Assembly: GCA_050084515.1 (NCBI GenBank)
Contig: CM114271.1
Span: 10,912,001 to 10,976,000, forward strand
Length of the DNA stretch: 64,000 nucleotides
Source of the DNA: Blasia pusilla
Lineage: Eukaryota
Reading direction: 5' to 3'
Each line of letters begins with the position of its first letter. Within the stretch, counting starts at the first letter, position 1. A model generated the notes under the pieces. That model did no database searches. It was not told the origin of the DNA and was given only the letters and a program-made list of their open reading frames with translations. Shown piece after piece: positions 1 through 64,000 of this stretch. A program made the position numbers and the translations under genes.

Positions 1-3000
1 GATCGCTTCACGCACTACAAGTTAGAGCTCATCCTCGCTTCTTCCAGTTAGAACCAGGAAACATCCCGTGTCACTAAGATATGCGTTGGCAAAGGAGAAC
101 ATCAACGCGATCTGGTCATATGTGAATGGGGTGTTTCAATCCGGGACTATGTCGCGTGGGTTTTCTGCCCACAAATCTGAGCCCCAACGGTAGATTTACG
201 ATGAGGAGGTCAACTACAACCTCCTCACGTACCCCATTGATGGTCCATGGGGCATGGCCGCCTCGCAGAAGCTTACATCCCAACAATGTTAGCTTCTCCA
301 AGGCAAGCGTGGACTCTTGTGATGAGAACTTCTCCAATTCTTCCAGCAACGATGTCTGATGCAGCAAGATGGTGATTTGTGATACTCCATCCTTGTGCTT
401 CCCCGACAATGAGGGAGTGTAGACAACATTCGTGTCCCCTCCTTCAGAGAAACCGGGAGTCTCCCTTTTTTGCTTCTTGCGAGTGGGGTGCCTGCTTGTT
501 GGGATCTCTATGACATCGAAATCCACAAGATTCGGTTTGGAGGCCTCCCGTAGCCGTCCTTCTCGCCTTGATGATCGTGCATTGCATGGTTTGGGGGCCT
601 TAACCTTGGATTTCAACCCCGCATTGGACTTGTCTTTTGTCGTTACTGTTTTTGACAAAATCTCCGCCGCCTCAATTGCTTGTGCCTCGGCATCCCCTTC
701 GAAGTACTCCTCTGTCTTGAAAATGTTTGGGATGTCCTCCTAGCCAACAGCTAGCGCATTATACAAGTCTCGCATTGCTGGGTCAGTGAGCTCATTGGGG
801 TCATTGAAGTCCAACTAGATTGGTCAGTTGAGCACTTCCCAAGGACTCATCTTGTGGGCCATCTCCATGTCATACATGGAGAATCCTTCACCATCCGGAG
901 TATCTGCCCATAGCTTGAGCGCCGCCCGAAACTTCCTCCATGTTCCTGCGTTCACACAGGAGGTCAAGAATCTGAACACCATCCTCTACGCAACTCGATG
1001 GTGGGATAAAACGACAGCTTGATCTTGATGCTCTTTCTTCTTTTTCGCGAAGTCCCGTTTCTTCGGCTCGACAATCTCCTCGTCGATATCCCCCTACGCT
1101 AGAATGTGGTTCTTGAACATCGTCTTGAACCCAGGATTCTTTGTCAACTTATCTCGGATGTCATTCAACCACAACTCAAACTCCTCCCCCGATTTGAGGC
1201 TAGCCTCCTCCGGAACCGGCTGAATTCTCTGCAGGTCGGCTTGAAGGCATTCAATCATTGACTTTCCCAGCAAGCGCAAGGCATCCCATAAGGACCACTC
1301 TCATAGCCATTGGGAGATGACTGGGTCCGACACCCCCGATGAATGGTGTGCCGATTTTTTCTTTGCCTCCGTTCCCTCTAGACTGATTTTCATCAGTCAC
1401 GTGTGTGGGGATCCTCGTCCCTCTTTCGCTGCCTCTTGATTATGGCCTTCAACTCTTTGTAGAAGTCGGGCCCGAGCTTGGGGTTGAGGACAGCGATGTA
1501 CTGCTGCATCTTCTTTGCAATGTACCTGGTCGACGCTGACACCACAACTTGAATGAACTTGGCTCTCTCAGAAGCCGAAACATTCCCTCTCTGCTCTAGC
1601 TCTAGTGTCGCGCTTCTTTTCGCCGCCTGGATTTTTGACCAGTTGAGTATTGTAACAACTGCATCTTGGGAAATGAATGTGTTGGCCCACGTCTTCTTTA
1701 TTTGCGCTCCTTTTGCGAGCATCTCATCCACCAACTCCTCTCCGAGGAATCCTTTGTTTTGCGACGGGTGTGTTGTAAGAACCTTCCTCACTTGGTCACA
1801 TTCCTGGATCCAGTGATGGGTAACATTCCCTTTGGACACAAAGCTGCAAACATCAAGGAGAAGTAAGAAAATTTACAACTTGCAACTTGTCAATTTTTTA
1901 CGGGTTGGAAGTAGACGAACAAAATGACAGCTATTGCCAACCCGTCAAAGTCCCACAGGATGCTCCAAGAGCTTTCTTGGTGCAATCCGTTGGAAACGGA
2001 CGGTTTGCATCCAGGTCCATCTAGGTTGGGTTGCAACCCATTGGAGTCCATCGGGTTGCACCTCGAGTAAAGTAAATTCAAAAATTCAATCCGTCGAAAA
2101 TTGACGGGTTGCAAAGCCACCCAGACCGGGTTTTAAGTTTGCATTGGGGTTCAGGATTCTGACGATAGTGTTTTCACTTGCAACTCGTCGGAGTCCGACG
2201 GGTTGCAAGAGTTCCTTGCTTGTGCAACCTGTCGGAGTCCGACGAGTTACACAAATTGGGAACTCAGAAAGCCGAGTTTGATTGATCTTGCAAACCACTC
2301 AAACCAAGCCCTTTCCTACCTCATCTACAACCCGTTGGACTCCGACGGGTTGCAAACCACTCAAACAAGGGTGTTTCCAACCGCATATGCAACCCGTCGA
2401 AGTCTGACAAGTTGAATGTTCTTTACGGAAGGTCTGGGTCTACATGGCTTTGCAATCCGTCGGAGCCCGACGGGTTGCATAGCAAACCCAAGCAAGAATC
2501 CTTCTGTAAAGATCATGCAACCCGTCGGAGTCCGACGGGTTGCATGATCGGCCACTCAAACCACGCCTCTCCTGAATCTCCAACCCGTCGGACTCCAACG
2601 GGTCGTAGGCTTGTTCTACAGGGATGGCCACACTTGAGATTGTGCAACCCGTTGGACTCCGACTGGTTGCCAGGAAACTCAATAGAGAGCCAAAAGGAAT
2701 TGCAAATATGCCATCAAATTCTTCCTCTTGCAACTCGTCGCCTTCCGACGGGTTGCAGCTATGGTTAACGATGACTTGATTCTTGAGTCCGACGCGTTGA
2801 AACCGGTTCATTTTCAGGAAGAAAAGATTTAGGATACTTACGTGTTCATGGAGTGCATGGAAATTTCCACCGTGGCCACGTGCTTTGGGTAGGGATGGAG
2901 GACCACCGCCCTCTTGTAGAAGTGGGCCTCAAGGGAGTTTGGACGCTCCGCTGCAAACTGCGACCATCCCTTAAATCGGTGGTTGCCATCCTAGATGAAA

Positions 3001-4100
3001 AAGTACAAGTTTTGTATCTACTTATAGTGGGTTCGTGCCATTGCCTTCCGGAACTCCACGTCCCTCAACCTCCAAAACGCATCAAGACTCTCCAGGTCTT
3101 CCTCCGTTACCAAAGCCTCGGTTCCATGCTCATCATACGGTTGAACATAGAAAGGTGGGAAGCTATCAACGTATGAAGTTGTTGCCACGGACTGCTTCAA
3201 CTTGTCGATGTCTTCCTCTGATTAGATTTCTCTGACGTATTCCATCGTTCAAAGTCGGAAAAGAGGAATCCTCGAGGCATTAGGGCCATCCACCAATGCC
3301 ATCTGCTTCACCACCTGCGCAAATGTCACACTATCAGTTCAAATTTTCCAAACGACTGGCACTAATACAATGCGGAGAGAAATGTAGAATAATGCTTACC
3401 TGCAATGAAGACCTCAAGAATGGCGGCTCACCCTACTTTCAAAATTGAATCTGTCATTGCAGGTTACTCACTGTCTTACAACTTTCCTATGCTCTTCTCG
3501 ATTATCTTATGGAATTCCAAAATCACAAGACTCAACCCTCATCCCTACTGTTGCCCAATAAGATGTTACACTCAACTCCACACATCAGAAAGCATGAGAA
3601 AAGACACTTCTAGTGCATCAAAGAGTGGAAAGACTAGAAAGTATTGCAAGCTTCAAAGAGTACAAGACTCTTCGGCTTGGATCATCCCCTAAGAACTCCT
3701 TACACAACTCACCAAGACTACTGGTAAAATCAAGATACCATTTCCATCTTTCAAAACCTCCGCGACGGTTCATTACCTATAGTCTTCGCGGTCTTCACAG
3801 TCCTATCTTCTCGATCCTATCTTTGCGATCCTATCTTCGCGGAGACTCTTATCCGAATGCGGTCGCAAAGAGTCCTCCTTCGACTTTCCTTCTTTCTGCT
3901 TTCTTCCAAAACATTTGTTCTCTTTGTATTCCTCTACTTCCTACACCTTTCCGCTTTTTGTGAAGACTCTTGAATTCCTCTTCTTCTTCCTCTTCCTTCT
4001 TAGAGTTCTTAATCTTTGCTCTTAGGTCTTCGGTCTTTGTACCCTGTCTTCGCACAAAGACTACCTTCAGTCTTCTTTTGCAAAGAAGCTTTTTCCAATC
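1..4100 (-). pseudogene. Copy 1 of the MULE cargo gene (ParB/Srx-like + N6/N4-MTase-like), a diverged subfamily, running off the window start
   Basis: Exon 2 is 3314-2842 (DGNHR at 2990-2976) and exon 3 runs from 1843 off the edge (VDLLIVNLPLGL at about 214-179). GT-AG introns at 3399-3315 and 2841-1844. Peptides are colinear with copies 2 and 3. Several in-frame stops. 3400-4100 is a charged, low-complexity probable exon 1 and is poorly supported. Confidence 0.8.
1935..2805. repeat. Array of about 14 copies of the 29-bp palindrome in intron 2 of copy 1
   Basis: Repeated GCAACCCGTCGGA-N-TCCGACGGGTTGC. A perfect 19-1-19 palindrome lies at 2511-2549. Confidence 0.95.
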
Positions 4101-4720
4101 TTCATCTGTCGGTTGATAGGTCGGTAATCTCCGCACATCCGCCCATCCGTCCAATTGCCATACATATCCTTCTTTGCCGACATGACTATGGCACATGCAT
4201 ACTCCACATGTGATAACTCCACAAGTCATGCCTCCAACAAGTTGTGACTCCTGCTCTGAACCAAGGCTCACTCCATGTCAAAATACTTGTAGGATCGACA
4301 AAAGATTGGGGTATCTCTAGCCAACTCAATCTGTATCGCGGGACCCTTCAACGTATCCAAGTCTCTCATATTGAAGGCAAAACAATTGACATGCCCTCTC
4401 AAAAACCTATGAACCGTCACTCTCCTCCTATCAACTTGAGACCTATCACAAGCTCCCAAGTCTCCATCGTGACCTCACTCGGAGAAGACGCAACCTCCGG
4501 CTATGTAGCAACCCAGCCACCTCCGCAAAAACCACTCCACTCTGACCTCCTACACCATGCTCCACATCCAAAAAATGAACATATGCTGCTCTGGCTGCCT
4601 TCGCACTCTCCGCTCGAACAACGTCCCATGAAGCCCATGGGTGCATATTTCTCCTCATTCCGCCCCCATCCAATACATGTACAGACCCTATAGGCAATGC
4701 TCCAACTCGTGGAAGTGACA
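4100..4720 (-). mobile_element. Ty3/gypsy pol fragment (linker and start of reverse transcriptase), probably the DNMT-carrying family
   Basis: Minus-strand translation FAFNMRDLDTLKGPAIQIELARDTPIF...SAKKDMYGNWTDGRMCGDYRPIN matches a gypsy RT N-terminus, with stops. Confidence 0.75.
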
Positions 4721-4722
4721 GC

Positions 4723-5042
4723 TATTGAAGATTGAGTTACAGTCAAGCTCTCGATATACCTGAACTGCTACATTTGCTACTTACATGAAGTAGGGAAGCT
4801 TAATCTTGGTTAGTCAGTTAAGCGTGATTATCTTAACTAGGGTTAGTTAATCACAGTTAGTCTAACTTGAGACTATGGTTAAGGTTAGGGTTAGGGTTTC
4901 TTGTACATATCCTATATAATTGAGAAGGGGACTAGCCTACACTCATTCTCTCATTGAAAATTTTGTTCTCCATGGTGGTGTGTGAGTATGAGAGCCGTTT
5001 CCCACCAAGTATGCTTCTTTAGCAGTTTTCCACATGGTATCA
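4723..5042 (+). mobile_element. Copia LTR (4723-5034) with a partial primer-binding site TGGTATCA (5035-5042)
   Basis: Reverse-complement match to the LTR at 36282-36593. Ends in CA and is followed directly by TGGTATCA. Confidence 0.85.
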
Positions 5043-5049
5043 CACTGAT

Positions 5050-6370
5050 AGGAGAACATCACTTGAAATTCTTGGTGTTTGAGGAGAGAAGAGTATCCAA
5101 TACCCGTATTTGACGTAGCAAATTCCGGAAGCATTCAGGATCAGCGAGAAATGCGAGATTTTCCCAGAGTTGTTTCTCCTCACCAACCGTGATCTCGCCC
5201 TGCCCAAGGATTCCCAGCATTTGTTCACAAATTTGTGATGTTGTTGTTAACTTGATCACTCCGGGCTTTGATCCCGGAGAGTTTCTATATATCTCGGCCA
5301 CTTTCTTTGCCACATCCTCCTTGATGTGTCTTTGAATTGCACCGGTAACATGATGAATGTGGGAGCCAACATGAACTTCCAGCCTTGTATACTCGGATGT
5401 AGACCTGAAGTCAAGCACAATAAAAAATATGTATGCAGGACACGCTCCAACGCAAAAAGGGGATGTCTGATAATGAGGACATTGATGGCCTTCCGGCGGT
5501 ATGGTCGCATCGACCTCATATGGAGTTTTTGCATTCTGAGGGCGGAATTGCAAAGTATTGACTGGCCCATTGCGCTCTAGATACAGGCATGTTGGACTTC
5601 TACACTCCATGGCTCCAACATATTAGCGGCGAGAAACAATCCAAGGACCATCTGGAATTGAAGCACTAGTCCGTCGAAGCCTGCACCATCGATGACAATC
5701 AGACTTTCTGTCCATACCCTTCAAGCGTCCTCCATCTTTCTTTTGAGCAGGACCAGCAAGTGGAGGCAAATTAAGAAATGAAATTACCATCGTACGTGGG
5801 CGGAAGCTCATCCACAAGAATATGCTTGAACATTTTAAAGGCCAGAGACGAGAACAAACTATTGCCTGATACTTGCAAGAGGAACGAGTAGGTAGATAGA
5901 GGACCCGGTTGGTGTCCGACAGTTCCATTGAGGTTGACGACATCCGGAATGTCTTCAGAAAGTACAACATTGTTACGAATGTGTGAAGTTGGAGTTGATG
6001 CCGGATCTAATAAGCTCGGAGTTGCAAACATAGAGCTCGGTGCACTAGGAAATTCTCGACCATCTACTTGGGAAACAGAGGAATTCAGAGGCAAGCCGGA
6101 AACTCTATATTGACCATTTGCTAGAGGTAGGAGATTCCATACTTTATGGTATGCAATCAATGGCTGGATTTTCTCACCTATTATGTCCTCCATACCGTTC
6201 ATCCTAACATCCTTAGACACAAAGATGGTTCCAATTTGGAGAAGAAATTGAACTGAAAGAAAAATTTCATCCACTGGTATGAAAGACTCACAAGCTTGTG
6301 GTCAAACTATTTCTGATTGAGGAAGGGCCGCTAGATGATTGCCATAAGTGAGCTTCACATAATTATCCAT
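5050..6370 (-). pseudogene. MULE transposase N-terminal part (Cys/His zinc-finger DNA-binding region), truncated
   Basis: MDNYVKLT start near 6370. ECRSPTCLY...CPHY...C...HVGSHIH is colinear with 58650-59900. Frameshifts and stops present. Confidence 0.8.
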
Positions 6371-6399
6371 TCCCAAATGATTCCACCGGGTGGAGAATG

Positions 6400-6920
6400 A
6401 GAATAAGAATAAGAATGAGAATGAGAATATTTAATTTGTGGTGAATAGTGACCGTTATTCTCCTGACAAAATTTGATTAACAAGATGTTGTTTGGTAGGT
6501 GAGATTTTCTAACGAAATGGATTCAATCCTGTTGCAACATGTCGGAGTCCGACGGGTTCCAAATTTTGGGACTCAGACACGTGGATTGCAAAGCCACCTT
6601 TTGTAAGAGTTCGAGTGCAACTTGCAACCCGTTGGGTTGGTACCCCCCGCCTAAGATTAAGAAAAAGAATGAGAATGAGAATGTTTAATTTATAGTGAAT
6701 AGTGACTCAGATTCTCTTGACATAATTTGACTCACAAGATGCTGTTTGGTAGGTGAGATTGTCTAACGGAATGGATTCAATCCTGTTGGAACCTGTCAGA
6801 GTCCGATGGGTTGCAGAATTTGGGAATCAGACACGTGGGTTGCGAAGCTCGGAGTTCCATTTTCTGTTAGTGTCCCAATGCGAGTTGCAACCTGTCAGAC
6901 TCTGTTGGGTTGGTACCCCC
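6400..6920. repeat. About 255-bp tandem duplication upstream of the transposase start, each unit with GAGAAT repeats and palindromes
   Basis: 6412-6650 aligns with 6666-6920. Confidence 0.8.
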
Positions 6921-7139
6921 TTCTTGTCTGACCAATATGATTTGAGTCGAGATTGCTAGCATCAAACACGAGACGTCGCATGGATTTGCTACGGCAACCT
7001 GTTGGGGACTGTTATGGAATCCAAAGGAACCTAACCTTGCTTTCCCTTTTGCATCTCGCATTGATTTCTCTTATTCAATTAACTGTGCAAACCGTGAGTG
7101 CAGTTTTGTCGTATGTTGGGAAGTGTCCAACTTCGGGTA

Positions 7140-7720
7140 GACCTTGTAACCCGTCAGAGGGCAACGGGTTGCCTCGGAACTATGCTTTGTCGCATTGTTA
7201 CCCGAGGGAGAGAAAAGCCTGCAACCTGTCGGTATCCAATGGGTTTCCCGGGTACCTCTCCTTGTAACCCCAAGATGAGGGAAGCGTGCAACCCGTCAAC
7301 CTCCGACGGGTTGCACGGATACCTCGCCTTGGAACGCCAACATGAAGGAAGCGTGCAACCCATCGGCCTCCAACGGGTTGCGCGGGTATCTCGCCTTGTT
7401 ATCCCAAGACGAGGGAAGCGTGCAACCCCCTGGTCTCCGACGGGTTGCGCGGGTACCTCGGATTTTTATCCCAAGACGAGGGAAGCGTGCAACCCCCCGG
7501 TCTCCGACGGGTTGCGCGGGTACCTCGCGTTGTTACCCCAAGATAGGGGAGGCGTGCAACCTGTCGATCTCCGACAGATTGCCAGGGTAGCTCGGCTTGT
7601 TACCCGAGGAGGACGAATGCGTGCAACCCATGGGTCTCGGAGAAGTTTCATGGGCAACTCGCCTGCATCCCCAAGCCGCGGGAAGTGTGCAACCCATCGA
7701 AGACCGTCGGGTTGGCCGGG
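7140..7720. repeat. 67-bp tandem repeat built around the 29-bp palindrome (intergenic region of copy 2)
   Basis: Palindrome centres at 7301, 7368, 7435, 7502 and 7569, with similar linkers. Confidence 0.9.
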
Positions 7721-7806
7721 TTCCCACGTCCAAAGTTCCATAACGGTCGAAACATCGCCGTCGATACGACAGTGCGACCCAACGGTCAGCTCAACGGCTC
7801 AAAAAG

Positions 7807-7814
7807 TATAAATA
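7807..7814 (+). promoter_or_regulatory. Putative TATA box of the cargo gene
   Basis: TATAAATA about 300 bp upstream of ATG 8111, conserved in copy 3 at 57648-57655 on the minus strand. Confidence 0.55.
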
Positions 7815-7999
7815 GCCAATATTTCGCTCATTTCCATTTTTTGTTTCACGATTTTATGTGCTCTTGAGCGCAGCAGCTGACCACATACCAAGGGGAGTGA
7901 GGAGGGTGAGGGCGCTTCATCACGAAACCGTCACGGTAGTCTAGGGTCACGTCGATTCATCGCGAGACCATTTGGGGGAATTTTTGTGCACGGTCTAGG

Positions 8000-8077
8000 G
8001 TCTCTTTCTCTGCACACGAATTCCCTCGAATGGTCTCGCGAGACCATTCGAGGGAATTTTTGTGCAGAGAAAGAGAC
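8000..8077. repeat. 78-bp spacer-less palindrome in the putative 5' UTR
   Basis: 39-bp arms centred on TCGCGA, with 2 mismatches. Confidence 0.9.
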
Positions 8078-9337
8078 TAGACTGTCGAGGAGGAAGCATT
8101 AACGGGAACCATGACAAGGAAAAAAACGCAAGCAAGCAAGGTAGGGAGCATCACTCCCAAGTCCATGAGGACTCCTGCGTCACCATCTCCAGGGCCTCGT
8201 TTGGCCAATGAGATAAGGCAACAAGAGATAGAGGAGCGGGAAAGGGAAGCAAATATGCACAGGCGGGAGCTTCTTGCAAAACATGTTTTGGAGGCGCTCG
8301 AAAAACAAAATGCCAAGGCTGAGGCATCGTAGGCCTTGAAGAAAAGAGTTGCCGACGAGAAACGTGAGAAAAAGCGTTTGGACGCGTACGTGAGGAGAGC
8401 AGAATTGGAAAAATCTCGAAGGGAAAAAGCGATTGCCATTGAAGACAGCCCTGCCCATCCAACAGAGAGTGTTGAGATCCAGGAAATATCCCCAATGAAG
8501 TCTGGGGACACCACGAATAGAAAATCGGCTGAGGAAACGGCCGAAGTTCAAGTCACGGATGATGAGGTCATGAGGACGGCAAGCGTGGAGATGGTGGACA
8601 TCTCTGAAGAAGCAGGAGAAAAATCTTCCTCGTCTTTGAGCCTGGCCGAAGAAATCGCCTTTATCGGCTCGATGAGTTTCTATTGGACTTGCCAACTGCT
8701 GTCCCAGAGCAGTTGGCGGGCCAAGACACCGACCCAATCTTTGAGCGGGTAAGAAATGTTTGAGTTATGTGAAGGTCCATGATGCAATTCATTGGCAAAA
8801 CAGTGTAGTTTATTGACTTGGTCCCCATTGTGGCAAGTTGTTAAGCAGATGGCACTGATGGAGGGCCAAAATGCCCCGAGAATTTCACTTTTCCAATTGC
8901 GGACAATGGAGTACGTCCGCGAAATTCAATCGGAGGAGGATATTGCAAAGCTGAAACAGTCAGAAGCGACAGCATCCTACGTTGATAGCTTCCCTCCGTT
9001 CTATGTTCAGCCTTACAATGAACATGGAACCCAAGCGCTGGTGACGGAAGAGGACTTGGAAGCGCTCGATACATTCTGGAGGATGAGAGATCAGGAGTTC
9101 AGAAGAGCGATTGAGGGGACGCAATGTAGCTGGATGCGGAACCTTTACTTCTTCATATGGGATGGAAACCACAATTACATGGCATGGACCCAGTTTGCAG
9201 AGGAATGCCCAAATTTATTTGAGGCGCATTTTTGCATTAAGGCAGTCGTGCTCCATCCATTTCCTCATCACATGGCAACGGTGGAAATGGCAATGATGTC
9301 ATGAATACGTAAGTTTCCTCTTCCTTAATTTTGATTG

Positions 9338-10040
9338 CTTCAACCTGTCGATGTCAAACCGGTTGCATAATTGGAAAGCTTCAACCAAACCGTCAAAGTC
9401 CAACGGGTTGCCTCATGGCCAAGCACACCAGAGAAAACTGGGATACCGAAACCAGTCCACCATCGACGGATGTAAAAATGAGTGCATGATGTATATGTTC
9501 TGCAAACCGTCGGACTCGACGAGTTGTTAAACTAGTGGTTACAAATCATCGGATGCCTTAAAGCAACTCGTCGGAGTCCGACGAGTTGCTAGAGTGTCGG
9601 CTATTTTTGGGATGTTTTTGGCCGAAAGCAACTCGTCAGACTACGACGGGTTGCATTTGCCCCCACGGGTAGGTGGTCGGAGTAGGAGAGCTTGCTTTTA
9701 GGCATCCAATTCCAACTTTACAAAAAATTGCGCAACCTGTCGGACTCCGACGAGTTGATATGTGCAGTTTTTTTCCAGAAACCAGTCTCCGAATGGAAAT
9801 CATCTTACAACCCGTTGGAGTCCAATGGGTTGTAACTAGACAATCACAAATCCAAGTGCAATCCGTCGGACTCCGATGTGTTGCACTTATCGCTAAAAAT
9901 TTGCGTGAGTGTTGCAATAAGTGTAGCAGAAAAAAAAGTGTTGCGACCCATCAGACCTCGACGGTTGCAATATTTTTCTCTGTGCTACTATTTCGACCAC
10001 TAGGTGTTGCGACCAGTCGGAGTCCAACGGGTTGCAAGAA
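9338..10040. repeat. Palindrome array in intron 2 of copy 2
   Basis: Degenerate units centred at 9515, 9576, 9641, 9745, 9820, 9871, 9956, 10022 and others. Confidence 0.9.
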
Positions 10041-12147
10041 CCTTGTAGCTTGCAATAATTCTTAGCGTGTGTTTGGATGTGGAGGATTGTATGTGAGGGG
10101 AACGTCACCCACCACTGGATCCAGGATTGCGAGAGGGTGAAAAGGGTGCTTACGATGCACCCGGCAGAGTACAAAGGGTTCTTGGGCGATGCTCTAGTAA
10201 ATGAGATGCTGGCGAAGGGGGCTCAAATTAAAAAGAAGCCTTGGGAAAATACCTTCATTTCCCAAGATGCAACCGTCATAATCCTTTGTTGGTCGAAGAT
10301 CTAGGCCGCCAAGAAGAGCGCTTCATTGGAACTGGAGCGAAGGGAGAACGTGTCTACGTCTGAACGTGCAAAGTTCATCCAGGCTGTAGTATCTGCAGCT
10401 ACAAAGTACACTGCAAGCAAGATGCAGCGCTACATTGCCATTCTGAACCCGGAACTTGGTCTGGAATTCTACAAGGAGCTCAAGGCAATAATCAAGCGCC
10501 AGCGGAAGAGAGACGAAGATCCATAGGGTCGGATCCGTGAGAAAGTGTCTCTGGACCGCGTTCACGGATTTGCACTGTCTGGAATTTTCGAGTTTAGGAG
10601 AATCCGATTGATGAAAATCAGTCTCGAGGACACAGAGGCCCAAAAGAGGGTGGCGCACCATCCTCCGAGAGTTTCTGATCTAGTGATCTCCCATTGGCTA
10701 CGTGACTAGTCATTCTGGGACGCGTTGCGGCTTCTCGAGAAGTCCATGCTTGTGGGTCTTCAAGTGGAGCTGAAGAAGATACAGCCAGTTTCGGAGGAAG
10801 CAAACCTCAAGAGTGCAAAAGATTTTGAACTATGTCTTGATGACATCCGAGACAAGCCCACGAAAAACTCAGGCTTTAGGATGATGTTCAAGAATCACAT
10901 CCTCCCTTAGGCAGACATGGATGAAGAAATTGAGGCCAAAAAAAGGGATTTTGCAAAGAAGAAGCGGGATCTTCAGGAGCAGGCGGCCGATTCATCTCGA
11001 CAAAGAGCTACCCAACGGATGGTGTACAGGTACCTCATCAATTGTAAGAATGCAGGTACCTGGCGAAAAATATCGGCAACCTGCAAATTGTGGGCTTCTC
11101 TGCCTGAGGGAGAGGCATTTTCCATGTACGACATGGAGATGGCATAGGGCATGTCCGACTGGGAGGTTGACAATTGCCCTATCTGGTTGGACTTCAACGA
11201 CCCTGAGGACATTACAGAAAAGAATCTACGCTTGGTGTATGATGCAGTGGTCGCAAGTAGGGACGACATTCCAAATTTCGTGCAGCCTGAAGATTTTTTT
11301 GAAGCAAATGCGGAGGAGCAAGCCCTCGAGAAAGCGGAGTTGGTGTCCAAGGTAGTCACCGCCAAGGACAAATCTACAACGGGTCTGAAAGCAAAGGCGA
11401 GGGGATCGAAGAATTCCGAAGCCGACTCTTCTAGAAAAGACATTGAGACCTCAAGGCGAGAGGCAGAATCATTCGGGCGAGTGGGGCGAGAGGGCCGGAC
11501 CAGGTCCTCCGCCAAGAAAACTCCAGTGGAGTCTGAGGTAACAGAGACCCCCACAAGCCAACCGCAGACTCGGGAGAAGCGAAAGCGGGAGGCGCCTGGT
11601 TTGTCCCAAGGAACAGATAAGGATGTGGAATACACTCCATCATCCTTGGGAAGACATAGAGAAACAACGACCAGGACAAATGTCCTCATTCACTTCACGA
11701 ATCTTGTGGATGAGCTGCAAAGTTTCAGTTCCTAGGAGTCGACACCCGCCATTGACAAATTGACCATGCTGGGACGAAAACTTCAACGAAACGGGCACGC
11801 TCCCTGAACGGTCCATGGGGTGGTCCAAGAGGTGGCGGTGGATCTCCTCATCGCAGATTTGCCCTCTGGGTTTCGCTTGTGGGACAAAAATTCGTCTGAC
11901 ACTGTCCCGGAATTGAATGTCCCTCTTTCCTACGACCAGATCGCGCTCTTGTTTTCTTTTGCAGACGCTTATGTGAGTGACAAGGGTTGTTTCTTGGTCT
12001 TGACTGGATGGAGCGAGGATGAGCTCTTCAACCTTCAGTGCATGAAGAGGTCGTTGAAGTGGAGGACAGCGCAATCATGGGTCATCAAGAACAAGTATCC
12101 AATCCGATCGGCGACGAGTCAAGTCCGGGTAAGTGCTCTTAATCCAA

Positions 12148-12492
12148 ATTCAACCCGTCAGGCTCCGACGGGTTGCATCTCTGCATGCAACCCGTCGGAT
12201 CCCAACAGCTTATGGCTGCGGTGTTGCAATCCGTTTGAAAGCGACGGGTTGCAAATTTACCACAAGTCTCCATTGAGTAAGTGCAACCCGTTGGAATCCG
12301 ATGGGTTGCAAGTACTTGTGCTTTTCCTTGTGTTTCTAGAGTGATGCAACCTGTCAGAAAGCAACGTGTTGCTCTTAGCCAACCATGGGTTGCTCTAAGC
12401 CAACAACCTGTCGGCCTCCGACGGGTTGCTCATGGCAAAAACAAAACAATTACACTTGTAAAACAACCCGTCAGACTCCGATAGGTTGCTCT
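12148..12492. repeat. Palindrome array in intron 3 of copy 2
   Basis: About 7 degenerate CAACCCGTCGG...CCGACGGGTTG units between GT at 12129 and AG at 12652. Confidence 0.85.
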
Positions 12493-13103
12493 ACTATTAG
12501 GACTTTAGGCCAAGTTCTTATGGGTTGGTAATCAACAGGGACTAGAATGCACTATGGACGTGTTGCTCATTGTGTCACCATATTGAACGTAGACCAGCGG
12601 TCAAGTAGCTCTTTCTTTTTGGTGACATTGTTTCCAACCTACTTATTTACAGATGGACCACTCCTTTGTTTACTATTTTGTAAGGCCCGAGCACAACTTC
12701 CAGGTGTTCTAGATCTTGGATCCAGTCGATCCATGCTCCGATGGGTATAGCTTAGATAGTTTATACAATTCCCCCCCCCTCGGGGAATTTACATGCAAGA
12801 CAGAACCCCCTTACTTGGAGGAAAGGAAAAGTCCCGTGGCTTGATGCAAACGCTCATCGAGCTCTGTTCAAGGCCGGGTGACTTGATGTTCGACTTAGTG
12901 GGCCTATCAAGGGCGAGTATTAGAGGCGCCTGGCAGAGTGGCAGGAACATTCTCTGCCTTGAGGGAAGGCAAGAACTTTATGACCTTTGCAAAGAGGCAA
13001 AGGCAGATTACGACAGGCTAGTTGGGGAATACAACTCTCCTCCAAAGCCGAGAGCCCCGGTTCCAGACCCACCATTGGTAGTGACACCATCGTCACTTCC
13101 CAC

Positions 13104-14932
13104 ATTTGCAGTTCAATTTTGCATTGAAATCCCTCACATAAGCACTTAGGGACCCAGTCAATCGCAGCCGCATGTGCTCAACTATATCCCAAACCACTTG
13201 GTGCTCTGGAGTGAATCGGTCACCAATCAAAACCTTAAACTCTTCCCAACTCAAAAGTGAACCTCCGGCCATATGTTATTTTCACTGAGTTGTCCACCAT
13301 TGTAGGGCATGATCCCTTAGGAAGGTGATTGCCACTGTCACCTTATCCTGCTTCGCTGCCCTCTACGCCTCGAAGTAGAGTTCCAATTCCGTGAGGAAAT
13401 CCTTTACCTTTTGAGAACGTCCCACTCCAATGAATGGCATGGGCAGGTTCATCTTGTAGAGCTTTTTGCCGGAACTCGAAGCTCGGTCGGACTCAAGCTC
13501 TGCAATCCGCTTGCTTTGTTGAGATATTTGCTCCGTAATCAACTTCATTAAGTCCATCATTTGGGCATAGACTGCCAGGTCACTTGAGTTTTGAGCCGAT
13601 GGTCCCACGAAAGGGTTTGCATTCGGGACCCCCTCATATCTGGCATTTAACACCTCAGGAGTCAGCATCTCTTCCACCGGCTCCTAATCCGGTATCGGTT
13701 TGTCTTTCGGTTCACGTCACTTGATTTGGCATTTCCGTGGTTCATCTCCCTTGGTCGCCATCTTCAAGCTGCCTCAATCTGATCTCCTCCTTGTTTCTTG
13801 CGTCCCTCCCCCAGCGTCTAGGCCTCGCCGCTACCTTGGGTTTCCCCCAAGCATCCGGTTGCTCCCACGACCCCAAGTTCTTGCTCACCAAGGATTAGCT
13901 CTGATACCACATGTCTTGTGCCTACTTCCCTTGAACGTCAATCTTAGAGTTGCAGAAGCGTATGTTCAATAGGACATGCTCTCATCGCCGACTTGCATCC
14001 AAACACACTCACGTTAGCTTGGTTTGGGTCAAGCGGCCTTCCAACCCACTGAGTCCTCGGCTTGGCACCTCATCAAGGTCAACCTTCCCTCACTCCTTGG
14101 TTCCCAACACAAGCAAGTCTTATGAGACTTGGGACAGACTTTCTCATTAGTCTAGACATCTAAAATGGTGTTTGCGCACCTAGCAGTCCCAACTATCAAA
14201 TGGACCTAGCATGAGCCCCCTAACCAAGACTCACCAAGTGAGTTGCGGGTTGGAGTCCAATAGGGAACTTGGAAATCCATTGGGCTTGGTTTGGGTTTCG
14301 GATCCCAACGCCAAAACTCTTGATCCATTTCGTGCCCTTGAGTCACCCCGCAGAACCCAAAATGGGGTTTGAGTCCCAAACACCCTCAAAGACCTTCCCC
14401 CTTACTAGTATTTCTAGGGATTACCAGCCTCCCCCTACCTTTGGGGAAGGGACACCCGGGGCCCTCTTTTTGGCCCTCAACCCGACTTCCTCTACAGTTG
14501 CTTTTGGCCCACATCTTAGCCTTTTCTTGATCGTTTGCCAAGATCTTTGGTGTGCTGGAACCAAGTTTGCATAAGATTTCCAACACCACCTTACTTGTCT
14601 CAAACGCATCTCATGACTAAAAGTTATGGTTGAAAGTACAGTAAAAAACTCCAAATGCTAGCAGCATCTCAAGTCCGATTCTCACCCCTTGGCCACGTCT
14701 CCTTCGAGACTCGACTTTTCTTGAGTCAGGGTTCCACATTTGGTTTTGGTTTCCTTAGTCGTGACCATAAATGCATGAAACACTCAAAATGCTCGCCTCG
14801 CTTGCGTATTGCACTCGTGTTTCCTAACTTTTCTCTTCTTGAGACCCCTCCAAAGCGCAAACCATCCTAGCGATAGACCACTCAAAATTGGATGTTATGT
14901 TTGGCACTCATTTGGTTATGAGGATCGCGACA
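13104..14932 (-). mobile_element. Chromovirus-family gypsy fragment: 5' LTR (13912-14932), tRNA-Met PBS (13898-13909), truncated gag
   Basis: TG...CA LTR similar to 45052-46053. PBS reads TGGTATCAGAGC on minus. Gag peptide QSKRIAELE...KVKDFLTELELYFEA. Confidence 0.9.
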
Positions 14933-16089
14933 GCCAGGGCGTAGATCCAAGAGTTGCGGCACGTGCGATCGATGGCAGGAAGCGACTAGACAGGCCGGAC
15001 GGATCGACAGACTCTCACAAAGGGCCGGCTGCAACACGGCAAGGGCCCCTTCTGTGAGGGTCGGCAACCAAGAGCTCCGGCTCACCTAGAGCCACATGTA
15101 GAGTAGCCAAACTAAGCAAGGCTTTGACTGAAGAAGTGTTGGTCATGCAACAAAGGGGTCACGGCTTAGGCAGATGTTGGAAACCTCAGGTGCAATGCTG
15201 CGGTGGCAAATAAGTAGGCCTTACGGTTGCAGTCGCAGTAGCAACGGCGATTGCATCAACGCAGGTGCGGTAGTCTCGGACAAGGAGACGCCGCAGAAGA
15301 TCAAGTAGGGTCAACGGTAGCACAGCAGTCACAGGACTATGTTAGGATCAGGGAATGTGGTAGTAACGCGGATGGAGCGGCGGCCAGGGCACTACGTCGG
15401 TTGGCCAACAACATCCCATCCCCTAAAAATCTGGTTGAGGCAGTGGTCGCGGCGTCTGGGAAGCATCAAAGGTAACAACTGCAGGAACGACATCAGATGT
15501 GTTGGTGGTAGTGGGCACGGCAACTACGGAGGCTGAGAGAATGCGATTGTCAATAGGCGGCAACATAGTAACCAACGTCCGTCAGTCAAACGGGTCAAAG
15601 GAACAGCTGACCACGGTCATACAGCCCAGCGCATGGTAGGGCGCGTTTAGCTAAATTGACCCCCTACAAATCCGGGTCAGGCCTATTTTGATTAACTTGA
15701 TTGTCGCCTTTTGAAATTGTTGTAATTTGAGTGCTTCTCCACAAATCCCTCCTAGAATTGAGGGTCAACTCTCACTCTCTCTCAGAGGTATACCTCCTTC
15801 AATACCCTCTCCAAAGCTCTCTCCATGATAACCTATGCTCGTAGGTCACCTCCTTGGCTCTTGACCTGTTGTAGCAGGTCAAGAGTCACTTCCCAAAATG
15901 GAAAGTAAACTATACCAAAAACAATCATTTACCTGAAATAGGAAGTTCCTCAATATGGTTCCAAATGAACCGAAACGAAGGGGAAACCTGCTCTCTCAGG
16001 CTACTCGTGCCCTCAACATGTCATCCTTGACCTCTTAAGACTGTCATCCAATATCTCCAAAGGCGCTCTACTATATCTCATCAATCTAT

Positions 16090-16815
16090 CCTAATAGACG
16101 TGACATAGATCTTGATGACTCGGATGTGTGGGTGCAAGCATGTTCTTAGAGGGCGGAGATTTTTTGTAGAGTTATGCCCATGGCATTTGAGAGATTAGCT
16201 ATTGCTCAGCACAGGGATACATTGAGGTACACGACCATTGGTGGAGGAAGTATCGTTCAGGGATTATGAGGTTCCATCTTGGAGATTATGTATATTTTCA
16301 GCAAGCGCCACCCACGACGCTAGATGTCACTGCAGGACGCATAATCTTACGTGTGCGCGAGGTGTTACCGACCGGAGTCCTCATGTTTGAGGGACGTGAT
16401 GGTATGGTTTGGAAGGATCATGTGCGCAACTTTGCGCCATATCATCTTCCGAACGTGGATGGGAAAGTGGATCTGCGCTTGGCAGTGGTACCTACAAGCT
16501 TGAGGTGTATGTTGTGCGGACCTACGAGGGATGTAGCCACCATGTTGGTGTGTGATGGTTATTCTCGAGGGTGGCATATGTCATGTCTGACCCCCCTCTT
16601 GATGTAGTTCCCACGGGATGATGGATATGTCTGACATGTGTATAGGATGGTAGGTCATATTAGGGAGATGTGACATCTACTATATGGAGTTGGGAGGATC
16701 CAACTACCAATTGAGGGGGCGGTTGTCTGATTTCGATGTATATGCATGAGTTGATTTTTGTGTGGATCTACCTATGTGTTGGGGAAGATCAATGTTGTGT
16801 GGTGATGGTTGTTTG
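16090..16815 (+). mobile_element. Gypsy integrase C-terminus with PHD finger and 3' non-coding region (DNMT-carrying family)
   Basis: LAIAQHRDTLRY...GDYVY...CMLCG...MLVCDGYSRGWHMSCLTP is a PHD-like Cys/His pattern. 16680-16810 matches the reverse complement of 29030-29170. Confidence 0.8.
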
Positions 16816-17709
16816 AGAGGGTGTCATATGGTATGTTTGATGCCACTTCTCTTTCGAGTTCCTTGGGGATGATGGATGTGCCCCAGATCTACATAAGATA
16901 GGTAGTGAGACATTTAGACTTGCTTGAATGGTATGGATGACAAAGGGAAATTTACAATAGGGCCACATGCGCACGTGGCCAACCTTCTTGCTCTTACCAT
17001 TTTAGAGATGTACGTATGTCACAAGTAGAGACAGAGGGCCATCTGAAGTTAGAAGGACCTAACCACCAATAGGGGGCGGTTGGAGATATTTTGGTAACAA
17101 CTTCTCTCTATGGTTGTGTTTCGTGTACGATTTAGTCTACTATTTCTATATTTAATGAACAAAAAAATACGTTGTGCTATGATGTGTATGTGCACAATAT
17201 CATAGCTACCTAAGACGTATTTTGCATAGGTGACAATATCACCTTGCACAAAGGACCTATGAAACCTTTCTAGTGATGCATATTCTCTTGCTTTCTTCTC
17301 AAGGATTGTAAAATAGGTAGAACTTGGTCATATGGCCCTCTCATGTCCCCTAATCCCCTTTAAAGAATGCATGTAGGGTCCTTTACCTTATTGTCAATTG
17401 CTACCTATATTTAAATCAACCTAGGAATTGACTATTTAGGTACATTCTTGACCATAATTTTTCAAGGAAGTAAGGCTATCCGGTCAAAATCATCTCCTGA
17501 TTTCAAAAGAGACATTTGGTTGCCTTCATATCACAACCATATTCTTAACTTTGTGTAATATCAAATCATGTATGTGGTCATGCAAGTGTGCTGATAATTT
17601 AGAATGTGGAGAGATTTAATAAATCTTCATGGTAGATACGAATCCCTAAACTACTGGAGGAACAAGGGAATGTGGACCAGCTATGGCTTGACTAAACACG
17701 CAATACCTA

Positions 17710-18740
17710 TGTCGAGACCCTCATAACCAAACGAACACCAAATAGGCGCCAAGCAGAACATCAGAACTCAAGTGGACTCACGGTGCGATGATCACGTTTT
17801 GGAGAGGATTTTGAAAGGTCTCATGGAAAAGTCCAAGAGACGAAACGCCGAACACAGTTGTGCATTTCATGCATTAGTGGTTGCAACCAGGAAAGCTAGA
17901 CCAAACGCGAACCAAGACTTGAGATGAGTTGAGTCTTGGAAGGTTGGTTGCCAAAGAGGTGACAACTAGTTTTGGAACGCGACTAGCGTCTAAGGAAGTT
18001 GACTGTATTTTGAACCATAACGTTTAGCCCCAAGATGCGTTCGGGACAAATAAGAATGCGTTGGAAAGCTTATCTTGTGGTCCTTCCAACGCACCAAAGA
18101 TCTCAGTAAACGCATAAGTAGAGGCTGAGATATTGGCCAAAAACGACTGTGAGAGCAATCGGGTTGAGGGCCACTTTGAGGGGCCCGAGTGTCCTTCCCT
18201 AAAGTTAGGGGGACCCTGGAGATCTCCAAAAGTACTTATAAGGAAGGAGTCTCTCCAAGAAGTCTTGGAACACAAATCCTCACTTTGAGCACCAAACGGC
18301 GTCTCAAGGGCACAGGATGGAATGGGAGTTTGGCGTTGGAACTCGAAACCCAAACCTGTTCCAAGGGAGTGGACATTGTGCGCCACACTTGGATTCCGAC
18401 CCTTGCTTCATTTTGTGTGAGTCTTGGTTAGGGACTCATTTGATGTCCATCGGACAATTAGAACCGCCAGGCGCGAAACGTCGTTTGAGATTCTTAAACC
18501 GACCAGAAAGTCTATCCCAAATCTTTCGAGACTTGCCTCTCTTATAAACCGCGAATCTAGAAAGGTTGAGTTTGATGAGAGACCGAGACGAGAACTCGAA
18601 AATGTAGCCTGCTGATTGATCCAAGAATCGACTAACCAGAGTTCGTGTTTGGATGCAGATCAACGTTGAAAACATCACCTACTAAATGCACACTTCCGTA
18701 ACAATAAATATTTATGTTCAAGGAGAGTAAACGCATGACA
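17710..18740 (+). mobile_element. Solo LTR of the chromovirus family
   Basis: TGTCG...TGACA, similar to the reverse complement of 45052-46053. Flanked by ACCTA and ACTTA (a 5-bp TSD with one C>T change). Confidence 0.85.
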
Positions 18741-19864
18741 ACTTAATAGGTCTTATGTTTTTCAGATTAAAAAAAATGTAATATTTTTTATTGCAATAAT
18801 TTTGCAGCATGGATAGGAGATATGTGTTATGTAGGTCTTGTGTTTTTCAGACCCAAAAAGTGTAGTATTTTCCATCGTGATGATATTATATCATGGATAG
18901 GAAATCCGTGTGATGAGCTCGAAAGACCCGAAGAAGTTTTGGAGATTTAAAAGTGGTAGACAAGTTGGTTTGGGTGTGTTATTCCTTAAATGAAGGCACT
19001 CCCATAAAATATTGTTTCATATTTTACCATCCATGACTCCGTTTGAGATCACCTATCCTTTAAACACATGTCCTTTCTGGCCAATAGAATTACTTCTCTC
19101 TAAACCAATAATTCAGTTTAGAGATGAGTAATTTAAAATTATACATCCATGGCAAGAACTAATTCTCTTAGAAGACAAGTAAGACATGGTTTGCCTAGAG
19201 TCATCCAATTTGATGAGTCATTAAAAACTTGTGACTTTTCCATGACCGAACCATTACATGGACAGTTCGACAAAAAAGTGATGTGTATTACATGTCATCC
19301 ATGATATGTAATTCCCATGTCATCCATATGACACTCTTATTCCACCACCAATGCCATGTGGATGACTGAAATTATGTTTAAATTGGAATAGGATTGCTGT
19401 TTCCAATGCAAGCCGATCCAAATCTGTTATGTATAAAAGGAACCTGAATTCATGAGTAGTTTTGGTTGGTGAATTGAGATAATCATGCTACCAAACATTG
19501 AGCCAAACTCTCTTTTCCCCCACAAGAACTAATTGCCAGGCCAAAAGAAAAGTGAAGTTTGAAACAAGATTGCAAACAAAGAGAAAGGAAATCACTTTCA
19601 AGAGAAACTAGCCAGAGCCAGGAAAGGCATTTCTCCGACCTTAAATCTTATGCTACCATGTGTCCATAGCTATGTTTGGGACAGCTTGCAGAAAACAAAC
19701 AGTAAGACATGGTGTAAAACTGGCTACATTTGACAAAATTGCCTATGATTTCTAAAAGATACATAGTAAGAGTGCTACTTACTTATTGGGATTCCTAGTC
19801 TGCTTGGGAAGCACGCCGTTTGAGGCCCTGTCACCAACTATCATTTGGCTGTAGGACTGCATAG

Positions 19865-22800
19865 CTATCTTAACAGAAGCTGTTTTTTAGAGAGAGCATC
19901 TGAAACCTCGCAAAAAAATTTCTCCACTGCTTGTAATCCTTCCTCCGGTGATCCACTCTCACCGAGAAGCCTAACCACAGCACTGCCAATAATAACACCA
20001 TCTGCACCCCAGTCGGCTATCTGTACCAGAATATTGGAAAGTAAGTGGATGATGTTAAAAAAGAAACCACTCTGCATGCAATGATTGAATCTTCTTTGTT
20101 CCACCTAAGCAAGGGTGCAATCAAGATGAAAGGTTTGGATAGAAAATTCTCTAGGTGACTACATCCTGTGGTTGCTGACATTCCCACTGTACCTGTTCTG
20201 CATGTTGAGGAGTTGAGACACCAAATCCAACTGCTACAGGTTTACTTGTTGACTGGTAAGAAAACGAACCAATGGGATCACAGTCAATACGTTTCTCTAT
20301 GACAAGTGTAAGAGTTAAAAAAATCAACACTATCACACCAAATTAACACCATATTGCTTCCTTCCAAGAGTGACAAAATGAAGAGTTCAAGCCCAGATCA
20401 GTTTCTCCCTCGAATCGTTGCCCTCAGATTTGAAAGACCGGTAACCAGACATCTTCCCCCTGACAGTGGAAGGATACACAGGAAGATGAGGAAGTAAAGA
20501 AATTCATTACTTTTTCTGCATTAGATTGGGTAAACCTAAGACAGTACCTTGGTGATGGACTCCAGAAGACCTTGAACTCGAGACTCTACTGAGTCTCGTG
20601 CTCCAGTCACACCTGTCAAACTCACCTGCACAGCATGAAATAGTATTTTTACCAGTAATATTTTTTGTCCTAAAAAATGTGACTGGATGCAATGAGGATG
20701 CATGGAGGGAGCTGAATTAAGAAGGAAATTCTTCTACTGAAAAGTTGACAGAGATGGAAGGCATGGAAATCTATTGACTTTTCCTTTCAAGGATAGTGAT
20801 GTTTTCTATTGGACATCAATAATCGAGCTTCTACTGAGAAGTTACCAGAAGTCCAATTCCAGAAAATGTCATAAATAGAGGTCATATGAGTATTGGAACT
20901 GCAGGTATTGAAAACCTGTAGGCACATTTGCAGCGATGGGCTGAATAGTTGAAAGCAGTACACAATTATGCCTTATCAACATAACATAATAACTTACCAA
21001 GTAAATAAAACCCTGGGTTGCTGACGTGATAGCCTTCATCCGTGCTGCAGGTGTTGTGGGTGTTGTCAGTAGTATCTGCACACAATAAGATGAAGAACCT
21101 GAAAGAGTGAGAGAATGCAAGGAAGAATTCGGTGCTTGATTACTCAAAGAATTACATTTAATTCTTTGAGTAATCAAGCACCCAATCACCATCATATTTC
21201 ACTTGTTTTGAAGATCTCAAATTCAAAAGGTCACATAATACTACACCAATGATCTGTCAGTAATTTGTGTGATTTCAATGAAACATTAAAGTAACTCGAA
21301 TCACTCTGGTCTTGATGTTGTTTGCTTACCAATTCAAGTCCATTTTCTGAAGTAAGTTCCCTCAACTGGTTCGTCTGCTCCAGAGGAAGATCCGGTACCA
21401 AGAGGCCTGCAAAAATATAAATCATCATAAGAATTGTCCTCCAGAGTAACATATGAAGAGACTCTGAAACTCAGCCATGTAAGCCATAAATGTGACACAA
21501 TTTGCCTTCATCAGCTCCCTACAATGTATTTTCGGACTTGCCATCAGCTAAGATACGGTCAGAAATTGTGCCACTGATCTGAAGGCGATGGGAAGCAGAG
21601 TACCACCAAACTTTTAACTGGTCACTTGAAAGGACAAAATCTGTACACTAGATACATATTGAAAGGAAAATGAGCAGCCAAAGGTAAGGGACAGCAGTAG
21701 CAAAGGAGAGTAAATAGGTGAGGCTTCTGTATCAACACAAGGGAAGATCAATGGAAGGAAGAAAGGGTGGCTGAAAAAAAATGGAATCCGGCTGATAAAG
21801 TAGGGCAGTCAATTGCTCGGCAGTAGAAACCATGATAGGGGCAGGTACAGGTAAGGAAGACTATGAAGTAGAAGGGCCATAAAGAGGCAAGAATGAAAGA
21901 AGGAAAGGAAAGCAAAAGAATAAACAAGACACAAAAACAAGTCCAAAGGGTCACCTGCTACTCCTGCTGCCTTAATCTGCTCCACGAACTTCTCCTGACC
22001 ACGCTTCAGTAGTTGATTGTAATATACGAAAACTACAATTGGGGCCTTCACATGTGGCCCTATCTGGATGACAAGGATGGTTAATGTCAAACGCTATTAA
22101 CCTTCAAATGCTATCTACAAGAGATGGAACTACAACTGTAGCAACAAGTGATGGTAAGCTTAATACACAGGTTTGCTATAAAATCTGCAGTCATATTGTG
22201 ATGGATTGGCGTCTAACTGTACCTCATGCATCAGCAGCAACACGTTATCCAAATTGGTGCCTGCTAAGAGGGATCTGGACGCAGCTGCCTGCAGAAGAAG
22301 AATAGGGAGAGAAGTGAGTGAGACGCCCTTATGATTAATATCTTTGTTACAGTACATCAAGTGTGGAAGAAACTTCTCAATACAACATTTCACAACCAAG
22401 AAACACAGCTGCTAGGAGCAGGAAATCTCGCCTGTATGACGGGACCATCTGCTAATGGATCCGAGTAAGGAACTCCAAGTTCAATTATATCCGCTCCTAG
22501 TGCATCCAATAACTTCACAGCTTTCGCAGTGGTCTCCAGATTTGGATCGCCAGCGGTCAGATAGGGTATCAATGCCACCTGGAGACCCGATGAATCTTGT
22601 CAAAACAAGGTACCATCATGGGCACCGAAGTTCAAATTCTTAAACCCTAACAAGCTGGGAAAAAAAGGACTTTAGCGCTAGAGATAAGTCACAGCAAACT
22701 CCAGGATTCAACTTGGACCTTGGGAAGGGAAAATAGCCCATTAGCTGCTCGAAGAAAATAGTGACGATTAGAAAGAATCCCTCCACAGAAATAAAAGGAT

Positions 22801-23501
22801 TGAAACATGACAGGAATACTAAGAACGACGTTAAGGCAGAAAGAGGCACCTCTTCTAAAAACCCATAGTTGAACAGAGGTAAAAAAGACAAGATGGAGAG
22901 TCATGAACACGGTATGAATTCCTTGAAGTCGCGGGGATAGGCAGTCGTAGCAGGAGACGAATAAGAGGAAAGGAGGAAGTCGGGAAAAAGAGACAGTGAA
23001 GAACATCAAAAGCATTCAGAACGCTAGGAATTTGAATCCCATTAAGTTACGGGATTAGCCGTGGTAAAAAGATACCAAAAAAAGGAGAGGATGAGGTCAG
23101 AAACAAGAGATGGTGAAGAATACCAAAAGGATTCTCAACACTGGGAATTGAAAAAAGACAGAATACGCCGTTGGGCAACTACGCTAAGAATGCAGGTGAC
23201 ATAACTAACGCTGAGTATCCGCCATTCACACCTTACGCCGCTTCTTCAGTTCTTGGAATAATTCCTCAATCTTCCCTCGGCCATTAACAGAGACAGAAGC
23301 CGCAGACCTCGCATTTCCACCAGATTTCAATCCGAACTTGGGATAACTCCATCGCCTCACCAAACCCGGACTCCTCTTTACCTCGCCAGTGCTCCATTCC
23401 TCAAACTCCGTATGCCTCGTGAAACGATAGCTCGGCTGTACAGGTGACGGGAAATTCGTTCGTTGCCGCGAGCAAGGAATCACGGGAGCCAGGCTCGCCA
23501 T
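19865..23501 (-). CDS. TSA: Tryptophan synthase alpha chain, plastid-targeted; 9 exons: 23501-23232, 22578-22432, 22288-22223, 22063-21955, 21406-21330, 21075-20998, 20625-20548, 20252-20193, 20020-19865 (346 aa)
   Basis: Spliced ORF with consistent phases and no internal stop. Motifs [30 protein letters not shown] (catalytic Glu and Asp), [37 protein letters not shown]. Ser/Arg-rich N-terminal transit-like peptide. Intron 2 has a GC donor. Confidence 0.95.
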
Positions 23502-24621
23502 ACGGACAGCACTTCCTAACCCTACGGTTTGTAGTAGACTCAAACAATGCTTACTCCTCTTCGCCGAATCCCCTTGACAGGCCGGGCCGCGAATTGCTGG
23601 ACAACGACGGTCCAGTCCGAACAGGCCTCTCACTCCATCATTCTTCGCAACGCATGCTTTTTGGGAATGTTTCGCTTCCGTTTCGGATGTGGGGGGGGGA
23701 GCCCGACATTGCAACCCGAGATGCCGTTCGGAATCCCTTCCCTGTACGTTTCCGTGCTCCGGCGCCGGCGCCGGCGTCAAAATAATCGCCTGCCAGACCG
23801 GACTGCAGGTCACCGGGATTTTCTTTTTAAATCTCAATAATGGAAAATCCATAAGAAATTTATAAAAAGGGACTCACAATATGTGAAGGTCATAACTAGC
23901 CCGGAATAGAAAAGGGGGCATCGCCTATCGACTAAACTCACCAAGAGGAGAGACAATAGCACCAACATCTAGAGAGAGGTGACTACCACTACGAGGGAGT
24001 CTCCTTGAGAGGCTCCCATGTGCACCTCTCTCTCTACACATGGGAGCCACTCTCGCGAGCAATACTGAACATGATATCCTGCACATCATCGTGAGTGGCA
24101 ATCCTTTCATCCCTAACTGGAAAACGTTCTAAATGCACATCAAGTGGATCCAGACTCTAGAGACACTCACAATATGTTGTACCAACCACTGATGGTTGGG
24201 GAAGGCCCAATCGAAACCGCATGGTTGTGGTGTAGATAAGTGGTGCGATACGGAAAGTGGGATGAGGGGACGAGCCTCCACCCATTAGCCTACCCCCTTT
24301 CCGGATATCACAGCTTGTAGGATAGATCGGCAAGATCTAGTTGAGTGCCTTCGAGGATAGTGAAGGACATCCTCAAGAGGTCAAGAATGACTTGTTGAAG
24401 CCACGGATAATTTGAGAGAGCAGGTTTTCCCTTCGTTTTGGCTCATTTGGAGCCATATAGAAAAAAAAATTACTATTTCGAGTAAGTTACAATTTTCAAC
24501 ATACTTGACTTTCCACTTTGGAAAGTTGACGTTGACCACCTAGAATAGGTTAAGAGCCAAGGAGGTGACCTACGAGCATATGTTACCATGGAGAGAGCTT
24601 GGGGAGAGGTAAGGGGGGTAT

Positions 24622-24624
<3 letters not shown>

Positions 24625-24678
<54 letters not shown>
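24625..24678. repeat. (GA)27 microsatellite
   Basis: Direct read. Confidence 0.98.
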
Positions 24679-24685
<7 letters not shown>

Positions 24686-24798
24686 CTTGGGAGCTCATTC
24701 TCTCTTTGTTGAACCTCTTGGCATGAGGCGGTGGAGTTATGGTCCTCTTTGCCTTGTGTCTGTAACTCAAGCCTATCATTAGAAGAATGGGTTTGGTT

Positions 24799-24990
<192 letters not shown>

Positions 24991-25613
24991 ATTAATGTAT
25001 GAATAAATAAATAAATTTATTGTCCACGGGGACCCCATAGGGCCATGGGACTTAGTTTTGAGTGTTAACAACAATTTTGGAGAGAGAACAAGCACCATTA
25101 AGGGCCTAAGATATCCTCTGAGCCAGGTGTTTTTCCCTAGTCTTCACACAACCATGCAAGAATTTAGCAATCTAAATCTCATTCTGCCTAGTCATGACTT
25201 CAAAGACCTTGAGAGTCGGGTGAGCAAAGAGATCCGGGAAGTCAAGCCTAACATGACTGTGAAAAGTGCACTCAAATAGGTAATGATGTTCATCATCAAT
25301 GAGCCCCAAGTTGCAAAATCTACAAAATCTGTCCTCCCTTTTCTTCTATGAGAATTTCCTTTCTCAATCTCAAGGTCAATAGAGCCACATTTGAATCTTG
25401 CTAATGTATGACGTAACTTAGTGGGAATGGGGGTAGAGATGTAAGAGGCTTATTGCATGGATCTACATGTGTTCATGAGGGTGTGGTAGCGCCTCATTCT
25501 TTCTCCATTTTTTTGAGATGCATTCACCCCGCTTTCCCATAGATGTTGGTGTTGGCCCTAGTTGATGGAAATGTAATTACTATGTAACTGTTCAGCCATG
25601 TCCTGGTCCGTGG

Positions 25614-28600
25614 TGTCACATTTGAGAAGCCGATAGGCCGAGATCTATCGTGGATAGGGCATAGGATCCAGCGGACTGTCTTGAGTGTAACTTTGTCCTG
25701 GAGTGTCGGATGAGGTTGAGGATAGGTCCGTTGTGTCAAGAATGTCGTTTTTGACAACTTTCTTGTAGAGGTCTTTCACAGCCGGATGACTTGTTGAGCA
25801 GGTCACCTGCCCTTGGTAACCTGTGCGTGCAGGTTGCTAGAAGGATAGTTATTTTTAGGGGAAGAGCCTTTTGGCTCTTCCCATCCCTATATAAGGGAGG
25901 AAGATGGCTTTCCCAAGCCACCTTTCTCATGTTGGGTCGTTGGAGTACCATTCTTGCTCGTGTGTGTGAGTTAGGATTAGGTGCTAGCGTATGGATTACT
26001 TGATAGCATATGGTGGACGAGGCTCGATATGCCGATGTAGATTGAGGAGTGGAGTTTTAGGCCGGGTGTGCCGTTTTTACTTCTCTTTACATGAGAAAGA
26101 TGTTAGGGGGCTGGTGGGAATTCGTTGTTTGCAGGTAGGCAAGCGAGTTGCCTTGGTGGGTAGCGCTAGAGACACTGGTTGGCATTTTGTTGTCGTTTTG
26201 TTGTTCGAAAGGCCATGCGCGGAAGCGCTGTCCATTTTTCTTTGATTTCTGTATTGTAAGTTGAGGGACAGTGGCTAGGCATAGCGTAGAGTGGGGCGGC
26301 AAGTGTATTGATGAGAGTAACTAGAGAAGGAGGAGAGAAGTGTGAAACATGACTTGCAGCCACCAGGGGGTTGTCAAGTAAAGGCGGCCAGGCTAGGACG
26401 TAGCCGCCTAGGGCTAGGTTAGGTCAAAGACGGAAGAAGGCAGGGCGCGGCACAGTATGTCGGGAGCCTAGGGTTGAGAGTCAGAGTCAGGCCCGAGAGC
26501 CTGGGAGGTAGCGAGGCCAAAGCATAGGGCGGCAAGCCGTGGGCCTTGGCCGAGCACCCCCCCCCCTCCTTTTCCGGACGTAGTCGGCGTCTTCCTCAGG
26601 ATGTAGTAGGCGCCCAATCTAGTCGGCATCTAGACGTGGTAAGGGCAGACATGGTAGGTCGGGCTGACATGGTAGGCAAGGTGGATGTGGTAGAGCGAGG
26701 GACTGAGATGTGGTTGAGGTGAGTTATGTAGTGGGAGAGCGTTGTTGAGACTTGGTGTTTCACGAGCATGGTGGGATTCGCGACGAGAGTTGGGCAGTTA
26801 TTACAAGTCGATTGGGGATCGACGCAGTAGTTCTTCATCGAGTATGGGTGCGAGGGTTGTGATAGAGACACACATACCGATGCTGATGGGAGGTTTAACG
26901 TGTTGGTCGAAGAGAGTGTCGTGTTGCGGAGGTTGCCGCACCATATGGAGGAGTGCGTGTTGACAGTGCCGTAGGTTGGAGGGCATGATCAAGTTACCCA
27001 TTCAAGTCCCTTTTCACTCACTTATCTTATGTGATTGAGAGTGCTGGGTATCGGGTAGTTGCTGGGCTAGATGGGTGTAGCAATGGTGTTGAGTGTAGTC
27101 TCCATGCATGTGTAGCATGTTTATGGATATACGACAGTTGCCGAGTAGGGATCACGTGTATGACCCGAGAGTGTCGGTAGTTTAAGTGAGTTAGTTGGGA
27201 GGCTCATGGTGAGCTTGAGTGTTGAATGTGCATGAGGCCCGGTGTGTTGTCACGAGATTACCATTAGCGTAGGTGAGCTAGTGAGGAATGTGGGAGACTC
27301 TTGGTGAGTCTGAGTGCTTGAGCGGGTAAGACAGGGTTGTTATCACGGTGTTCTTCGTGGGTTCGAAAGAACGGGGTAGCGCGAGCAGTAGTAGTGGTGT
27401 GACAGAGAGTGGAGTGAGATATCAAGGGGTTACGAGTGAGGAGCTACCTCGACTTCCATCCGTGGCTAGATTGTCATCATTGGACAGTGGGTATGGTGAC
27501 CAGATCTCAGACGAAGGCAGTGTCACTTGGCAAGAGATGGACAACATGGGCCATCGGGGCATGCGTCGTTTCTCGGGTGTAGTGGGCACCATCAACTTAG
27601 ATGACTTCATCTAGGAGTTCGTCACGTGGTGTGATTTCCAGGAGATACAGACCTCGACACGGTTCAACTCTTTCATGGCATGGAAGGGGTTGTTCCATCA
27701 CTTGGAGGGTCCTCCAATGGATGATTACATGGAGTTTTGATCGCTATATTCAATAGAGATTGATGCATGGAGGATGTATTGGGCTCTAAGATATGTGTGC
27801 ACTAGTGGTGGCGAGGTATATGATGGTATCGTGAGAGGAGAAAGACCCACACCATCAGCCCAGAGACTAAATGGAGAGGAGCGCAGTGAGACAGGCAATG
27901 TGGCAGAGACCTTTGGTGGTCGAGGCCCACCCAACTTCAGTTCCACAGTGGAGTTCTTCTGACAGTTAGGGAACATCCACCAAGGCGTACGCATCGACAA
28001 GCCGAGGAGTCTACATGATTTTCAGCGACGATTGGGTGAGAGTTTGAGAAAGGTATTCACGCGCATGGGGAGGCTGATCATTGCTACTTATGGAGTGACT
28101 GAGGCGTAGTCAATCCAGTATTGGTAGGGGGTTCTTGACTGAGAACTACATAGGAGAGTCTGAGATGTAGTGTTGATTCACACGGCGAAGCCCACATTGA
28201 AGGTGGTCTTCGAGTTATCTGAGCATATTGAGCTCAACATGATTGAAGATCAGGTAGTGACCATTGGATTTTCTTGAGAGTCGACGGGTCCATGCGCGAC
28301 GGTGATCCCACAGGTGCCACAGCGAGCACTAGTACCATGGGAGTGGGCCAGTGTGCCAAGAGAGCAGGGCGGGTACCGTGAGCCTATGAGGCAACGATCC
28401 ATGCCTACATATGTTGCCTAGCATGGACCGATGTTGTCTTGTTGGACGTGTGGAGGGGCCCATAGGTAGAGAGACTGCCCATAGCATGGGAGAGGACCAC
28501 GAGCGCCTCCGATTGTTCACGAGCCACAAGAGGATGGCCCCACCACAATATCACTGTGACTATTGCCACAGATATGATCACACTAGGGATAGATGTTTTG

Positions 28601-28983
28601 ACCTTCATCGAGAGGCACACCCAAAGGTAGGCTGAGGGACTAGGGGCAATTGTCGAGGAGGAGGTCAAGGAGTTCTTGCTAGACGTGGTGGTAGAGGACC
28701 ACCACTTGCCAAAGGAGATAGAGCAACGCTTCTCTCGGGCATCAATCAGTTGGAGCAGAGGATTGTTGTCATGATGATGATGCAGCTCAAGGAAGGCAGA
28801 GAGCCGAGAGTAGCTAGTGTGGTTCCAACTTCCACCTCTTACCATCACCCAAGTGAGGATCGTGCTAGTATGGGGTTTATGTGTAGTGCAGCTCCTATTG
28901 AGGCTACTGCGGTGGTGACTCGGGATGTTGCGAGAGGCACTGAGCTTTCGAGAGGTGAAGTTGAGATTGATCCACCGGAGGGG
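25614..28983 (+). mobile_element. DNMT-carrying gypsy element, 5' part: LTR/leader and decayed gag with zinc knuckle
   Basis: TGTCACA start. Leader similar to the reverse complement of 63200-64000 and 32000-32600. Gag motifs TESGVRY, FSGVVGTINLDDFI, CDYCHRYDHTRDRCFDLH. Confidence 0.8.
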
Positions 28984-31900
28984 TATGGTGTGCATACACA
29001 TTGCTATACAACCCACATCGCTGGTCACATCTACATACCACACAACACCAATCTTTCCGAACATACGGTAGATCCACACATAAATGAAACATACTCACGC
29101 ATATACAATGGGACCGCACAACCATCCCCTAGCTGGGAGTTGGATCCTAACTCCAAATAGCACTCACATATGTACTTGATAAGATCTCTTATCTATCCTA
29201 TACACATCTAGCACCATCGGTGTCGTCATCCCCGCAACACTCCCTTACTATAGCAACCCGCCGTGTTGATCCCTCCAAAGAGATCTGACACTCTCATACC
29301 CCGCTCCAACATAGGCACGGCTCTATGCGTGCCTCATGAGCTCATCTGCAGTCCACGCATCTCAACGCTTGTCTCCAACAACAATTAACCAACCCTGCAC
29401 CATGGGAAGAGACATCCATCCTGGCATGTCTCTCCGTGGGACTATCCGCTACGGAAATGTCCTCTGCATGTGTGCTCATGTTCCCAAACCCTCATGATCA
29501 GCTAACACCACCTATGAATATTGCCAACGTGGTCACCATATCCTCACGTGGTCGACCACCACTACTCCCTGCAAACAACATCGGTAGATGGCTCACCCAT
29601 CCATCACCTGATGGCTACCCTGGCCGATAAGAAATTGTCTCCTCCCAAAAATCCAGAATGAAACCTAGAGGATACAACATCGTATTCCCTACCAATACAT
29701 CATACAACTCTGCCGATGTTGTAATTTCCCGGGTGCGCACCACCGCACTTTCTCTCTCATGCTCTAGTTGGAGTCTAATCACTAACTCATGCCGGGTCAT
29801 GATCTGCGTGGATGATACGCCCCCAATAGAGGTCTGTATCTGAAAGGGGCAACGCTTGATGTTGCCTTTCCATAATCCCAACGCCAAACGCGCCGCCTTC
29901 CCTAATATCAAGGGCTGCGCTCCCAAATCAAGTAGGACGCGCTGCGGGTGGTACACCTATGGGACTAACCAAGCAAAACACTCTTGCTCGGTTATCCCAC
30001 AACACCACACCTTGTGTGATCATGGCTTGCTCAATGGCCGGTGAAGCTGGCATGTCTACCACCTTCGCCGCCACCGCATGCCATGACTTAGTGGGGGACG
30101 TCTCAAGCTCCTGCTCTAAGGGCAAGTCCACCACCTCCTCAACTATCTTTGAATGAGAGGCAATCACCTCTCCATGCTGACATAACGTGGCGGCCAGCCG
30201 GAACACCTCCGCTGGTCCAACTCTTAACGTCGCCAACTTCATGGCGGAAAACAACGGAGCGTGGGTTACCCTAGTGGCCACCTCCAACAACATGGTCGAC
30301 ACTGGGTCCTCCCCAACCGGCATAGGAGTCATCTCTCCAACTCCTTATGACACTGAAGCAAATGTCCCACCTGTGGGTACTACCGGTTGTCGAGGCACCA
30401 TCGACGGTGTATGTAGTGCCTTCGACAATGTGAACAACTAGGAAACCCTGGCTTACCGCTAATCAGTTCCCTCCTGTGGGTCAATCTCAACCCCACCTCT
30501 TGATGGCTCGGTTACTCTCGCAGCACCCCGAGTCACCACCGCAGCAGCCTCAACTTGAGCCGCACTACACATAAATCCCATCCCCGCAGAATCCTCACCA
30601 GCATCGTGGTACGATGTGGAGGCTGGCACCACACTAGCTACTCTTAACTCTGGGCCTGCCTATAGCTGTATCATCGTCATGGCAGCAATCCTTTGCTCCA
30701 ACAGATCAATGCGTGTAAGGAGCATTGCATTGGGTGCACGTCCTCCATCTCCTCTGACTGGTGATGGCATTCTTCCACCACGATCACCCACCACTCGATC
30801 TCCACCAACTCTCTCGCCCCCAAGTCCTCTACCTACCTCTGGACATACCTCATGGCAAAGATCGTAACACCTATCCCCAGTGTGACCATATTGGTGACAA
30901 TGATCACACTGCAACTGTGGTGGGGCCGTCCTCTATGCTCCTAAGCAATTAGAGGCATGAGTGGCCCTCTCCCATGCTGTGGGCAGTCCCTCTGCCCATG
31001 TGACCCACCACATGTCCAACAATCCAACCATGGTCCCTGTTGGGAAACATATGTCGGTACAGGCCGTTGCCTCGTCGGCTCACGATACTCAACCTGCTCT
31101 CTAGGCCCACCGGCCTGCTCCTGTGGTATTGGTGCATGCGGGGATACATGTGGGTCTACTCCTACTCGTCAACCCATCGAATCCCGTGAAAATCCCGTGG
31201 TCACCACATGCTCCTCACTCATGTTGAGCTCTACCCGCTCAGAAAACTTGAAGACCACCTTCAATGTGGGCTTCGCCATGTGAAGCAACATTGCATACCA
31301 AATTCTCCTTCGTAGCTCCTCATCCAGCACCCCGTACCAATACTGCACTAACTATGCCTCATTCATCCCATATGTGGCAATGATCAGTATTCGCATGTTC
31401 GTGAATGCCTCCCTCAGATTCTCACTCAATCTCCGCTGAAAATCCTGTAGACTCTTCAGCTTGTCGGTCCGCACACCTTGATACCTCCTCCCCAATTGTC
31501 AGAAGAACTCCACTGTAGGACTAAAACTCGGTGGTCCTCTACCATGAGAAGTCTTTGCCACCTCACCACTCTCACTGCCATCCTCTCCATCTAGTCCCCG
31601 GGCTGATGGTGAAGGTCTTTCCGCTCTCACTATCCCATCATACGCCTAGCGGCCACTAGTGGACACATACCCTGGATCCCAACACACCCTCCAGACATCG
31701 ATCTCTATAGAGTATAGAGATCAGAATTCCATGTAGTCATCCATCGGTGGACCCTCCAAGAGGTGGAACAACCCCTTCCATGCCATAAAAGGGTTGAACC
31801 GCGTAGGGGTCCGTTTCTCTTGGAAGTCGCACCATGTGTCGAACTCCTAGATGAAATTGTCAAGATCTATGATGCCTACCGCACCCGAGAAATGATGTAT

Positions 31901-33977
31901 GCCCTAATGGCCCATGTTGTCCATCTCTCCCCACGTGACACTGTCTCTGTTTGCGATCTCGTCACCAGACCCGTTGTCTAGTGATGAAGATCCAGCCACG
32001 GACGGGAGTCAGGGTGGTTCCTCACTAGAAACCCCTCGATACCTCACACCACTCCATATCACTCCACTACCACTACTCGTACTACCCCGTTCTTCCGAAC
32101 CCTGGAAGAACGCCGTGATGATAACCTTGTCTCACCTGCTCAAGCACTCAGACTCACCAAGAGTCTCCCACACTCCTCACTAGCTCACCTACGGTAATGG
32201 TAATTCCGTGACGACACACCCGGCCTCAGGCATACTCAACACTCAGACTCACCATGAGCCTTCCAACTAACTCACCTAAGCTACTAATACTCTTGGGTCA
32301 TACACGTGATCCTTACTCGGCAACCGCCATATATCCACCAACATGCTACACATGAAAGGAGTCTACACTTGCCACCATCACTACACCCATCTAACACCCA
32401 CCTAACACCAGCAACTACCCGATACCCACCACTCTCAATCACACAAGATAAGTGCAAGAAAAGGGACTCAAATGGGTAAAGTGAACACGCCCTCCAACCT
32501 ACTGCACCGTCAACACTCACTCCTCCATGTGGTACGGCAACCTCCGCAACACAACACTCTCCTCGACCAACACGTCGAACGTCCCATTAGCAGATGCGGA
32601 CTGCCCGTCGGCATTAGCACCAGTATCTCCACCACTAACACTCCAACCCAATTTTTGGTGTGGATCACTTGTCTCACCCCCAGTCAACAGCAAAAATTTC
32701 GTCGCCACCCCCAACTATAGTATCAACTCGTCGAACGGTGTAACCGCCTACCGCATCCGCCCAACCATGTAACCCTTGTCCAACCGTGCCCCCTACCTGG
32801 TATGCTCCAACCACATACCCAATTACTACGTTGTCCATCCTGCCATGGTTGTACCACGTCGCCCATCCTACCATGTTCAACTCCTACTCACCCGGTCCCA
32901 ATCATGTTCTGAACCTCTACTCTTCAAATAAATACTAGCCCCCACACGACGCTCTGCGTTCCTGCCACCTCCTTACTCACACCTTTGTTAATTCCTTCCG
33001 AGCCCAGGTGCGCTGCCCTATGGAGCCGCGCTCATCCCTTTCTCCTTTTGACCAACCCTAAATGTGGGTTTAAACCAACCCTAAACCGCACCTCTCCCAA
33101 CACCTCCCAATCCCTTACTTCTGTCCTCCAGCCCTATGTGGATGCCTTCCGCAGCTCCGCTCCCCAGCCTCCGTCCGACTCCTCTGCTTCCTTCCTCGGC
33201 CCCTACCTTAGAGCCTTAAATGCGGGGGAAGGGGGCATGGCCCGCGCCCCTATGCCTCTCCTCTAACCTTGGAGCCTTAATGGCTCTTGGCCCCTTGCCT
33301 AGCCGCGGCCCTAGCCCCCTCATGCAAACTTACCCTCCTCTCTACATCTAAGGGCACGTGGCCCTATCCGGGCTCCCCACAACCTCAAAGCTCCCTTGCC
33401 CCGACTTCATTACAGCCCGGCCCTTCCTTCCAATCGCGGCGCCACTAGCCCCTCAACCTCCCAACTTCATCGGACCTGCAGCGGCGCAGTCTCGACTATC
33501 CCTACATATTCTGGCATGTGTCCCTATGGATGCGGACCTCATCACGTGCCCTACGTAGCCGTATTTCTACGCCGGCGGTCGGATCTCACTGTACACGTAT
33601 ATCATACCCACGTGCACCCATGTACCAACTGTAAGTACCACGTATCTCCTACACAATCACACACGTCTATGCAAGAGAGGCGTTCCTAAGGCTCAACATG
33701 AGAAAGATGGCTTGAGAAAGCCATCTCTCTCACTCTTATACCCAAAAATAGCCTCCAAATGGTAACTTCCGTGCATAGGTTATTGGGTGACTGTTGACTC
33801 GGTCAACGGGTCACCTGATAGCCTAAAACCAAAATAGGGAAATCTCCATAAACAACGTTCCGGACACAATAGAACTGTTGCTAACCTCATCCGACATCCC
33901 GGGATGAAGTTACACCCGAATAGCCCGCTGACTCTCGACTGGATAGAACTCTACCTTTGTCAAAATAAGATATGACA
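28984..33977 (-). mobile_element. Nested, internally deleted copy of the DNMT-carrying gypsy family (LTR/leader, gag, protease, DNMT motif I, then 3' region)
   Basis: TGTCATA start at 33977. CDHCHQYGHTGDRC zinc knuckle, protease RVLLDLGAQPLILG, and SDLFGGI at about 29288-29268, then a jump to sequence matching 16630-16810. Confidence 0.8.
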
Positions 33978-36281
33978 GGGGATAGATGGGCGACAAGCTA
34001 GGGTTCCACAGTTGTTCACATTGTCAGAGGCACTACACACACCATCGATGGTGCCTACAAGTTAGGCAAGTGCGTCGACCTCACAAGGAGCTGGAGTGGC
34101 ATCTCCTATGGCTCGAGTGGAGTTAGTGTCAACCACAATATTGGAGGTGGCAACCAGGGTGAGCCAGGCTCCGTTATTTTCTGCCATAGAGTTGGCAAGG
34201 CTGGGAGTTGGACCAGCTGAGGTGTTTCGGTTGGTCGCCATGTTGTGTGAACGTGGAGAGATGACTGCCTCTTGTTCAGAGGTAGTTGAGGAGGTGGTGG
34301 ACTTGCCCTCAGAGCACGTGCCCGGGACGTCCACCATAGAGTCATAGCATGCGGCGGCGGCAAAGTTGGTAGATATGCCAACTCGACCGGCCATAGAGCG
34401 GGCCATGGTGACACCTGGCGTGGTGTTATTGGATGCTTTCTAATTTAATTTTACCCAATGCAGGTTAAACTCGAGACTCTGGTGGAGGCCTTTTTGTCAT
34501 TGTATGTAACCGAGGTGGAGTATTTGGCTTGGTTAGTCCGACACGGACAATGTATCACCCGCAGCATGTCCTACTTGATTCGGGAGCATAGCCCTTGATG
34601 TTAGGGAAGGCGGCGTGTTTAGCGTTGGGGTTCCGAAAGGCTGACATTGAACCTTGTCCCTTCTAGATACATACCTCAATTGGGGGTGTGTTAGCCGCAT
34701 AGTATATGACTCGACAAGAGATAGTTGTCAAAGTCCAGCCAGAGCATGCGATAGATAGTGCTATGGTGTGCACACGTGCGATTACGACACCAAATGAGTC
34801 CTACGATGTGTTGGTGGGGAGTACAGTGTTATATCCCCTAGGATTCATCCTTGACTTTTAGGAGGAGACATTGCTTATCGGCGAGAGTGGCGGTCAGGTG
34901 ACGGGCGGATGACTCAATTATGTGCAATTTAGGGGATGAGGGGGTTGACCACGAGACGAGTGTGTGACCATGTTGGAATCTTTCACAAGTAGTGTTAGCT
35001 GGCCGGGAGAGTTATCGGAGGGGAACACACATACGGAGGATGTCCCAGTGGCTAATATTCCCACACAAAGACATGCCATGGCGAGTGTCTCTTCCCATGT
35101 TGGTGAGACCTCTTCACCATTGTGGGGTACAACTCGAGAGCTATAGAGGAGTGCCAACGACCTCGTGAGGCAGGAGTGGAATCATGCCTTTATCCCGGAG
35201 CAACGAGAGTCAAGTGGCGATCAGACTCCTGGAGTGGAGACGTGACACCACTGGATACCACACCTATTGTGTGGGACTATCCAGAGGAGGGTGTTAGGAT
35301 GCTAGATGTCTTCCGAGGGATTAGCACCAGATTAGCTGCGATGTTGCAGGCGAGCATACGGGTGCATTAGTACCTTTACGTGGAGAGAGATGAGACCACG
35401 CGGCGAGTATCATCACGTTACTTGGAAAAATTGGTCGAGAGGTATCCTCAATTGTTGCTAGTATCTACAGTACGGGGGTATCATCATACACTACCCGCCG
35501 ACATCTCTTTGGTGGTGGTGGGGGGGGGCGGGGGCAAGATCTTGATAGAGTTGGCACCATTCATTTGGTGATTTTTGGATGGCCATAGTAGGATCATTCA
35601 TCACTTGGCCAAGGGTTTGGATTGCAAGATCCAAAGTCAGGGATGTTTTGGGAGATGCTACGAGTAGTGGGACACTTGTAGGAGAGTCAGACATGTTCTC
35701 CAACGTACATTTTGGAAAACGTGTCATTTTTTGGAGAGACTCGTGCACGTGTGATGACGAGTGTGCATCAAGTGAGGTCTTGGTTGGGACCTGCTATGTT
35801 GTTAGATGCAGCAAGTGTTGGATCACACGCCCACCGTCCACGACTATGGTACATGAACTTGATACCATCAGAGGTATTGAGTCGAGCACACGATGGAGTC
35901 TAGAGAGCACCACATCTCACAATGGATGTTATTCAGGTGGTGACGCGGGATGATAGATCACCGTTGGCGATAGCAATAGGGTGGGGGAGTTGAGGGGAGC
36001 CTTACCTACGTTGGTGAGCTTCCCAGCGTCCTATGCCTTTTGTTAGGGAGGGCCAGACATGATTTGGGATGAGATGACCTGAGTATTGGAGGAGCCTATG
36101 GCAGATGAGCGCGAGTGCGCCATGGGGTTCACTACCAGTACATCGACGGTGCCAAGTATGATTGGAGCATCACGAAGACAGGTGTTAACGTTGGGACAAG
36201 CGATGGACCTCAATTGTCTCACATGGATAGTCAACCTAGGTATGGCTGAGCAGAGATGGATGCGAGTGTCATCCATGCTGT
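33978..36281 (+). mobile_element. Continuation of the host DNMT-carrying gypsy element: gag end, protease, C5 DNA methyltransferase
   Basis: Resumes the sequence broken at 28983. Protease VLLDSGA*PLMLG at about 34568-34606. Confidence 0.85.
35280..36250 (+). pseudogene. C5-cytosine DNA methyltransferase domain (DNMT3-like) within the gypsy polyprotein
   Basis: Ordered motifs: I MLDVFRGIS, II YVERD, IV IFGWP** (35577-35591, Cys position lost), VI YILENV (35706-35723), VIII AHRPRLWYMNL, IX ERECAMGF, X RRQVLTLGQAMD. Stops and frameshifts present. Confidence 0.85.
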
Positions 36282-39200
36282 AGTGGAAAACTGCTAAAGA
36301 AGCATAACTGGTGGGAAACGACTCTCACACTCACACACCACCATGGAGAACAAAATTTGCAATGAGAGAATGAGTGGAGGCTGGTCCCCTTCTCAATTAT
36401 GTAGGGTATGTACAAGCAATCCTAACCCTAACCTTAACCATAGTCTCGAGTTAGACTAAGTGTGATTAACTAATCCTAGTTAAGATAATCGCGCTTAACT
36501 CACTAACCAAGATTAAGCTTCCCTACTTCGTGTGAGTACAAAATATAGCAGTTCAGGTGTCTCATGAGCTTGACTATAACTCAATCTTCAATACTCCCCC
36601 TCAAGCTCATATCAATATCTCTAACACCTAAATAATTTCTTAACATCTCAAACTTATCTCTAGACAATGCCTTTGTAAAGATGTCAACAATTTGCTGATC
36701 TATACCTATATACACAAGATCAATTTCTCCTGCAAGTACTTTCTCTCTCATAAAATGATAAGGTGAGGTTTTCAAGATGCTTGCATAAATTGGCTCACAA
36801 GGCCAACAACATAGCTCAAATCTAGTGTGGTTATAGTTAGATAGATTAAACTTCCAACCATATGTCTGTACATATTAGAATCTGCAAGCAGCTCTTCTTC
36901 ATCCACTCTTAGCTTGACATTGGTCCAACAGTGTAGAGATTGGCTTACAAGCGGTCATATCATATTTTGAAAGTATATGAAGAGCATATTATCGTTGTAG
37001 TAACCACATGCTCTCTCCAACCTTAATAAACTCAATATTAAGGAAGTACTTGAGTTCTCCCAAGTCCTTCATATCAAATTTTGCTTATAACTTAAGCTTA
37101 ACGTGTTGTACCATTTCTTCATTACTCCCAATAATCAGGAGATTGGCAACATACAACACAATGAGAACCGTATGATCTTGTCCTCTCAAGACATATAACG
37201 AGGAGATAGAATCACATATCCTAAAACCCAACTCTTGTATGACGTATATAATCTTGCCATACCAAGCTCTTGGAGCTTTTTGAGCCCGTATAGAGCTTTC
37301 TTCAACTTGCATACGCGAAATGGAAACTTGGGATGCTCGTATCAAAGTGGTTGAGTCATATATACCTCCTCGTATAGATATTCATTCAAGAAGGAATTCT
37401 TGATGTCCATGTGATATAATGTCCACTTCTTACTTATTGCAACTGCAACCAGTATTCTTGTAGTCACCATCTTTGCAACATGGCTAAATGTTCCTCATAA
37501 TCGATGCCATATTGTTGTGCATAGCTCTTAGCCACCAATCTTGCTTTGTATCTATTAATTGTACCTTCATGATTGCGCTTGATTTTGTAAAAATATTTGC
37601 AACCAATAGCTTCCTTACCTGAAGGTATATCAACCAGCTCCCATGTCTGTTGACGTCTTAATGCAGCAAGCTCTTCCTCCATAGCTTCAATCCATTCGAA
37701 TTTACTTGCAGCTTCTTCAAAATAACTGAGTTCCTGTTCTTAAAGGGTAGTAATCAAATATGCATGATGTATCGTAAGAAAACCTTCATTTATGAATCTA
37801 TGAAGTGGATGAGTAACTCTATTTGATCTACGAAGTTGTTGTTCAAAGGTAGATGCCTCTAACACTTGACTTGAGCCCTGACTAGTGTTAACAGATTGAA
37901 TACGTACTCTTCTCGTCCATGGACTCACAGATTTAACTGATGAATCTAAAACCTCTCCTAATCTTGCACTAGTACTTGGGGAAGTTGAAGACAATGTTTG
38001 TTGGTTTACAGTCATATTCTCCCCCTCAACAGACGAGTTTAGAGATGGAATAGGCTCAGATGGAGCATACCATGACTTTAGCTCATCAAAGACAACAATA
38101 CGACTAATAACAAACTGCCTAGAGGATGGAATGTAGCACTTATACCCCTTAGTTCCATCTGTATAGCCAATGAAGATACATCTTTTAGACTTGGGGTATA
38201 ATTTTTGACGTCTCTCAGAAGGAACATGAGCATAACAAATACAACCAAATACTTTCAAGAAGGAGAAATCAGGTTTATTTCCTATGAAGACTTCGAATGG
38301 GGTTTTATCATGAACTCCTCATGTTGGAGTTTGGTTGATTAAGAAGAGTGCACATGCTATAGCCTCTGCCCAATACACCTTAGGCATATTCTTCTCATTC
38401 AGCATAGCTCGTGCCGCTTCAGTAATATGTTGATTCTTCCTCTCACCCACTCCATTCTGTTGTGGAGTGTGACGACAAGTCACTTGACGTTGGATGCCAT
38501 TCTAACGTAAATAATTATCAAACTCTATTGAAGGATACTCTCCTCCTCCGTCACAACGCAATTTCATAATGTGTTCTCTAGTTTGCTTCTCTACACGAAC
38601 TCTGAATGTTTGGAACTCTGAGAATACCTCTAACTTGGCGTTCAGAAAGTATACCCATATATATCTAGAGAAATCATCAATAAATGAAACAAAGTATTGG
38701 CAACCACTAAGGCTATGTTGTGATGCTATCCACACATCACTATGGATCAACTCCAATATCGTGGATGCTCTTCTACCTTGCTTTGGAAAATGAAATCTAG
38801 CTTGTTTTCCAAATTGGCAAGCAGGACATAGCTCTAACGTAGCAAGACTCGCTAATTCATATGTCCAATTCTTTTATGCCACACATTTAGATTTGTGACT
38901 TGTTGGATGGTTTGACCATACATTGTTGTTTGAATCTCTGGCATAGAAACATCTAATTTGAACATTCTGCCAGATCTAGTTCCTTTGGCTATCGTAGTCT
39001 CGTCATCCATTGTTTCAATGAAACAACCATTTGCGTTAAATTTCACTTGATAACCCTGTTCTACTATCTGTCCTACACAGATCAGGTTTCTTGCAATGGT
39101 AGGAATATAGAAAATATTTCCAAGAGCATAAAGACCATCTAATGCTATTGGAACTTTACCGGTTGTGTGATATGATGTTGAGTGTCATCTCCTGTGAGCA

Positions 39201-40330
39201 CAATTGTAAGATCTTTCACCAGCTCCAAACTACTAAACCATTTAGCTTGTGAGGTCATGTGATTTGATGCACCAAAGTCAATGTACCAAATCTATTGTCG
39301 AATCTTTCTTGATGATTGCTCCCATATGATGAGTCATAACCAAGAGATGCTCCGTTTATGAATGTTGTTGTTCTTGGTACTACTCTTGGTGTTGCTGCTC
39401 CACATAGTTTTGTTGTTGTAAGGCTCATGTTCTCATATCTGCCTTCTTTTTGAAATAAAACTTTGCATAGTGACCCTTTATCCCACAGTAATTGCAAGAT
39501 CTAAGGACCTTTTGTTGTTGACCTCGACCCCAACGGTTTCCACCATCACCACCTTGTGATTGTGTCTAGTACTGATTCGTAGTTGATTGAGTGACGTTAT
39601 ATTGAGTGCCTCTTCCTCCATATGCTTGATATCCACCACGAACATGGAAGCTTCTGCCACGATCCTTACCTCGACCCCTGCCTCTGTTTGATCCATAATC
39701 TGCAAATAGCGCACTCTCTTGTAGGTATGACAAGCTGCCGCTGCCTACTAGGCACGTCTCTTCACTGATTAACAGTGGAACTAACTCTTGAAAGGTTGGA
39801 TACTTCTCTCTCATGAAGATAGAGGTCTCAAAGGACTTATAATCCTTGGGAAGGCCTTGAAGAGTGAAAAAAATTAGATCATCATCTTCTACTATCACTC
39901 CAATGCTATTCAACTGATCAACAATATGTCTGATACTCAAAATATAATCATTGATGCTCTACGATCCTTTCCTCACTTCATTCAATTTCCGTTTCAATTG
40001 AAGCTTTCTGGCCTTTGTAGATATCTAGAATAGCTTTTCCAATGCATCCTAGGTCTCCTTCGGAACATCAACATCTTGAATGTGACCTATCATTGGCGAA
40101 TTGATTGTTATTGAAATGTAGTGGATTACTTGCCTTGTGCGTTTGTTCCAGACGCGAACATTCAAGTCTATTGAGTCACCTTCTCGCTTGGCCTCATCAC
40201 CTGTGACAAGCTCCCAAAGTTCTTGATCAATCAGAAATTGTTTCATGTAAAACTTCCAGACATTGTAATTCTGCTTCTCTAGCTTCGTGCCTATGATTGC
40301 TGTTGAGGAATATTCCATGACGAACAATTT
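36282..40330 (-). mobile_element. Decayed Ty1/copia retrotransposon: gag, GAG-pre-integrase, integrase, RT, RNase H; PPT 36594-36605 and 3' LTR 36282-36593; 5' LTR missing
   Basis: KLEKQNYNVWKFYM, WHKRIGHMN, LIHSDVW...FIDDFSRY, VFGCICY, YKARLVAK, VDIFTKAL. Domain order INT before RT. The purine tract GAGGGGGAG abuts the LTR. Confidence 0.93.
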
Positions 40331-40377
40331 TACTCCCAAACAAACGTATGTGCTTCGCTTGTGTACCAAAAGCTCAT

Positions 40378-43300
40378 AACGTATGTGCTTCGCTTGTGTT
40401 CGCTTGAAGTCACACAACAACTCTTGCGCGTGTTCCAAATCCGCCTCCGCAATCCAAGTCGCCTCCTTCACATGGTAGCCCTTCCATTTTACCAAGTATT
40501 CATACTTGTTGGCCCGACACCTCGAACGTAAGATGGTCTCCACCTCGAACTCCGGCTCCTCATTTACGATGACCGGATGCGGTCTCACCACCTGTCTCCG
40601 CTCGAAACGTCCATTATCTTGAAGGTATTTCTTCAATAATGACACATGAAAGGTCGGGTGAATCTTGAACTCGTCCGGCAGTCTCAACGTATACACATCC
40701 TCAAACGGGTTTGCCACAATCACATACGGTCCAGCATACTTGGCAGACAGCTTTGTGGACAACTCTTTCGGAAGAGTGAGATTCTTCACACTCAACCACA
40801 CTTGTTCTCCGACTTGGAATCGTACTTGGCGCCGACTCTTGTTAGCATGCTTCACGTACCTCATTTGAGCCTTTGCAAGACTTCGCCTCGCGCTCACTTC
40901 TCGTTCTCGCATCTCTACCAACAAACTTTCTACCGTCGCTTGTCGTGTTCGTGCCAATGTAGTACCCTTCGAAAGGGCTAGATCAAGAGGCCCTTCTAGC
41001 TCTCGTCCATTTGCCAGGAGAAACGGAGATTCTCTGTTGCGAGCACGCTTGGTCGAGTTGTAGCGAAGATTCCGCCATGCTCACCACTTGACCCAATCGC
41101 GTTGATCAAAGACGACATAATTCCTCAAGTCTTGATTCACGATAGAGTTTACCTTTTTCACCGGTCTGTCCATCCGTCGTGGGTGGAAAGCCGTCATGAA
41201 ACTCAGCTTGGTCTTAAACCTTCTGAACAAGTGCTTCCAGAAAGCACTGGTAAACTTTGGATCCCGATCTGAAACAATGCTCCTCGGCAAACCATGAGCA
41301 CGCCACCAGCTATCGAGGAATAGTTGCGTTGTCGTATACGCCGTTGCGGAATCCACCGTCGGCACGAATCTCGCCAACTTGCTAAACCGATCAACAATCA
41401 CAAGTATAGCGTTGTATCCCCAGATTCGGAAGACTCGTGATAAAATCCATACTCACACTTTGCAAGGGTCCTTCGGGATCGGCAAGGGATGCAAAGACAA
41501 GCCCTGTTTCTTATCATAAGAGACTCTATTCGCTGGCGTGTCACATGGTCTTCACATATTGAGCAACATCCTCCTTCATGTTGGGCCAAAAGAACCGCTT
41601 GGACAGAACAACTAGCGTAGATTTCTCTCCTTTATGTCCTGCCAAGGGCCCGTCGTGACATTCCGCTAACACCTTGGTTCGCATTCCCGCCTTGCCCTAC
41701 ATAGATCCTACTGTTTGAACCTTAGTAAACCGTGCACCTCAAACTTATGTTGGCCACCTTCTCACCCCGCTTCAACTTCCTCAAGTATTCCCCGCTTGAG
41801 CATCCTTCATATATCCTTCACTTAATCCTTCTCTCCAGATCTGTTTCCTTAGGGAACATTGCTCTCAAAACTGTGTGTCGTCGATGGCATGTGTTCCTCC
41901 TTGCGACTTAACGATCCGGGAATCACATTATCTTTACCTGGCTTGTGGATCAACTCTACATCCATCAGCGCCAAGGTATCATGCCACCGTAGTTGTTTCG
42001 GTGTCACTCGATCCTGGGTCTCAAAATACTTGAGTGATATATTATCGGTGAATACTCGAGTCCTGTGGAGCCCTAGATAATGCCGCCACTTCCTCAAGCA
42101 ATGTACCACCGCGAACAACTCTTTCTCGTGAGTAGGCCATCTCCTTTCAGTATCGCTAAGCTTCTTGCTCTCATATGCCACCGGTCTCCCTTCTTGCACC
42201 AACATTCCTGCAACCGCGAAATCACTAGCATCGGTATGCACTTCGAACGGTTTGTCAAACTCCGGCAGCTTTAACACTGGTTCCTGCGATAGAATCTGCT
42301 TCACTCGGTTGAATGCCTCATTAACTTCCTGGGTCCAAGTTGTGTTGGCAAACTTTGCCGTCCAATCCGTGAGAGGTCTCACAATTCCCGAAAAGTTTTT
42401 TACATAAGTACGGTAAAATTGCACCGCACCTATGAACCTCCTCATCCCCTTTACAGTGGATGGGGGTTCCCACTCGGAAATCACTTTTACCTTTTCCATG
42501 TCTGGACTGACGCCATCTGCACTGACCACGTGACCCAAGAATTTGATCTTACTCAAACCAAATTCGCTCTTCTCTACATTCGCATACAGCTGATTTGCCC
42601 TTAGCTTAGACAAGACCGCTCTCACATGTCGAACGTGCTCCTCTAGTGACTTCGAATAGATAAGTATATCATCGATATAGATGATAACATACTCATCCAT
42701 TTCCTTGTGAAAAATGGAGTTCATCAATGTGGTGAACGTCGGAGGCGCGTTACATAGACCGGAAGGCATCACTACAAACTCAAAGGAACCGTATCTCGTC
42801 CTGCACGCAGTCTTCTCCACATCTGCCTCGGCAATCCGAATCTGGTAATATCCTCGACTTCAAGTCAATCCTACTGAAATATCTCGCTTTGCCGCCTATC
42901 AAAGAGATCATCTATCCTTGAAGAGGATAATTGTTCGAACCGTCACTTTGTTCAAAGGCACGGTAATCAACACACACCTCATCTTTCCATCCTTCTTCTT
43001 TACAAAGAGAACAGGTGCTCCATAAGGTGACTTGCTAGTCCTAATGTAACCCTTTTCCAAGAGCTCACTTAACTGCTTTTTCAACTCAAGAAGTTCCTCC
43101 TGATTCAACCTATATGGTGCTTTTGAAGGCGGTTGGGAACCGGGTATGATCTCTATCTTATGATCTACGGCTCTATGCGGCGGAAATTCAGTCGGAAGCT
43201 CATTTGTCAAGACATCCTCAAACTCCTTGACCACTTCCTGGAGTGGTTCTGGGATTCCCCTTGAAGCAGCGTCCTGATCTCTGCGTATACTGCTTGTAGC

Positions 43301-46053
43301 CTCCTCCACTTGTCTCATCAAGCAGAGAAATCCATCCTCCAACTCGGTTATGCTCCTCCTTGTGATCGAGTTCACCAACTCCATCTTTGCTAGAACCTCA
43401 CGGACCAACCGCACCTGTAACCGTTTGCCTTTTAGCAAGACGCTCAACCTCAATGGTCGGCGTCTTAACTCCACCTCATACGCATCTAGGAATGTATTCC
43501 CCAAAACTTCGTCAATGCCGTCCATTTCGCATACAGTGAAATTCTCCTTCAACTCGAATACCCCGCATCCTACTGTCAAACCCAAGACCAAATCAGAAGT
43601 CCGATGAGACTTGCCTCCTGCAAATCCCACTCGAATGGGCTCGTCCGCCTTAGAGGTAGACAGCCCCAGTTCCTTCACGATTCTCGGGCTTAGGAAGGAG
43701 TGTGAAGCACCTGTATCCACGAGCAACAACACATCGCGATCAGCAATCTTGGATCTTAGGTACACCAAATTGTGCGTCCTCTTGGTGACTTGAAGGGACG
43801 TCTCCATATCGCCCGCCAACAGATGCTTAGCAGCAAACGCAATCATACTCCCATTACTAACCTTCGGTTTCGAACACCCTTTCGACAGGTGACCCGGTTC
43901 GCCACAGTTGTAGCATACGACCTTGCCGTTCCCTGTCTTTGAGTGTTGTCCTCCTTTCGGCTTCGCATGAAGTTCCACTCGCTTTTTCTTTGCCGGCGAC
44001 GACTCTCTTGGTTCGTGTTGGCCCCCACTCCAGCCTCTTTTGAACGCCTCCTTATTTTTCGACTTCTTCGAAAAAACTTTTGACTCGAAGGGTTTCTGGG
44101 TTTGGACCTCATCGTCCCCAATCCGCTCCGCTAGCTTCAGAAGGTCCGCGCAGGTCTCTGGCAACGTCGGCATTCGGTAAAGGGCCTTCTCAGCGCTCGG
44201 CTTGAGTCCACTAATGAAGATAGCCTTCTTCGCGTGCTCATCCATCTTCGGACTAGAAGTCAGTTTCGCACTAAACTCCCTCACATACGCGCTTAAGGAA
44301 CCACTTTGCCGCATCCGCACGCATTCCACTGTGTCACGCAACCCTTGGTACTCCGGAGTGAACCGATCCCCAATCAACTCCTTGAACTCCTTCCAACTCA
44401 GAGGTGACTCACCGCCCAGATATTCCTCTCGTTGAGCGGTCCACCATTGCAGAGCATGATCCTTAAGGAAAGTAACGGCTACCGTCACCTTGTCCCGCTT
44501 CAGCGACCTTCGCGCCTCAATACTGATTCGATTCGTAAGGAAATCCTTCACTTTCATGAGCGCCCCACTCCAATAAATGGCGTGGCAGGTTCGTCTTGCA
44601 GAGCTTTTTCCCCTTTTCGGGTTTCGAGTGGCCTCTAACTCCGCAATCCGCTTGCTTTGCTGGGACATCTGCTCCACCAACACCTTCAACAAGTCCAACG
44701 TCTGGCTCGACTCTGTCCTTTCCCCTGAGTTTGGGCCCACTGGCCCCGCGGAAGGAGTCGCCACTGGGACGTCCTCACGACTGGCGTTCAGCTCTTTGGG
44801 AGTCTCTGACTCCTCTATAGCTTCACGGTCCGGCATTGGTTCCTCTCTCGGTTCACGTTGCTTGATTCAGCGCTTCTTGGGTTGTTCTCCCTCGATCGCC
44901 ATTTCCAAGCCAACTCACTCAGATCTCCTCCTCGTTTCTTGCGTCCCTCCTCCAGCGTCCGAGTCTAGCCGCTACCTTGAAATTTCCCAAGCGTCCGGCT
45001 GATCCCACGACCCCAAGTTCTCGCTCACCAAGGATAAGCTCTGATACCACTTGTCGCGCCCCTACTCTCCTTGAACGTCAATCTTTAGTGTTGCGGAAGC
45101 GTGCGTTCAGTAGGTCACGAACTCATCGCCGATCTGCACCCAAACACGCACTCTCGTTAGTCGGGTTTGGCCAACTGGCGTTCCAACCCACCAAGTCCTC
45201 AACTCCGCGTCTCATCAAGCTCAACCTTCCTTAATTCCTAGCTCCCAACACATGGCAAGTCCTTCAAGACTTGGAACAGACTTCCTGGTTAGTCCAGGGA
45301 TCTGAAACGGCACTTACACGCCTAGCGATCCCAACTGTTCAACGGTCCTCGTGTGAGTTCCGAACCGAGACCCAAGTAATTGAGTCGCGGCGTGAAATCC
45401 AAGAGGGATGTCTAAAATCGCCTCAATGGACTTGGTGTAGGTTTTCCAACCCAACGCCCAAACTCGCGTTCCGTTCCATGCCCTTGAGCCGCCCCGCGGC
45501 GCCCAAAGTGGGGTTTGGGTTCCAAGCACTCTCGGAGACCTTCCCCCTTACTAGTACTTCTGGAGTTCTCCAATAACCCCTCCCCTTTGGGAAAAGAGGT
45601 TCGGGCCCTTCATTGTGGCCCTCAACCCGACTCCACTTACAGTCATTTTCGGGTTGTATCTCGGCCGCTGCTTATGCGTTTGCAGCGATCTTTGATGCGT
45701 TTGAACCGGCTCTCTATAAGCTTTCCAATGCACTCTTATTTTCTCCAAACGCATCTTGGCGCTAAAAGTTATGGCCATAAATACAGTCGGAAACTCTCAA
45801 ACGCAAGTGGCGTTCCAAGTCCGGATCTTTCCTTTGGCAACCCACTTCGTAGACTCGACTTCTTTCAAGTCTCATTCCGCGTTTGGTCCAGGTTTCCGAG
45901 TCGCGACCATCATATCTGAAACGCGGCTTCTCGCTCGCGTCTCATCTCTTGTCTCCTCTTTGAGACAACTCCAACGCGCAAACCATCTTAGCGTGAGCCC
46001 GCTAATGTTCCGATGTTCCGCTTGGCACTTGTTTGGTCATGAGGGTCGCGACA
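40378..46053 (-). mobile_element. Ty3/gypsy chromovirus: 5' LTR 46053-45052, PBS 45049-45038, gag-ZnK-PR-RT-RH-INT-chromodomain; 3' LTR missing
   Basis: TGTCGCG...CGCGACA LTR termini and TGGTATCAGAGC PBS. Motifs CYNCGEPGHLSKGC, LLVDTGAS, YIDDIL, HTDASDF, VDRFSK, YAGPY, EVETIL...YLVKWKGY. Several frameshifts. Confidence 0.95.
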
Positions 46054-49000
46054 GGTAGCCAACGTATGCTCTCCAACCACTGGTCCACCACTACCACCCC
46101 TACCACCTCTTCCACCTCGGCCTCTCGGAGCTACTCCACCACGGCCGCGGCCTGATCTCAACTCTGGATGAAGATCAAAGCAACGCTCTCGAGGATGACC
46201 TGGTCTCCCGCAATGATGACACTGAGTTGGGGCCGACTGAGGCTCATCCTCCAAAGTCCGTCTCCCATCCTCTTGATCACCTCCACATGTCCAACATGAC
46301 TGTCCTTGCTGCGGGGCAGCAAATGAAAGCAATGGTCTCTACGCAAGTGTCCCTCTAGGACCTCACTGAGGTCGTGTGTACCCCCCACGACTCCCACTAC
46401 TACGAGACTGTGAGGTGGGCTGCTGAACACGAGAAGTAGTTGTTGTATCCCTACTGAATGCGGATGTCACCACTCTCTCCTTCACCATGTTAAGCTCAAT
46501 CTTCTCAGATAGAGCAAACACAGGGGTCAATGTGGGTGAATCATCACTCATAAGAGTAGCATCATGTACCCTACGGTGCAACTCTCTGTCCAAGATCCCA
46601 TACCAAAACTGGACTACCTGAGCCTCAGTCACACCCTGGGTAACTGAAATCAACCGTTGCATACGAGTGTATGCCTCACAAAGACTCTTACCAGTCTTTC
46701 GCTCAAATTCCTGAAGACTCCTCAACTTCTCTATCTTCACTCTCTGATAGTTCCTCTTCAACCTCTTGAAGAACTCTACAACCGGGCTGAACGATGGTGG
46801 GGCACTAGTACCTCCACTAGTACCCCCACTTATACCTCCATGGGTACCTCCACTAGTAACCCCACTCCGACTCGTACTCGTACCACTCAACGTCGGGCTG
46901 GGTGGCATAGTAGGAGCACTACTACCAGTACCACCATGGGTGATAGACACATAGCTTGGAGACCAATATTTTCTCCATGCCTCAATCTGAGCAACATGGT
47001 CCTTCCTAAACTTATGGTAATCATCCATGGGTGGCCCCTCCAAGTGCTGAAACAACCCCTTCCAAGCCAAGAAGGGTGTAAACAACGTGGCGTTCCGCAA
47101 CATCTGCATATCACACCACGTATCAAACTCCTGCATGAAGTCCTCCAACTCAATGGTGCCCACTACACCCGAGTATTTTTGTGGGCCCTTCATGGCCCCA
47201 TATATCCCGTCCATGTCCCAAATCAATGGAGCTGCAACACTCGATAACAACGTAAAAGACTCGATGTTTGGAACACCCTCGTCCTCCTCTTCATCAACCG
47301 TCAGAAGTGGAAAAAATAGTCGATACCTCAATCCACTTCGTGTGAAACCACCACTGTCCGCACCACGGTCCTCAACCAGACCACCAGACAGCTCCATGAT
47401 GACCAACGCCGATGCCGCACCACCACCAAATTACCACCACTAAGTAACCAAGTGACGTTGATATCGATGTACTATTCTAGCTCTACTGGCTATGGGTGTA
47501 GGCAACCTAACTTGTCAGCACCACAAGAAGCCTCCCACGGTCTACTCTTCATCACTCCAGCCTCACTACTAGTAGCACTCCAGAGTAACACTACTCTGGA
47601 AATCAGCGTCAACCCTAACAATGGGCGCGCAAGCAAGAAGCAACGATGGAGGGGATCCAAACACAGGAAGTCCAACAACAACCCTCCAATCGCAAATGGA
47701 AATCAAGGTAACACAATCCACCAAACGTGGCGCCCCCTAAATCCACAGAACCCACCACACAATTCTAACACAATAGCTACTCCGCCGCGGGTCGATGACG
47801 TGCTAGTCAGACTCGCAACACCTGAAAATATCACCTGCATGGAGAGGCTACAGCGTACTATGCGCTAGAGTTCCATCAACCAAAAACTTGAGATGCATAA
47901 AGCGCCTAACACATCTCCAAACAGCACCAAATGAGCTACACCAGTGTGTACACTGGCATAGTTAAGAACTCAGCAGTCAAGCGTCTTCCAGGCAGAATAG
48001 CCCAAAGATGGGTGACCAGTTATGCAACACTCAAATCACAAAACCTGCAAAACCTACAAAAACTGCCTCATGCCCAAGCAAGCAAGCTTGCTTGCTTGCT
48101 CCTTGCTCCTTACTCCGCCTCTCACGGCCACTCGCCCCGAGCTACCACGAGTTGCCTCAAAGCCTCAAAGCGTTGAGAAATGCTCCAGACATGCCCCGTT
48201 TGCCACGCTTCGCCATGCTTTGCTATTGAGAGAGGCCCAACCAGGGCGCCCCCAATGGAATAGGTGCTTCCAACAACAAACAAGTCACCAATCAACCAGC
48301 CCCTCCGATCCATTGTCCACCATAGCTAGACCTTGAGCTAGTCCGCAAAATTTTGATCAGTAATTACTCCACAAATCCTCAACCAAAATTGAATCTATTT
48401 CAACCAAAATTGAATTGACCACCATAACTATCTCTCCACAAAAAATCAGCTACAACTGAGCTCTGCACTCTGAGCTAAAAATCAGACAAACTTGTTGTCC
48501 ATACACCTCCAGTATCGTAAATCCGACAGCACTTCCGCCCAGATTCATGCACGCAAAAATCCGCAATGCTCCACACACTCAAGCAGAAAGCTTCACATCA
48601 GATCACAATACAAGTAGCAATAGGAACCTCTCATTCGATTGGATGAACTTCAACAGAGCTTCCGCACTCCAAGCTCTCCACATCAAAAAACCGTCGAACA
48701 CGAACGAGAATCTTCAATCCTTGATAACTTCCAACTCCCTTAACGAAATCCGGAGATCTAAAGCGCGTTGGAAAGCTCTCAGCAAAGCGCTTCTTTCCCA
48801 ACCAACCATGCACCAGATTCCCACCTCCAACATAGGCCACAAGCCACGAACATCCACGGCTGAGTACACAATCAACCCTTACCAGATCCTACTGATCCAC
48901 AATCCAAGTTACCATTGATCTACTCTAGTTCTTTGAGTGAAATCCGTGATAGACCTACTGTCATAAAACACTTATAGAATCACATTCAATCGAGCCAAAC

Positions 49001-49285
49001 CCACTCCACGATGGGAGAATCCAGGTCAAAGCTTGCGGGAACCACCATAGCCGAGAACTCTACTCACTACCAAGGCTAACTCCCAACGCAACAGGCTCAA
49101 CTCAAAGAACTAACTGTTCTTTGAGTGCACTCCACACTATATCCTCCAACCTAAGAGCGGGCCCTATTGGAAAAGTCACCCTCAACGGAGTAACCCCCAA
49201 CCCTATGTATGAAACCGCATCTCTACCTAGACACTACGGCCCTACATAAGGTATGGCCTCTACTAGCACACTATACTCTATGACA
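46054..49285 (-). mobile_element. Gypsy 5' half related to the DNMT-carrying family (LTR/leader and gag), cut by the chromovirus LTR
   Basis: TGTCATA start at 49285. ORF 47406-46363 has TRSGLRY and YSGVVGTIELEDFMQEFDTWCD. Zinc knuckle CHHCGRPGHPRERCFDLH. Confidence 0.8.
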
Positions 49286-49304
49286 TAATCCGTATGGTCA
49301 TGAC

Positions 49305-49449
49305 AGAGCAGAAAAGTGCAAAAAATTTCACACAAAAAGTTTCCTCTCTTCAACCCAACGGAAACTCTCTTAAAAAAAAAGTATCTCTTTTGGTTGAAGG
49401 TAGTTTCCTCTCTCCTCTCTCCTCTCTTCCTCTCCTCTTACCGCACCTC
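49305..49449 (+). mobile_element. Orphan terminal fragment of the MULE (transposase-side end)
   Basis: Near-identical to about 62930-63077, with the same CTTACCGCACCTC end. Confidence 0.85.
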
Positions 49450-50220
49450 GATGTCGAGGTAGCTCCTCACTGGTAACCCCTCGATACCTCACTCTACTCC
49501 ATGTCACACCACTACTACCGCTTGCACTACCCCGTTCTTCCAAACCGTGGAAGAGCGCCGTGATGACAACCCTGTCTCACCCGCTCAAGCACTCAGACTC
49601 ACCGAGAGTCTCCCACACTCCTCACTAGCTCACCTATGCTAACATCAATCCCGTGATGACATACCTTGCCTCACGCACACTCAATACTCGAGCTCACCAT
49701 GAGCCTCCCAATTGACTCACCTAACCTAGCAACACTCATGCATACATGCGACCCCTACGCAGCAACCGCCGTATATCCACCAACATGCTACACATGAAAA
49801 GAATCTACACTCGTCACCATCATTGGACCCATCTAGCACCAGCTACTACCCAATACCCATCACTCTCAATCACACACACACACGACAAGTGCGGGAAAAA
49901 GGACTCGAATGGATAACCTGATCACGCCCTCCAACCTAGGGCACCGTCAACACGCACTCCTCCATGTGACACGACAACGTTCGCAACACAACACTCTCCT
50001 CGACCAACACGTCAATCCTCCCGCCAACAGATGCGGACAACCCATTGGCATCATGCACACTAACTCTCCGTTGTCAACTCATCGGTGTAGAGGGTCCATC
50101 TTGACCCTAACCATGTAACTCTCCTAACTACGTAAGCAGCTCTAACCTGGTAACTTGGTCACCACATCCTGAACCCTACCACGTTGCCATCCAACCACGT
50201 TCACAAAAAAGGTAGTACAT
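49450..50220 (-). mobile_element. Leader and gag start of a DNMT-family gypsy copy; it continues at 63087
   Basis: Similar to 32010-32600 and to the reverse complement of 26880-27450. Confidence 0.75.
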
Positions 50221-52667
50221 GCGGGGGGCGGGGGCTGGTATTCTGGCAGGAGAGAGTAAGAGAGGAGAGGAAGAGAGGAAGAGAGGAGAGTCTCTCTTCA
50301 AAAAAAAGGGCCAAATCCGCCTGCTCTCTTCAAAACTTTATGACATATTTGAAATTTTTGTTTGCTTTCAAATCCATGAAATCTTTAGAAGAGAGTAGGT
50401 AGTGGTCCACATTTGGCCCTAAAAAAACCTCCTTTTTCCTTGGGGCGAAAAAAAAGTAGACATCATAAGACCACTACAAACATTTTTCCATCTCCTCATC
50501 TCGGTCAACAAAAAGCAGTGCCCTTGGTATTTTTGTTGGAGGACCACCCGGATGCCAACCCTAAGCATCTACTCCAAGGCATCTACTGCCTGAAATTTCT
50601 ACCTCATCTACTTTCGAACCTGCCTAACTAAAGCCTCTTGAGCAACATTGATGGCATAGGCTCGACCTGTCTCTTGGACATGCTTGAAGGTGAGATCTAC
50701 CTCTATATTCTTCCTATGCTTGCTTCTTCTCAATCTGGTTCGAGCCCCGCCCTCAGTTCACACCTCCACTTAGCTCCACCTACACAAATCTTCCGAAATC
50801 ACTCCTTGGATCCTTCAACTCCATAGATCTCTCCCTTGGATTCTCAAGCTTTATGACCTTCAAATGAGGTCCTCTAGGCTTCCATAAGGAATCTTCTAGC
50901 CCACAAGAGTCCAAGCATTTGAGCTCAGCCTCCATTGACCTCTTCTTAGCCCCTTATTCTTCATTTCTTGGCCCTAACAATCAGATCCACCCCTTGGTTC
51001 AAACCCTCCTCTACAACAAGCAATCAAGCACTCTATCTCCTTCATTGGATACCCCGAGACTCCCTAGTGCCTACACCATCTCCCTTGTCTCCTCTAGGCT
51101 TGAGGTCAATGGAGTGACTTGGCTGCATTATCACCTTGTACAATCTTCTTGACTTGTTCTTGGACACTCTTCTTTGGGCCTTTCTCTTGCACCACCTCCA
51201 CAAGTCCAAAAACATATTCAGAAAACTTTTACAAACACCATTATGGGTTCAAAAATCTCGTCCTTTATTACCTCCGAAGGAACCTCGAAATGTACATTGA
51301 ACCTAGTCTATGATTTCTTCACCCTTGTCATCTACAAATTTACTCCTAACTCTCCTCGGTGTGATACCAAAGGAATGTCCGGGATTCAAGTGGCTCCTCT
51401 GGCCGGTTGTAGACGGGGATCGAAAATGTTGGCTAATTTGAGAGCCTTGGCCCCCCCCTAGGTACACCATAACGGTCCCATATAACCTGTCTCGAGTCCC
51501 ACCGCCTTCCTCGGCAGTATACCTTGTACGCTCTGCAATGTGACACCCATCCAGTATCAATATCCGCTCCGTCCCGGTAATACCACTATGGCAACCGCAG
51601 GTAGAAGGAATCCAACACGCCCGAGAGAAGAAAAGAAGCCTACACCGCTTTACGAGTTGAGGGAAGGTGCCAAGGAAGAAGCCCGCCAGATCGCTCGATC
51701 CGAAAGGGTCCGATCAGGCAACCTGTCAGAATCAGACAGGTTGCCTGGAGGTGGTAAAAAGGGTCCAGTGGTCAAAAAGCGAAAAGTTGCAAGGAGGAGA
51801 AATCCGACGGGTTGCAGTGGTCATAAAGTGAAAATTGCAAGCAGGAGAAATCCAACGGGTTGCAAAGTAGAAGACCGTGGAGTACATAGACGATCACATT
51901 CGAAAAGACAAAATGATCACCAAACATTTACAAGCACCACCATCGATCGAAAAAATCTCTTGCTTTATATCATCCGAAAAAAGCTCGGAACTGTACATTT
52001 GATCTATTCTATGAAATCTTTTGCCAAATTATCAAAAAACTCCCTACTCCAAACGCTGCAGTCAAGCTGGGTCGTTTAGTTCTTTGAACTCACTCGTCAT
52101 TGTCCGAGAGCTCTTGCAAAATCACTTTCGGCCTTGCCCTCCCGATTTGGGAATCGTTGGAAGTGACGATGGAGTCACTACCAAGGGTGGCACTGGAACC
52201 GGAGCTCTCGGCTTCGGTGGAGAGTTGTATGCCCCAACGAGCCTTTCGTATTTTGCCTTTGCCTCCTTGCAAAGGTCAAGCATTCTCGCCTTCCTCGAGG
52301 CGAGAATGTTCTGCCACTCGCCAGCGCCTCGATACTCGCCCCCTGAAAGGCCCACTAAGTCGAACACCAAGTCACCCGGCTTGAGCAGAGCTCGATGAGC
52401 GTTTGCATCAGGGCTGGCGACTTTTCCCTTTCTCTTAGAAGTGGGGTACTGTCTTGCATGTAAATTCCCGGGGGGGGGAATTGTACAAACTATCTAAGAT
52501 GAACCCATCTGAGCATGGATCCACAGGATCCTGGATCTTGAACACCTGGAAATTGTGCTCGGGCTGAACGAAGCAGTACACGTAGGAGTGGTCCATCTGT
52601 AAATAGCACGAAACAATGTCAGAAACTAAAGAAGTCGCCTTGAGAATATTTTCAATAACTGACTTTG

Positions 52668-53215
52668 GATCAACCTGTCGGAGTCCGACGGGTTGTTTTG
52701 TCCCAGACCCACCCGTCGGGTTCCGACGGGTTGCAGTTGCTTTTGGGTTTTCCAAGTTGATTTTGGTTTTCGGATGCAACCCGTCGGAAGGCGACGGGTT
52801 GCTGGCCTAGAGCAGCCCATGCTCTCCTGAGAGCAACCCGTCGCTATCAGACGGGTTGCATCCAAAAACCAAAATCAACTCGGAAAACCCAAAAGCAACT
52901 GCAACCCGTCGGGTTTCAACGAGTTGCAGGTACACCGCGGTTTTCCCTGTGTATGTGGGACGGGTTGCTGGCCTAGACCAGCCCATGCTCGCCTGAGAGC
53001 AACCCGTCTGATAGCAACCCGTCGCTATTAGACGGGTTGCATCCAAAAACCAAAATCAACTGCAACCCGTCGGGTTCCGACGGGTTGTACACACCGCATG
53101 ATTTTTCCCTCAGTATGTGGGAAAGATGCAACCCGTGGGAAACCGACGGGTTGCTCTCAGCTGAGCATGGGCTGCTCTAAGCCAGCAACCCGTCGCCTTT
53201 AGACGGGTTGCTCAC
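52668..53215. repeat. Palindrome array in intron 3 of copy 3, including a higher-order inverted repeat
   Basis: About 10 units. 52728-52785 is inverted relative to 52851-52907. Confidence 0.9.
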
Positions 53216-55339
53216 GGACAAAAAAAACCCAGACTGACTCTCATTCTACACATCATTCATTCAATAATTGAAATTATTGTACAGGAATATAGCCTTACCC
53301 GAATCTGACTCGTTGCGGATCGGAGTGGGTACTCGTTTTTTATGATCCATGATTGTGCCGTCCTCCACTTTAGCAACCTCTTGACGACTTTGGAGGTTGA
53401 AGAGCTCCTCCTCGCTCCCTCGGTCCAACACCAAGAAGCAGCCCCTGTCACTCGGATAGGCGTCGCAAAGGAGAACAAAAGTGCAACTGGTCATAAGTGA
53501 GCGGCAGATTCCACTCGGTACCTCGTCCGCCATATTTTCGCCCCAAAGTCGCAACCCGAGGGGCAGATCGGCGATCAATAGATCCACCGCAACCTCTTCC
53601 ACCACTCCATTCACCGCCCGCAGCGTGCCCGTTTTGTTGGAGCTTCCTTCCCAACGTTGTCAATTTTTCGATGGCGGTTGTCGACGCTTGAGAATGAAGT
53701 CGTATTCACTCATCCCAAGAAAGAGGTGAATCGAAGGAGGACGCTTGTCCGGTCGTTGTTTGTCTGTGTCTTCCCAAGGATGATGGGTCTGTATTCTCCT
53801 TGGGACAACCGGGCACCTCTCGCTTCGCTTCTCTCTAGTATGAGGACGGCGTCTTTGTGGGGTTTCGATGACCTCGGATTCTAGTGGCGTTTTCTTCGCC
53901 GAGGACCTGGTCCGACCCTCTCTTCCCGCTCTCGTTCGACGATTCCGCCTCTGGCCTCTCATCTTCAGGCTCTCTTTGGGAAGTCTCGGCCTCTGAATTT
54001 TTCCTCCCCTCGCCTTGCCTTTGAGACCCGCTGTGGATTTGTCTTTGGCTGTCCGGACCTTGGAAGCCAACTCAATCTGCCTCGTGGCCTGCTCTTCAGC
54101 ATCTCCTCCGAAGAAGTCTTCAGTCTGGACAAAATTGGGGATGTCGTCTTGTCCCGAGGCCACTGCATCATGAAGCACTCGTAAGTCCTTATCCGCGATG
54201 TCTTCAGGGTCGTTGAAGTCGAGCCAAATGGGGCAATTCTCCACCTCCCAATCCGACATGTGCTGACCCATCTCCACGTCGTACATGGAGAATGTCTCTG
54301 CATCCGGCGGCTGGAAATTTTTCCCACGTACCTGCGTTCTTACACTGGATGAGGTACCTGAATACCATCCGTTGGGCAGCTTTTAGTCGAAAATTATCGG
54401 CCGTCTGCTCCTGTAGATCTCGCTTCTTCTTTGCTTGATCCCGTTTGTTACCCTCTACTTCTTCGTCAAGCTCTGCCTGAGGGAGGACGCAAACCTTGAA
54501 CATGGTCTTGAATCCAGGGTTCTTGGTTGGCTTGTCCCGGATGTCGTCGAGCCAAACCTCGTAATCTCCAAGAACTTTCAAGGTTTGCTTTCGGCGGAAT
54601 GGGCTCTAATCTTCTGAGCTCCGCTTGCAGACCGTCCAGCACGGACTTCCCGATTACCCACAACGCGTCCCAGAACGACCATTCGCGTAGCCAATGCGAG
54701 ATCACTGGATCGGACACCTGGAGGATGGTGTGCCGCCCTCTTCGGGCCTCGAGCCTCGAGACTGATTTTCATCGATCGTATCCTCTGAACTCGCTAATCC
54801 CGGATAACGCAAAACAATGCACGCGATCCAGCGACACTTTCTCCCCAATCCGACCATGCGGATCTTCATCCCTCTTCCGCTGACGCTTGCTAATCGCCTT
54901 GAGCTCCTTGTAGAACTCCGGACCAAGTTCGGGGTTGAGAATGCTGATGTATCGCTGCATCTTGCTCGCCGTGTATTTCGTTGCAGCAGATATAGCAGCT
55001 TGGATGAATTTGGCGTGCTCAGACGTAGATACCTTCTCCCTCCGCTTCGGCTCCAGTGCAGCGCTTTTCTTCGTGCCCGTATCTTCGACCAGCAAAGGAT
55101 GGTTACGGCTGCATCTTGAGAAATAAACTTGTTTGCCCAAGTTTTCTTCTTAATTTGAGCACCCTTTGCAAGCATCTGATTGACGAGGGCATCGCCCAAG
55201 AACCCCCTGTACTCTCCTGGGTACGTCGTAAGCACCTTCCTCACCCGATCGCAGTCCTGGATCCAATGGTGGGTAACATTCCCCTCCGATACAATCCTGC
55301 ACATCCAAACTCAACCCGTCAGGAAATTACATTGGTTCC

Positions 55340-56167
55340 TGCAACCCGTCGGACTCCGACGGGTCGTCACAGCTCTGGGTCGGATTCTAGCAACAAGCTA
55401 AATGATGCAACCCGTCGGAGTCCGACGGGTTGCATTCAGATTTGCTAATGCCAGGTAAGCAACTCGTCGGACTCCGACGGGTTGCTGGACTGCACGCTTT
55501 TTCGGATGTTTTTTTAAGATTGCAACTCGTCGGACTCTGATGACTTGAATGATTGAACATAGATTTAACAAGTTGTTGGCCCAAAGCAAACCGTCGGAGT
55601 CCGACGGGTTGCTCGATAGACCGCCTTGTGAGGTTGTTTTTTTAAGAATGCAACTCTTCGGACTCCGACAAGTTGCTCGAGTGACTGCAGGTTTAGAAGG
55701 TTTTTGCCCCAAAGCAACCCGTCGGAGTCCGACGGGTTGCTTGCCTCGAAGCTATTTTTCCCTAATCAACCCGTCGGACTCCGACGGGTTGATTTCGGCC
55801 AAAAACAGTTTCGAGGCAAGCAACCCGTCGGACTCTGACGGGTTGCTTTGGGGCAAAAACCTTCTAAACCTGTAGTCACTCGAGCAACTCATCGGAGTCC
55901 GACGAGTTGCCTTCTTAAAAAAACAACCTCACAAGGCGGCCTGTGGAGCAACCCGTCGGACTCCGACGGTTTGCTTTGGGCCAAAAACTAGTTAAATCTA
56001 TGTTCCATCAAACAAGTCGTCGGAGTCCGACGAGTGTCAATCTTAAAAAGACATTCGGAAAACCGTGCAGTCTAGCAACCCGTCGGAGTCCGACGAGTTG
56101 CTTTCTGCCTAAACAAACCTAACCCATTCATCAATCGAGCAACTCGTCGGAGTCCGACGAGTTGCAA
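55340..56167. repeat. Palindrome array (14 units) in intron 2 of copy 3, containing a 647-bp inverted repeat
   Basis: Centres at 55354, 55420, 55472, 55535, 55599, 55663, 55727, 55779, 55833, 55897, 55961, 56025, 56088 and 56152. Confidence 0.95.
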
Positions 56168-57742
56168 AAGTGTTAAAGATACTTACATGTTCATGGCATG
56201 CATTGCCATCTCCACCGTCGCCATGTGATGAGGGTATGGGTGAAGGACCACTGCCTTCACGCAGAAATGTGCCTCCAATGAGTTGGGGCGCTCCTCCGCA
56301 AACTTGGTCCACGCCATGAACCTGTGATTTCCATCCCAGATGAAGAAATGCAGATTCCTCATCCACTGAATTCCGTGCCCTCAACTTGCCTTCAAGTCCT
56401 GGTCTCGCATCCTCCGAATGTGTCGAGATTTTCCAAGTCCTCCTCGGTAACTGAGCTTGGGTTCCATGCTCGTCAAAAGGTGAACATAGAAGGGAGGAAA
56501 AGCGTCCACGAGGGATCTTTGTCGCCGCCGATTGTTTTAGCTTTGCGATGTCCTCGTCGGACTGTATCTCGCGGACGTATTCCATTGTCCTTAATCGGCA
56601 GAGTGGAATCCTCGGGCGTTGTGGCCCTCCATGAGTGCCTTCTGCTTTACCACCTGTCAGAACCGGGACAAGAGGAATAAGCTACACTAAAATCCCAATG
56701 AATTGCAATTCACATAATTAAAAAAACCCAGAACCTCTCTTACCCGCTCGAAAATGGAGTCGGTTTCTTGACCAGCTAACTTGTCTGAGACAGGGGCTGG
56801 AAAATCGACTGGGAACTCGTCAATCCAATAGAGGTCGATGTCCTCCACCGGGCTTGGAGTCGAGAATGACCGCTCTCCGGCTTCTTCCGCCATGTCCACC
56901 ATCTCCACGCTGGCGGTCCTCATGACCTCGTCGTCATCGAGTTGAACTGGTGTTGTTTCCACTATGTTGATTGTGTCCCCGGACTTCGTGGGGGACATTT
57001 CCCGCATCTCAACACTTGGGGTTGGACGGGCTAGGCTATCGTCAATGGCTATCGCTTTTTCCCGCCTCGCTTTAGCCAATTCCGCCCTCCTCACCGATGC
57101 GTCCAGACGCTTCTTTTCTCTCTTTTCGTCGGCGATCCTTTTCTTCAAGGCCTGCGACGTCTCGGCCTCTTCGTTCTGTTTATCTAGCGCCGCTTGAACA
57201 CGTCTCGCCAGAAGCACTTGGTTGTGCATCTCCGCTTCCCTTTCCCGCTCCTTGATTTCCTGCTGCCTAATTTCATTCGCCGAACGAGGCGCAGGAGAAG
57301 CTGACACAGGAGTCCTAATGGACTTGGGAGTGAAGCTCCCGGACTTGTTGGCTTGTGTTTTTTTCCTCGTCATTTTTGCCGGAAATGCCTCCGCCTATGT
57401 CCACGACGAATCCCTTGATCAGTCGCCTTGCTGATGTCGAGATGGGAGCTCGTCTCGCCTTGGTGGTTAGCTCGAATCGTCCCGATATCGCTCAGTCGAA
57501 CCGTCTCGCTCTCGTTCTGTCCTATTGACTCGCGATGTGTCGCCGCGTGAAATTCCCCTTCGTATCTGATCAGCTGCTGCGTGGGAGAGTGAGGAGTGAG
57601 GAATGAAGATCGCAAAATGAGAAACCGGAAATGAGCGACTTCTGCCCTATTTATACTTTTCTAGCCGTTGGGCTGACCGTTGGGTCCCGTTGTCCTTTCG
57701 ACGGCAACGTGCCGAATGTTACGTGGGTCCGGACGTGAAAAA

Positions 57743-58430
57743 TCGCAACCCGTCGGAGTCCAACAAGTTGCACGGCTCCGCCATCCTGGGTACGTCGCCA
57801 CGTGCGCGAGCAACCCGTCGGAGCCCGACGGGTTGAGCGCCTCCGTAGTCTTCGGAAAAGAACGAGAGGTACCCGCGCAACCCGTCGGAGACCGACATGT
57901 TGCGTGCCTCCGCCATCCTGCGAACGCCGCAAGACGCGTCGTGCGAGCAACCCGTCGGAGACCGACGGGTTGAGCGCCTCCTTCGTCTTCGGAAAACAAC
58001 GTGAGGTACCCGCGCAAGCCGTCGGAGACCGACATGTTGCGCGCCTCCGCCGTGTTTGGGACGGGAACGGGACGTATTTTGGGCAATCCGTCGGAGACTA
58101 TTGGGTTGCACCCTTCCCTTATCAAGGGTTAGGAACGATGGCTTCCCGTGCAAGTCGTCGGAGTCTGGCTAGCTGCACCACAAGGCGACGCCCTTGCGCA
58201 ACCCGTTGGACGGTGACGGGTTGCACGCCTCGCTGGGAACACACGGTTTGCACGCCTCCGGCATCTTCGAGCAAGAAGGAGTGGTATCCCAGCAAGTCGT
58301 CGGAGAGCGACGGGTTGCTCGCTTCGACAATGTTTAGCAGAAGCGTGCAACCCGTCCGATGCCGACGGGTTGCAAGCTTCGGTAAGCTTCGGGTAATTTC
58401 TGAGTTACCAGGACTCCGACGGGTTCCAAG
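57743..58430. repeat. Intergenic palindrome array of copy 3 (65-70 bp period)
   Basis: Centres at 57758, 57823, 57890, 57960, 58027, 58096 and further degenerate units. Confidence 0.9.
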
Positions 58431-58649
58431 TGATGCGCAACCCTCTGCTTCCCAAATCCGGTAACATATTGCAACACAATTGAATGTGTTACAGAATTGG
58501 ATCCATTGTGTCAGAAAATTTCCCCACCGAATTCATCTTGTCAGTAAAAATCTGTCAGGAGTATCTGTTTCCTATTCACTATAAATTAAATATTCTCATT
58601 CTCATTCTCATTCTCATTCTCAGTCTCCTCCCGTAGGAATCTTCTTGGA

Positions 58650-61600
58650 ATGGATAATTATGTTAAGCTCACTTGTGGCAGTCATCTGGCGGCCCTTCCT
58701 CAATCAAAAATCATTCGACCCCAAGCTCGTGAGTCTTTCGTAGCAGTGGATGAAAATTTTCTGTCTGTTCGATTTCTTCTTCAAATTGGAACCATCTTTG
58801 TATCCAAAGATGTTAGGGTGGAAGGTACGGAAGACATAATAGGTGAGACGGTCCAGCCAGTGACCTCAGACCGTAAAGTATGGAATCTCCTACCTGTCGC
58901 AAATGGTCAATACAGAGTTTACGGCCTGCCCCTGAATTCATCTGTTTCCCAAGTAGACGGTCTAGAATTTCCTAGTGCTCCGAGCTCCACGTTTGCAACT
59001 CCAAGCTCTGCAGATCCGGCCGACTCCAACCGCACTTTTCGTAACAATGTTGTTCTTCTTGAAGAGATTCCGGATGTTATCAACCTCGGCGGATCTGGCC
59101 GGACACCAATCGGACCGTGTCCGCCTACTGTTCCTCTTGCGAGTATCGGCAATAGTTTGCTTTCGTCTCGCCCTTGAAAATGTTCAAGCATATTCTTGTC
59201 GACGAGCCGCCGCCACGCACGATGGTAATCGCATTTTTGAGTTGCCTCCACTTGCCGCTCTGCTCAAAAGAAGGATGGAGGACGCCTGAAGGGTATGGAC
59301 GAAAAGTCGATTGTCATCAATGGTGCAGGCTTCAACGGACGGTGCTTCCATCCCAGATGGTCCTTGGATTGTCTCCCGCCGCCAATGCGTGGGAGCCTTG
59401 GAGTGTAAGTCCAGCATGCCCGTATCTAGAGCGCAACGGGCGAGTCAATACGTCGCAATTCCCCCCCAAGAATGCAGAAACTCCATACGAGGTGGGTGCC
59501 ACAATACCTCCGGGAGGCCATCGATGTCCTCATTGTCAGGCATCGCCCTTCTGCATTGGAGCGTGTCCTGGATACATATTTTTCATTGTCCATGACTTGG
59601 GCTCCACGTCAGAGTATACAAGGCTGGCAGTTCATGTTGGCTCCCACACTCATCCTGTGACCGATGCAATTCAAAGACACATCAAGTAGGATGTGGCGAA
59701 GAAAGTAGCCGAGGTCTTCAGAAACTCTTCGGGTTCAAAGCCCGGGGTGATCAAGCTCACAACGGCATCACAAATTTGTGAACAATTGCTTGGAATCCCT
59801 GGACAGGGCGAGATCACAGCGGTTGAGGAGAAACAACTCGGGAAAATCTCGCATTTTCGCTGATCCCGAATGCTTCAGAATTTTCTTTGCGTCATATACG
59901 AGTTCGGATGGAAAGACGGCCGAAATGGATGCCATCGCGAGTAATCAAGGCCAACTCCAGGTTTCCATTCATTCAGAGATGGCGTTCATGGGCCAAGGAG
60001 GCGAGGATCCAGGGCCTATGTCTTCAAAATGTCAACCACAGTCCGTCGAGTGGCCTCGATCTTATAGATCGAATGAGGGAAGGGGAAGATCTTTACGGGA
60101 GCTGGGTCAGCTTTGATATTTGCTACAGAGTGCGGAACGGATGGTTGACAATGGGTGCTCACGTTTATGACCATGTGGAGAAGGGACTCAAAACTATATT
60201 TGTGTGTGAAGTAAAGGCAGAAGATGTTGGCAGTTTGGAGATGTGCTTGTTACTCTTATTGGAGGTGGTGAAGGAAAACAAAAGGCCACCTCCGGAAATT
60301 TATGGGTTCATGGCGGACAATGCACAACCTGGGTGGATTGCTATCCGGGAAGTGTTCTGGGGTGGAGAGGTTCAACATGAGAGGGAAAGGTCGGATGCTT
60401 TCCATTGGCAACAGTTTATGACCCGGTACACCAAATCTTGCATCAAGGAGAATAAGAGGACGGAGCATGTCACTCTACTCCAACGCTGCAAGGACAGCAA
60501 AACCTTGAAGCAGGCCATGGACTGCCAGGAAGAACTTCATGGGTGGTGGAGGAAGCATGCAATTGAGGGGAAGTACAAAGAGTTGTGCTCTTGGTTGAGT
60601 TGGTGGACTGCACGTATGAGACAATGGGGAAACTTCATGCGGCAGGTGAGTTCACTATTTTGTCTTGTCAAGCTCACGCTGAGAATTGTTTGTAAAGTTG
60701 TAGCTCAGGGTGAGAAGCGTGGGAATTATATGGATTTCAAACCCAAGAGACCAAGCAAGCTGTCGGATGCGACGGGTTGCCCGAGTGTGCAACCCGACGG
60801 AAACCGACGGGTTGCCCGAGTGTGCAACTCGACGGAAACCGACGGGTTGCCCGAGTGTGCAACCCGACGGAAACCGACGGGTTGCCCAAGGGTGCAACCC
60901 GACGGAAACCGACGGGTTGCATCCACATGTTTGGTGTCGTCCCGGGTGTGCAACCATTCGGGACCCAACGGGTCACAGAGTCGTTCATGGGATGCCTCGG
61001 CCTTGCAACCCGTCAGGTTCCGACGGGTTGTAGTAGATGGGTTTAAGGTTACAACACGTCGGGACCCGACGGGTCGCAGAGTCGTTCATGGGATGCTCGG
61101 CCCGCAACCCGCCTGGTTCCGGCAGTCGCTTATTTCTTTGACTCCTGGGTTATTTTCGTTCCCTTCTAACATTGCCGTCGTTGCAGGGATTGAACGTTCA
61201 TGAAAATGCCCTCTGCCCCAACACAAGTGGAGCAGAAAGTGTTCATTCCTCTTGGAGGTCGTCACAAGCATGCCAATGAATTTCACTTGTGGAGGCATGC
61301 CAACAAGACAGGCAAGAGCAATGCTATCTGGCAAAGATCCCATATCTTTCTCACAAAAGGCATAACAAAAGGAAAAGGGCCGTCGATCTACGAGCTCTAT
61401 GTCGTATTTGTGAGATCTGGTGATGAAAAATTGTATGTCGAAGCCTTCAACCGGTGCATAGGTGGAACTCCACTCGAGCAAGACGTACACATTGGTGGGG
61501 ATATTCGTGGGCGGGTTTCAAGACGTCCCATACAGATGGTGGTAGAGCAAAGCGGTCAACGAGACTCGTGGAGACCGGGATAAGTATCTTAACTTCAGCG

Positions 61601-62674
61601 GTGAAGAGGCAAAAGATCGAGAACGAATCCGGTGATTGATTTGGATGAGGAAATTACACCGTCCAGGTATTCGGGGACCCCGGACCCGTCCCAAATCCGT
61701 GATGGAGTTACTTCTCCAAAATCAGTGAATGTTTTATTTTAAAAGCCCTCCGTTCTTTGGAAGTTCGCAACATCCCGCCACCGGGTGGTTCAACAATATG
61801 GGATTCGGTAATGGAGGTGGATTGCAACCTAAAACGGTGGCATATATCTCGGAGCTACCAGACGTGGACCCCCTGCAGGCGGGATCTCGATGGCATTAGG
61901 AGAGCATGCGGCACTTTCCTAAATAAGAACTACATAAGGACCGAGGACCTCTCGCTGGGTTTTGGGGACTCAAAACCTTTGATCGTTTCACGAGGACCGG
62001 GAATCAATTGAAGTACTTCTTCCGCCCAAATGAATCTTGCGCTTTCGGAAGTCTTATCCGCCGCCATTGAGCTCCCGGGAATACCCCACGATTTGGCCCA
62101 TCGCCGCAGCACAAACCGCACTCAAGACGAAGTGGACAATCTTACAAGTGCGGTTTTTGACTCAGAGACGGGGAAGTTCGGAGCATGTTCAGCATTAGAG
62201 ACCTTCGATTTTAAGTATTCAACCCAAGATTGATGTCAATATGTACCGGAGAAGGTGGATGATCTCAATCCATTATTTATGTTTGAGTCTAGAAATGGGG
62301 TGAAGAGAAACAGAATGTGCAGGCCAACCAGTGGAGAGAGCAAAGCTTAATTGCATCACTCGGGAGGCAAAAATGGAGATCATCGCCACGAAAGATGTCT
62401 TGAGTGGCAATGGAATAGGAAGGATGTATTGGGTCAGAACAACACAGTAAATTCAAGTGTCACAGGGTGTATGTGGTGCACATTTGTTGCTTTCCCACAT
62501 GTTCATGTGATGACTTTGTCCAAAGAGAGACAAGTGGCAAAAGGTATTTCCCTTGTAAGCACATGTACTATGTGTTCTTTGGTAGTTTTAAGAGAGTCGG
62601 AGGTAGGAGTAGGAATCCACCAACCAATTCTGTCCCTCAAAGAAGTGCAAAGTATTTTAAACAAACCACTTTGA
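58650..62674 (+). pseudogene. MULE/Mutator-like DDE transposase with an N-terminal Cys/His (WRKY/GCM-like) finger and a C-terminal SWIM finger; intron 60646-61186
   Basis: D1 SFDICY (60115), D2 FMADN...AIREVF...DAFHWQQ (60316), and E in NTSGAESVH (61235, in frame after splicing). SWIM motif CSCDDF...PCKH at about 62498-62563. Frameshifts present. Confidence 0.85.
60761..61080. repeat. 35-bp tandem repeat of a palindrome variant, plus further units, in the transposase intron
   Basis: TGCAACCCGACGGAAACCGACGGGTTGCCCGAGTG starting at 60788, 60823, 60858 and 60893. Confidence 0.92.
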
Positions 62675-63086
62675 GGATGCAAAATGAGGTTTTAGATTGT
62701 ACTTTTATTTTTCCTCAACCTTCACTTTGAGCTTGAACTCTATTCAGCCCGGGGCAAATGATAGATTTTTTCCAGACCTTGGATGGAAAAAGTGATTGGT
62801 TCCACACTTATGATTCCACTGATTTTTCAGTTTTCTAAATTTTGTGCAATTTGCAACTCGTCGGACTCACAGGGGTTGCCAAAATATGGAAGAGGAAAAA
62901 AAAACTGTGGGATTGTTTAATAAATGAACAAAACAGTGCAAAAATATTCACACAAAAAGTTTCCTCTCTTCAACCCAACGGAAACTCTCTTAAAAAAAAA
63001 GTATCTATTTCGGTTGAAGGTAGTTTCCTCTCTCCTCTCTCCTCTCTTCCTCTCTTCCTCTCCTCTTACCGCACCTCGCGGGGGGC

Positions 63087-64000
63087 CTTCCGGTCCACAC
63101 CCCTATGGGGTACTAAATGCGGGGAGGGGGAGGGATGTCCGCTCGTTCGTGCATCCGCGCCTCTCTGTCCGTCCGCGCCCCTACTCCGCGCCCTAAACCT
63201 AGCCTTTGTGACCTAACCTAGCCGCCTTTACTTGACAACCCCTTGACGGCTGCAAGATCCAAACCTACCCTTGTCTTCTCTCTCCCGACACTCTCGCTCG
63301 CGTACACCCGACGCCCCATCATACACTACTCTCGGCTGCTGTCCCCCGTCAATCCGCACTAGCAAAGTTTGAGAAAAATGGACAGCGCTTCCGCCCACGG
63401 CCTTCCGAACACAAAAATAACCAACACGTGCAATACACTCGTCTCCAGGGGCTCCCGACCAAGGCAACTCGCTTGCCTACCTGCAAACAATGAATTCCCA
63501 CCAGCCCCCTGACATCTTTCTCATGTAAAAATAAAGAGTAGTAAAAACGGCACACCCGGCCTAAAACTCCACTCCTCAATCTACATCGGCATATCAAGCC
63601 TCGTCCATCCCGTGCTATCAAGGAATCCGGACGCTAGCACCCTAGTCCCATCTCACACACATACAAGAGAGGTGCTCCAACGGCCCAACCTGAGAAAGAT
63701 GGCTTAGGAAAGCCATCTTCCTCTCTTATATAGGGTTGGGAAGAGCCAAAAGGCTCTTCCCCTAAAAATATTTATCCCCTTGGTAACCTGCGCGCATAGG
63801 TTACCAGGGGCGGGTGACCTGGTCAACAAGTCACCCGGTTGTGAAAGACCTCAACATGAAAGTTGTTAGAAATGACGTTCTTGACACAATGGACCTATCC
63901 TCAACCTCATCCGACATCGTGGGACAAAGTTACACTCAAGATAGTCAGCTGGCTCCTACGCCCTATCTATGATAGATCTCGGGCTATCGGCTACTCAGAT
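63087..64000 (-). mobile_element. LTR/leader of the DNMT-carrying gypsy family, running to the window end
   Basis: Reverse complement is highly similar to 25620-26430. Confidence 0.85.

Follow-up and report, generated by a model that had tools for sequence, protein, structure and literature searches.

A long palindrome, TGCAACCCGTCGGA-N-TCCGACGGGTTGCA, recurs at 73 sites in a 64-kb stretch of the Blasia pusilla genome (64,000 nucleotides, hereafter the window), and every one of them falls in the non-coding DNA of three diverged copies of a single element, with 51 in large introns, 18 in a divergent intergenic region and 4 in 3' flanks. On balance, we hold it to be somewhat more likely than not that these palindromes are cis-acting DNA sites for a protein which is encoded by the element and co-evolves with them.

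At <=3 mismatches the palindrome had 30 matches in the window, with 0 expected from 100 dinucleotide shuffles, and relaxing the threshold to <=6 mismatches brought the number of non-overlapping sites to 73, while none of 20 shuffles gave any. A scan for half-sites (<=2 mismatches) recovered 58 left and 51 right halves forming 30 pairs, and the spacer was exactly 1 nt in 30 of 30. An earlier, sequence-only reading of this DNA had described a 29-bp palindrome conserved across diverged copies; the palindrome is real and its conservation was borne out, with a mean information content of 1.33 bits per position vs 0.08 for the 20-nt flanks, but the conserved core measures 27 bp, the outermost positions of the 29 holding just 0.5 and 0.4 bits. 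The two-fold symmetry is itself maintained, as 29 symmetric double changes were observed vs 14.0 +/- 3.3 in shuffles, an excess that comes mostly from repeats inside one array (7 + 4 of the 29 in copy 3 intron A) and would arise from hairpin-templated repair too. Of the 288 mismatches in the motif, 60 are CpG transitions, and the observed/expected CpG ratio is 1.22 in the motif, 0.84 in linkers, 0.79 in exons and 0.64 in other DNA, values which are not decisive. The central GANTC, the site of CcrM/HinfI-type methylases, was considered as such a site and rejected, being found in only 33 of the 73 sites (13/13 in copy 3 intron A, 0/6 in the transposase intron, 2/10 and 1/8 in the intergenic arrays). 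No frame of the palindrome contains a stop codon, and its arrays therefore yield long spurious open reading frames (e.g., 237 aa at 7098-7811), which constitutes a warning for annotation.

The sites are confined to 1981-12490 or 51717-62880 and form ten clusters, whose windows were drawn after the hits were known; the intron coordinates are independent, being derived from splice sites and conservation. Copy 1 (1-3318, minus strand), recognized in self-BLAST as collinear with copies 2 and 3 and by tblastn, is a partial pseudogene of the accessory gene (gene B), interrupted by 4 in-frame stops over 156 aligned residues. The range 1935-2805 falls within its predicted intron A of 998 nt (1844-2841, minus strand, GTAAGT...TTTGCAG), where 12 sites occupy 35% of the intron length. 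Copy 2 comprises the 5' part of gene A (5102-6532, minus strand; 84% identity to 58491-59903, tblastx), the remainder of which is missing, and a frameshifted gene B (8088-13149, plus strand), with an array of 10 sites built on a 67-bp tandem unit between these divergent genes (6533-7720). Its gene B holds a motif-free intron 1 (about 8750-8806), 6 sites in intron A (9309-10084), 5 in intron B (12129-12652) and a last exon (12760-13149) encoding a DNA methyltransferase-like motif X-I module (PF01555-like), all on the plus strand. Copy 3 comprises a frameshifted gene B (52122-57396, minus strand) carrying 9 sites in intron B (52597-53298) and 13 in intron A (55297-56186), an intergenic array of 8 sites on a 137-bp tandem unit (57744-58428), and gene A (58572-62730, plus strand), whose intron (60646-61186, GTGAGT...TTGCAG) contains 6 sites on a 35-bp tandem unit. 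Three degenerate sites or half-sites in a 48-bp tandem lie downstream of gene B (51717-51864) and one degenerate site downstream of gene A (62852-62880). Genes A and B are divergent and on opposite strands, an arrangement that is collinear between copies 2 and 3. The tandem periods of the arrays are 35, 48, 64/128, 67 and 137 bp, and copy 3 intron A forms in its own right a 303-nt inverted repeat with 92% complementarity. The sequence-only reading had placed the palindrome in cargo introns, the intergenic region, the transposase intron and subterminal DNA, and the sites map to these introns, to the intergenic DNA and to 3' flanks.

The predicted exon/intron setting is shown by comparative evidence. 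Each intronic array, in every copy, is bounded by a canonical and conserved GT...AG, and the copy 3 transposase exon junction agrees with the spliced Calypogeia homologue P0008. Within the exon blocks, one codon phase has a mismatch of 0.39-0.59, as opposed to 0.10-0.18 for the remaining two, which indicates that neutral (third) positions are 39-59% diverged between copies; judged by this codon pattern, the blocks flanking the arrays are real coding sequence. No palindrome site was found in the 11,393 nt of exon blocks, as had been claimed, and confinement to the introns and intergenic DNA of this family likewise stood within the window, with 0 sites in the 38,400 nt of other DNA (13201-51600), which contains other repeats and a Ty3/gypsy element; for both zero counts, site positions were read by hand against block coordinates. 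The sequence-only reading took the introns to be a means of positioning sites along the element, which is tentative, as intron 1 of gene B (about 56 nt) lacks the palindrome and the arrays may just build up wherever they are tolerated.

Between clusters, identity is 0.744 for the motif and 0.297 for the flanks, the random value being 0.291. Within arrays, the linkers had been said to differ, which is true of copy 1 intron A and of copy 2 introns A and B (best-match flank identity of 0.35-0.44) but not of the younger arrays (0.61-0.79). Similarly, the linkers had been described as unalignable between copies, and this applies to copy 1 vs copies 2 and 3 (identity of 0.34-0.36, controls 0.35-0.41), whereas modest homology remains between copies 2 and 3 (0.46-0.57). 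Retention of the motif while the surrounding neutral DNA was randomized is therefore supported. Several of the arrays arose by recent tandem duplication, however, so that the resemblance among motifs reflects, in part, this expansion and not selection.

Two relatives of the family (L001 and L002), at about 45% transposase identity, carry arrays of other palindromes in the orthologous transposase intron. The comparison covers copy 3 of the window and these two relatives, that is, the lineages whose sequence continues past the 'QWGN-IR' exon, and a palindrome array occupies the orthologous intron in 3/3, with 6 sites in copy 3, 3 in L001 and 6 in L002, the sequence differing in each. Each lineage's palindrome type is missing from the other lineages, and the window type is absent from L001-L003. 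The proposal that diverged subfamilies be examined for diverged motifs thus had a positive outcome. All named transposase relatives are liverwort sequences, and a limited literature search found no bryophyte MULEs with palindrome arrays or with ParB or methylase genes.

Judged by its homologues, alignment and fold match, gene A is a Mutator/IS256-type DDE transposase. An AF2 model built on a 10-sequence alignment (pLDDT 64) displays a beta-beta-beta-alpha-beta-alpha-beta topology, consistent with an RNase H-like DDE core, and residues D115 and D164 are invariant in 10/10 aligned sequences. The top Foldseek matches of this model are chains of the IS256-family transposase ISCth4 (E=5.9e-4, probability 1.00, with a TM of only 0.21-0.27), followed by integrases and Hermes. 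Transposases of the Mutator superfamily carry a C-terminal SWIM zinc finger, and a SWIM-like CxC...CxH is seen as CSC...PCKH at 62500-62575 (plus strand), where the Pfam SWIM match (E=0.028, 14.4 bits) falls under the 19.6-bit cut-off. The 458-aa open reading frame of gene A matched no Pfam family at E<=0.1, the MULE transposase domain included, and 10 members of the gene A family gave no consistent family at E<=10. Elements of the Mutator superfamily have terminal inverted repeats and a 9-11-bp target-site duplication; here, the sole candidate for the former consists of two GA-rich stretches of 27-30 bp, at 50264-50290 and near 63.04-63.06 kb, which are perfect inverted copies of each other and occur nowhere else in the window, and no target-site duplication was seen. 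The IS256 family has been related to MULE transposases, according to the available portion of one report (PMC7780238).

Sequence comparison supports the view that gene B ends in a module resembling PF01555-type, beta-class N6/N4 DNA methyltransferases. PF01555 is the only Pfam match of the last exon (E=0.13), no score reaching a curated cut-off; the top match in a PDB profile search is M.RsrI, at motif I (E=0.7); and of the best 25 among 154 matching phage records in tblastn, 24 fall under annotated DNA methylase genes and 1 is unannotated. An hhalign comparison gave 95.8% over 73 columns, a statistic that is inflated, since similarity to the query in BLAST guided the choice of templates. At the putative catalytic motif IV the sequence is DLP[L/S], not DPPY, and looks degenerate; the alignment of this motif extends over 11 columns only (probability 0.8%, DLPL vs DPPF), with PDB matches at chance level. 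Furthermore, gene B may begin with a ParB-like domain. A DGNHR motif is kept in copies 1 and 3 (tblastn alignment), the Atlas cluster neighbours of the N-terminal exon at 0.91-0.94 include ParB_N (11% of the members of that cluster), DUF3723 (31%) and DUF6551 (98%), and sub-threshold domain matches comprise DUF1015 (E=0.098) and DGQHR (E=0.18), families which we take to be one ParB-like clan. For this same exon, the PDB profile search gave chance matches only (dihydrodipicolinate reductase, SET), PADLOC gave none, tblastn against phages gave 1 chance match, and a single-sequence AF2 model was unusable (pLDDT 42). The exon after intron A reached Atlas scores of 0.86 or less with low recognition, a result that is uninformative. 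Across gene B, all Pfam matches are sub-threshold (FancD2, Glutaminase, Phage_GPO, FapA, DUF1015 and PF01555), and the scans found no VANC-type family in its exons. Searches for gene B homologues detected none with the copy 3 exon (a frameshifted open reading frame; near lengths) or with the copy 1 exon (longer lengths). Each of the three copies of gene B found in the window is disrupted, and hence no working system is shown there.

That a protein binds the palindromes, which protein this would be and what effect its binding would have are points that we infer. The palindromes would be recognized by a sequence-specific protein of the Mutator-superfamily transposon itself, probably as a dimer, the most likely binder being the gene B product and the alternative the N-terminal DNA-binding domain of the transposase. 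Sites would multiply by tandem duplication wherever coding stays intact, namely in the large introns of both genes, in the shared divergent promoter region and in the 3' flanks, and dense occupancy of these sites would label the element as 'self', leading to its modification, de-silencing or regulation. Co-evolution of protein and site implies a palindrome proper to each subfamily, and the sites located between divergent genes and in 3' flanks fit recognition at the DNA level. The earlier suggestion of a parS-like site for a dimeric protein gains indirect backing from the putative methyltransferase module, the weak ParB hints and the algal precedents described below. A more specific version, which we regard as distinctly unlikely, is that gene B encodes a ParB-domain protein derived from a beta-class amino-methyltransferase that acts on the CpG-rich palindromes, either writing 4mC/6mA or, if catalytically dead, occupying the sites, and so shields regulatory DNA from 5mC silencing by the host. 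If true, this would constitute a self-recognizing epigenetic 'immunity' module in which the specificity changes as protein and palindrome co-evolve. Host beta-class 4mC methyltransferases of liverworts methylate CG sites in sperm, as stated in the portion of the preprint available (10.1101/2021.02.12.428880), and these host enzymes could have descended from transposon accessory genes such as gene B.

The very tandem nature of the arrays, with their varying periods, together with the youth of several of them (within-array flank identity of 0.61-0.79) and the decay of every copy in the window into a pseudogene, is what would be expected if they were functionless by-products, that is, a repeat-prone palindrome expanding by slippage, unequal exchange and gene conversion where coding constraint is absent, under concerted evolution. 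We deem this unlikely, as concerted evolution homogenizes whole units, while these arrays share the motif only and their linkers are unrelated (0.744 vs 0.297); the old arrays of copy 1 intron A and copy 2 introns A and B keep the motif with linkers at the control level, and palindrome arrays occupy the same intron in all three lineages at about 45% protein identity. Short palindromic units dispersed in many places with unrelated flanks also recall a MITE-like or REP-like miniature mobile element colonizing the non-coding DNA of the family. Such an independent element is highly improbable, given the 0 sites in 38.4 kb of other window DNA, the lack of any noticed target-site duplications and the absence of the window-type motif from L001-L003; moreover, separate palindromes would have to invade the same intron in each relative.

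The arrays may instead act as nucleic-acid hairpins, either intronic RNA stem-loops (which would govern how the transposase and accessory transcripts are spliced or retain introns, or serve as a source of small RNA) or DNA cruciforms. Single sites fold very stably as RNA (-25 to -30 kcal/mol, z of -6 to -8.7), L001-type and L002-type sites fold at -17 and -12.8 kcal/mol, and across lineages palindromy is conserved and sequence is not; the symmetric double changes at about twice the expectation, the long inverted repeat of copy 3 intron A and the intronic position of 51 of the 73 sites point the same way. The RNA hairpin, which the sequence-only reading had offered as the alternative to a protein site, was nonetheless not supported. 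On the transcribed strand, G-U-compatible mismatches number 33 vs 32 of the A-C type, leaving no strand-specific wobble signature; 22 of the 73 sites occupy intergenic DNA or 3' flanks, the 18 between divergent genes among them; and Rfam covariance models gave 0 matches at the gathering score on both strands of the 64 kb. Selection for pairing alone would, in addition, lead one to expect drift of the arms within a lineage, yet the arms are fixed despite 39-59% neutral divergence. We therefore consider hairpins a rather unlikely explanation, and sites for a co-evolving protein of the element remain our preferred reading.

Transposons that possess their own sequence-specific regulator together with arrays of its target represent a recently recognized way of escaping silencing that spares the host, and this has been shown experimentally only for VANDAL/VANC of Arabidopsis. 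For the ParB/methyltransferase accessory genes of algae, binding to repeat arrays is presented only as a proposal in the available parts of the reports (10.1101/2025.02.11.637652; PMC12477816). The Blasia pusilla family offers a compact test case, with a long and unmistakable palindrome and two candidate binders, in which three lineages with three palindromes at one orthologous intron provide natural specificity controls, and it would extend the phenomenon to a lineage whose sole named relatives are liverwort sequences.

The general arrangement recalls several known systems. In bacterial ParB-parS partition, palindromic 16-bp parS sites are often clustered and a ParA ATPase acts as partner; clustered palindromic sites are a shared trait, and gene B may have a ParB-type N-terminal domain, whereas the sites here measure 27-29 bp and the setting is eukaryotic and intron-borne. 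In the En/Spm (CACTA) transposon, subterminal repeats are bound by TnpA, an element-encoded regulator that counteracts methylation. En/Spm and the present family both combine a short motif, repeated many times in the non-coding DNA of the element, with recognition by an element-encoded protein, which is putative here, but TnpA sites are concentrated at the element termini and not in internal introns, and En/Spm belongs to another superfamily (related preprint: 10.64898/2026.08.24.746577).

Closer parallels come from algae. According to the available portions of two reports, accessory proteins of giant algal DNA transposons, namely PAG2 and PAG3 of the Bostrychia Plavaka elements and that of Sola1-1_Ec32 of Ectocarpus, carry ParB-like and/or PF01555 domains, and homologous accessory genes occur in Mutator elements of Chondrus (10.1101/2025.02.11.637652; PMC12477816). 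In the red-algal Plavaka, tandem inverted-repeat arrays adjoin the ParB-like gene, whose product the Bostrychia authors propose to bind and modify its own transposon, in the part of the text available (10.1101/2025.02.11.637652), and the Ectocarpus protein is encoded opposite to the transposase strand, as its report states in the section available (PMC12477816). A PF01555-type module in a transposon accessory protein, sub-threshold and thus tentative in our case, is common to these systems and the present family, as are the accessory gene opposite to the transposase strand (Ectocarpus) and inverted-repeat arrays within the element (Bostrychia). Conversely, the algal elements are of the EnSpm/Plavaka or Sola1 type in red or brown algal hosts, while ours is Mutator-type with liverwort sequences as named transposase relatives; the ParB-like part of gene B is putative and its motif IV looks degenerate; the arrays here occupy introns of both genes in addition to the DNA beside the genes; and the available portions of those reports do not describe, for Bostrychia or Ectocarpus, palindromes that differ by lineage within an orthologous intron.

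Also among the closest known systems is VANDAL21 (Hiun), an Arabidopsis MULE whose anti-silencing protein VANC21 targets YAGTATTAY repeats, as described in the available parts of the reports (PMC5735166; PMC10398659); the motif forms tandem repeats in introns of VANB and of VANC and also upstream of VANA, spares the exons and is subfamily-specific, according to the portion available of the former (PMC5735166). The two differ in that the VANC motif is 9 bp long with one orientation, vs a 27-29-bp palindrome here; VANC binding and hypomethylation are experimental, whereas our system is known from its sequence; gene B shows no VANC-type domain in Pfam scans, its last exon resembling the PF01555 methyltransferase; and in our family an array is also found inside the intron of the transposase gene itself. 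Nevertheless, both belong to the Mutator superfamily and carry accessory genes, and in both a motif that is rare outside the family (here, within the 64-kb window) is tandemly arranged in accessory-gene introns and upstream of the transposase, free of exons and specific to each subfamily.

Self-BLAST resolved one Mutator-type transposon into three diverged copies in the window: copy 1 (1-3318), truncated by the window start and with part of one gene only, and copies 2 (5102-13149) and 3 (about 51700-62900), which are collinear, inverted relative to each other, and share 67-84% nucleotide identity. Each full copy carries two divergently oriented genes: gene A, a Mutator/IS256-type transposase gene (58572-62730, + strand, in copy 3; in copy 2 only the 5' part survives), and gene B, an accessory gene on the opposite strand (52122-57396, - strand, in copy 3; 8088-13149, + strand, in copy 2). 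Between these copies gene A is 84% identical and gene B only about 75% (5102-6532 vs 58491-59903; 8088-12133 vs 53294-57396), a gap suggesting that the element's two halves have a mosaic or recombinant history. A 311-bp repeat (4723-5033 vs 36283-36593, 91.6% identity) is located exactly at the truncation of the copy 2 transposase gene.

The palindrome TGCAACCCGTCGGA-N-TCCGACGGGTTGCA was matched 30 times in the window at <=3 mismatches, with 0 expected from 100 dinucleotide shuffles, and a half-site scan found a spacer of exactly 1 base in 30/30 paired half-sites. At <=6 mismatches there were 73 non-overlapping sites, against 0 in each of 20 shuffles, all of them grouped into ten clusters in non-coding parts of the three copies. 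When site positions were set against block coordinates, none fell in the exon blocks (11,393 nt), nor did any occur in the 38,400 nt of 13201-51600, which include a Ty3/gypsy element. Since about 36% of the combined exon and array sequence is array (from block lengths), ten independent clusters would all avoid exons by chance with a probability of roughly 4e-5, the cluster windows having been drawn after the hits were known and the intron coordinates obtained separately. The sequence-only reading, which described exon-free palindrome arrays confined to introns and intergenic DNA across diverged copies, is thus confirmed for the window. Because all six reading frames of the palindrome are free of stop codons, long spurious ORFs run through the arrays (e.g., 237 aa at 7098-7811, + strand), in which shifting pseudo-repeats appear, among them CNPS.SDGL, ATRRSPTGC and QPVGLRRVA.

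Other repeats were also recorded. Copy 3 is bracketed, about 1.4 kb and 0.2 kb beyond its outermost palindrome sites, by two inverted GA-rich sequences of 27-30 bp that match perfectly and occur nowhere else in the window (50264-50290 and about 63.04-63.06 kb). They are candidate termini for this element; no target-site duplication was seen there. The Ty3/gypsy retrotransposon (40049-47430, - strand) has gag, zinc knuckle and aspartyl protease on ORF 42908-44866, and diverged Ty3/gypsy fragments lie at 13113-14933 and 17737-18729, one adjoining the 3' end of copy 2 gene B. A large inverted duplication (26881-28982 vs 30469-32592 and 29398-30472 vs 33977-35102, 72-78% identity) shows a GC skew flip from +0.32 to -0.36, and microsatellites comprise (GA)30 at 24625-24685 and a perfect (GT)89 at 24803-24981.

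Judged on their sequence, the blocks on either side of the arrays encode protein; gene B mismatches between copies amount to 0.39-0.59 at one codon phase and 0.10-0.18 at the other two, a periodicity that is weaker in gene A. Conserved canonical splice signals bound each intronic array in every copy. The two large predicted introns of gene B that bear arrays are intron A, with 12 sites in copy 1 (1844-2841, -), 6 in copy 2 (9309-10084, +) and 13 in copy 3 (55297-56186, -), and intron B, with 5 sites in copy 2 (12129-12652, +) and 9 in copy 3 (52597-53298, -); the copy 3 transposase intron (60646-61186, +) holds 6. Palindromes occupy 22-42% of these introns. Support for the transposase intron comes from a spliced homologue from the liverwort Calypogeia fissa (P0008), in which '...QWGNFIRL' is joined directly to '...GHSGAESVHAAMR', the window coding '...NTSGAESVHSSWR' right after the inferred acceptor. 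A further 18 sites lie between genes A and B and 4 in their 3' flanks, while intron 1 of gene B, only about 56 nt long, has 0 sites; arrays are thus not present in every intron. The copy 3 intron A array forms a 303-nt inverted repeat (55457-55759 and 55801-56103; arms 92% complementary, 41 nt apart), across which a transcript would form long double-stranded RNA; copy 3 intron B has smaller inverted repeats (81-102 nt).

The motif carries a mean of 1.33 bits per position (only 0.5 and 0.4 at the outermost two) and is 0.744 identical between clusters, figures inflated by ascertainment because sites were picked by consensus likeness; the 20-base flanks, free of such bias, carry 0.08 bits and are 0.297 identical, against 0.291 for random 40-mers. 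The motif was retained relative to its surroundings, and the expected dissimilarity of linkers was found in part: within arrays it holds for three old ones (0.35-0.44) but not for five younger tandem duplications (0.61-0.79), and between orthologous arrays, copy 1 linkers compared with those of the other two copies are at control level (0.34-0.36; controls 0.35-0.41), whereas modest homology persists between copies 2 and 3 (0.46-0.57).

Nine homologues of the transposase exon were found (43-47% identity), two from Calypogeia fissa and the rest metagenomic, none with a Pfam domain. A protein-based scan of metagenome contigs, hence blind to the motif, yielded three loci, of which two reach past the same exon boundary; in both, the orthologous intron bears an array of palindromes, with different sequences: in L001 a perfect or near-perfect palindrome of 26 bp occurs three times, and in L002 a 10+10-bp palindrome whose spacer is 6-7 bases occurs six times. 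Each palindrome type was sought in the other lineages and was absent. Diverged relatives thus have diverged motifs, and these private arrays in an orthologous intron point to an old architecture with lineage-specific palindrome sequence. Further non-coding tandem arrays in L002 (1298-1584) and L003 (5-119), with 60-66-bp and 42-bp units, are not obviously palindromic.

Invariant acidic residues and an SD-FH motif mark the conserved core of gene A, which was modelled with an RNase H-like fold whose best structural match is ISCth4 (E=5.9e-4), a transposase of the IS256 family, which is described as related to eukaryotic MULE transposases (PMC7780238); a SWIM-like finger was sub-threshold and the Pfam MULE domain was not detected. 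Gene B had no match at curated threshold anywhere. Its last exon points consistently to PF01555 DNA methyltransferases, a family named in advance from reading the sequence, and always to their motif X-I end: PF01555 was the sole Pfam hit (E=0.13) and M.RsrI the top PDB hit (E=0.7); among the 25 phage matches listed of 154 matching records, 24 fell under annotated DNA methylase genes and the other was without annotation; and comparison with four confirmed PF01555 phage enzymes, templates picked for their similarity to the query, gave a profile-profile probability of 95.8%. At the putative catalytic motif IV, which is weakly aligned, DLP[L/S] stands in place of DPPY, and the protein may therefore lack catalytic activity. 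The only pointers to an N-terminal ParB-like domain are a conserved DGNHR and three hints below threshold, and the domain failed the direct tests. Gene B is broken in all three window copies, by stops in copy 1 and frameshifts in copies 2 and 3; across 156 aligned residues, copy 1 (2850-3317, -) shows 4 in-frame stops, where copy 2 has R, Q, W and W, which, as read from residues, fits C-to-T/G-to-A decay of a silenced copy.

With neutral sites 39-59% diverged between copies, a neutral 28-base sequence would have drifted far beyond what is observed, which argues that selection, or a process acting on the motif alone, maintains it; functionless repeat dynamics we regard as an unlikely account of the arrays. 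It is highly improbable that the palindrome is an independent mini-element, as independent colonisation poorly explains different palindromes in the orthologous intron of relatives, a pattern expected if site and binder co-evolve. A function as hairpins, which the sequence-only reading had offered beside a protein-binding site, is doubtful: single sites are predicted to fold very stably and symmetric double changes number 29, roughly double the 14.0 +/- 3.3 of shuffles (11 of them recur within a single array), but on the transcribed strand G-U-compatible and A-C mismatches are equal (33 vs 32), 22/73 sites lie outside introns, and Rfam returned nothing. These observations favour, without proving, a binder of two-fold symmetry that recognises the sites as double-stranded DNA. 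Protein-binding sites are therefore the best supported reading, held with slightly better than even confidence; the gene B product, or alternatively the transposase, would bind them, and co-evolution of site and element-encoded binder would generate lineage-specific palindromes.

This pattern is already covered by two bodies of work, on Arabidopsis VANDAL and on algal transposons. In VANDAL21, the element-encoded VANC21 is described as binding a 9-bp motif whose tandem repeats have built up upstream of VANA and within the introns of VANB and VANC, with exons lacking the motif, which is scarce elsewhere and varies between VANDAL subfamilies (PMC5735166; PMC10398659); the window family is likewise Mutator-type with exon-free intronic motif arrays, and falls outside the VANC family proper. 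Algal giant DNA transposons are reported with accessory genes bearing a PF01555 methylase and/or ParB-like domain (10.1101/2025.02.11.637652; PMC12477816); in Bostrychia Plavaka families "tandem arrays of inverted repeats" adjoin the ParB-like gene, and Chondrus Mutator elements have homologous accessory genes (10.1101/2025.02.11.637652), while an Ectocarpus ParB-like plus N4C/N6A methyltransferase protein is coded opposite the transposase (PMC12477816), as is gene B. The window family, which shares with them a methyltransferase-like accessory gene and inverted-repeat arrays, is a probable rather than established member of the ParB/methyltransferase accessory class. With such clear precedents, it contributes natural specificity controls and may connect amino-methyltransferases carried by transposons with those of bryophyte hosts, and, as far as its sequence indicates, combines both known patterns: a Mutator-type transposase, an opposite-strand methyltransferase-like gene and intron-placed inverted-repeat arrays.

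Follow-up and report, generated by a model that had tools for sequence, protein, structure and literature searches.

The window, by which we mean the whole 64-kb stretch of DNA analysed here, contains three copies (A, B, and C) of one gene that lie in both orientations and are 67-76% identical over their coding regions. The exons, their motifs, the palindrome arrays that accompany them, and one neighbouring open reading frame (ORF) are the following:

8111..8749, forward strand: exon 1 of copy B, N-terminus basic and of low complexity
8330-8332 and near 8665: lesions in exon 1 of copy B, an in-frame stop and a frame change relative to copy C, respectively
8838..9308, forward strand: exon 2 of copy B, ParB/Srx-fold domain of about 156 aa, open but damaged (1-bp deletion near the 3' end)
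9161..9175, forward strand: DGNHN, the copy B form of the family motif DGNHR, located where strand 106-110 of the structural model ends and helix 112-124 starts
2850..3317, reverse strand: exon 2 of copy A, 71% amino acid identity to copy B, four in-frame stops, DGNHR at 2976-2990
56201..56656, reverse strand: exon 2 of copy C, seven indel events relative to copies A and B, DGNHR at 56321-56335
10086..12127 (approximate limits), forward strand: large exon of copy B, conserved middle region and methylase motif-IV-like stretch
11856-11870, forward strand: DLPSG, motif-IV-like, in the large exon of copy B
12817..13095, forward strand: motif-I-region exon of copy B, matched by tblastn with residues 1035-1125 of P0088, a Riccia relative (E 1.4e-5)
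7146..7715: array of a 27-bp palindrome with a 67-bp period, upstream of copy B exon 1
9385..10035: palindrome copies in the intron after copy B exon 2
12150..12489: palindrome copies in the intron preceding the motif-I exon of copy B
55457..56167: palindrome array with a 64/128-bp period, in the intron after copy C exon 2
57744..58051: palindrome array with a 137-bp period, upstream of copy C
59827..60720, forward strand: ORF with MULE/ZSWIM-like features, divergent from copy C

Exon 2 of copy B lies inside an ORF at 8783-9304 on the forward strand, which holds the peptide quoted in the first-pass annotation, and its limits are compatible with AG as the acceptor and GTAAGT as the donor, which all three copies keep. 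When the copy B peptide was searched against the window with tblastn, exon 2 was recovered at 3317-2850 on the reverse strand (copy A, 110 of 156 residues identical, E 5e-73) and at 56707-56201 on the same strand (copy C, 87 of 175 identical, E 7e-45), a recurrence far beyond chance expectation. Translation places the DGNHN and DGNHR motifs at the positions listed above, which confirms the first-pass claim of an exon present in three copies with its motif at these places.

All three copies are broken, a point absent from the first-pass annotation. In addition to the lesions listed, exon 2 of copy B has lost one base pair 13 bases before the donor, because of which it reads AMMS-stop where copies A and C read AMHAMN. 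The large exon of copy B contains seven internal stops when it is read in a single frame over 10059-12344, and the G-x-G signature of its motif-I exon is degenerate. The gene is covered end to end by long relatives in tblastn. All three window copies are pseudogenes, and no present activity is therefore to be expected from the window. The ParB-like system is extinct here, with only three dead copies of the gene left.

The 27-bp palindrome occurs in 70 copies, all of them within positions 1-13,000 or 51,001-63,000; no copy was found in 13,001-51,000 or in 20 shuffles of the sequence. The arrays are thus confined to the gene copies, where they occupy the promoter and two introns. The palindromes of the window are decaying, mainly via CpG transitions, and their deviations comprise 172 one-sided versus 11 compensated changes. 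As one-sided deviations predominate, there is no sign of current selection for palindrome symmetry in the window.

A structural model of exon 2 was computed with AlphaFold2 from a 78-row alignment built on 77 relatives and reached a pLDDT of 90.5 and a pTM of 0.85, whereas folding from the single sequence gave an unusable model (pLDDT 40.6). Among 48,161 representative chains compared with this model by VIA-align, 15 reached a Z of at least 2. Thirteen of these are of the ParB/Srx type, including the top 11, while two unrelated chains stand at Z 2.5 and 2.1; we place SerK, SbnI, 1vk1, 2hwj, SspE, and 9jfl within the ParB/Srx superfamily. The VIA-align matches include KorB (Z 7.7, rmsd 2.2, 88 residues aligned), PadC (Z 7.2), and Arabidopsis Srx (Z 7.0, 89 aligned). 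All 31 matches listed for Foldseek are ParB, Noc, KorB, PadC, Srx, serine kinase, SbnI, 1vk1, or 2hwj, and the best of those 31 is Caulobacter ParB (Z 8.4, rmsd 2.5, 95 aligned). The Foldseek lists for PDB and BFVD are mostly of the ParB type, with probabilities up to 0.99-1.00 and a best E-value of 1e-2 for the exon-2 model; structural Z values of 7-8.4 fall in what the tool calls its middling range. The fold of the plant family carries a helical insert of roughly 40 residues with an invariant Trp.

Conservation within the family centres on two motifs. Over the rows of the exon-2 alignment, the pocket motif shows D in 68 of 78, G in 74 of 78, N in all 78, H in 75 of 78, and R in 69 of 76, and the N-terminal I-P-L-C-R-L...V-R stretch retains P in 60 of 65, L in 62 of 65, and R in 63 of 73. 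The Arg of the G-x-x-R pocket sits at the strand-to-helix turn; it is present in copies A and C and replaced by N in copy B. A conserved pocket Arg in the ParB/Srx superfamily is described in excerpts of PMC5512222. The GERRxR box II of the CTP-dependent ParB clamps is absent from the family, which reads G-N-H-R, and in the hhalign register the invariant Asn of the family falls opposite the Glu of GERR. We take this Glu to be the hydrolytic residue, as titles of E93A entries suggest.

The sequence of exon 2 gives far less purchase than its predicted structure. Pfam returned no family for exon 2 at E<=10 and none for seven relatives, and ParB_N (PF02195) matched none of the 78 alignment members at E<=1; the stray Pfam matches, to DUF1015 (four members), DndB (two), and DUF6551 (one), all have E-values above 0.005. 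In profile-profile comparison by hhalign, for which a positive control scored 97% probability, P was 0.49 with canonical ParB and 0.036 with ParB-methylases; the second value fell to 0.0072 only after post-hoc removal of the family-specific insert. The best local hhalign alignments coincide with the two conserved motifs, at topologically equivalent places. No relevant match was obtained when the exon (phmmer) and the family alignments (hmmsearch) were run against PDB sequences; one match to ribosomal eL24 at E 0.036 was taken as chance. The predicted structure thus supports a ParB/Srx-type domain in exon 2 at the level of the fold, not by sequence. Since the structural search returned ParB/Srx proteins as best matches, rather than an unrelated fold, and since the family conserves DGNHR, the domain proposed in the first-pass annotation stands at fold level, although Pfam lacks it and profile-profile support is weak.

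Intact relatives are about 900-1250 aa long and share one order of parts. Their N-terminus is basic and disordered; next come the ParB/Srx domain, a conserved helical middle, a charged linker, and finally a DNA-methyltransferase-like domain of the N6/N4 type. In the relatives P0088 and P0103 the ParB-like and methylase-like parts belong to one polypeptide, and the window exons match both. The Pfam family N6_N4_Mtase (PF01555) matched P0103 with E 1.1e-5 and 25.9 bits, just under the cut-off of 26.7, and scored 19.9 bits in P0088 and 13.2 in P0106, with no match in P0098; these matches span the last quarter of the model alone. Matches to PHROG DNA-methyltransferase families go down to E 1.6e-6, PF01555 is found on 24 of the 30 nearest ESM Atlas clusters, and hhalign aligned the C-terminal part with bacterial ParB-methylases at P 0.0088 in the motif-I register. 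From these comparisons, the C-terminal part is predicted to be methylase-like and not a ParB dimerisation domain.

The catalytic motifs of this part are unusual. Motif IV reads D-[LMV]-P-[STF]-G in all 17 family proteins that show it, not (D/N/S)PP(Y/F/W); its aromatic residue is retained solely in the fern protein (DVPFG), and the window reads DLPSG. Given this non-canonical motif IV, the methylase-like domain may be inactive or act on another substrate. The SAM-binding motif I, D-F-x-G-G-W-G-A-[ST], is present in 5 of the 17 proteins, most of the others stopping short of it. When the whole-protein profile was compared with PDB, no relative was found and no HTH or other DNA-binding domain was identified.

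The named relatives come from a liverwort, Riccia sorocarpa, and a fern, Adiantum nelumboides. With P0023 as the query, 31 R. sorocarpa paralogues were recovered, and full and truncated paralogues number in the dozens over many large contigs of that species; a search for longer homologues with the family alignment returned only P0023. A MULE-like ORF adjoins copy C only, on the opposite strand. Its nearest ESM Atlas clusters are MULE/ZSWIM (0.93, 146 shared features), its SWIM match (E 0.028) lies below the Pfam cut-off, and the Pfam MULE domain was matched neither by this ORF nor by five relatives. Judged by such resemblances, the ORF may possibly be a transposase remnant, which is a lead only. 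A Mutator-like (MULE) transposon would be expected to have a MULE transposase with a SWIM finger, terminal inverted repeats, and a 9-bp target duplication. There are no terminal inverted repeats at the ends of the blocks common to copies B and C, and neither element termini nor target-site duplications were found. A transposon origin is nevertheless plausible, given the repetition and decay of the gene, its many copies in a liverwort, and the MULE-like ORF beside it; the description of a plant transposon protein in the first-pass annotation is upheld to this extent, but not as far as the ends of an element.

Similar combinations of domains have been described in algae. According to excerpts of PMC12477816, the Sola1-1_Ec32 element of Ectocarpus encodes, on the strand opposite to its transposase, an accessory protein of 1104 aa with a ParB-like and a methylase domain, the latter predicted to make N4-methylcytosine or N6-methyladenine. 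Likened by description, both this protein and the product of the plant gene are large ParB-like and methylase proteins, and the MULE-like ORF reported here is likewise opposite to copy C; Sola1-1_Ec32, however, is a Sola1 element of a brown alga, whereas the plant family escapes ParB_N and has a non-canonical motif IV. The PAG3 protein of red-algal Plavaka transposons has an N-terminal ParB-like domain and adjacent tandem inverted-repeat arrays, and it is proposed in the preprint to bind the element that encodes it and to modify that element (bioRxiv 10.1101/2025.02.11.637652). In PAG3, which belongs to Plavaka/EnSpm elements, the partner domain is described there as a 2OG-dependent oxygenase, whereas the partner in the plant family is methylase-like and the arrays are also intronic.

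Bacterial and phage ParB-methylases, for example Bce_0392 of Bacillus cereus as it appears in excerpts of the literature, have the same order, with a ParB/Srx domain followed by an N6/N4-type methylase. They are about 445-490 aa long, carry DPPY, and are without a long linker; this build, with a DPPY-type motif, was seen in 16 of 20 divergent ParB_N ORFs from Pseudomonadota genomes. The plant proteins are two to three times longer, carry the helical insert, and read D-x-P-[ST]-G, and profile comparison (P 0.007-0.04) gives a weak indication of direct homology to the bacterial proteins. The chromosomal and plasmid CTP-dependent clamps ParB, Noc, and KorB, whose structures match best (Z 7.7-8.4), also bind clustered palindromic sites. 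They differ by GERR, an HTH, a C-terminal domain for dimerisation, and ParA as a partner; no such feature was found in the plant family. Sulfiredoxin shares the fold as a small, single-domain, ATP-dependent peroxiredoxin reductase, and the position of its catalytic Cys is occupied by Asn in the plant family. Its pocket motif, of the G-x-H-R type, resembles GNHR more closely than GERR does. Altogether, the gene looks like a land-plant member of the algal ParB-like and methylase accessory kind, in a family outside Pfam.

We favour, with a probability of roughly 60%, the reading that exon 2 encodes the ParB/Srx-fold domain of a self-recognising, methylase-linked transposon accessory protein of non-seed land plants. 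The gene would then be a multicopy accessory gene borne by a mobile element and of the same kind as the algal proteins. In intact relatives the GNHR pocket would bind a nucleotide or phosphate, and a dimer or a separate DNA-binding part would recognise the palindromes of the element, as ParB recognises parS. Such recognition could bring the methylase-like domain to the DNA of the element, which may in this way mark or shield itself. An extended version, in which the module came from phage or plasmid ParB-methylases, works in a parS-like manner on the palindrome arrays of its own promoter and introns, and lays down a non-5mC mark (6mA or 4mC) or a ParB-like nucleoprotein domain against host silencing, is tentative and on balance unlikely. 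Self-binding, self-marking transposon proteins are rare, and in excerpts of the two algal reports the forms combining a ParB-like domain with a methylase or an oxygenase are described only for algae (PMC12477816; bioRxiv 10.1101/2025.02.11.637652). The present family adds a lineage of land plants and defines a protein family outside Pfam coverage. The 27-bp palindrome offers a defined candidate target, through which both self-binding and self-marking become open to direct experiment in an intact relative.

The first-pass annotation had inferred a nucleotide switch or clamp. On this reading NTP would drive the closing of the protein into a DNA clamp, in the manner of the CTP-dependent proteins ParB, Noc, and KorB, and the clamp would load at the palindromes and slide or spread over the element. 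The structures that match best are the N-domains of precisely these CTP-binding proteins, the family conserves Gly, His, and Arg of the pocket, and the arrayed palindromic sites resemble parS clusters. However, sulfiredoxin and ATP-dependent serine-kinase structures trail ParB by no more than about 1-2 Z units, so that the fold match is not specific to CTP clamps; with GNHR and its invariant Asn in place of GERR and its Glu, a methylase-like domain where ParB has its C-terminal dimerisation domain, and no HTH identified by the whole-protein profile, the clamp is not borne out and appears rather improbable. Much the same doubt attaches to an NTP-regulated nicking nuclease that would aid movement or replication of the element, for instance through nicks made at the palindromes or close to them, the methylase-like part being secondary. 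Excerpts of PMC5512222 report that the ParB domain of Bce_0392 nicks DNA nonspecifically and that Osa and GmrS have DNase/NTPase activity, and the pocket Arg, His, and Asp are retained in the plant family, but the nicking reported there is sequence-nonspecific and would leave the association with one palindrome unexplained.

That the ParB/Srx resemblance merely reflects a common small alpha/beta arrangement without shared descent, the domain being something else, is very unlikely, even if the middling Z values, the best Foldseek E-value, and the non-significant sequence and profile matches would all be in keeping with it. The two chains of other types rank lowest among the 15, the two conserved motifs lie at equivalent places in the topology, where hhalign aligns them too, and the C-terminal partner is a frequent fusion partner of ParB in bacteria. 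We give equally little credence to an expanded host gene family whose tandem or segmental duplicates make up the window copies. Such a family would fit with the missing inverted repeats and target-site duplications, as well as with a transposase-like neighbour beside copy C alone. It accords poorly with three copies that are 67-76% identical over their coding regions, lie in both orientations, and have all decayed, each within the same palindrome arrays, and with the dozens of Riccia sorocarpa paralogues on many large contigs. Furthermore, a 1.4-kb block common to the upstream regions of copies B and C extends into the MULE-like gene region.

The peptide from which the first-pass annotation had proposed a ParB/Srx-like domain lies inside an open reading frame (ORF) at 8783-9304 on the forward strand. 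The exon limits 8838 and 9308 are compatible with an AG acceptor and a GTAAGT donor, the latter being kept in all three copies (A, B, and C) of the ParB-like and methylase-like gene, of which copy B contains the exon (exon 2). As claimed, two further copies of the peptide are found in the window by tblastn, and translation places the motifs where they had been reported (DGNHN at 9161-9175; DGNHR at 2976-2990 and 56321-56335, both reverse strand). Exon 2 is part of a larger repeated unit present in three copies.

Repeat units and exon-2 matches
Up to ~3318, reverse strand: repeat unit of copy A, truncated at the start of the window
3317-2850, reverse strand: exon-2 match of copy A (tblastn, 110/156 identical, E 5e-73)
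~5102-13103, forward strand: repeat unit of copy B
~59903-52156, reverse strand: repeat unit of copy C
56707-56201, reverse strand: exon-2 match of copy C (tblastn, 87/175 identical, E 7e-45)

The copies share 67-76% nucleotide identity over coding regions, and two flanking blocks reach ~84%. Conservation between copies B and C is highest in a 1.4-kb block (5102-6532 versus 58491-59903, 84%) that is situated upstream of the ParB-like gene and overlaps opposite-strand ORFs; in copy B this block is truncated by an unrelated repeat at 4723-5033 (92% identical to 36283-36593).

At the level of the predicted fold, exon 2 is a ParB/Srx-type domain. This part of the earlier proposal was borne out by AlphaFold2, VIA-align, and Foldseek, whereas sequence profiles alone were not significant. 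Pfam returned no family for exon 2 even at E≤10 and none for seven of its relatives at E≤1, and phmmer found no match among PDB sequences. HMMER against 1.84 billion representative proteins retrieved 87 relatives at E≤1e-3, including 12 at ≤1e-10 and none at ≤1e-30 (best 5.6e-18; identities ~23-44%). The window peptide and 77 of the 87 relatives were combined in a 78-row alignment, from which P0048, P0058, P0065, P0068, P0070, P0074, P0075, P0078, P0081, and P0085 were left out as short or partial. When the 78 members were scanned individually with Pfam, stray weak matches to DUF1015 (4), DndB (2), and DUF6551 (1) were obtained, all with E >0.005. The AlphaFold2 model built from this alignment reached a pLDDT of 90.5 and a pTM of 0.85; a single-sequence model of exon 2 reached a pLDDT of only 40.6.

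Only 15 of 48,161 representative chains matched this model with Z≥2 in VIA-align. Six are ParB, KorB, PadC, Spo0J, pNOB8 ParB-N, or sulfiredoxin by title, with KorB at Z 7.7 (rmsd 2.2, 88 aligned), PadC at 7.2, and Arabidopsis Srx at 7.0. Five others (a serine kinase, SbnI, Atu1540, SspE, and a Dnd-related chain) we take to be of the ParB/Srx type as well, and the two unrelated chains stand at the bottom of the list (Z 2.5 and 2.1). The remaining two, GmrSD-type BrxU and Osa, are described as ParB-like in PMC5512222. In a second comparison of Foldseek's 381 best chains, 52 had Z≥5 and, among the matches listed, 31 of 31 were of the same ParB/Srx kinds, the best being Caulobacter ParB (Z 8.4, rmsd 2.5 Å, 95 residues aligned). 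The best structural matches are thus ParB/Srx proteins and not an unrelated fold. The Foldseek lists for the PDB and the viral BFVD likewise consist mostly of ParB/Srx-type families, at E values of only ~1e-2 with probabilities up to 0.99-1.00, and one BFVD match is a phage 'DNA methylase' that contains a ParB domain. The superposable part covers ~95 of 156 residues, the rest being a helical insert (model helices 72-77 and 80-93) in which a Trp is invariant (78/78) and a Phe nearly so (77/78). This insert (model residues 60-100, window ~9011-9133) is family-specific and has no counterpart in the matched ParB/Srx structures.

For profile-profile comparison, bacterial reference alignments were made of 35 canonical ParB ORFs and of 16 ParB_N ORFs that also have a DPPY-type motif. 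This motif occurs in 16 of 20 divergent ParB_N ORFs (Pseudomonadota loci L117-L136, frames ~445-600 aa), and ParB-methylase fusions are therefore common in those bacteria. Some Pseudomonadota genomes contain several near-identical ParB-methylase copies.

Profile-profile comparisons (hhalign)
Family versus ParB-methylases: P 0.036, score 21.3, 37 columns, on the I-P-L...R motif
Family versus canonical ParB: P 0.49, score 12.1, best local alignment with GNHR opposite GERR
Family versus DnaB (negative control): P 0.38, score 13.5
Family without insert (residues 62-100 removed post hoc) versus ParB-methylases: P 0.0072, score 24.7, 59 columns, both motifs, probability 5%
Family without insert versus DnaB: P 0.27, score 14.0
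Canonical ParB versus ParB-methylases (positive control): P 2e-11, score 92.1, 97% probability

The profiles of the exon-2 family and ParB agree in register but reach no significance on their own, and the domain assignment therefore rests on the fold.

The DGNHR motif is conserved across the family (D 68/78, G 74/78, N 78/78, H 75/78, R 69/76), as is an N-terminal I-P-L-C-R-L...V-R stretch (P 60/65, L 62/65, R 63/73). In the model, DGNHR is located where strand 106-110 ends and helix 112-124 begins, which is the position described for the pocket arginine of the superfamily in PMC5512222. The first-pass annotation had read the domain as a nucleotide switch or clamp. A switch or clamp of the CTP type is possible but not favoured because the family carries GNHR instead of the GERR of CTP-dependent ParB clamps, no ParB C-terminal domain was found, and structures of the fold that use ATP score almost as high as those that bind CTP.

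None of the three copies in the window is intact; all are dead. Exon 2 has four in-frame stops in copy A and seven indel events in copy C relative to A and B. In copy B it is apparently open, yet the loss of 1 bp, 13 bases upstream of the donor, causes it to terminate as AMMS-stop, where copies A and C have AMHAMN and the family AMHxxN. At four nearly invariant positions copy B has a residue other than the family's: S in place of P (60/65 rows), F in place of C (59/65), L in place of W (74/78), and N in place of R (69/76). Because copy A has the same F and L, these two may characterise a subfamily rather than reflect decay. Elsewhere in copy B, exon 1 is interrupted by a stop codon in frame (8330-8332) and changes frame near 8665, and 10059-12344 has seven internal stops (single frame translated).

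The long relatives P0023 (1191 aa), P0015 (901 aa), and P0088 (1244 aa) align along the whole window gene in tblastn, and sequence comparisons indicate that their C-terminal part is methylase-like. Pfam N6_N4_Mtase matches P0103 (E 1.1e-5, 25.9 bits versus a cut-off of 26.7), P0088 (E 7.8e-4), and P0106 (E 0.087), with no match in P0098. PHROG DNA-methyltransferase families match the C-terminal part with E down to 1.6e-6, and PF01555 is found in 24 of its best 30 ESM Atlas clusters (score 0.94). In hhalign, 11 C-terminal segments aligned with the bacterial ParB-methylases in the register of motif I (74 columns, P 0.0088), compared with P 0.51 and 0.79 for the controls.

Methylase-like features of copy B
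12817-13095: motif-I exon (tblastn match of relatives)
11856-11870: motif-IV-like DLPSG (translation)

All 17 family proteins showing motif IV have D-[LMV]-P-[STF]-G, not (D/N/S)PP(Y/F/W), and only the fern protein has an aromatic residue there. Given this non-canonical motif, the methylase-like domain may lack activity or have a different target. Between the ParB-like and methylase-like domains lies a conserved region for which neither Pfam nor the PDB sequences gave a match.

The window gene carries its own palindrome arrays. At ≤5 mismatches, the window contains 70 copies of a 27-bp palindrome, GCAACCCGTCGGAnTCCGACGGGTTGC, 33 of them within 1-13,000 and 37 within 51,001-63,000, with no occurrence in 13,001-51,000 or in 20 shuffles of the window.

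Palindrome arrays of copy B
7146-7715: array with 67-bp period, upstream of exon 1
9385-10035: array in the intron after exon 2
12150-12489: array in the intron before the motif-I exon

Copy C has arrays matching those of copy B. Six of the 70 palindromes are perfect, and deviations are one-sided in 172 cells versus 11 compensated, concentrated as C-to-T and G-to-A at four CpG positions. This pattern is consistent with decay, possibly following methylation of cytosines, more than with selection for symmetry. A tandem repeat of 35-bp period, built of half-sites of the palindrome, occupies 60770-60920 (4.3 copies, 96% matches). Because it falls within the 3' portion of the long ORF 59827-61203, that ORF probably runs on into repeat DNA at its end and is not coding there.

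Among known systems, PAG3 of red-algal Plavaka elements is reported to combine a ParB-like N-terminus with a 2OG oxygenase; its gene is adjoined by tandem inverted-repeat arrays, and self-binding and self-modification have been proposed (bioRxiv 10.1101/2025.02.11.637652). A 1104-aa accessory protein with a ParB-like and a DNA-methylase domain is described for an Ectocarpus Sola1 transposon (PMC12477816). Eukaryotic adenine-methylase clades derived from phage ParB-terminase loci have also been listed; among those listed, a chlorophyte/chytrid clade is fused to a ParB-type HTH and no land-plant clade appears (PMC4738411). The literature searched contained no report of a ParB-like and methylase-like protein in land plants. 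The window gene looks like a land-plant member of this recently noticed class of putative transposon accessory proteins, with ParB-like and methylase-like parts. Twenty relatives looked up include seven from the liverwort Riccia sorocarpa and one from the fern Adiantum nelumboides, and the 31 proteins retrieved with P0023 as query all come from R. sorocarpa, where they are spread over several large contigs.

On the forward strand, opposite to that of copy C, there is a gene-like run of ORFs (58590-59689, 59827-60720, and 62419-62730), possibly what is left of the carrier element's transposase. The nearest ESM Atlas clusters of ORF 59827-60720, which is divergent from copy C, are MULE/ZSWIM transposases (0.93, with only 146 shared features), and a weak SWIM finger on the same strand at 62419-62730 is under the cut-off (E 0.028). 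The relatives of ORF 59827-60720, two of which come from Calypogeia fissa, a liverwort, are 43-47% identical and gave no Pfam match; no terminal inverted repeats are found at the ends of the blocks shared between copies. On these grounds a Mutator-like carrier is treated as a lead and not as a result.

The window is largely composed of nested repeats. Three pairs with 72-82% identity are unrelated to the ParB-like gene (13113-14933 versus 44260-46054; 26881-28982 versus 30469-32592, inverted; 25620-26397 versus 63212-64000), and one of them flanks a region resembling a Ty3/gypsy-type retrotransposon by eye (40049-44866, reverse strand). Its three long ORFs (343, 336, and 652 aa) show, again by eye, a CCHC-knuckle gag, a protease, a YIDDIL-containing reverse transcriptase, and an integrase tail whose end resembles a chromodomain. 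The interval 24625-24981 contains two long microsatellites of dinucleotide units, (GA) repeated ~30 times and (GT) ~90 times.

What the first reader, a model, noticed from the sequence alone, without database searches (positions are those of the whole stretch)
35280..36250. Gypsy retrotransposon encoding a DNMT3-like C5 cytosine methyltransferase
Seen: C5-MTase motifs I, II, IV, VI, VIII, IX and X in order directly after the aspartic protease. Motif I (DLFGGI) sits at the same place in the nested copy (29285-29268). Known: cytosine-MTase-bearing retrotransposons are described from dinoflagellates and charophyte algae. Inference: a multi-copy family of this type exists in this land-plant genome (at least four gag-bearing or leader segments here) and may methylate its own cDNA. 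This copy is dead, with stops at the catalytic PC position.
Basis: partly seen in the sequence, partly recalled or inferred. Interest (0 to 1): 0.74.

Follow-up and report, generated by a model that had tools for sequence, protein, structure and literature searches.

The report
Dead DNMT3-carrying Gypsy retrotransposon copy
This is a decayed copy of a jumping gene that carries its own DNA-methylating enzyme; the family is abundant in this genome and occurs in liverworts and peat mosses, although such elements have so far been described in print only from algae.

Summary
Window 35227-36289 (+) encodes, in three reading frames, a full set of C5 cytosine-methyltransferase motifs in the normal order. 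It sits directly after an aspartic protease (34499-35197). Eight stop codons and two frame changes break it, and two of the stops stand at the catalytic Pro-Cys.

It is a truncated copy of a Ty3/Gypsy LTR family with the order gag(CCHC)-PR-DNMT-RT-RNaseH-INT, probably followed by a PHD finger. The RT link is shown in relatives, not in the window: RT lies downstream in 32 of 38 non-type-B metagenome loci with room for it. It also does in a near-intact locus (L002) and a Marchantia gene model.

A family profile and an AlphaFold model both match DNMT3A/B/C best (4e-23 and 4e-20). DRM follows at 4e-12.

Read depth suggests several hundred copy-equivalents in this species. Low-level, strand-specific RNA exists. 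Named relatives are only bryophytes (Marchantia, Riccia, Calypogeia, Sphagnum) and algae (Closterium; another domain order in Scenedesmus).

Seven literature searches found Gypsy-DNMT3 described only from the charophyte Klebsormidium.

What the enzyme does, such as methylating the element's cDNA, remains inference.

The parts
27336..28989 (+). Copy P, gag part 1 (matches residues 38-542 of the gag-PR ORF of locus L002)
   Evidence: tblastn of L002 ORF1, 27-37% identity, E 9e-68. blastn to L006 and L022 gag at 27564-27786.
28983..33976 (-). 4,994-bp insertion splitting copy P, flanked by AGGG on both sides. It holds copy M1 on the - strand: gag 31903-29955, protease 29953-29516, and the DNMT N-terminal part with motif I at 29285-29268, ending inside the DNMT region. 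It also holds low-copy DNA at 32758-33419.
   Evidence: Junction alignments. L002 ORF1 residues 109-873 colinear on the - strand. 32 DNA reads join 28978 to 33977, coming from copies without the insert. Depth at 32758-33419 is only 1.5-11. No internal direct repeat of 30 nt or more.
33976..35197 (+). Copy P, gag part 2 and aspartic protease (protease about 34499-35197)
   Evidence: L002 ORF1 residues 539-714 and 711-949. P0022 residues 1001-1222, E 3e-22. LLDSGA is seen in the frame-1 translation.
35227..36282 (+). Copy P, DNMT3-like C5 methyltransferase pseudogene. Frame 0 covers 35227-35520 (motifs I, II). Frame 2 covers 35541-35972 (motifs IV, VI, VIII). Frame 1 covers 35975-36282 (motifs IX, X). 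It has 8 stops, two of them at the catalytic Pro-Cys (35586-35591).
36283..36593 (-). 3' LTR of a Copia element (Copia body 36594 to about 40300, - strand) that cuts copy P off after motif X
   Evidence: 92% identical to the reverse complement of 4723-5033. Pfam finds Retrotran_gag_2, rve, SH3_retrovirus and RVT_2 on the - strand. 597 DNA reads from other copies run on past 36278 with one agreed sequence.
46153..47358 (-). Copy M2, gag fragment of the same family
   Evidence: L002 ORF1 residues 49-441, 41% identity, E 1e-87. 72-78% nucleotide identity to gag of more than 20 loci.
48926..49142 (-). LTR-like piece of the family upstream of M2
   Evidence: blastn to both LTR copies of L006 and of L022, 75-77% identity.
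4100..4488 (-). Isolated fragment of the family's RT N-terminal region
   Evidence: L002 ORF3 residues 26-137, 60.5% identity. blastn to L006 11261-11648.
16111..16631 (+). Isolated fragment of the family's post-integrase region with a decayed PHD-finger-like motif (CMLCGP at 16506-16523)
   Evidence: blastn to L006 13828-14344 and L022 9671-10193. Pfam PHD at 16.8 bits, below the cut-off of 24. tblastn to the PHD regions of P0017 and P0055.

Best explanation
Window 35227-36282 is the methyltransferase module of a dead, truncated copy ('P') of a Ty3/Gypsy LTR retrotransposon family. The family's polyprotein reads gag(CCHC)-protease-DNMT3-like methyltransferase-RT-RNase H-integrase, probably followed by a PHD finger.

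Shown here:
- The domain is a non-permuted C5 methyltransferase, closest to DNMT3 in both sequence and predicted fold.
- It is an integral, colinear part of the Pol region in many copies.
- Two relatives have a pair of direct LTRs of about 330 bp.
- The family is present at high copy number in this species, and family members are transcribed at a low level in a strand-specific way.
- Copy P was split by a 5-kb insertion carrying a second partial copy, cut off by a Copia LTR, and decayed. Relative to the other copies its differences are mostly transitions that swap G or C for A or T.

Inferred, not shown:
- In active copies the methyltransferase is made as part of Gag-Pol.
- It deposits 5-methylcytosine on the element's own newly made cDNA or on the integration site. 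New insertions would then arrive already methylated, or be marked in a way that favours the element's persistence.
- The PHD finger at the integrase end reads histone tails and steers integration, as chromodomains do in chromoviruses.

I put about 0.9 on the identity and about 0.4 on the cDNA or insertion-site DNA methylation mechanism.
For: Identity of the domain:
- The alignment with relatives covers motifs I, II, IV, VI, VIII, IX and X.
- The profile of 22 family domains against PDB sequences gives DNMT3A 4.1e-23, DNMT3C 2.7e-21 and DNMT3B 3.5e-20. Next come tobacco DRM 3.7e-12, M.HhaI 7e-9 and DRM2 4e-8. DNMT1 is not listed at E<=1.
- The AlphaFold2 model of the L002 DNMT ORF has pLDDT 82 and pTM 0.79. 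Every Foldseek hit displayed (shown ranks run to 49 of at least 500 matches) is a DNMT3A, 3B or 3C chain. The best is E 4.4e-20, and target-normalised TM is 0.78-0.84 for the catalytic-domain chains and 0.42-0.56 for longer chains.

Linkage to the retrotransposon:
- Of the 150 best phmmer hits, 14 have GAG or PR upstream or RT downstream, 32 have RT or RNase H upstream, 12 have INT directly downstream, 90 are DNMT only and 2 gave no match.
- Pfam on P0027 gives CCHC, protease, DNA_methylase, RVT_1, RNase H and integrase in that order.
- Of 67 metagenome loci, 3 have RT upstream. Of the other 64, 35 have RT downstream (32 of the 38 with room), 40 have PR upstream (35 of the 43 with room), 27 have both, and 22 have RT plus INT.
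- L002 has CCHC, DNA_methylase at 49 bits, RVT_1, RNase H and integrase in one frame with only two stops.
- Marchantia model P0318 has DNMT followed by RVT_1 and RNase H.

LTRs: L006 5901-6207 matches 14648-14954 at 94%. L022 1768-2074 matches 10499-10837 at 86%. The spacing is 8.73-8.75 kb in both.

In this species (reads counted from 80% likeness):
- DNA depth over the DNMT bins is 750-980.
- Reads at least 99% alike give about 1.1x, and a low-copy bin gives 1.5x.
- RNA runs laid 506, 494 and 538 reads.
- The strand of the RNA flips with the orientation of P and M1.
- The differences from other copies are A>G 305 and T>C 301 against C>T 150 and G>A 126.

Constraint: pairwise dN/dS among 32 loci is 0.58 for DNMT, against PR 0.63, INT 0.57, RT 0.48 and RNase H 0.31. 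The motif IV Cys-Gln, motif VI Glu-Asn and motif VIII Arg-x-Arg are invariant or nearly so in the 22-row alignment.
Against: - The window itself shows no RT, RNase H or integrase in cis with this DNMT. The link rests on relatives.
- Pfam does not pass its threshold on the window's own piece and does not see the gag.
- None of the 64 type-A-like loci has an uninterrupted polyprotein. The best one, L002, has two in-frame stops.
- Stop density in DNMT (1.24 per 100 aa) is no lower than in the other domains (0.81-1.57).
- A dN/dS of 0.58 is only moderate constraint, mixed with neutral decay.
- Nothing here measures methyltransferase activity, its substrate or its sequence context.
- The read-depth copy estimate includes partial alignments (30,589 of 49,171 reads lay only partly on the stretch).
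- The sense reading of the RNA assumes the usual stranded-library convention.
- No PBS or PPT was recognised next to the LTRs.
- The tree is the quick one; the careful search did not finish.
Confidence: 0.9

Rival explanations
1. The methyltransferase stretch is a fragment or pseudogene of a host DNMT3 gene that merely lies next to retrotransposon debris. It would not be part of the element.
For: The window shows no RT or integrase downstream. The region is a dense nest of unrelated elements.
Against: The same PR-DNMT-RT order and spacing recur in dozens of loci. The median gaps are 313 nt from PR to DNMT and 544 nt from DNMT to RT. The window's gag, PR and DNMT are colinear with a single-frame L002 polyprotein. 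DNA depth over the DNMT is as high as over gag and PR. A second copy, M1, has motif I at the same place after its protease.
Confidence: 0.02
2. The family's methyltransferase does not methylate the element's DNA. Instead it acts on RNA, or serves a non-catalytic role such as binding nucleic acid or tethering to chromatin together with the PHD finger, or it mainly methylates host DNA in trans.
For: de Mendoza et al. 2018 (PMC5890265, passages read) report that a tested SymbioLINE-Dnmt did not methylate DNA de novo in yeast, and they raise RNA methylation. Constraint here is only moderate.
Against: The catalytic Cys-Gln (motif IV), Glu-Asn (motif VI) and Arg-x-Arg (motif VIII) are invariant or nearly so in 22 family domains. 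The closest solved relatives are de novo DNA methyltransferases. The same paper states that SymbioDIRS-Dnmt3 can methylate CG de novo.
Confidence: 0.3
3. The DNMT-bearing family reached bryophytes by horizontal transfer from algae rather than by long vertical persistence in streptophytes.
For: The named distribution is patchy: liverworts, Sphagnum and Closterium, with no vascular plant among the named hits. In the tree Calypogeia sequences fall in two places and a Sphagnum sequence sits among liverwort ones.
Against: Bryophyte sequences form one clade with SH-aLRT 100, and Marchantia copies form their own clade. The searches were capped and word-limited, so absences are weak. No root or clade test was done.
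Confidence: 0.2

Closest known systems
KnitGypsy-Dnmt3 of the charophyte Klebsormidium nitens (de Mendoza et al. 2018, PMC5890265; passages read)
   Same: A Dnmt3-type, non-rearranged methyltransferase lies inside the Pol polyprotein of a Gypsy-type element of a streptophyte. Key catalytic residues are conserved in the family, and there are signs of constraint.
   Different: Here the host group is bryophyte-like land plants and the copy number is in the hundreds; the paper stresses few copies in K. nitens. Two relatives show an ordinary pair of direct LTRs, whereas the paper describes a DIRS-like repeat arrangement. A PHD finger follows the integrase. No K. nitens sequence was retrieved, so direct kinship and domain order were not compared. 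The paper reads the acquisition as specific to the K. nitens lineage.
SymbioDIRS-Dnmt3 and SymbioLINE-Dnmt of Symbiodinium (same paper)
   Same: Retrotransposon-borne cytosine methyltransferases. The DIRS ones are of Dnmt3 type and sit in Pol.
   Different: They belong to different element classes (DIRS with a tyrosine recombinase; LINE with a bacterial-type DNMT) and a different host kingdom.
Algal Gypsy elements with the order RT-RNase H-DNMT-integrase-PHD, called 'type B' here (for example 'pol' of Scenedesmus sp. PABB004)
   Same: The DNMT family is related: hits at 32-40% identity to the window's piece. The PHD finger likewise follows the integrase.
   Different: The methyltransferase sits between RNase H and integrase, not between protease and RT. 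In the quick tree all 12 type-B rows but one (the long-branched P0358) fall outside the starred type-A clade. I know of no printed description; none came up in the searches.
EpiLTRs of Cymbomonas and Euglena (bioRxiv 10.64898/2026.05.21.726589; passages read)
   Same: LTR elements that assemble chromatin-related modules (a DNMT plus a reader domain).
   Different: Those carry an adenine methyltransferase, a DNMT4-related DNMT and a chromodomain. The preprint itself says they are distinct from the streptophyte Gypsy-DNMT3.
Host DNMT3A/3B/3C catalytic domains (solved structures)
   Same: They are the best sequence-profile and fold matches, with the same motif order.
   Different: Identity is only about 20%. 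The element's domain has no PWWP or ADD module and is embedded in a retrotransposon polyprotein.

Membership tests
C5 cytosine methyltransferase (Pfam PF00145) | Conserved motifs I, IV, VI, VIII, IX and X in the canonical order | tested here: met
   Coordinates; alignment with relatives.
C5 cytosine methyltransferase (Pfam PF00145) | Profile match above the curated threshold | tested here: inconclusive
   The window's own piece scores 17.4 bits against a cut-off of 22. Close natural relatives pass: L002 DNMT ORF 49 bits, P0312 35.6, P0196 35.2.
C5 cytosine methyltransferase (Pfam PF00145) | Catalytic Pro-Cys of motif IV intact | tested here: not met
   Two TAG stops at 35586-35591 stand at that position. 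This copy is a pseudogene. In 22 family domains the Cys-Gln is nearly invariant.
DNMT3 subfamily | Closest to DNMT3 among characterised methyltransferases, by sequence profile and by fold | tested here: met
   By profile, DNMT3A scores 4.1e-23 against DRM 3.7e-12, M.HhaI 7e-9 and DNMT2 0.02, and DNMT1 is absent at E<=1. By fold, every Foldseek hit displayed is a DNMT3A, 3B or 3C chain, E down to 4.4e-20.
DNMT3 subfamily | Motif order not circularly permuted, unlike DRM | tested here: met
   The order I-II-IV-VI-VIII-IX-X runs along the + strand.
DNMT3 subfamily | Placement inside the DNMT3 clade in a phylogeny with named host DNMT3, DRM, MET1/DNMT1, CMT, DNMT5 and bacterial enzymes | not tested
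   No named reference sequences could be obtained. The tree holds transposon-borne domains only.
Ty3/Gypsy LTR retrotransposon | Pol order protease-RT-RNase H-integrase | tested here: met
   Met in relatives (P0027; L002; 22 loci with RT and INT downstream). This window's copy is truncated before RT.
Ty3/Gypsy LTR retrotransposon | Flanking direct long terminal repeats | tested here: met
   L006 at 94% and L022 at 86%, with spacing 8.73-8.75 kb. In the window there is only an LTR-like piece at 49142-48926. For copy P no LTR was found.
Ty3/Gypsy LTR retrotransposon | Primer-binding site, polypurine tract and target-site duplication | tested here: inconclusive
   No recognisable PBS or PPT next to the LTRs of L006 and L022 by eye. 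Target-site duplication of full elements was not examined.
KnitGypsy-Dnmt3 (Klebsormidium) | Dnmt3-type domain within the Pol ORF of a Gypsy-type element | tested here: met
KnitGypsy-Dnmt3 (Klebsormidium) | DIRS-like arrangement of terminal repeats (as the paper's figure legend states) | tested here: not met
   L006 and L022 show one simple pair of direct repeats. L006's 3' repeat is cut by the contig end, so further repeats cannot be excluded.
KnitGypsy-Dnmt3 (Klebsormidium) | Direct sequence kinship with K. nitens copies | not tested
   No protein named as K. nitens appeared. The paper's supplements are closed.

The most novel reading that the evidence does not exclude
DNMT3-carrying Gypsy elements may not be a Klebsormidium oddity. 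They may be an old lineage that persists across streptophytes, from Closterium-type algae to liverworts and Sphagnum, carrying a two-part chromatin kit: a DNMT3-like enzyme in Pol and a PHD finger on the integrase. The lineage would still be transcribed, and possibly active, in bryophytes at hundreds of copies. The element's enzyme would pre-methylate its own cDNA or insertion sites and so contribute measurably to the host methylome. Because Marchantia polymorpha carries many gene models of this family, this would be directly testable in a genetic model plant.
Probability: 0.25. Interest if true: 0.8.

Novelty: new member of a known kind. Interest (0 to 1): 0.58.

Why it matters
Retrotransposons that carry their own cytosine methyltransferase turn the usual host-silences-transposon picture around. 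So far they are documented in dinoflagellates and one charophyte alga.

This finding places the same kind of element in land-plant (bryophyte) genomes:
- several hundred copy-equivalents in this species;
- at least 16 annotated 'hypothetical protein' gene models in the model liverwort Marchantia polymorpha;
- relatives in Calypogeia, Riccia and Sphagnum.

It also ties these elements to Closterium algae. That argues against a single acquisition confined to the Klebsormidium lineage.

There are practical consequences. Counts of 'DNMT genes' in bryophyte annotations are inflated by these elements. At least one copy is filed in a public database under a bacterial genome bin.

Scientifically, it offers a tractable system for asking what a transposon-borne DNMT3 does. 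Marchantia has genetics, published methylomes and few host DNMTs.

Tried and rejected
- The window's own genome is not held, so no genome-wide census of copies or of intact ORFs was possible.
- Pfam found nothing on + strand 31600-34601 or 45300-51799. The family's gag is invisible to Pfam apart from the CCHC knuckle, and no RT follows copy P.
- I first read 30469-32592 as an LTR of a + strand copy. I rejected this when gag homology appeared on its - strand.
- I first read 36283-36593 as possibly the element's own continuation. I rejected this: it is a Copia LTR.
- No LTR pair was found inside the 4,994-bp insert. A simple integrase-mediated insertion of a whole element is therefore not supported, and its origin is unresolved.
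- The in-frame stops flanking the DNMT ORFs of L001, L002 and L006 lie at different offsets from the DNMT match. No sequence alignment was made. I therefore did not pursue a conserved read-through signal.
- The look-up of sequencing runs listed no RNA holder. The RNA evidence comes only from the laid raw-read runs.
- The 9-row alignment A1 was too diverse for the search for related loci. A 4-row alignment worked.
- The first dN/dS script timed out. A lighter version covering 32 of the 61 eligible loci was used.
- The careful tree did not finish, so the quick tree is reported. No rooting or clade test was done.
- The ESM Atlas gave only generic 'DNA methylase' clusters.
- Pfam on ten other large ORFs of the window gave nothing.
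- Literature searches, with passages read, found no description of DNMT-bearing Gypsy elements in land plants. Supplements are closed. Those of PMC12344493 and PMC5890265 (DNMT trees and tables) could hold bryophyte entries.
- This scan's notes hold nothing on this genome or on look-alike sequence.
Full report
**1. The observation**

On the + strand, 35227-36289 translates in three successive frames into a complete C5 cytosine-methyltransferase motif series:
- motif I, LDVFRGIS, at 35302-35325;
- motif II, YVERD, at 35377-35391;
- motif IV, FGWP**DHS, at 35574-35600;
- motif VI, ILENV, at 35709-35723;
- motif VIII, HRPRLW, at 35832-35849;
- motif IX, ECAMGF, at 36113-36130;
- motif X, LGQAMD, at 36191-36208.

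Two TAG codons (35586-35591) stand where relatives have the catalytic Pro-Cys. In all there are 8 stops (7 TAG, 1 TGA) and two frame changes.

Pfam on the window's own middle piece is sub-threshold (17.4 bits against 22). An exhaustive phmmer search of 1.84 billion proteins gave 367 hits at E<=1e-3. The best was 1.7e-43. A MAFFT alignment with relatives lines up all the motifs.

**2. What the domain is**

A profile of 22 family domains (A3) was searched against all PDB chain sequences. It ranks DNMT3A (4.1e-23), DNMT3C (2.7e-21) and DNMT3B (3.5e-20) first. Tobacco DRM follows at 3.7e-12, M.HhaI at 7e-9, Arabidopsis DRM2 at 4e-8 and DNMT2 at 0.02. DNMT1 is not listed at E<=1.

An AlphaFold2 model of a natural uninterrupted relative (L002 3195-4508) has pLDDT 82. 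Every Foldseek match displayed is a DNMT3A, 3B or 3C catalytic domain. The best has E 4.4e-20, and target-normalised TM is 0.78-0.84 for the catalytic-domain chains. The motif order is not permuted, unlike DRM.

'DNMT3-like' is therefore supported.

**3. Whether it is part of a Gypsy element**

In the window the domain follows an aspartic protease at 34499-35197. That region matches P0022 residues 1001-1222 (E 3e-22) and L002 ORF1 residues 711-949. Upstream lies gag. Together with the protease region, gag matches residues 38-949 of the gag-PR ORF of L002 colinearly, across an insertion. No RT follows on the + strand.

The link to RT comes from relatives:
- Of the 150 best phmmer hits, 14 have GAG or PR upstream or RT downstream ('type A'). 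A further 32 have RT or RNase H upstream ('type B'), and 12 have integrase directly downstream. Another 90 are DNMT-only fragments and 2 gave no match.
- Pfam on P0027 gives CCHC, protease, DNA_methylase, RVT_1, RNase H and integrase in order.
- A metagenome scan gave 67 loci, of which 3 are type B. Of the other 64, RT lies downstream in 35 (32 of the 38 with room) and PR upstream in 40 (35 of the 43 with room). Both are present in 27, and RT plus integrase in 22. The spacing is constant.
- L002 has the whole polyprotein in one frame with only two stops, and Pfam confirms every domain.
- L006 and L022 each show a pair of direct repeats of about 330 bp, 8.73-8.75 kb apart.
- A PHD finger follows the integrase in P0065 (22.4 bits, just under threshold). 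A decayed one lies in the window fragment at 16111-16631.

**4. Anatomy in the window**

Copy P (+ strand) runs 27336-28989 and 33976-36282. It is split by a 4,994-bp insertion (28983-33976) flanked by AGGG. In the laid DNA run, 32 reads join 28978 to 33977. They come from copies that lack the insert.

The insert carries a second partial copy, M1, on the - strand. It has gag 31903-29955, protease 29953-29516 and motif I at 29285-29268, and it ends inside the DNMT region. The insert also holds low-copy DNA at 32758-33419 (depth 1.5-11) and has no internal LTR pair. How this composite piece got in is unresolved.

P ends at 36282 against the 3' LTR of a - strand Copia element. In the DNA run, 597 reads from other copies run on past 36278 with one agreed continuation.

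Other family debris in the window:
- M2 gag at 47358-46153;
- an LTR-like piece at 49142-48926;
- an RT fragment at 4488-4100;
- the post-integrase fragment at 16111-16631.

That makes three gag-bearing segments, not four.

**5. The family in this species**

The organism is coded in the run list. Reads were laid at 80% likeness or more. The whole-genome DNA run gives depth 750-980 over the DNMT bins. Reads at least 99% alike give about 1.1x (72 reads over 9.9 kb), and a low-copy bin gives 1.5x. This means several hundred copy-equivalents, with the caveat that many reads align only in part.

Three RNA runs laid 506, 494 and 538 reads, mostly under 90% alike, so they come from other copies. The strand bias flips with the orientation of P and M1. 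Under the usual library convention this means sense transcripts.

Where this copy differs from the others it mostly has A or T where they have G or C (A>G 305 and T>C 301, against C>T 150 and G>A 126). This fits decay by transitions, as expected for methylated DNA.

**6. Distribution**

Named relatives are:
- Calypogeia fissa;
- Marchantia polymorpha, with at least 16 gene models, for example a 1,278-aa model with CCHC and DNMT, and one with DNMT, RVT_1 and RNase H;
- Riccia sorocarpa;
- Sphagnum troendelagicum, S. tenellum and S. fallax;
- Closterium spp. (type A);
- Scenedesmus (type B), plus a Cymbomonas hit whose precomputed Pfam domains are integrase only. Its own domain order was not checked, though it groups with type-B rows in the tree.

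No vascular plant was among the named hits, but the searches are capped.

In a quick maximum-likelihood tree of 56 domains, the window's piece falls in a clade of 20 rows with SH-aLRT 100. That clade holds all the liverwort and Sphagnum rows. The nearest row is a Calypogeia protein at 66% identity over 140 columns. Closterium forms another type-A clade. All 12 type-B rows but one (the long-branched P0358) fall outside the starred type-A clade.

**7. Constraint**

Among 32 loci the pairwise dN/dS of the DNMT is 0.58. PR gives 0.63, INT 0.57, RT 0.48 and RNase H 0.31. Stop density in the DNMT is like that of the other domains.

So the methyltransferase evolved under constraint comparable to the rest of Pol while the family was active. 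It has decayed with the rest of Pol since then.

**8. Mechanism**

Shown: a catalytically conserved DNMT3-type module is translated as part of Gag-Pol in the family.

Inferred: it methylates the element's cDNA or its insertion site. de Mendoza et al. proposed the same for Pol-embedded Dnmt3 (PMC5890265, passages read). The PHD finger on the integrase is inferred to steer integration. An RNA or non-catalytic role is the main rival. This particular copy does nothing.

**9. Comparison with what is known, and novelty**

The kind is known: KnitGypsy-Dnmt3 of Klebsormidium. Later papers cite it as 'streptophytes (Gypsy-DNMT3)'.

New here, as far as seven full-text searches show, are:
- the occurrence in land plants, including a model liverwort;
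- the high copy number;
- ordinary LTRs instead of the DIRS-like repeats described for K. nitens;
- the PHD finger;
- the link to Closterium, which speaks against an acquisition confined to the K. nitens lineage.

Supplements that could hold bryophyte entries were closed.

That is the same position as in type B. Nothing had been noted on this genome.

**10. Verdict**

The finding is real and was correctly interpreted. It is a new member of a known kind that extends that kind to land plants. The copy itself is dead and truncated. Interest is 0.58.

Noticed in passing
window 28983-33976: The 4,994-bp piece that splits copy P is flanked by AGGG on both sides. It has no LTR pair, ends inside a DNMT region, and includes low-copy DNA (32758-33419, depth 1.5-11 against several hundred around it). 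It looks like a captured composite fragment rather than a normal element insertion.
   Followed up: partly
window 40400-45300 (- strand): A well-preserved chromovirus-type Gypsy without a DNMT. It has Retrotrans_gag, CCHC, protease, RVT_1, RNase H, integrase, SH3_Tf2-1 and a chromodomain, with ORFs of 652, 336 and 343 aa. It has a much higher CpG observed/expected ratio (0.95) than its neighbours.
   Followed up: partly
window 36283-40300 (- strand) and 4723-5045: A Copia element has a 3' LTR (36283-36593) but no detectable 5' LTR, and abuts the chromovirus's chromodomain. A second LTR copy, 92% identical, lies at 4723-5033 and is followed by a PBS-like TGGTATCA.
   Followed up: partly
window 5102-12133 and 53294-59903: Two inverted copies (75-86% identical, about 7 kb) of an unidentified repeat. 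Their ORFs, and the 458-aa ORF at 59827-61200, have no Pfam match. Tandem 67-bp units at 7190-7658 recur inverted at 57627-58163.
   Followed up: partly
L002 321-6809: The least-decayed relative has a very low CpG observed/expected ratio (0.28). The decayed copies in the window and L006 have 0.51-0.67. This recalls the CG depletion reported for DNMT-bearing LINEs of Symbiodinium.
   Followed up: no
P0310 (Marchantia polymorpha Mp_7g09570, 612 aa): An annotated Marchantia gene model combines a part like the family's DNMT N-terminus with a strong PHD finger (36.7 bits). It is either a deleted element copy or a transposon-derived host gene.
   Followed up: no
P0216: A protein filed in a public database as a DNA cytosine methyltransferase of a 'Candidatus Obscuribacterales' genome bin sits inside the eukaryotic type-A retrotransposon clade (tree). 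It is probably a mis-binned eukaryotic contig.
   Followed up: no
P0017, P0055, P0058, P0059 and others; loci L061, L062, L064: A second, apparently undescribed architecture, RT-RNase H-DNMT-integrase-PHD, is common. It accounts for 32 of the 150 best hits and includes long uninterrupted ORFs. One named case is a 'pol' protein of Scenedesmus.
   Followed up: partly
window 29269-29301: In all three RNA runs a 33-nt island over the motif I codons of copy M1 is covered by reads that run on into unrelated sequence on both sides (for example 37 of 37 reads in X14 differ at 29287). An abundant transcript from elsewhere shares just this stretch.
   Followed up: no
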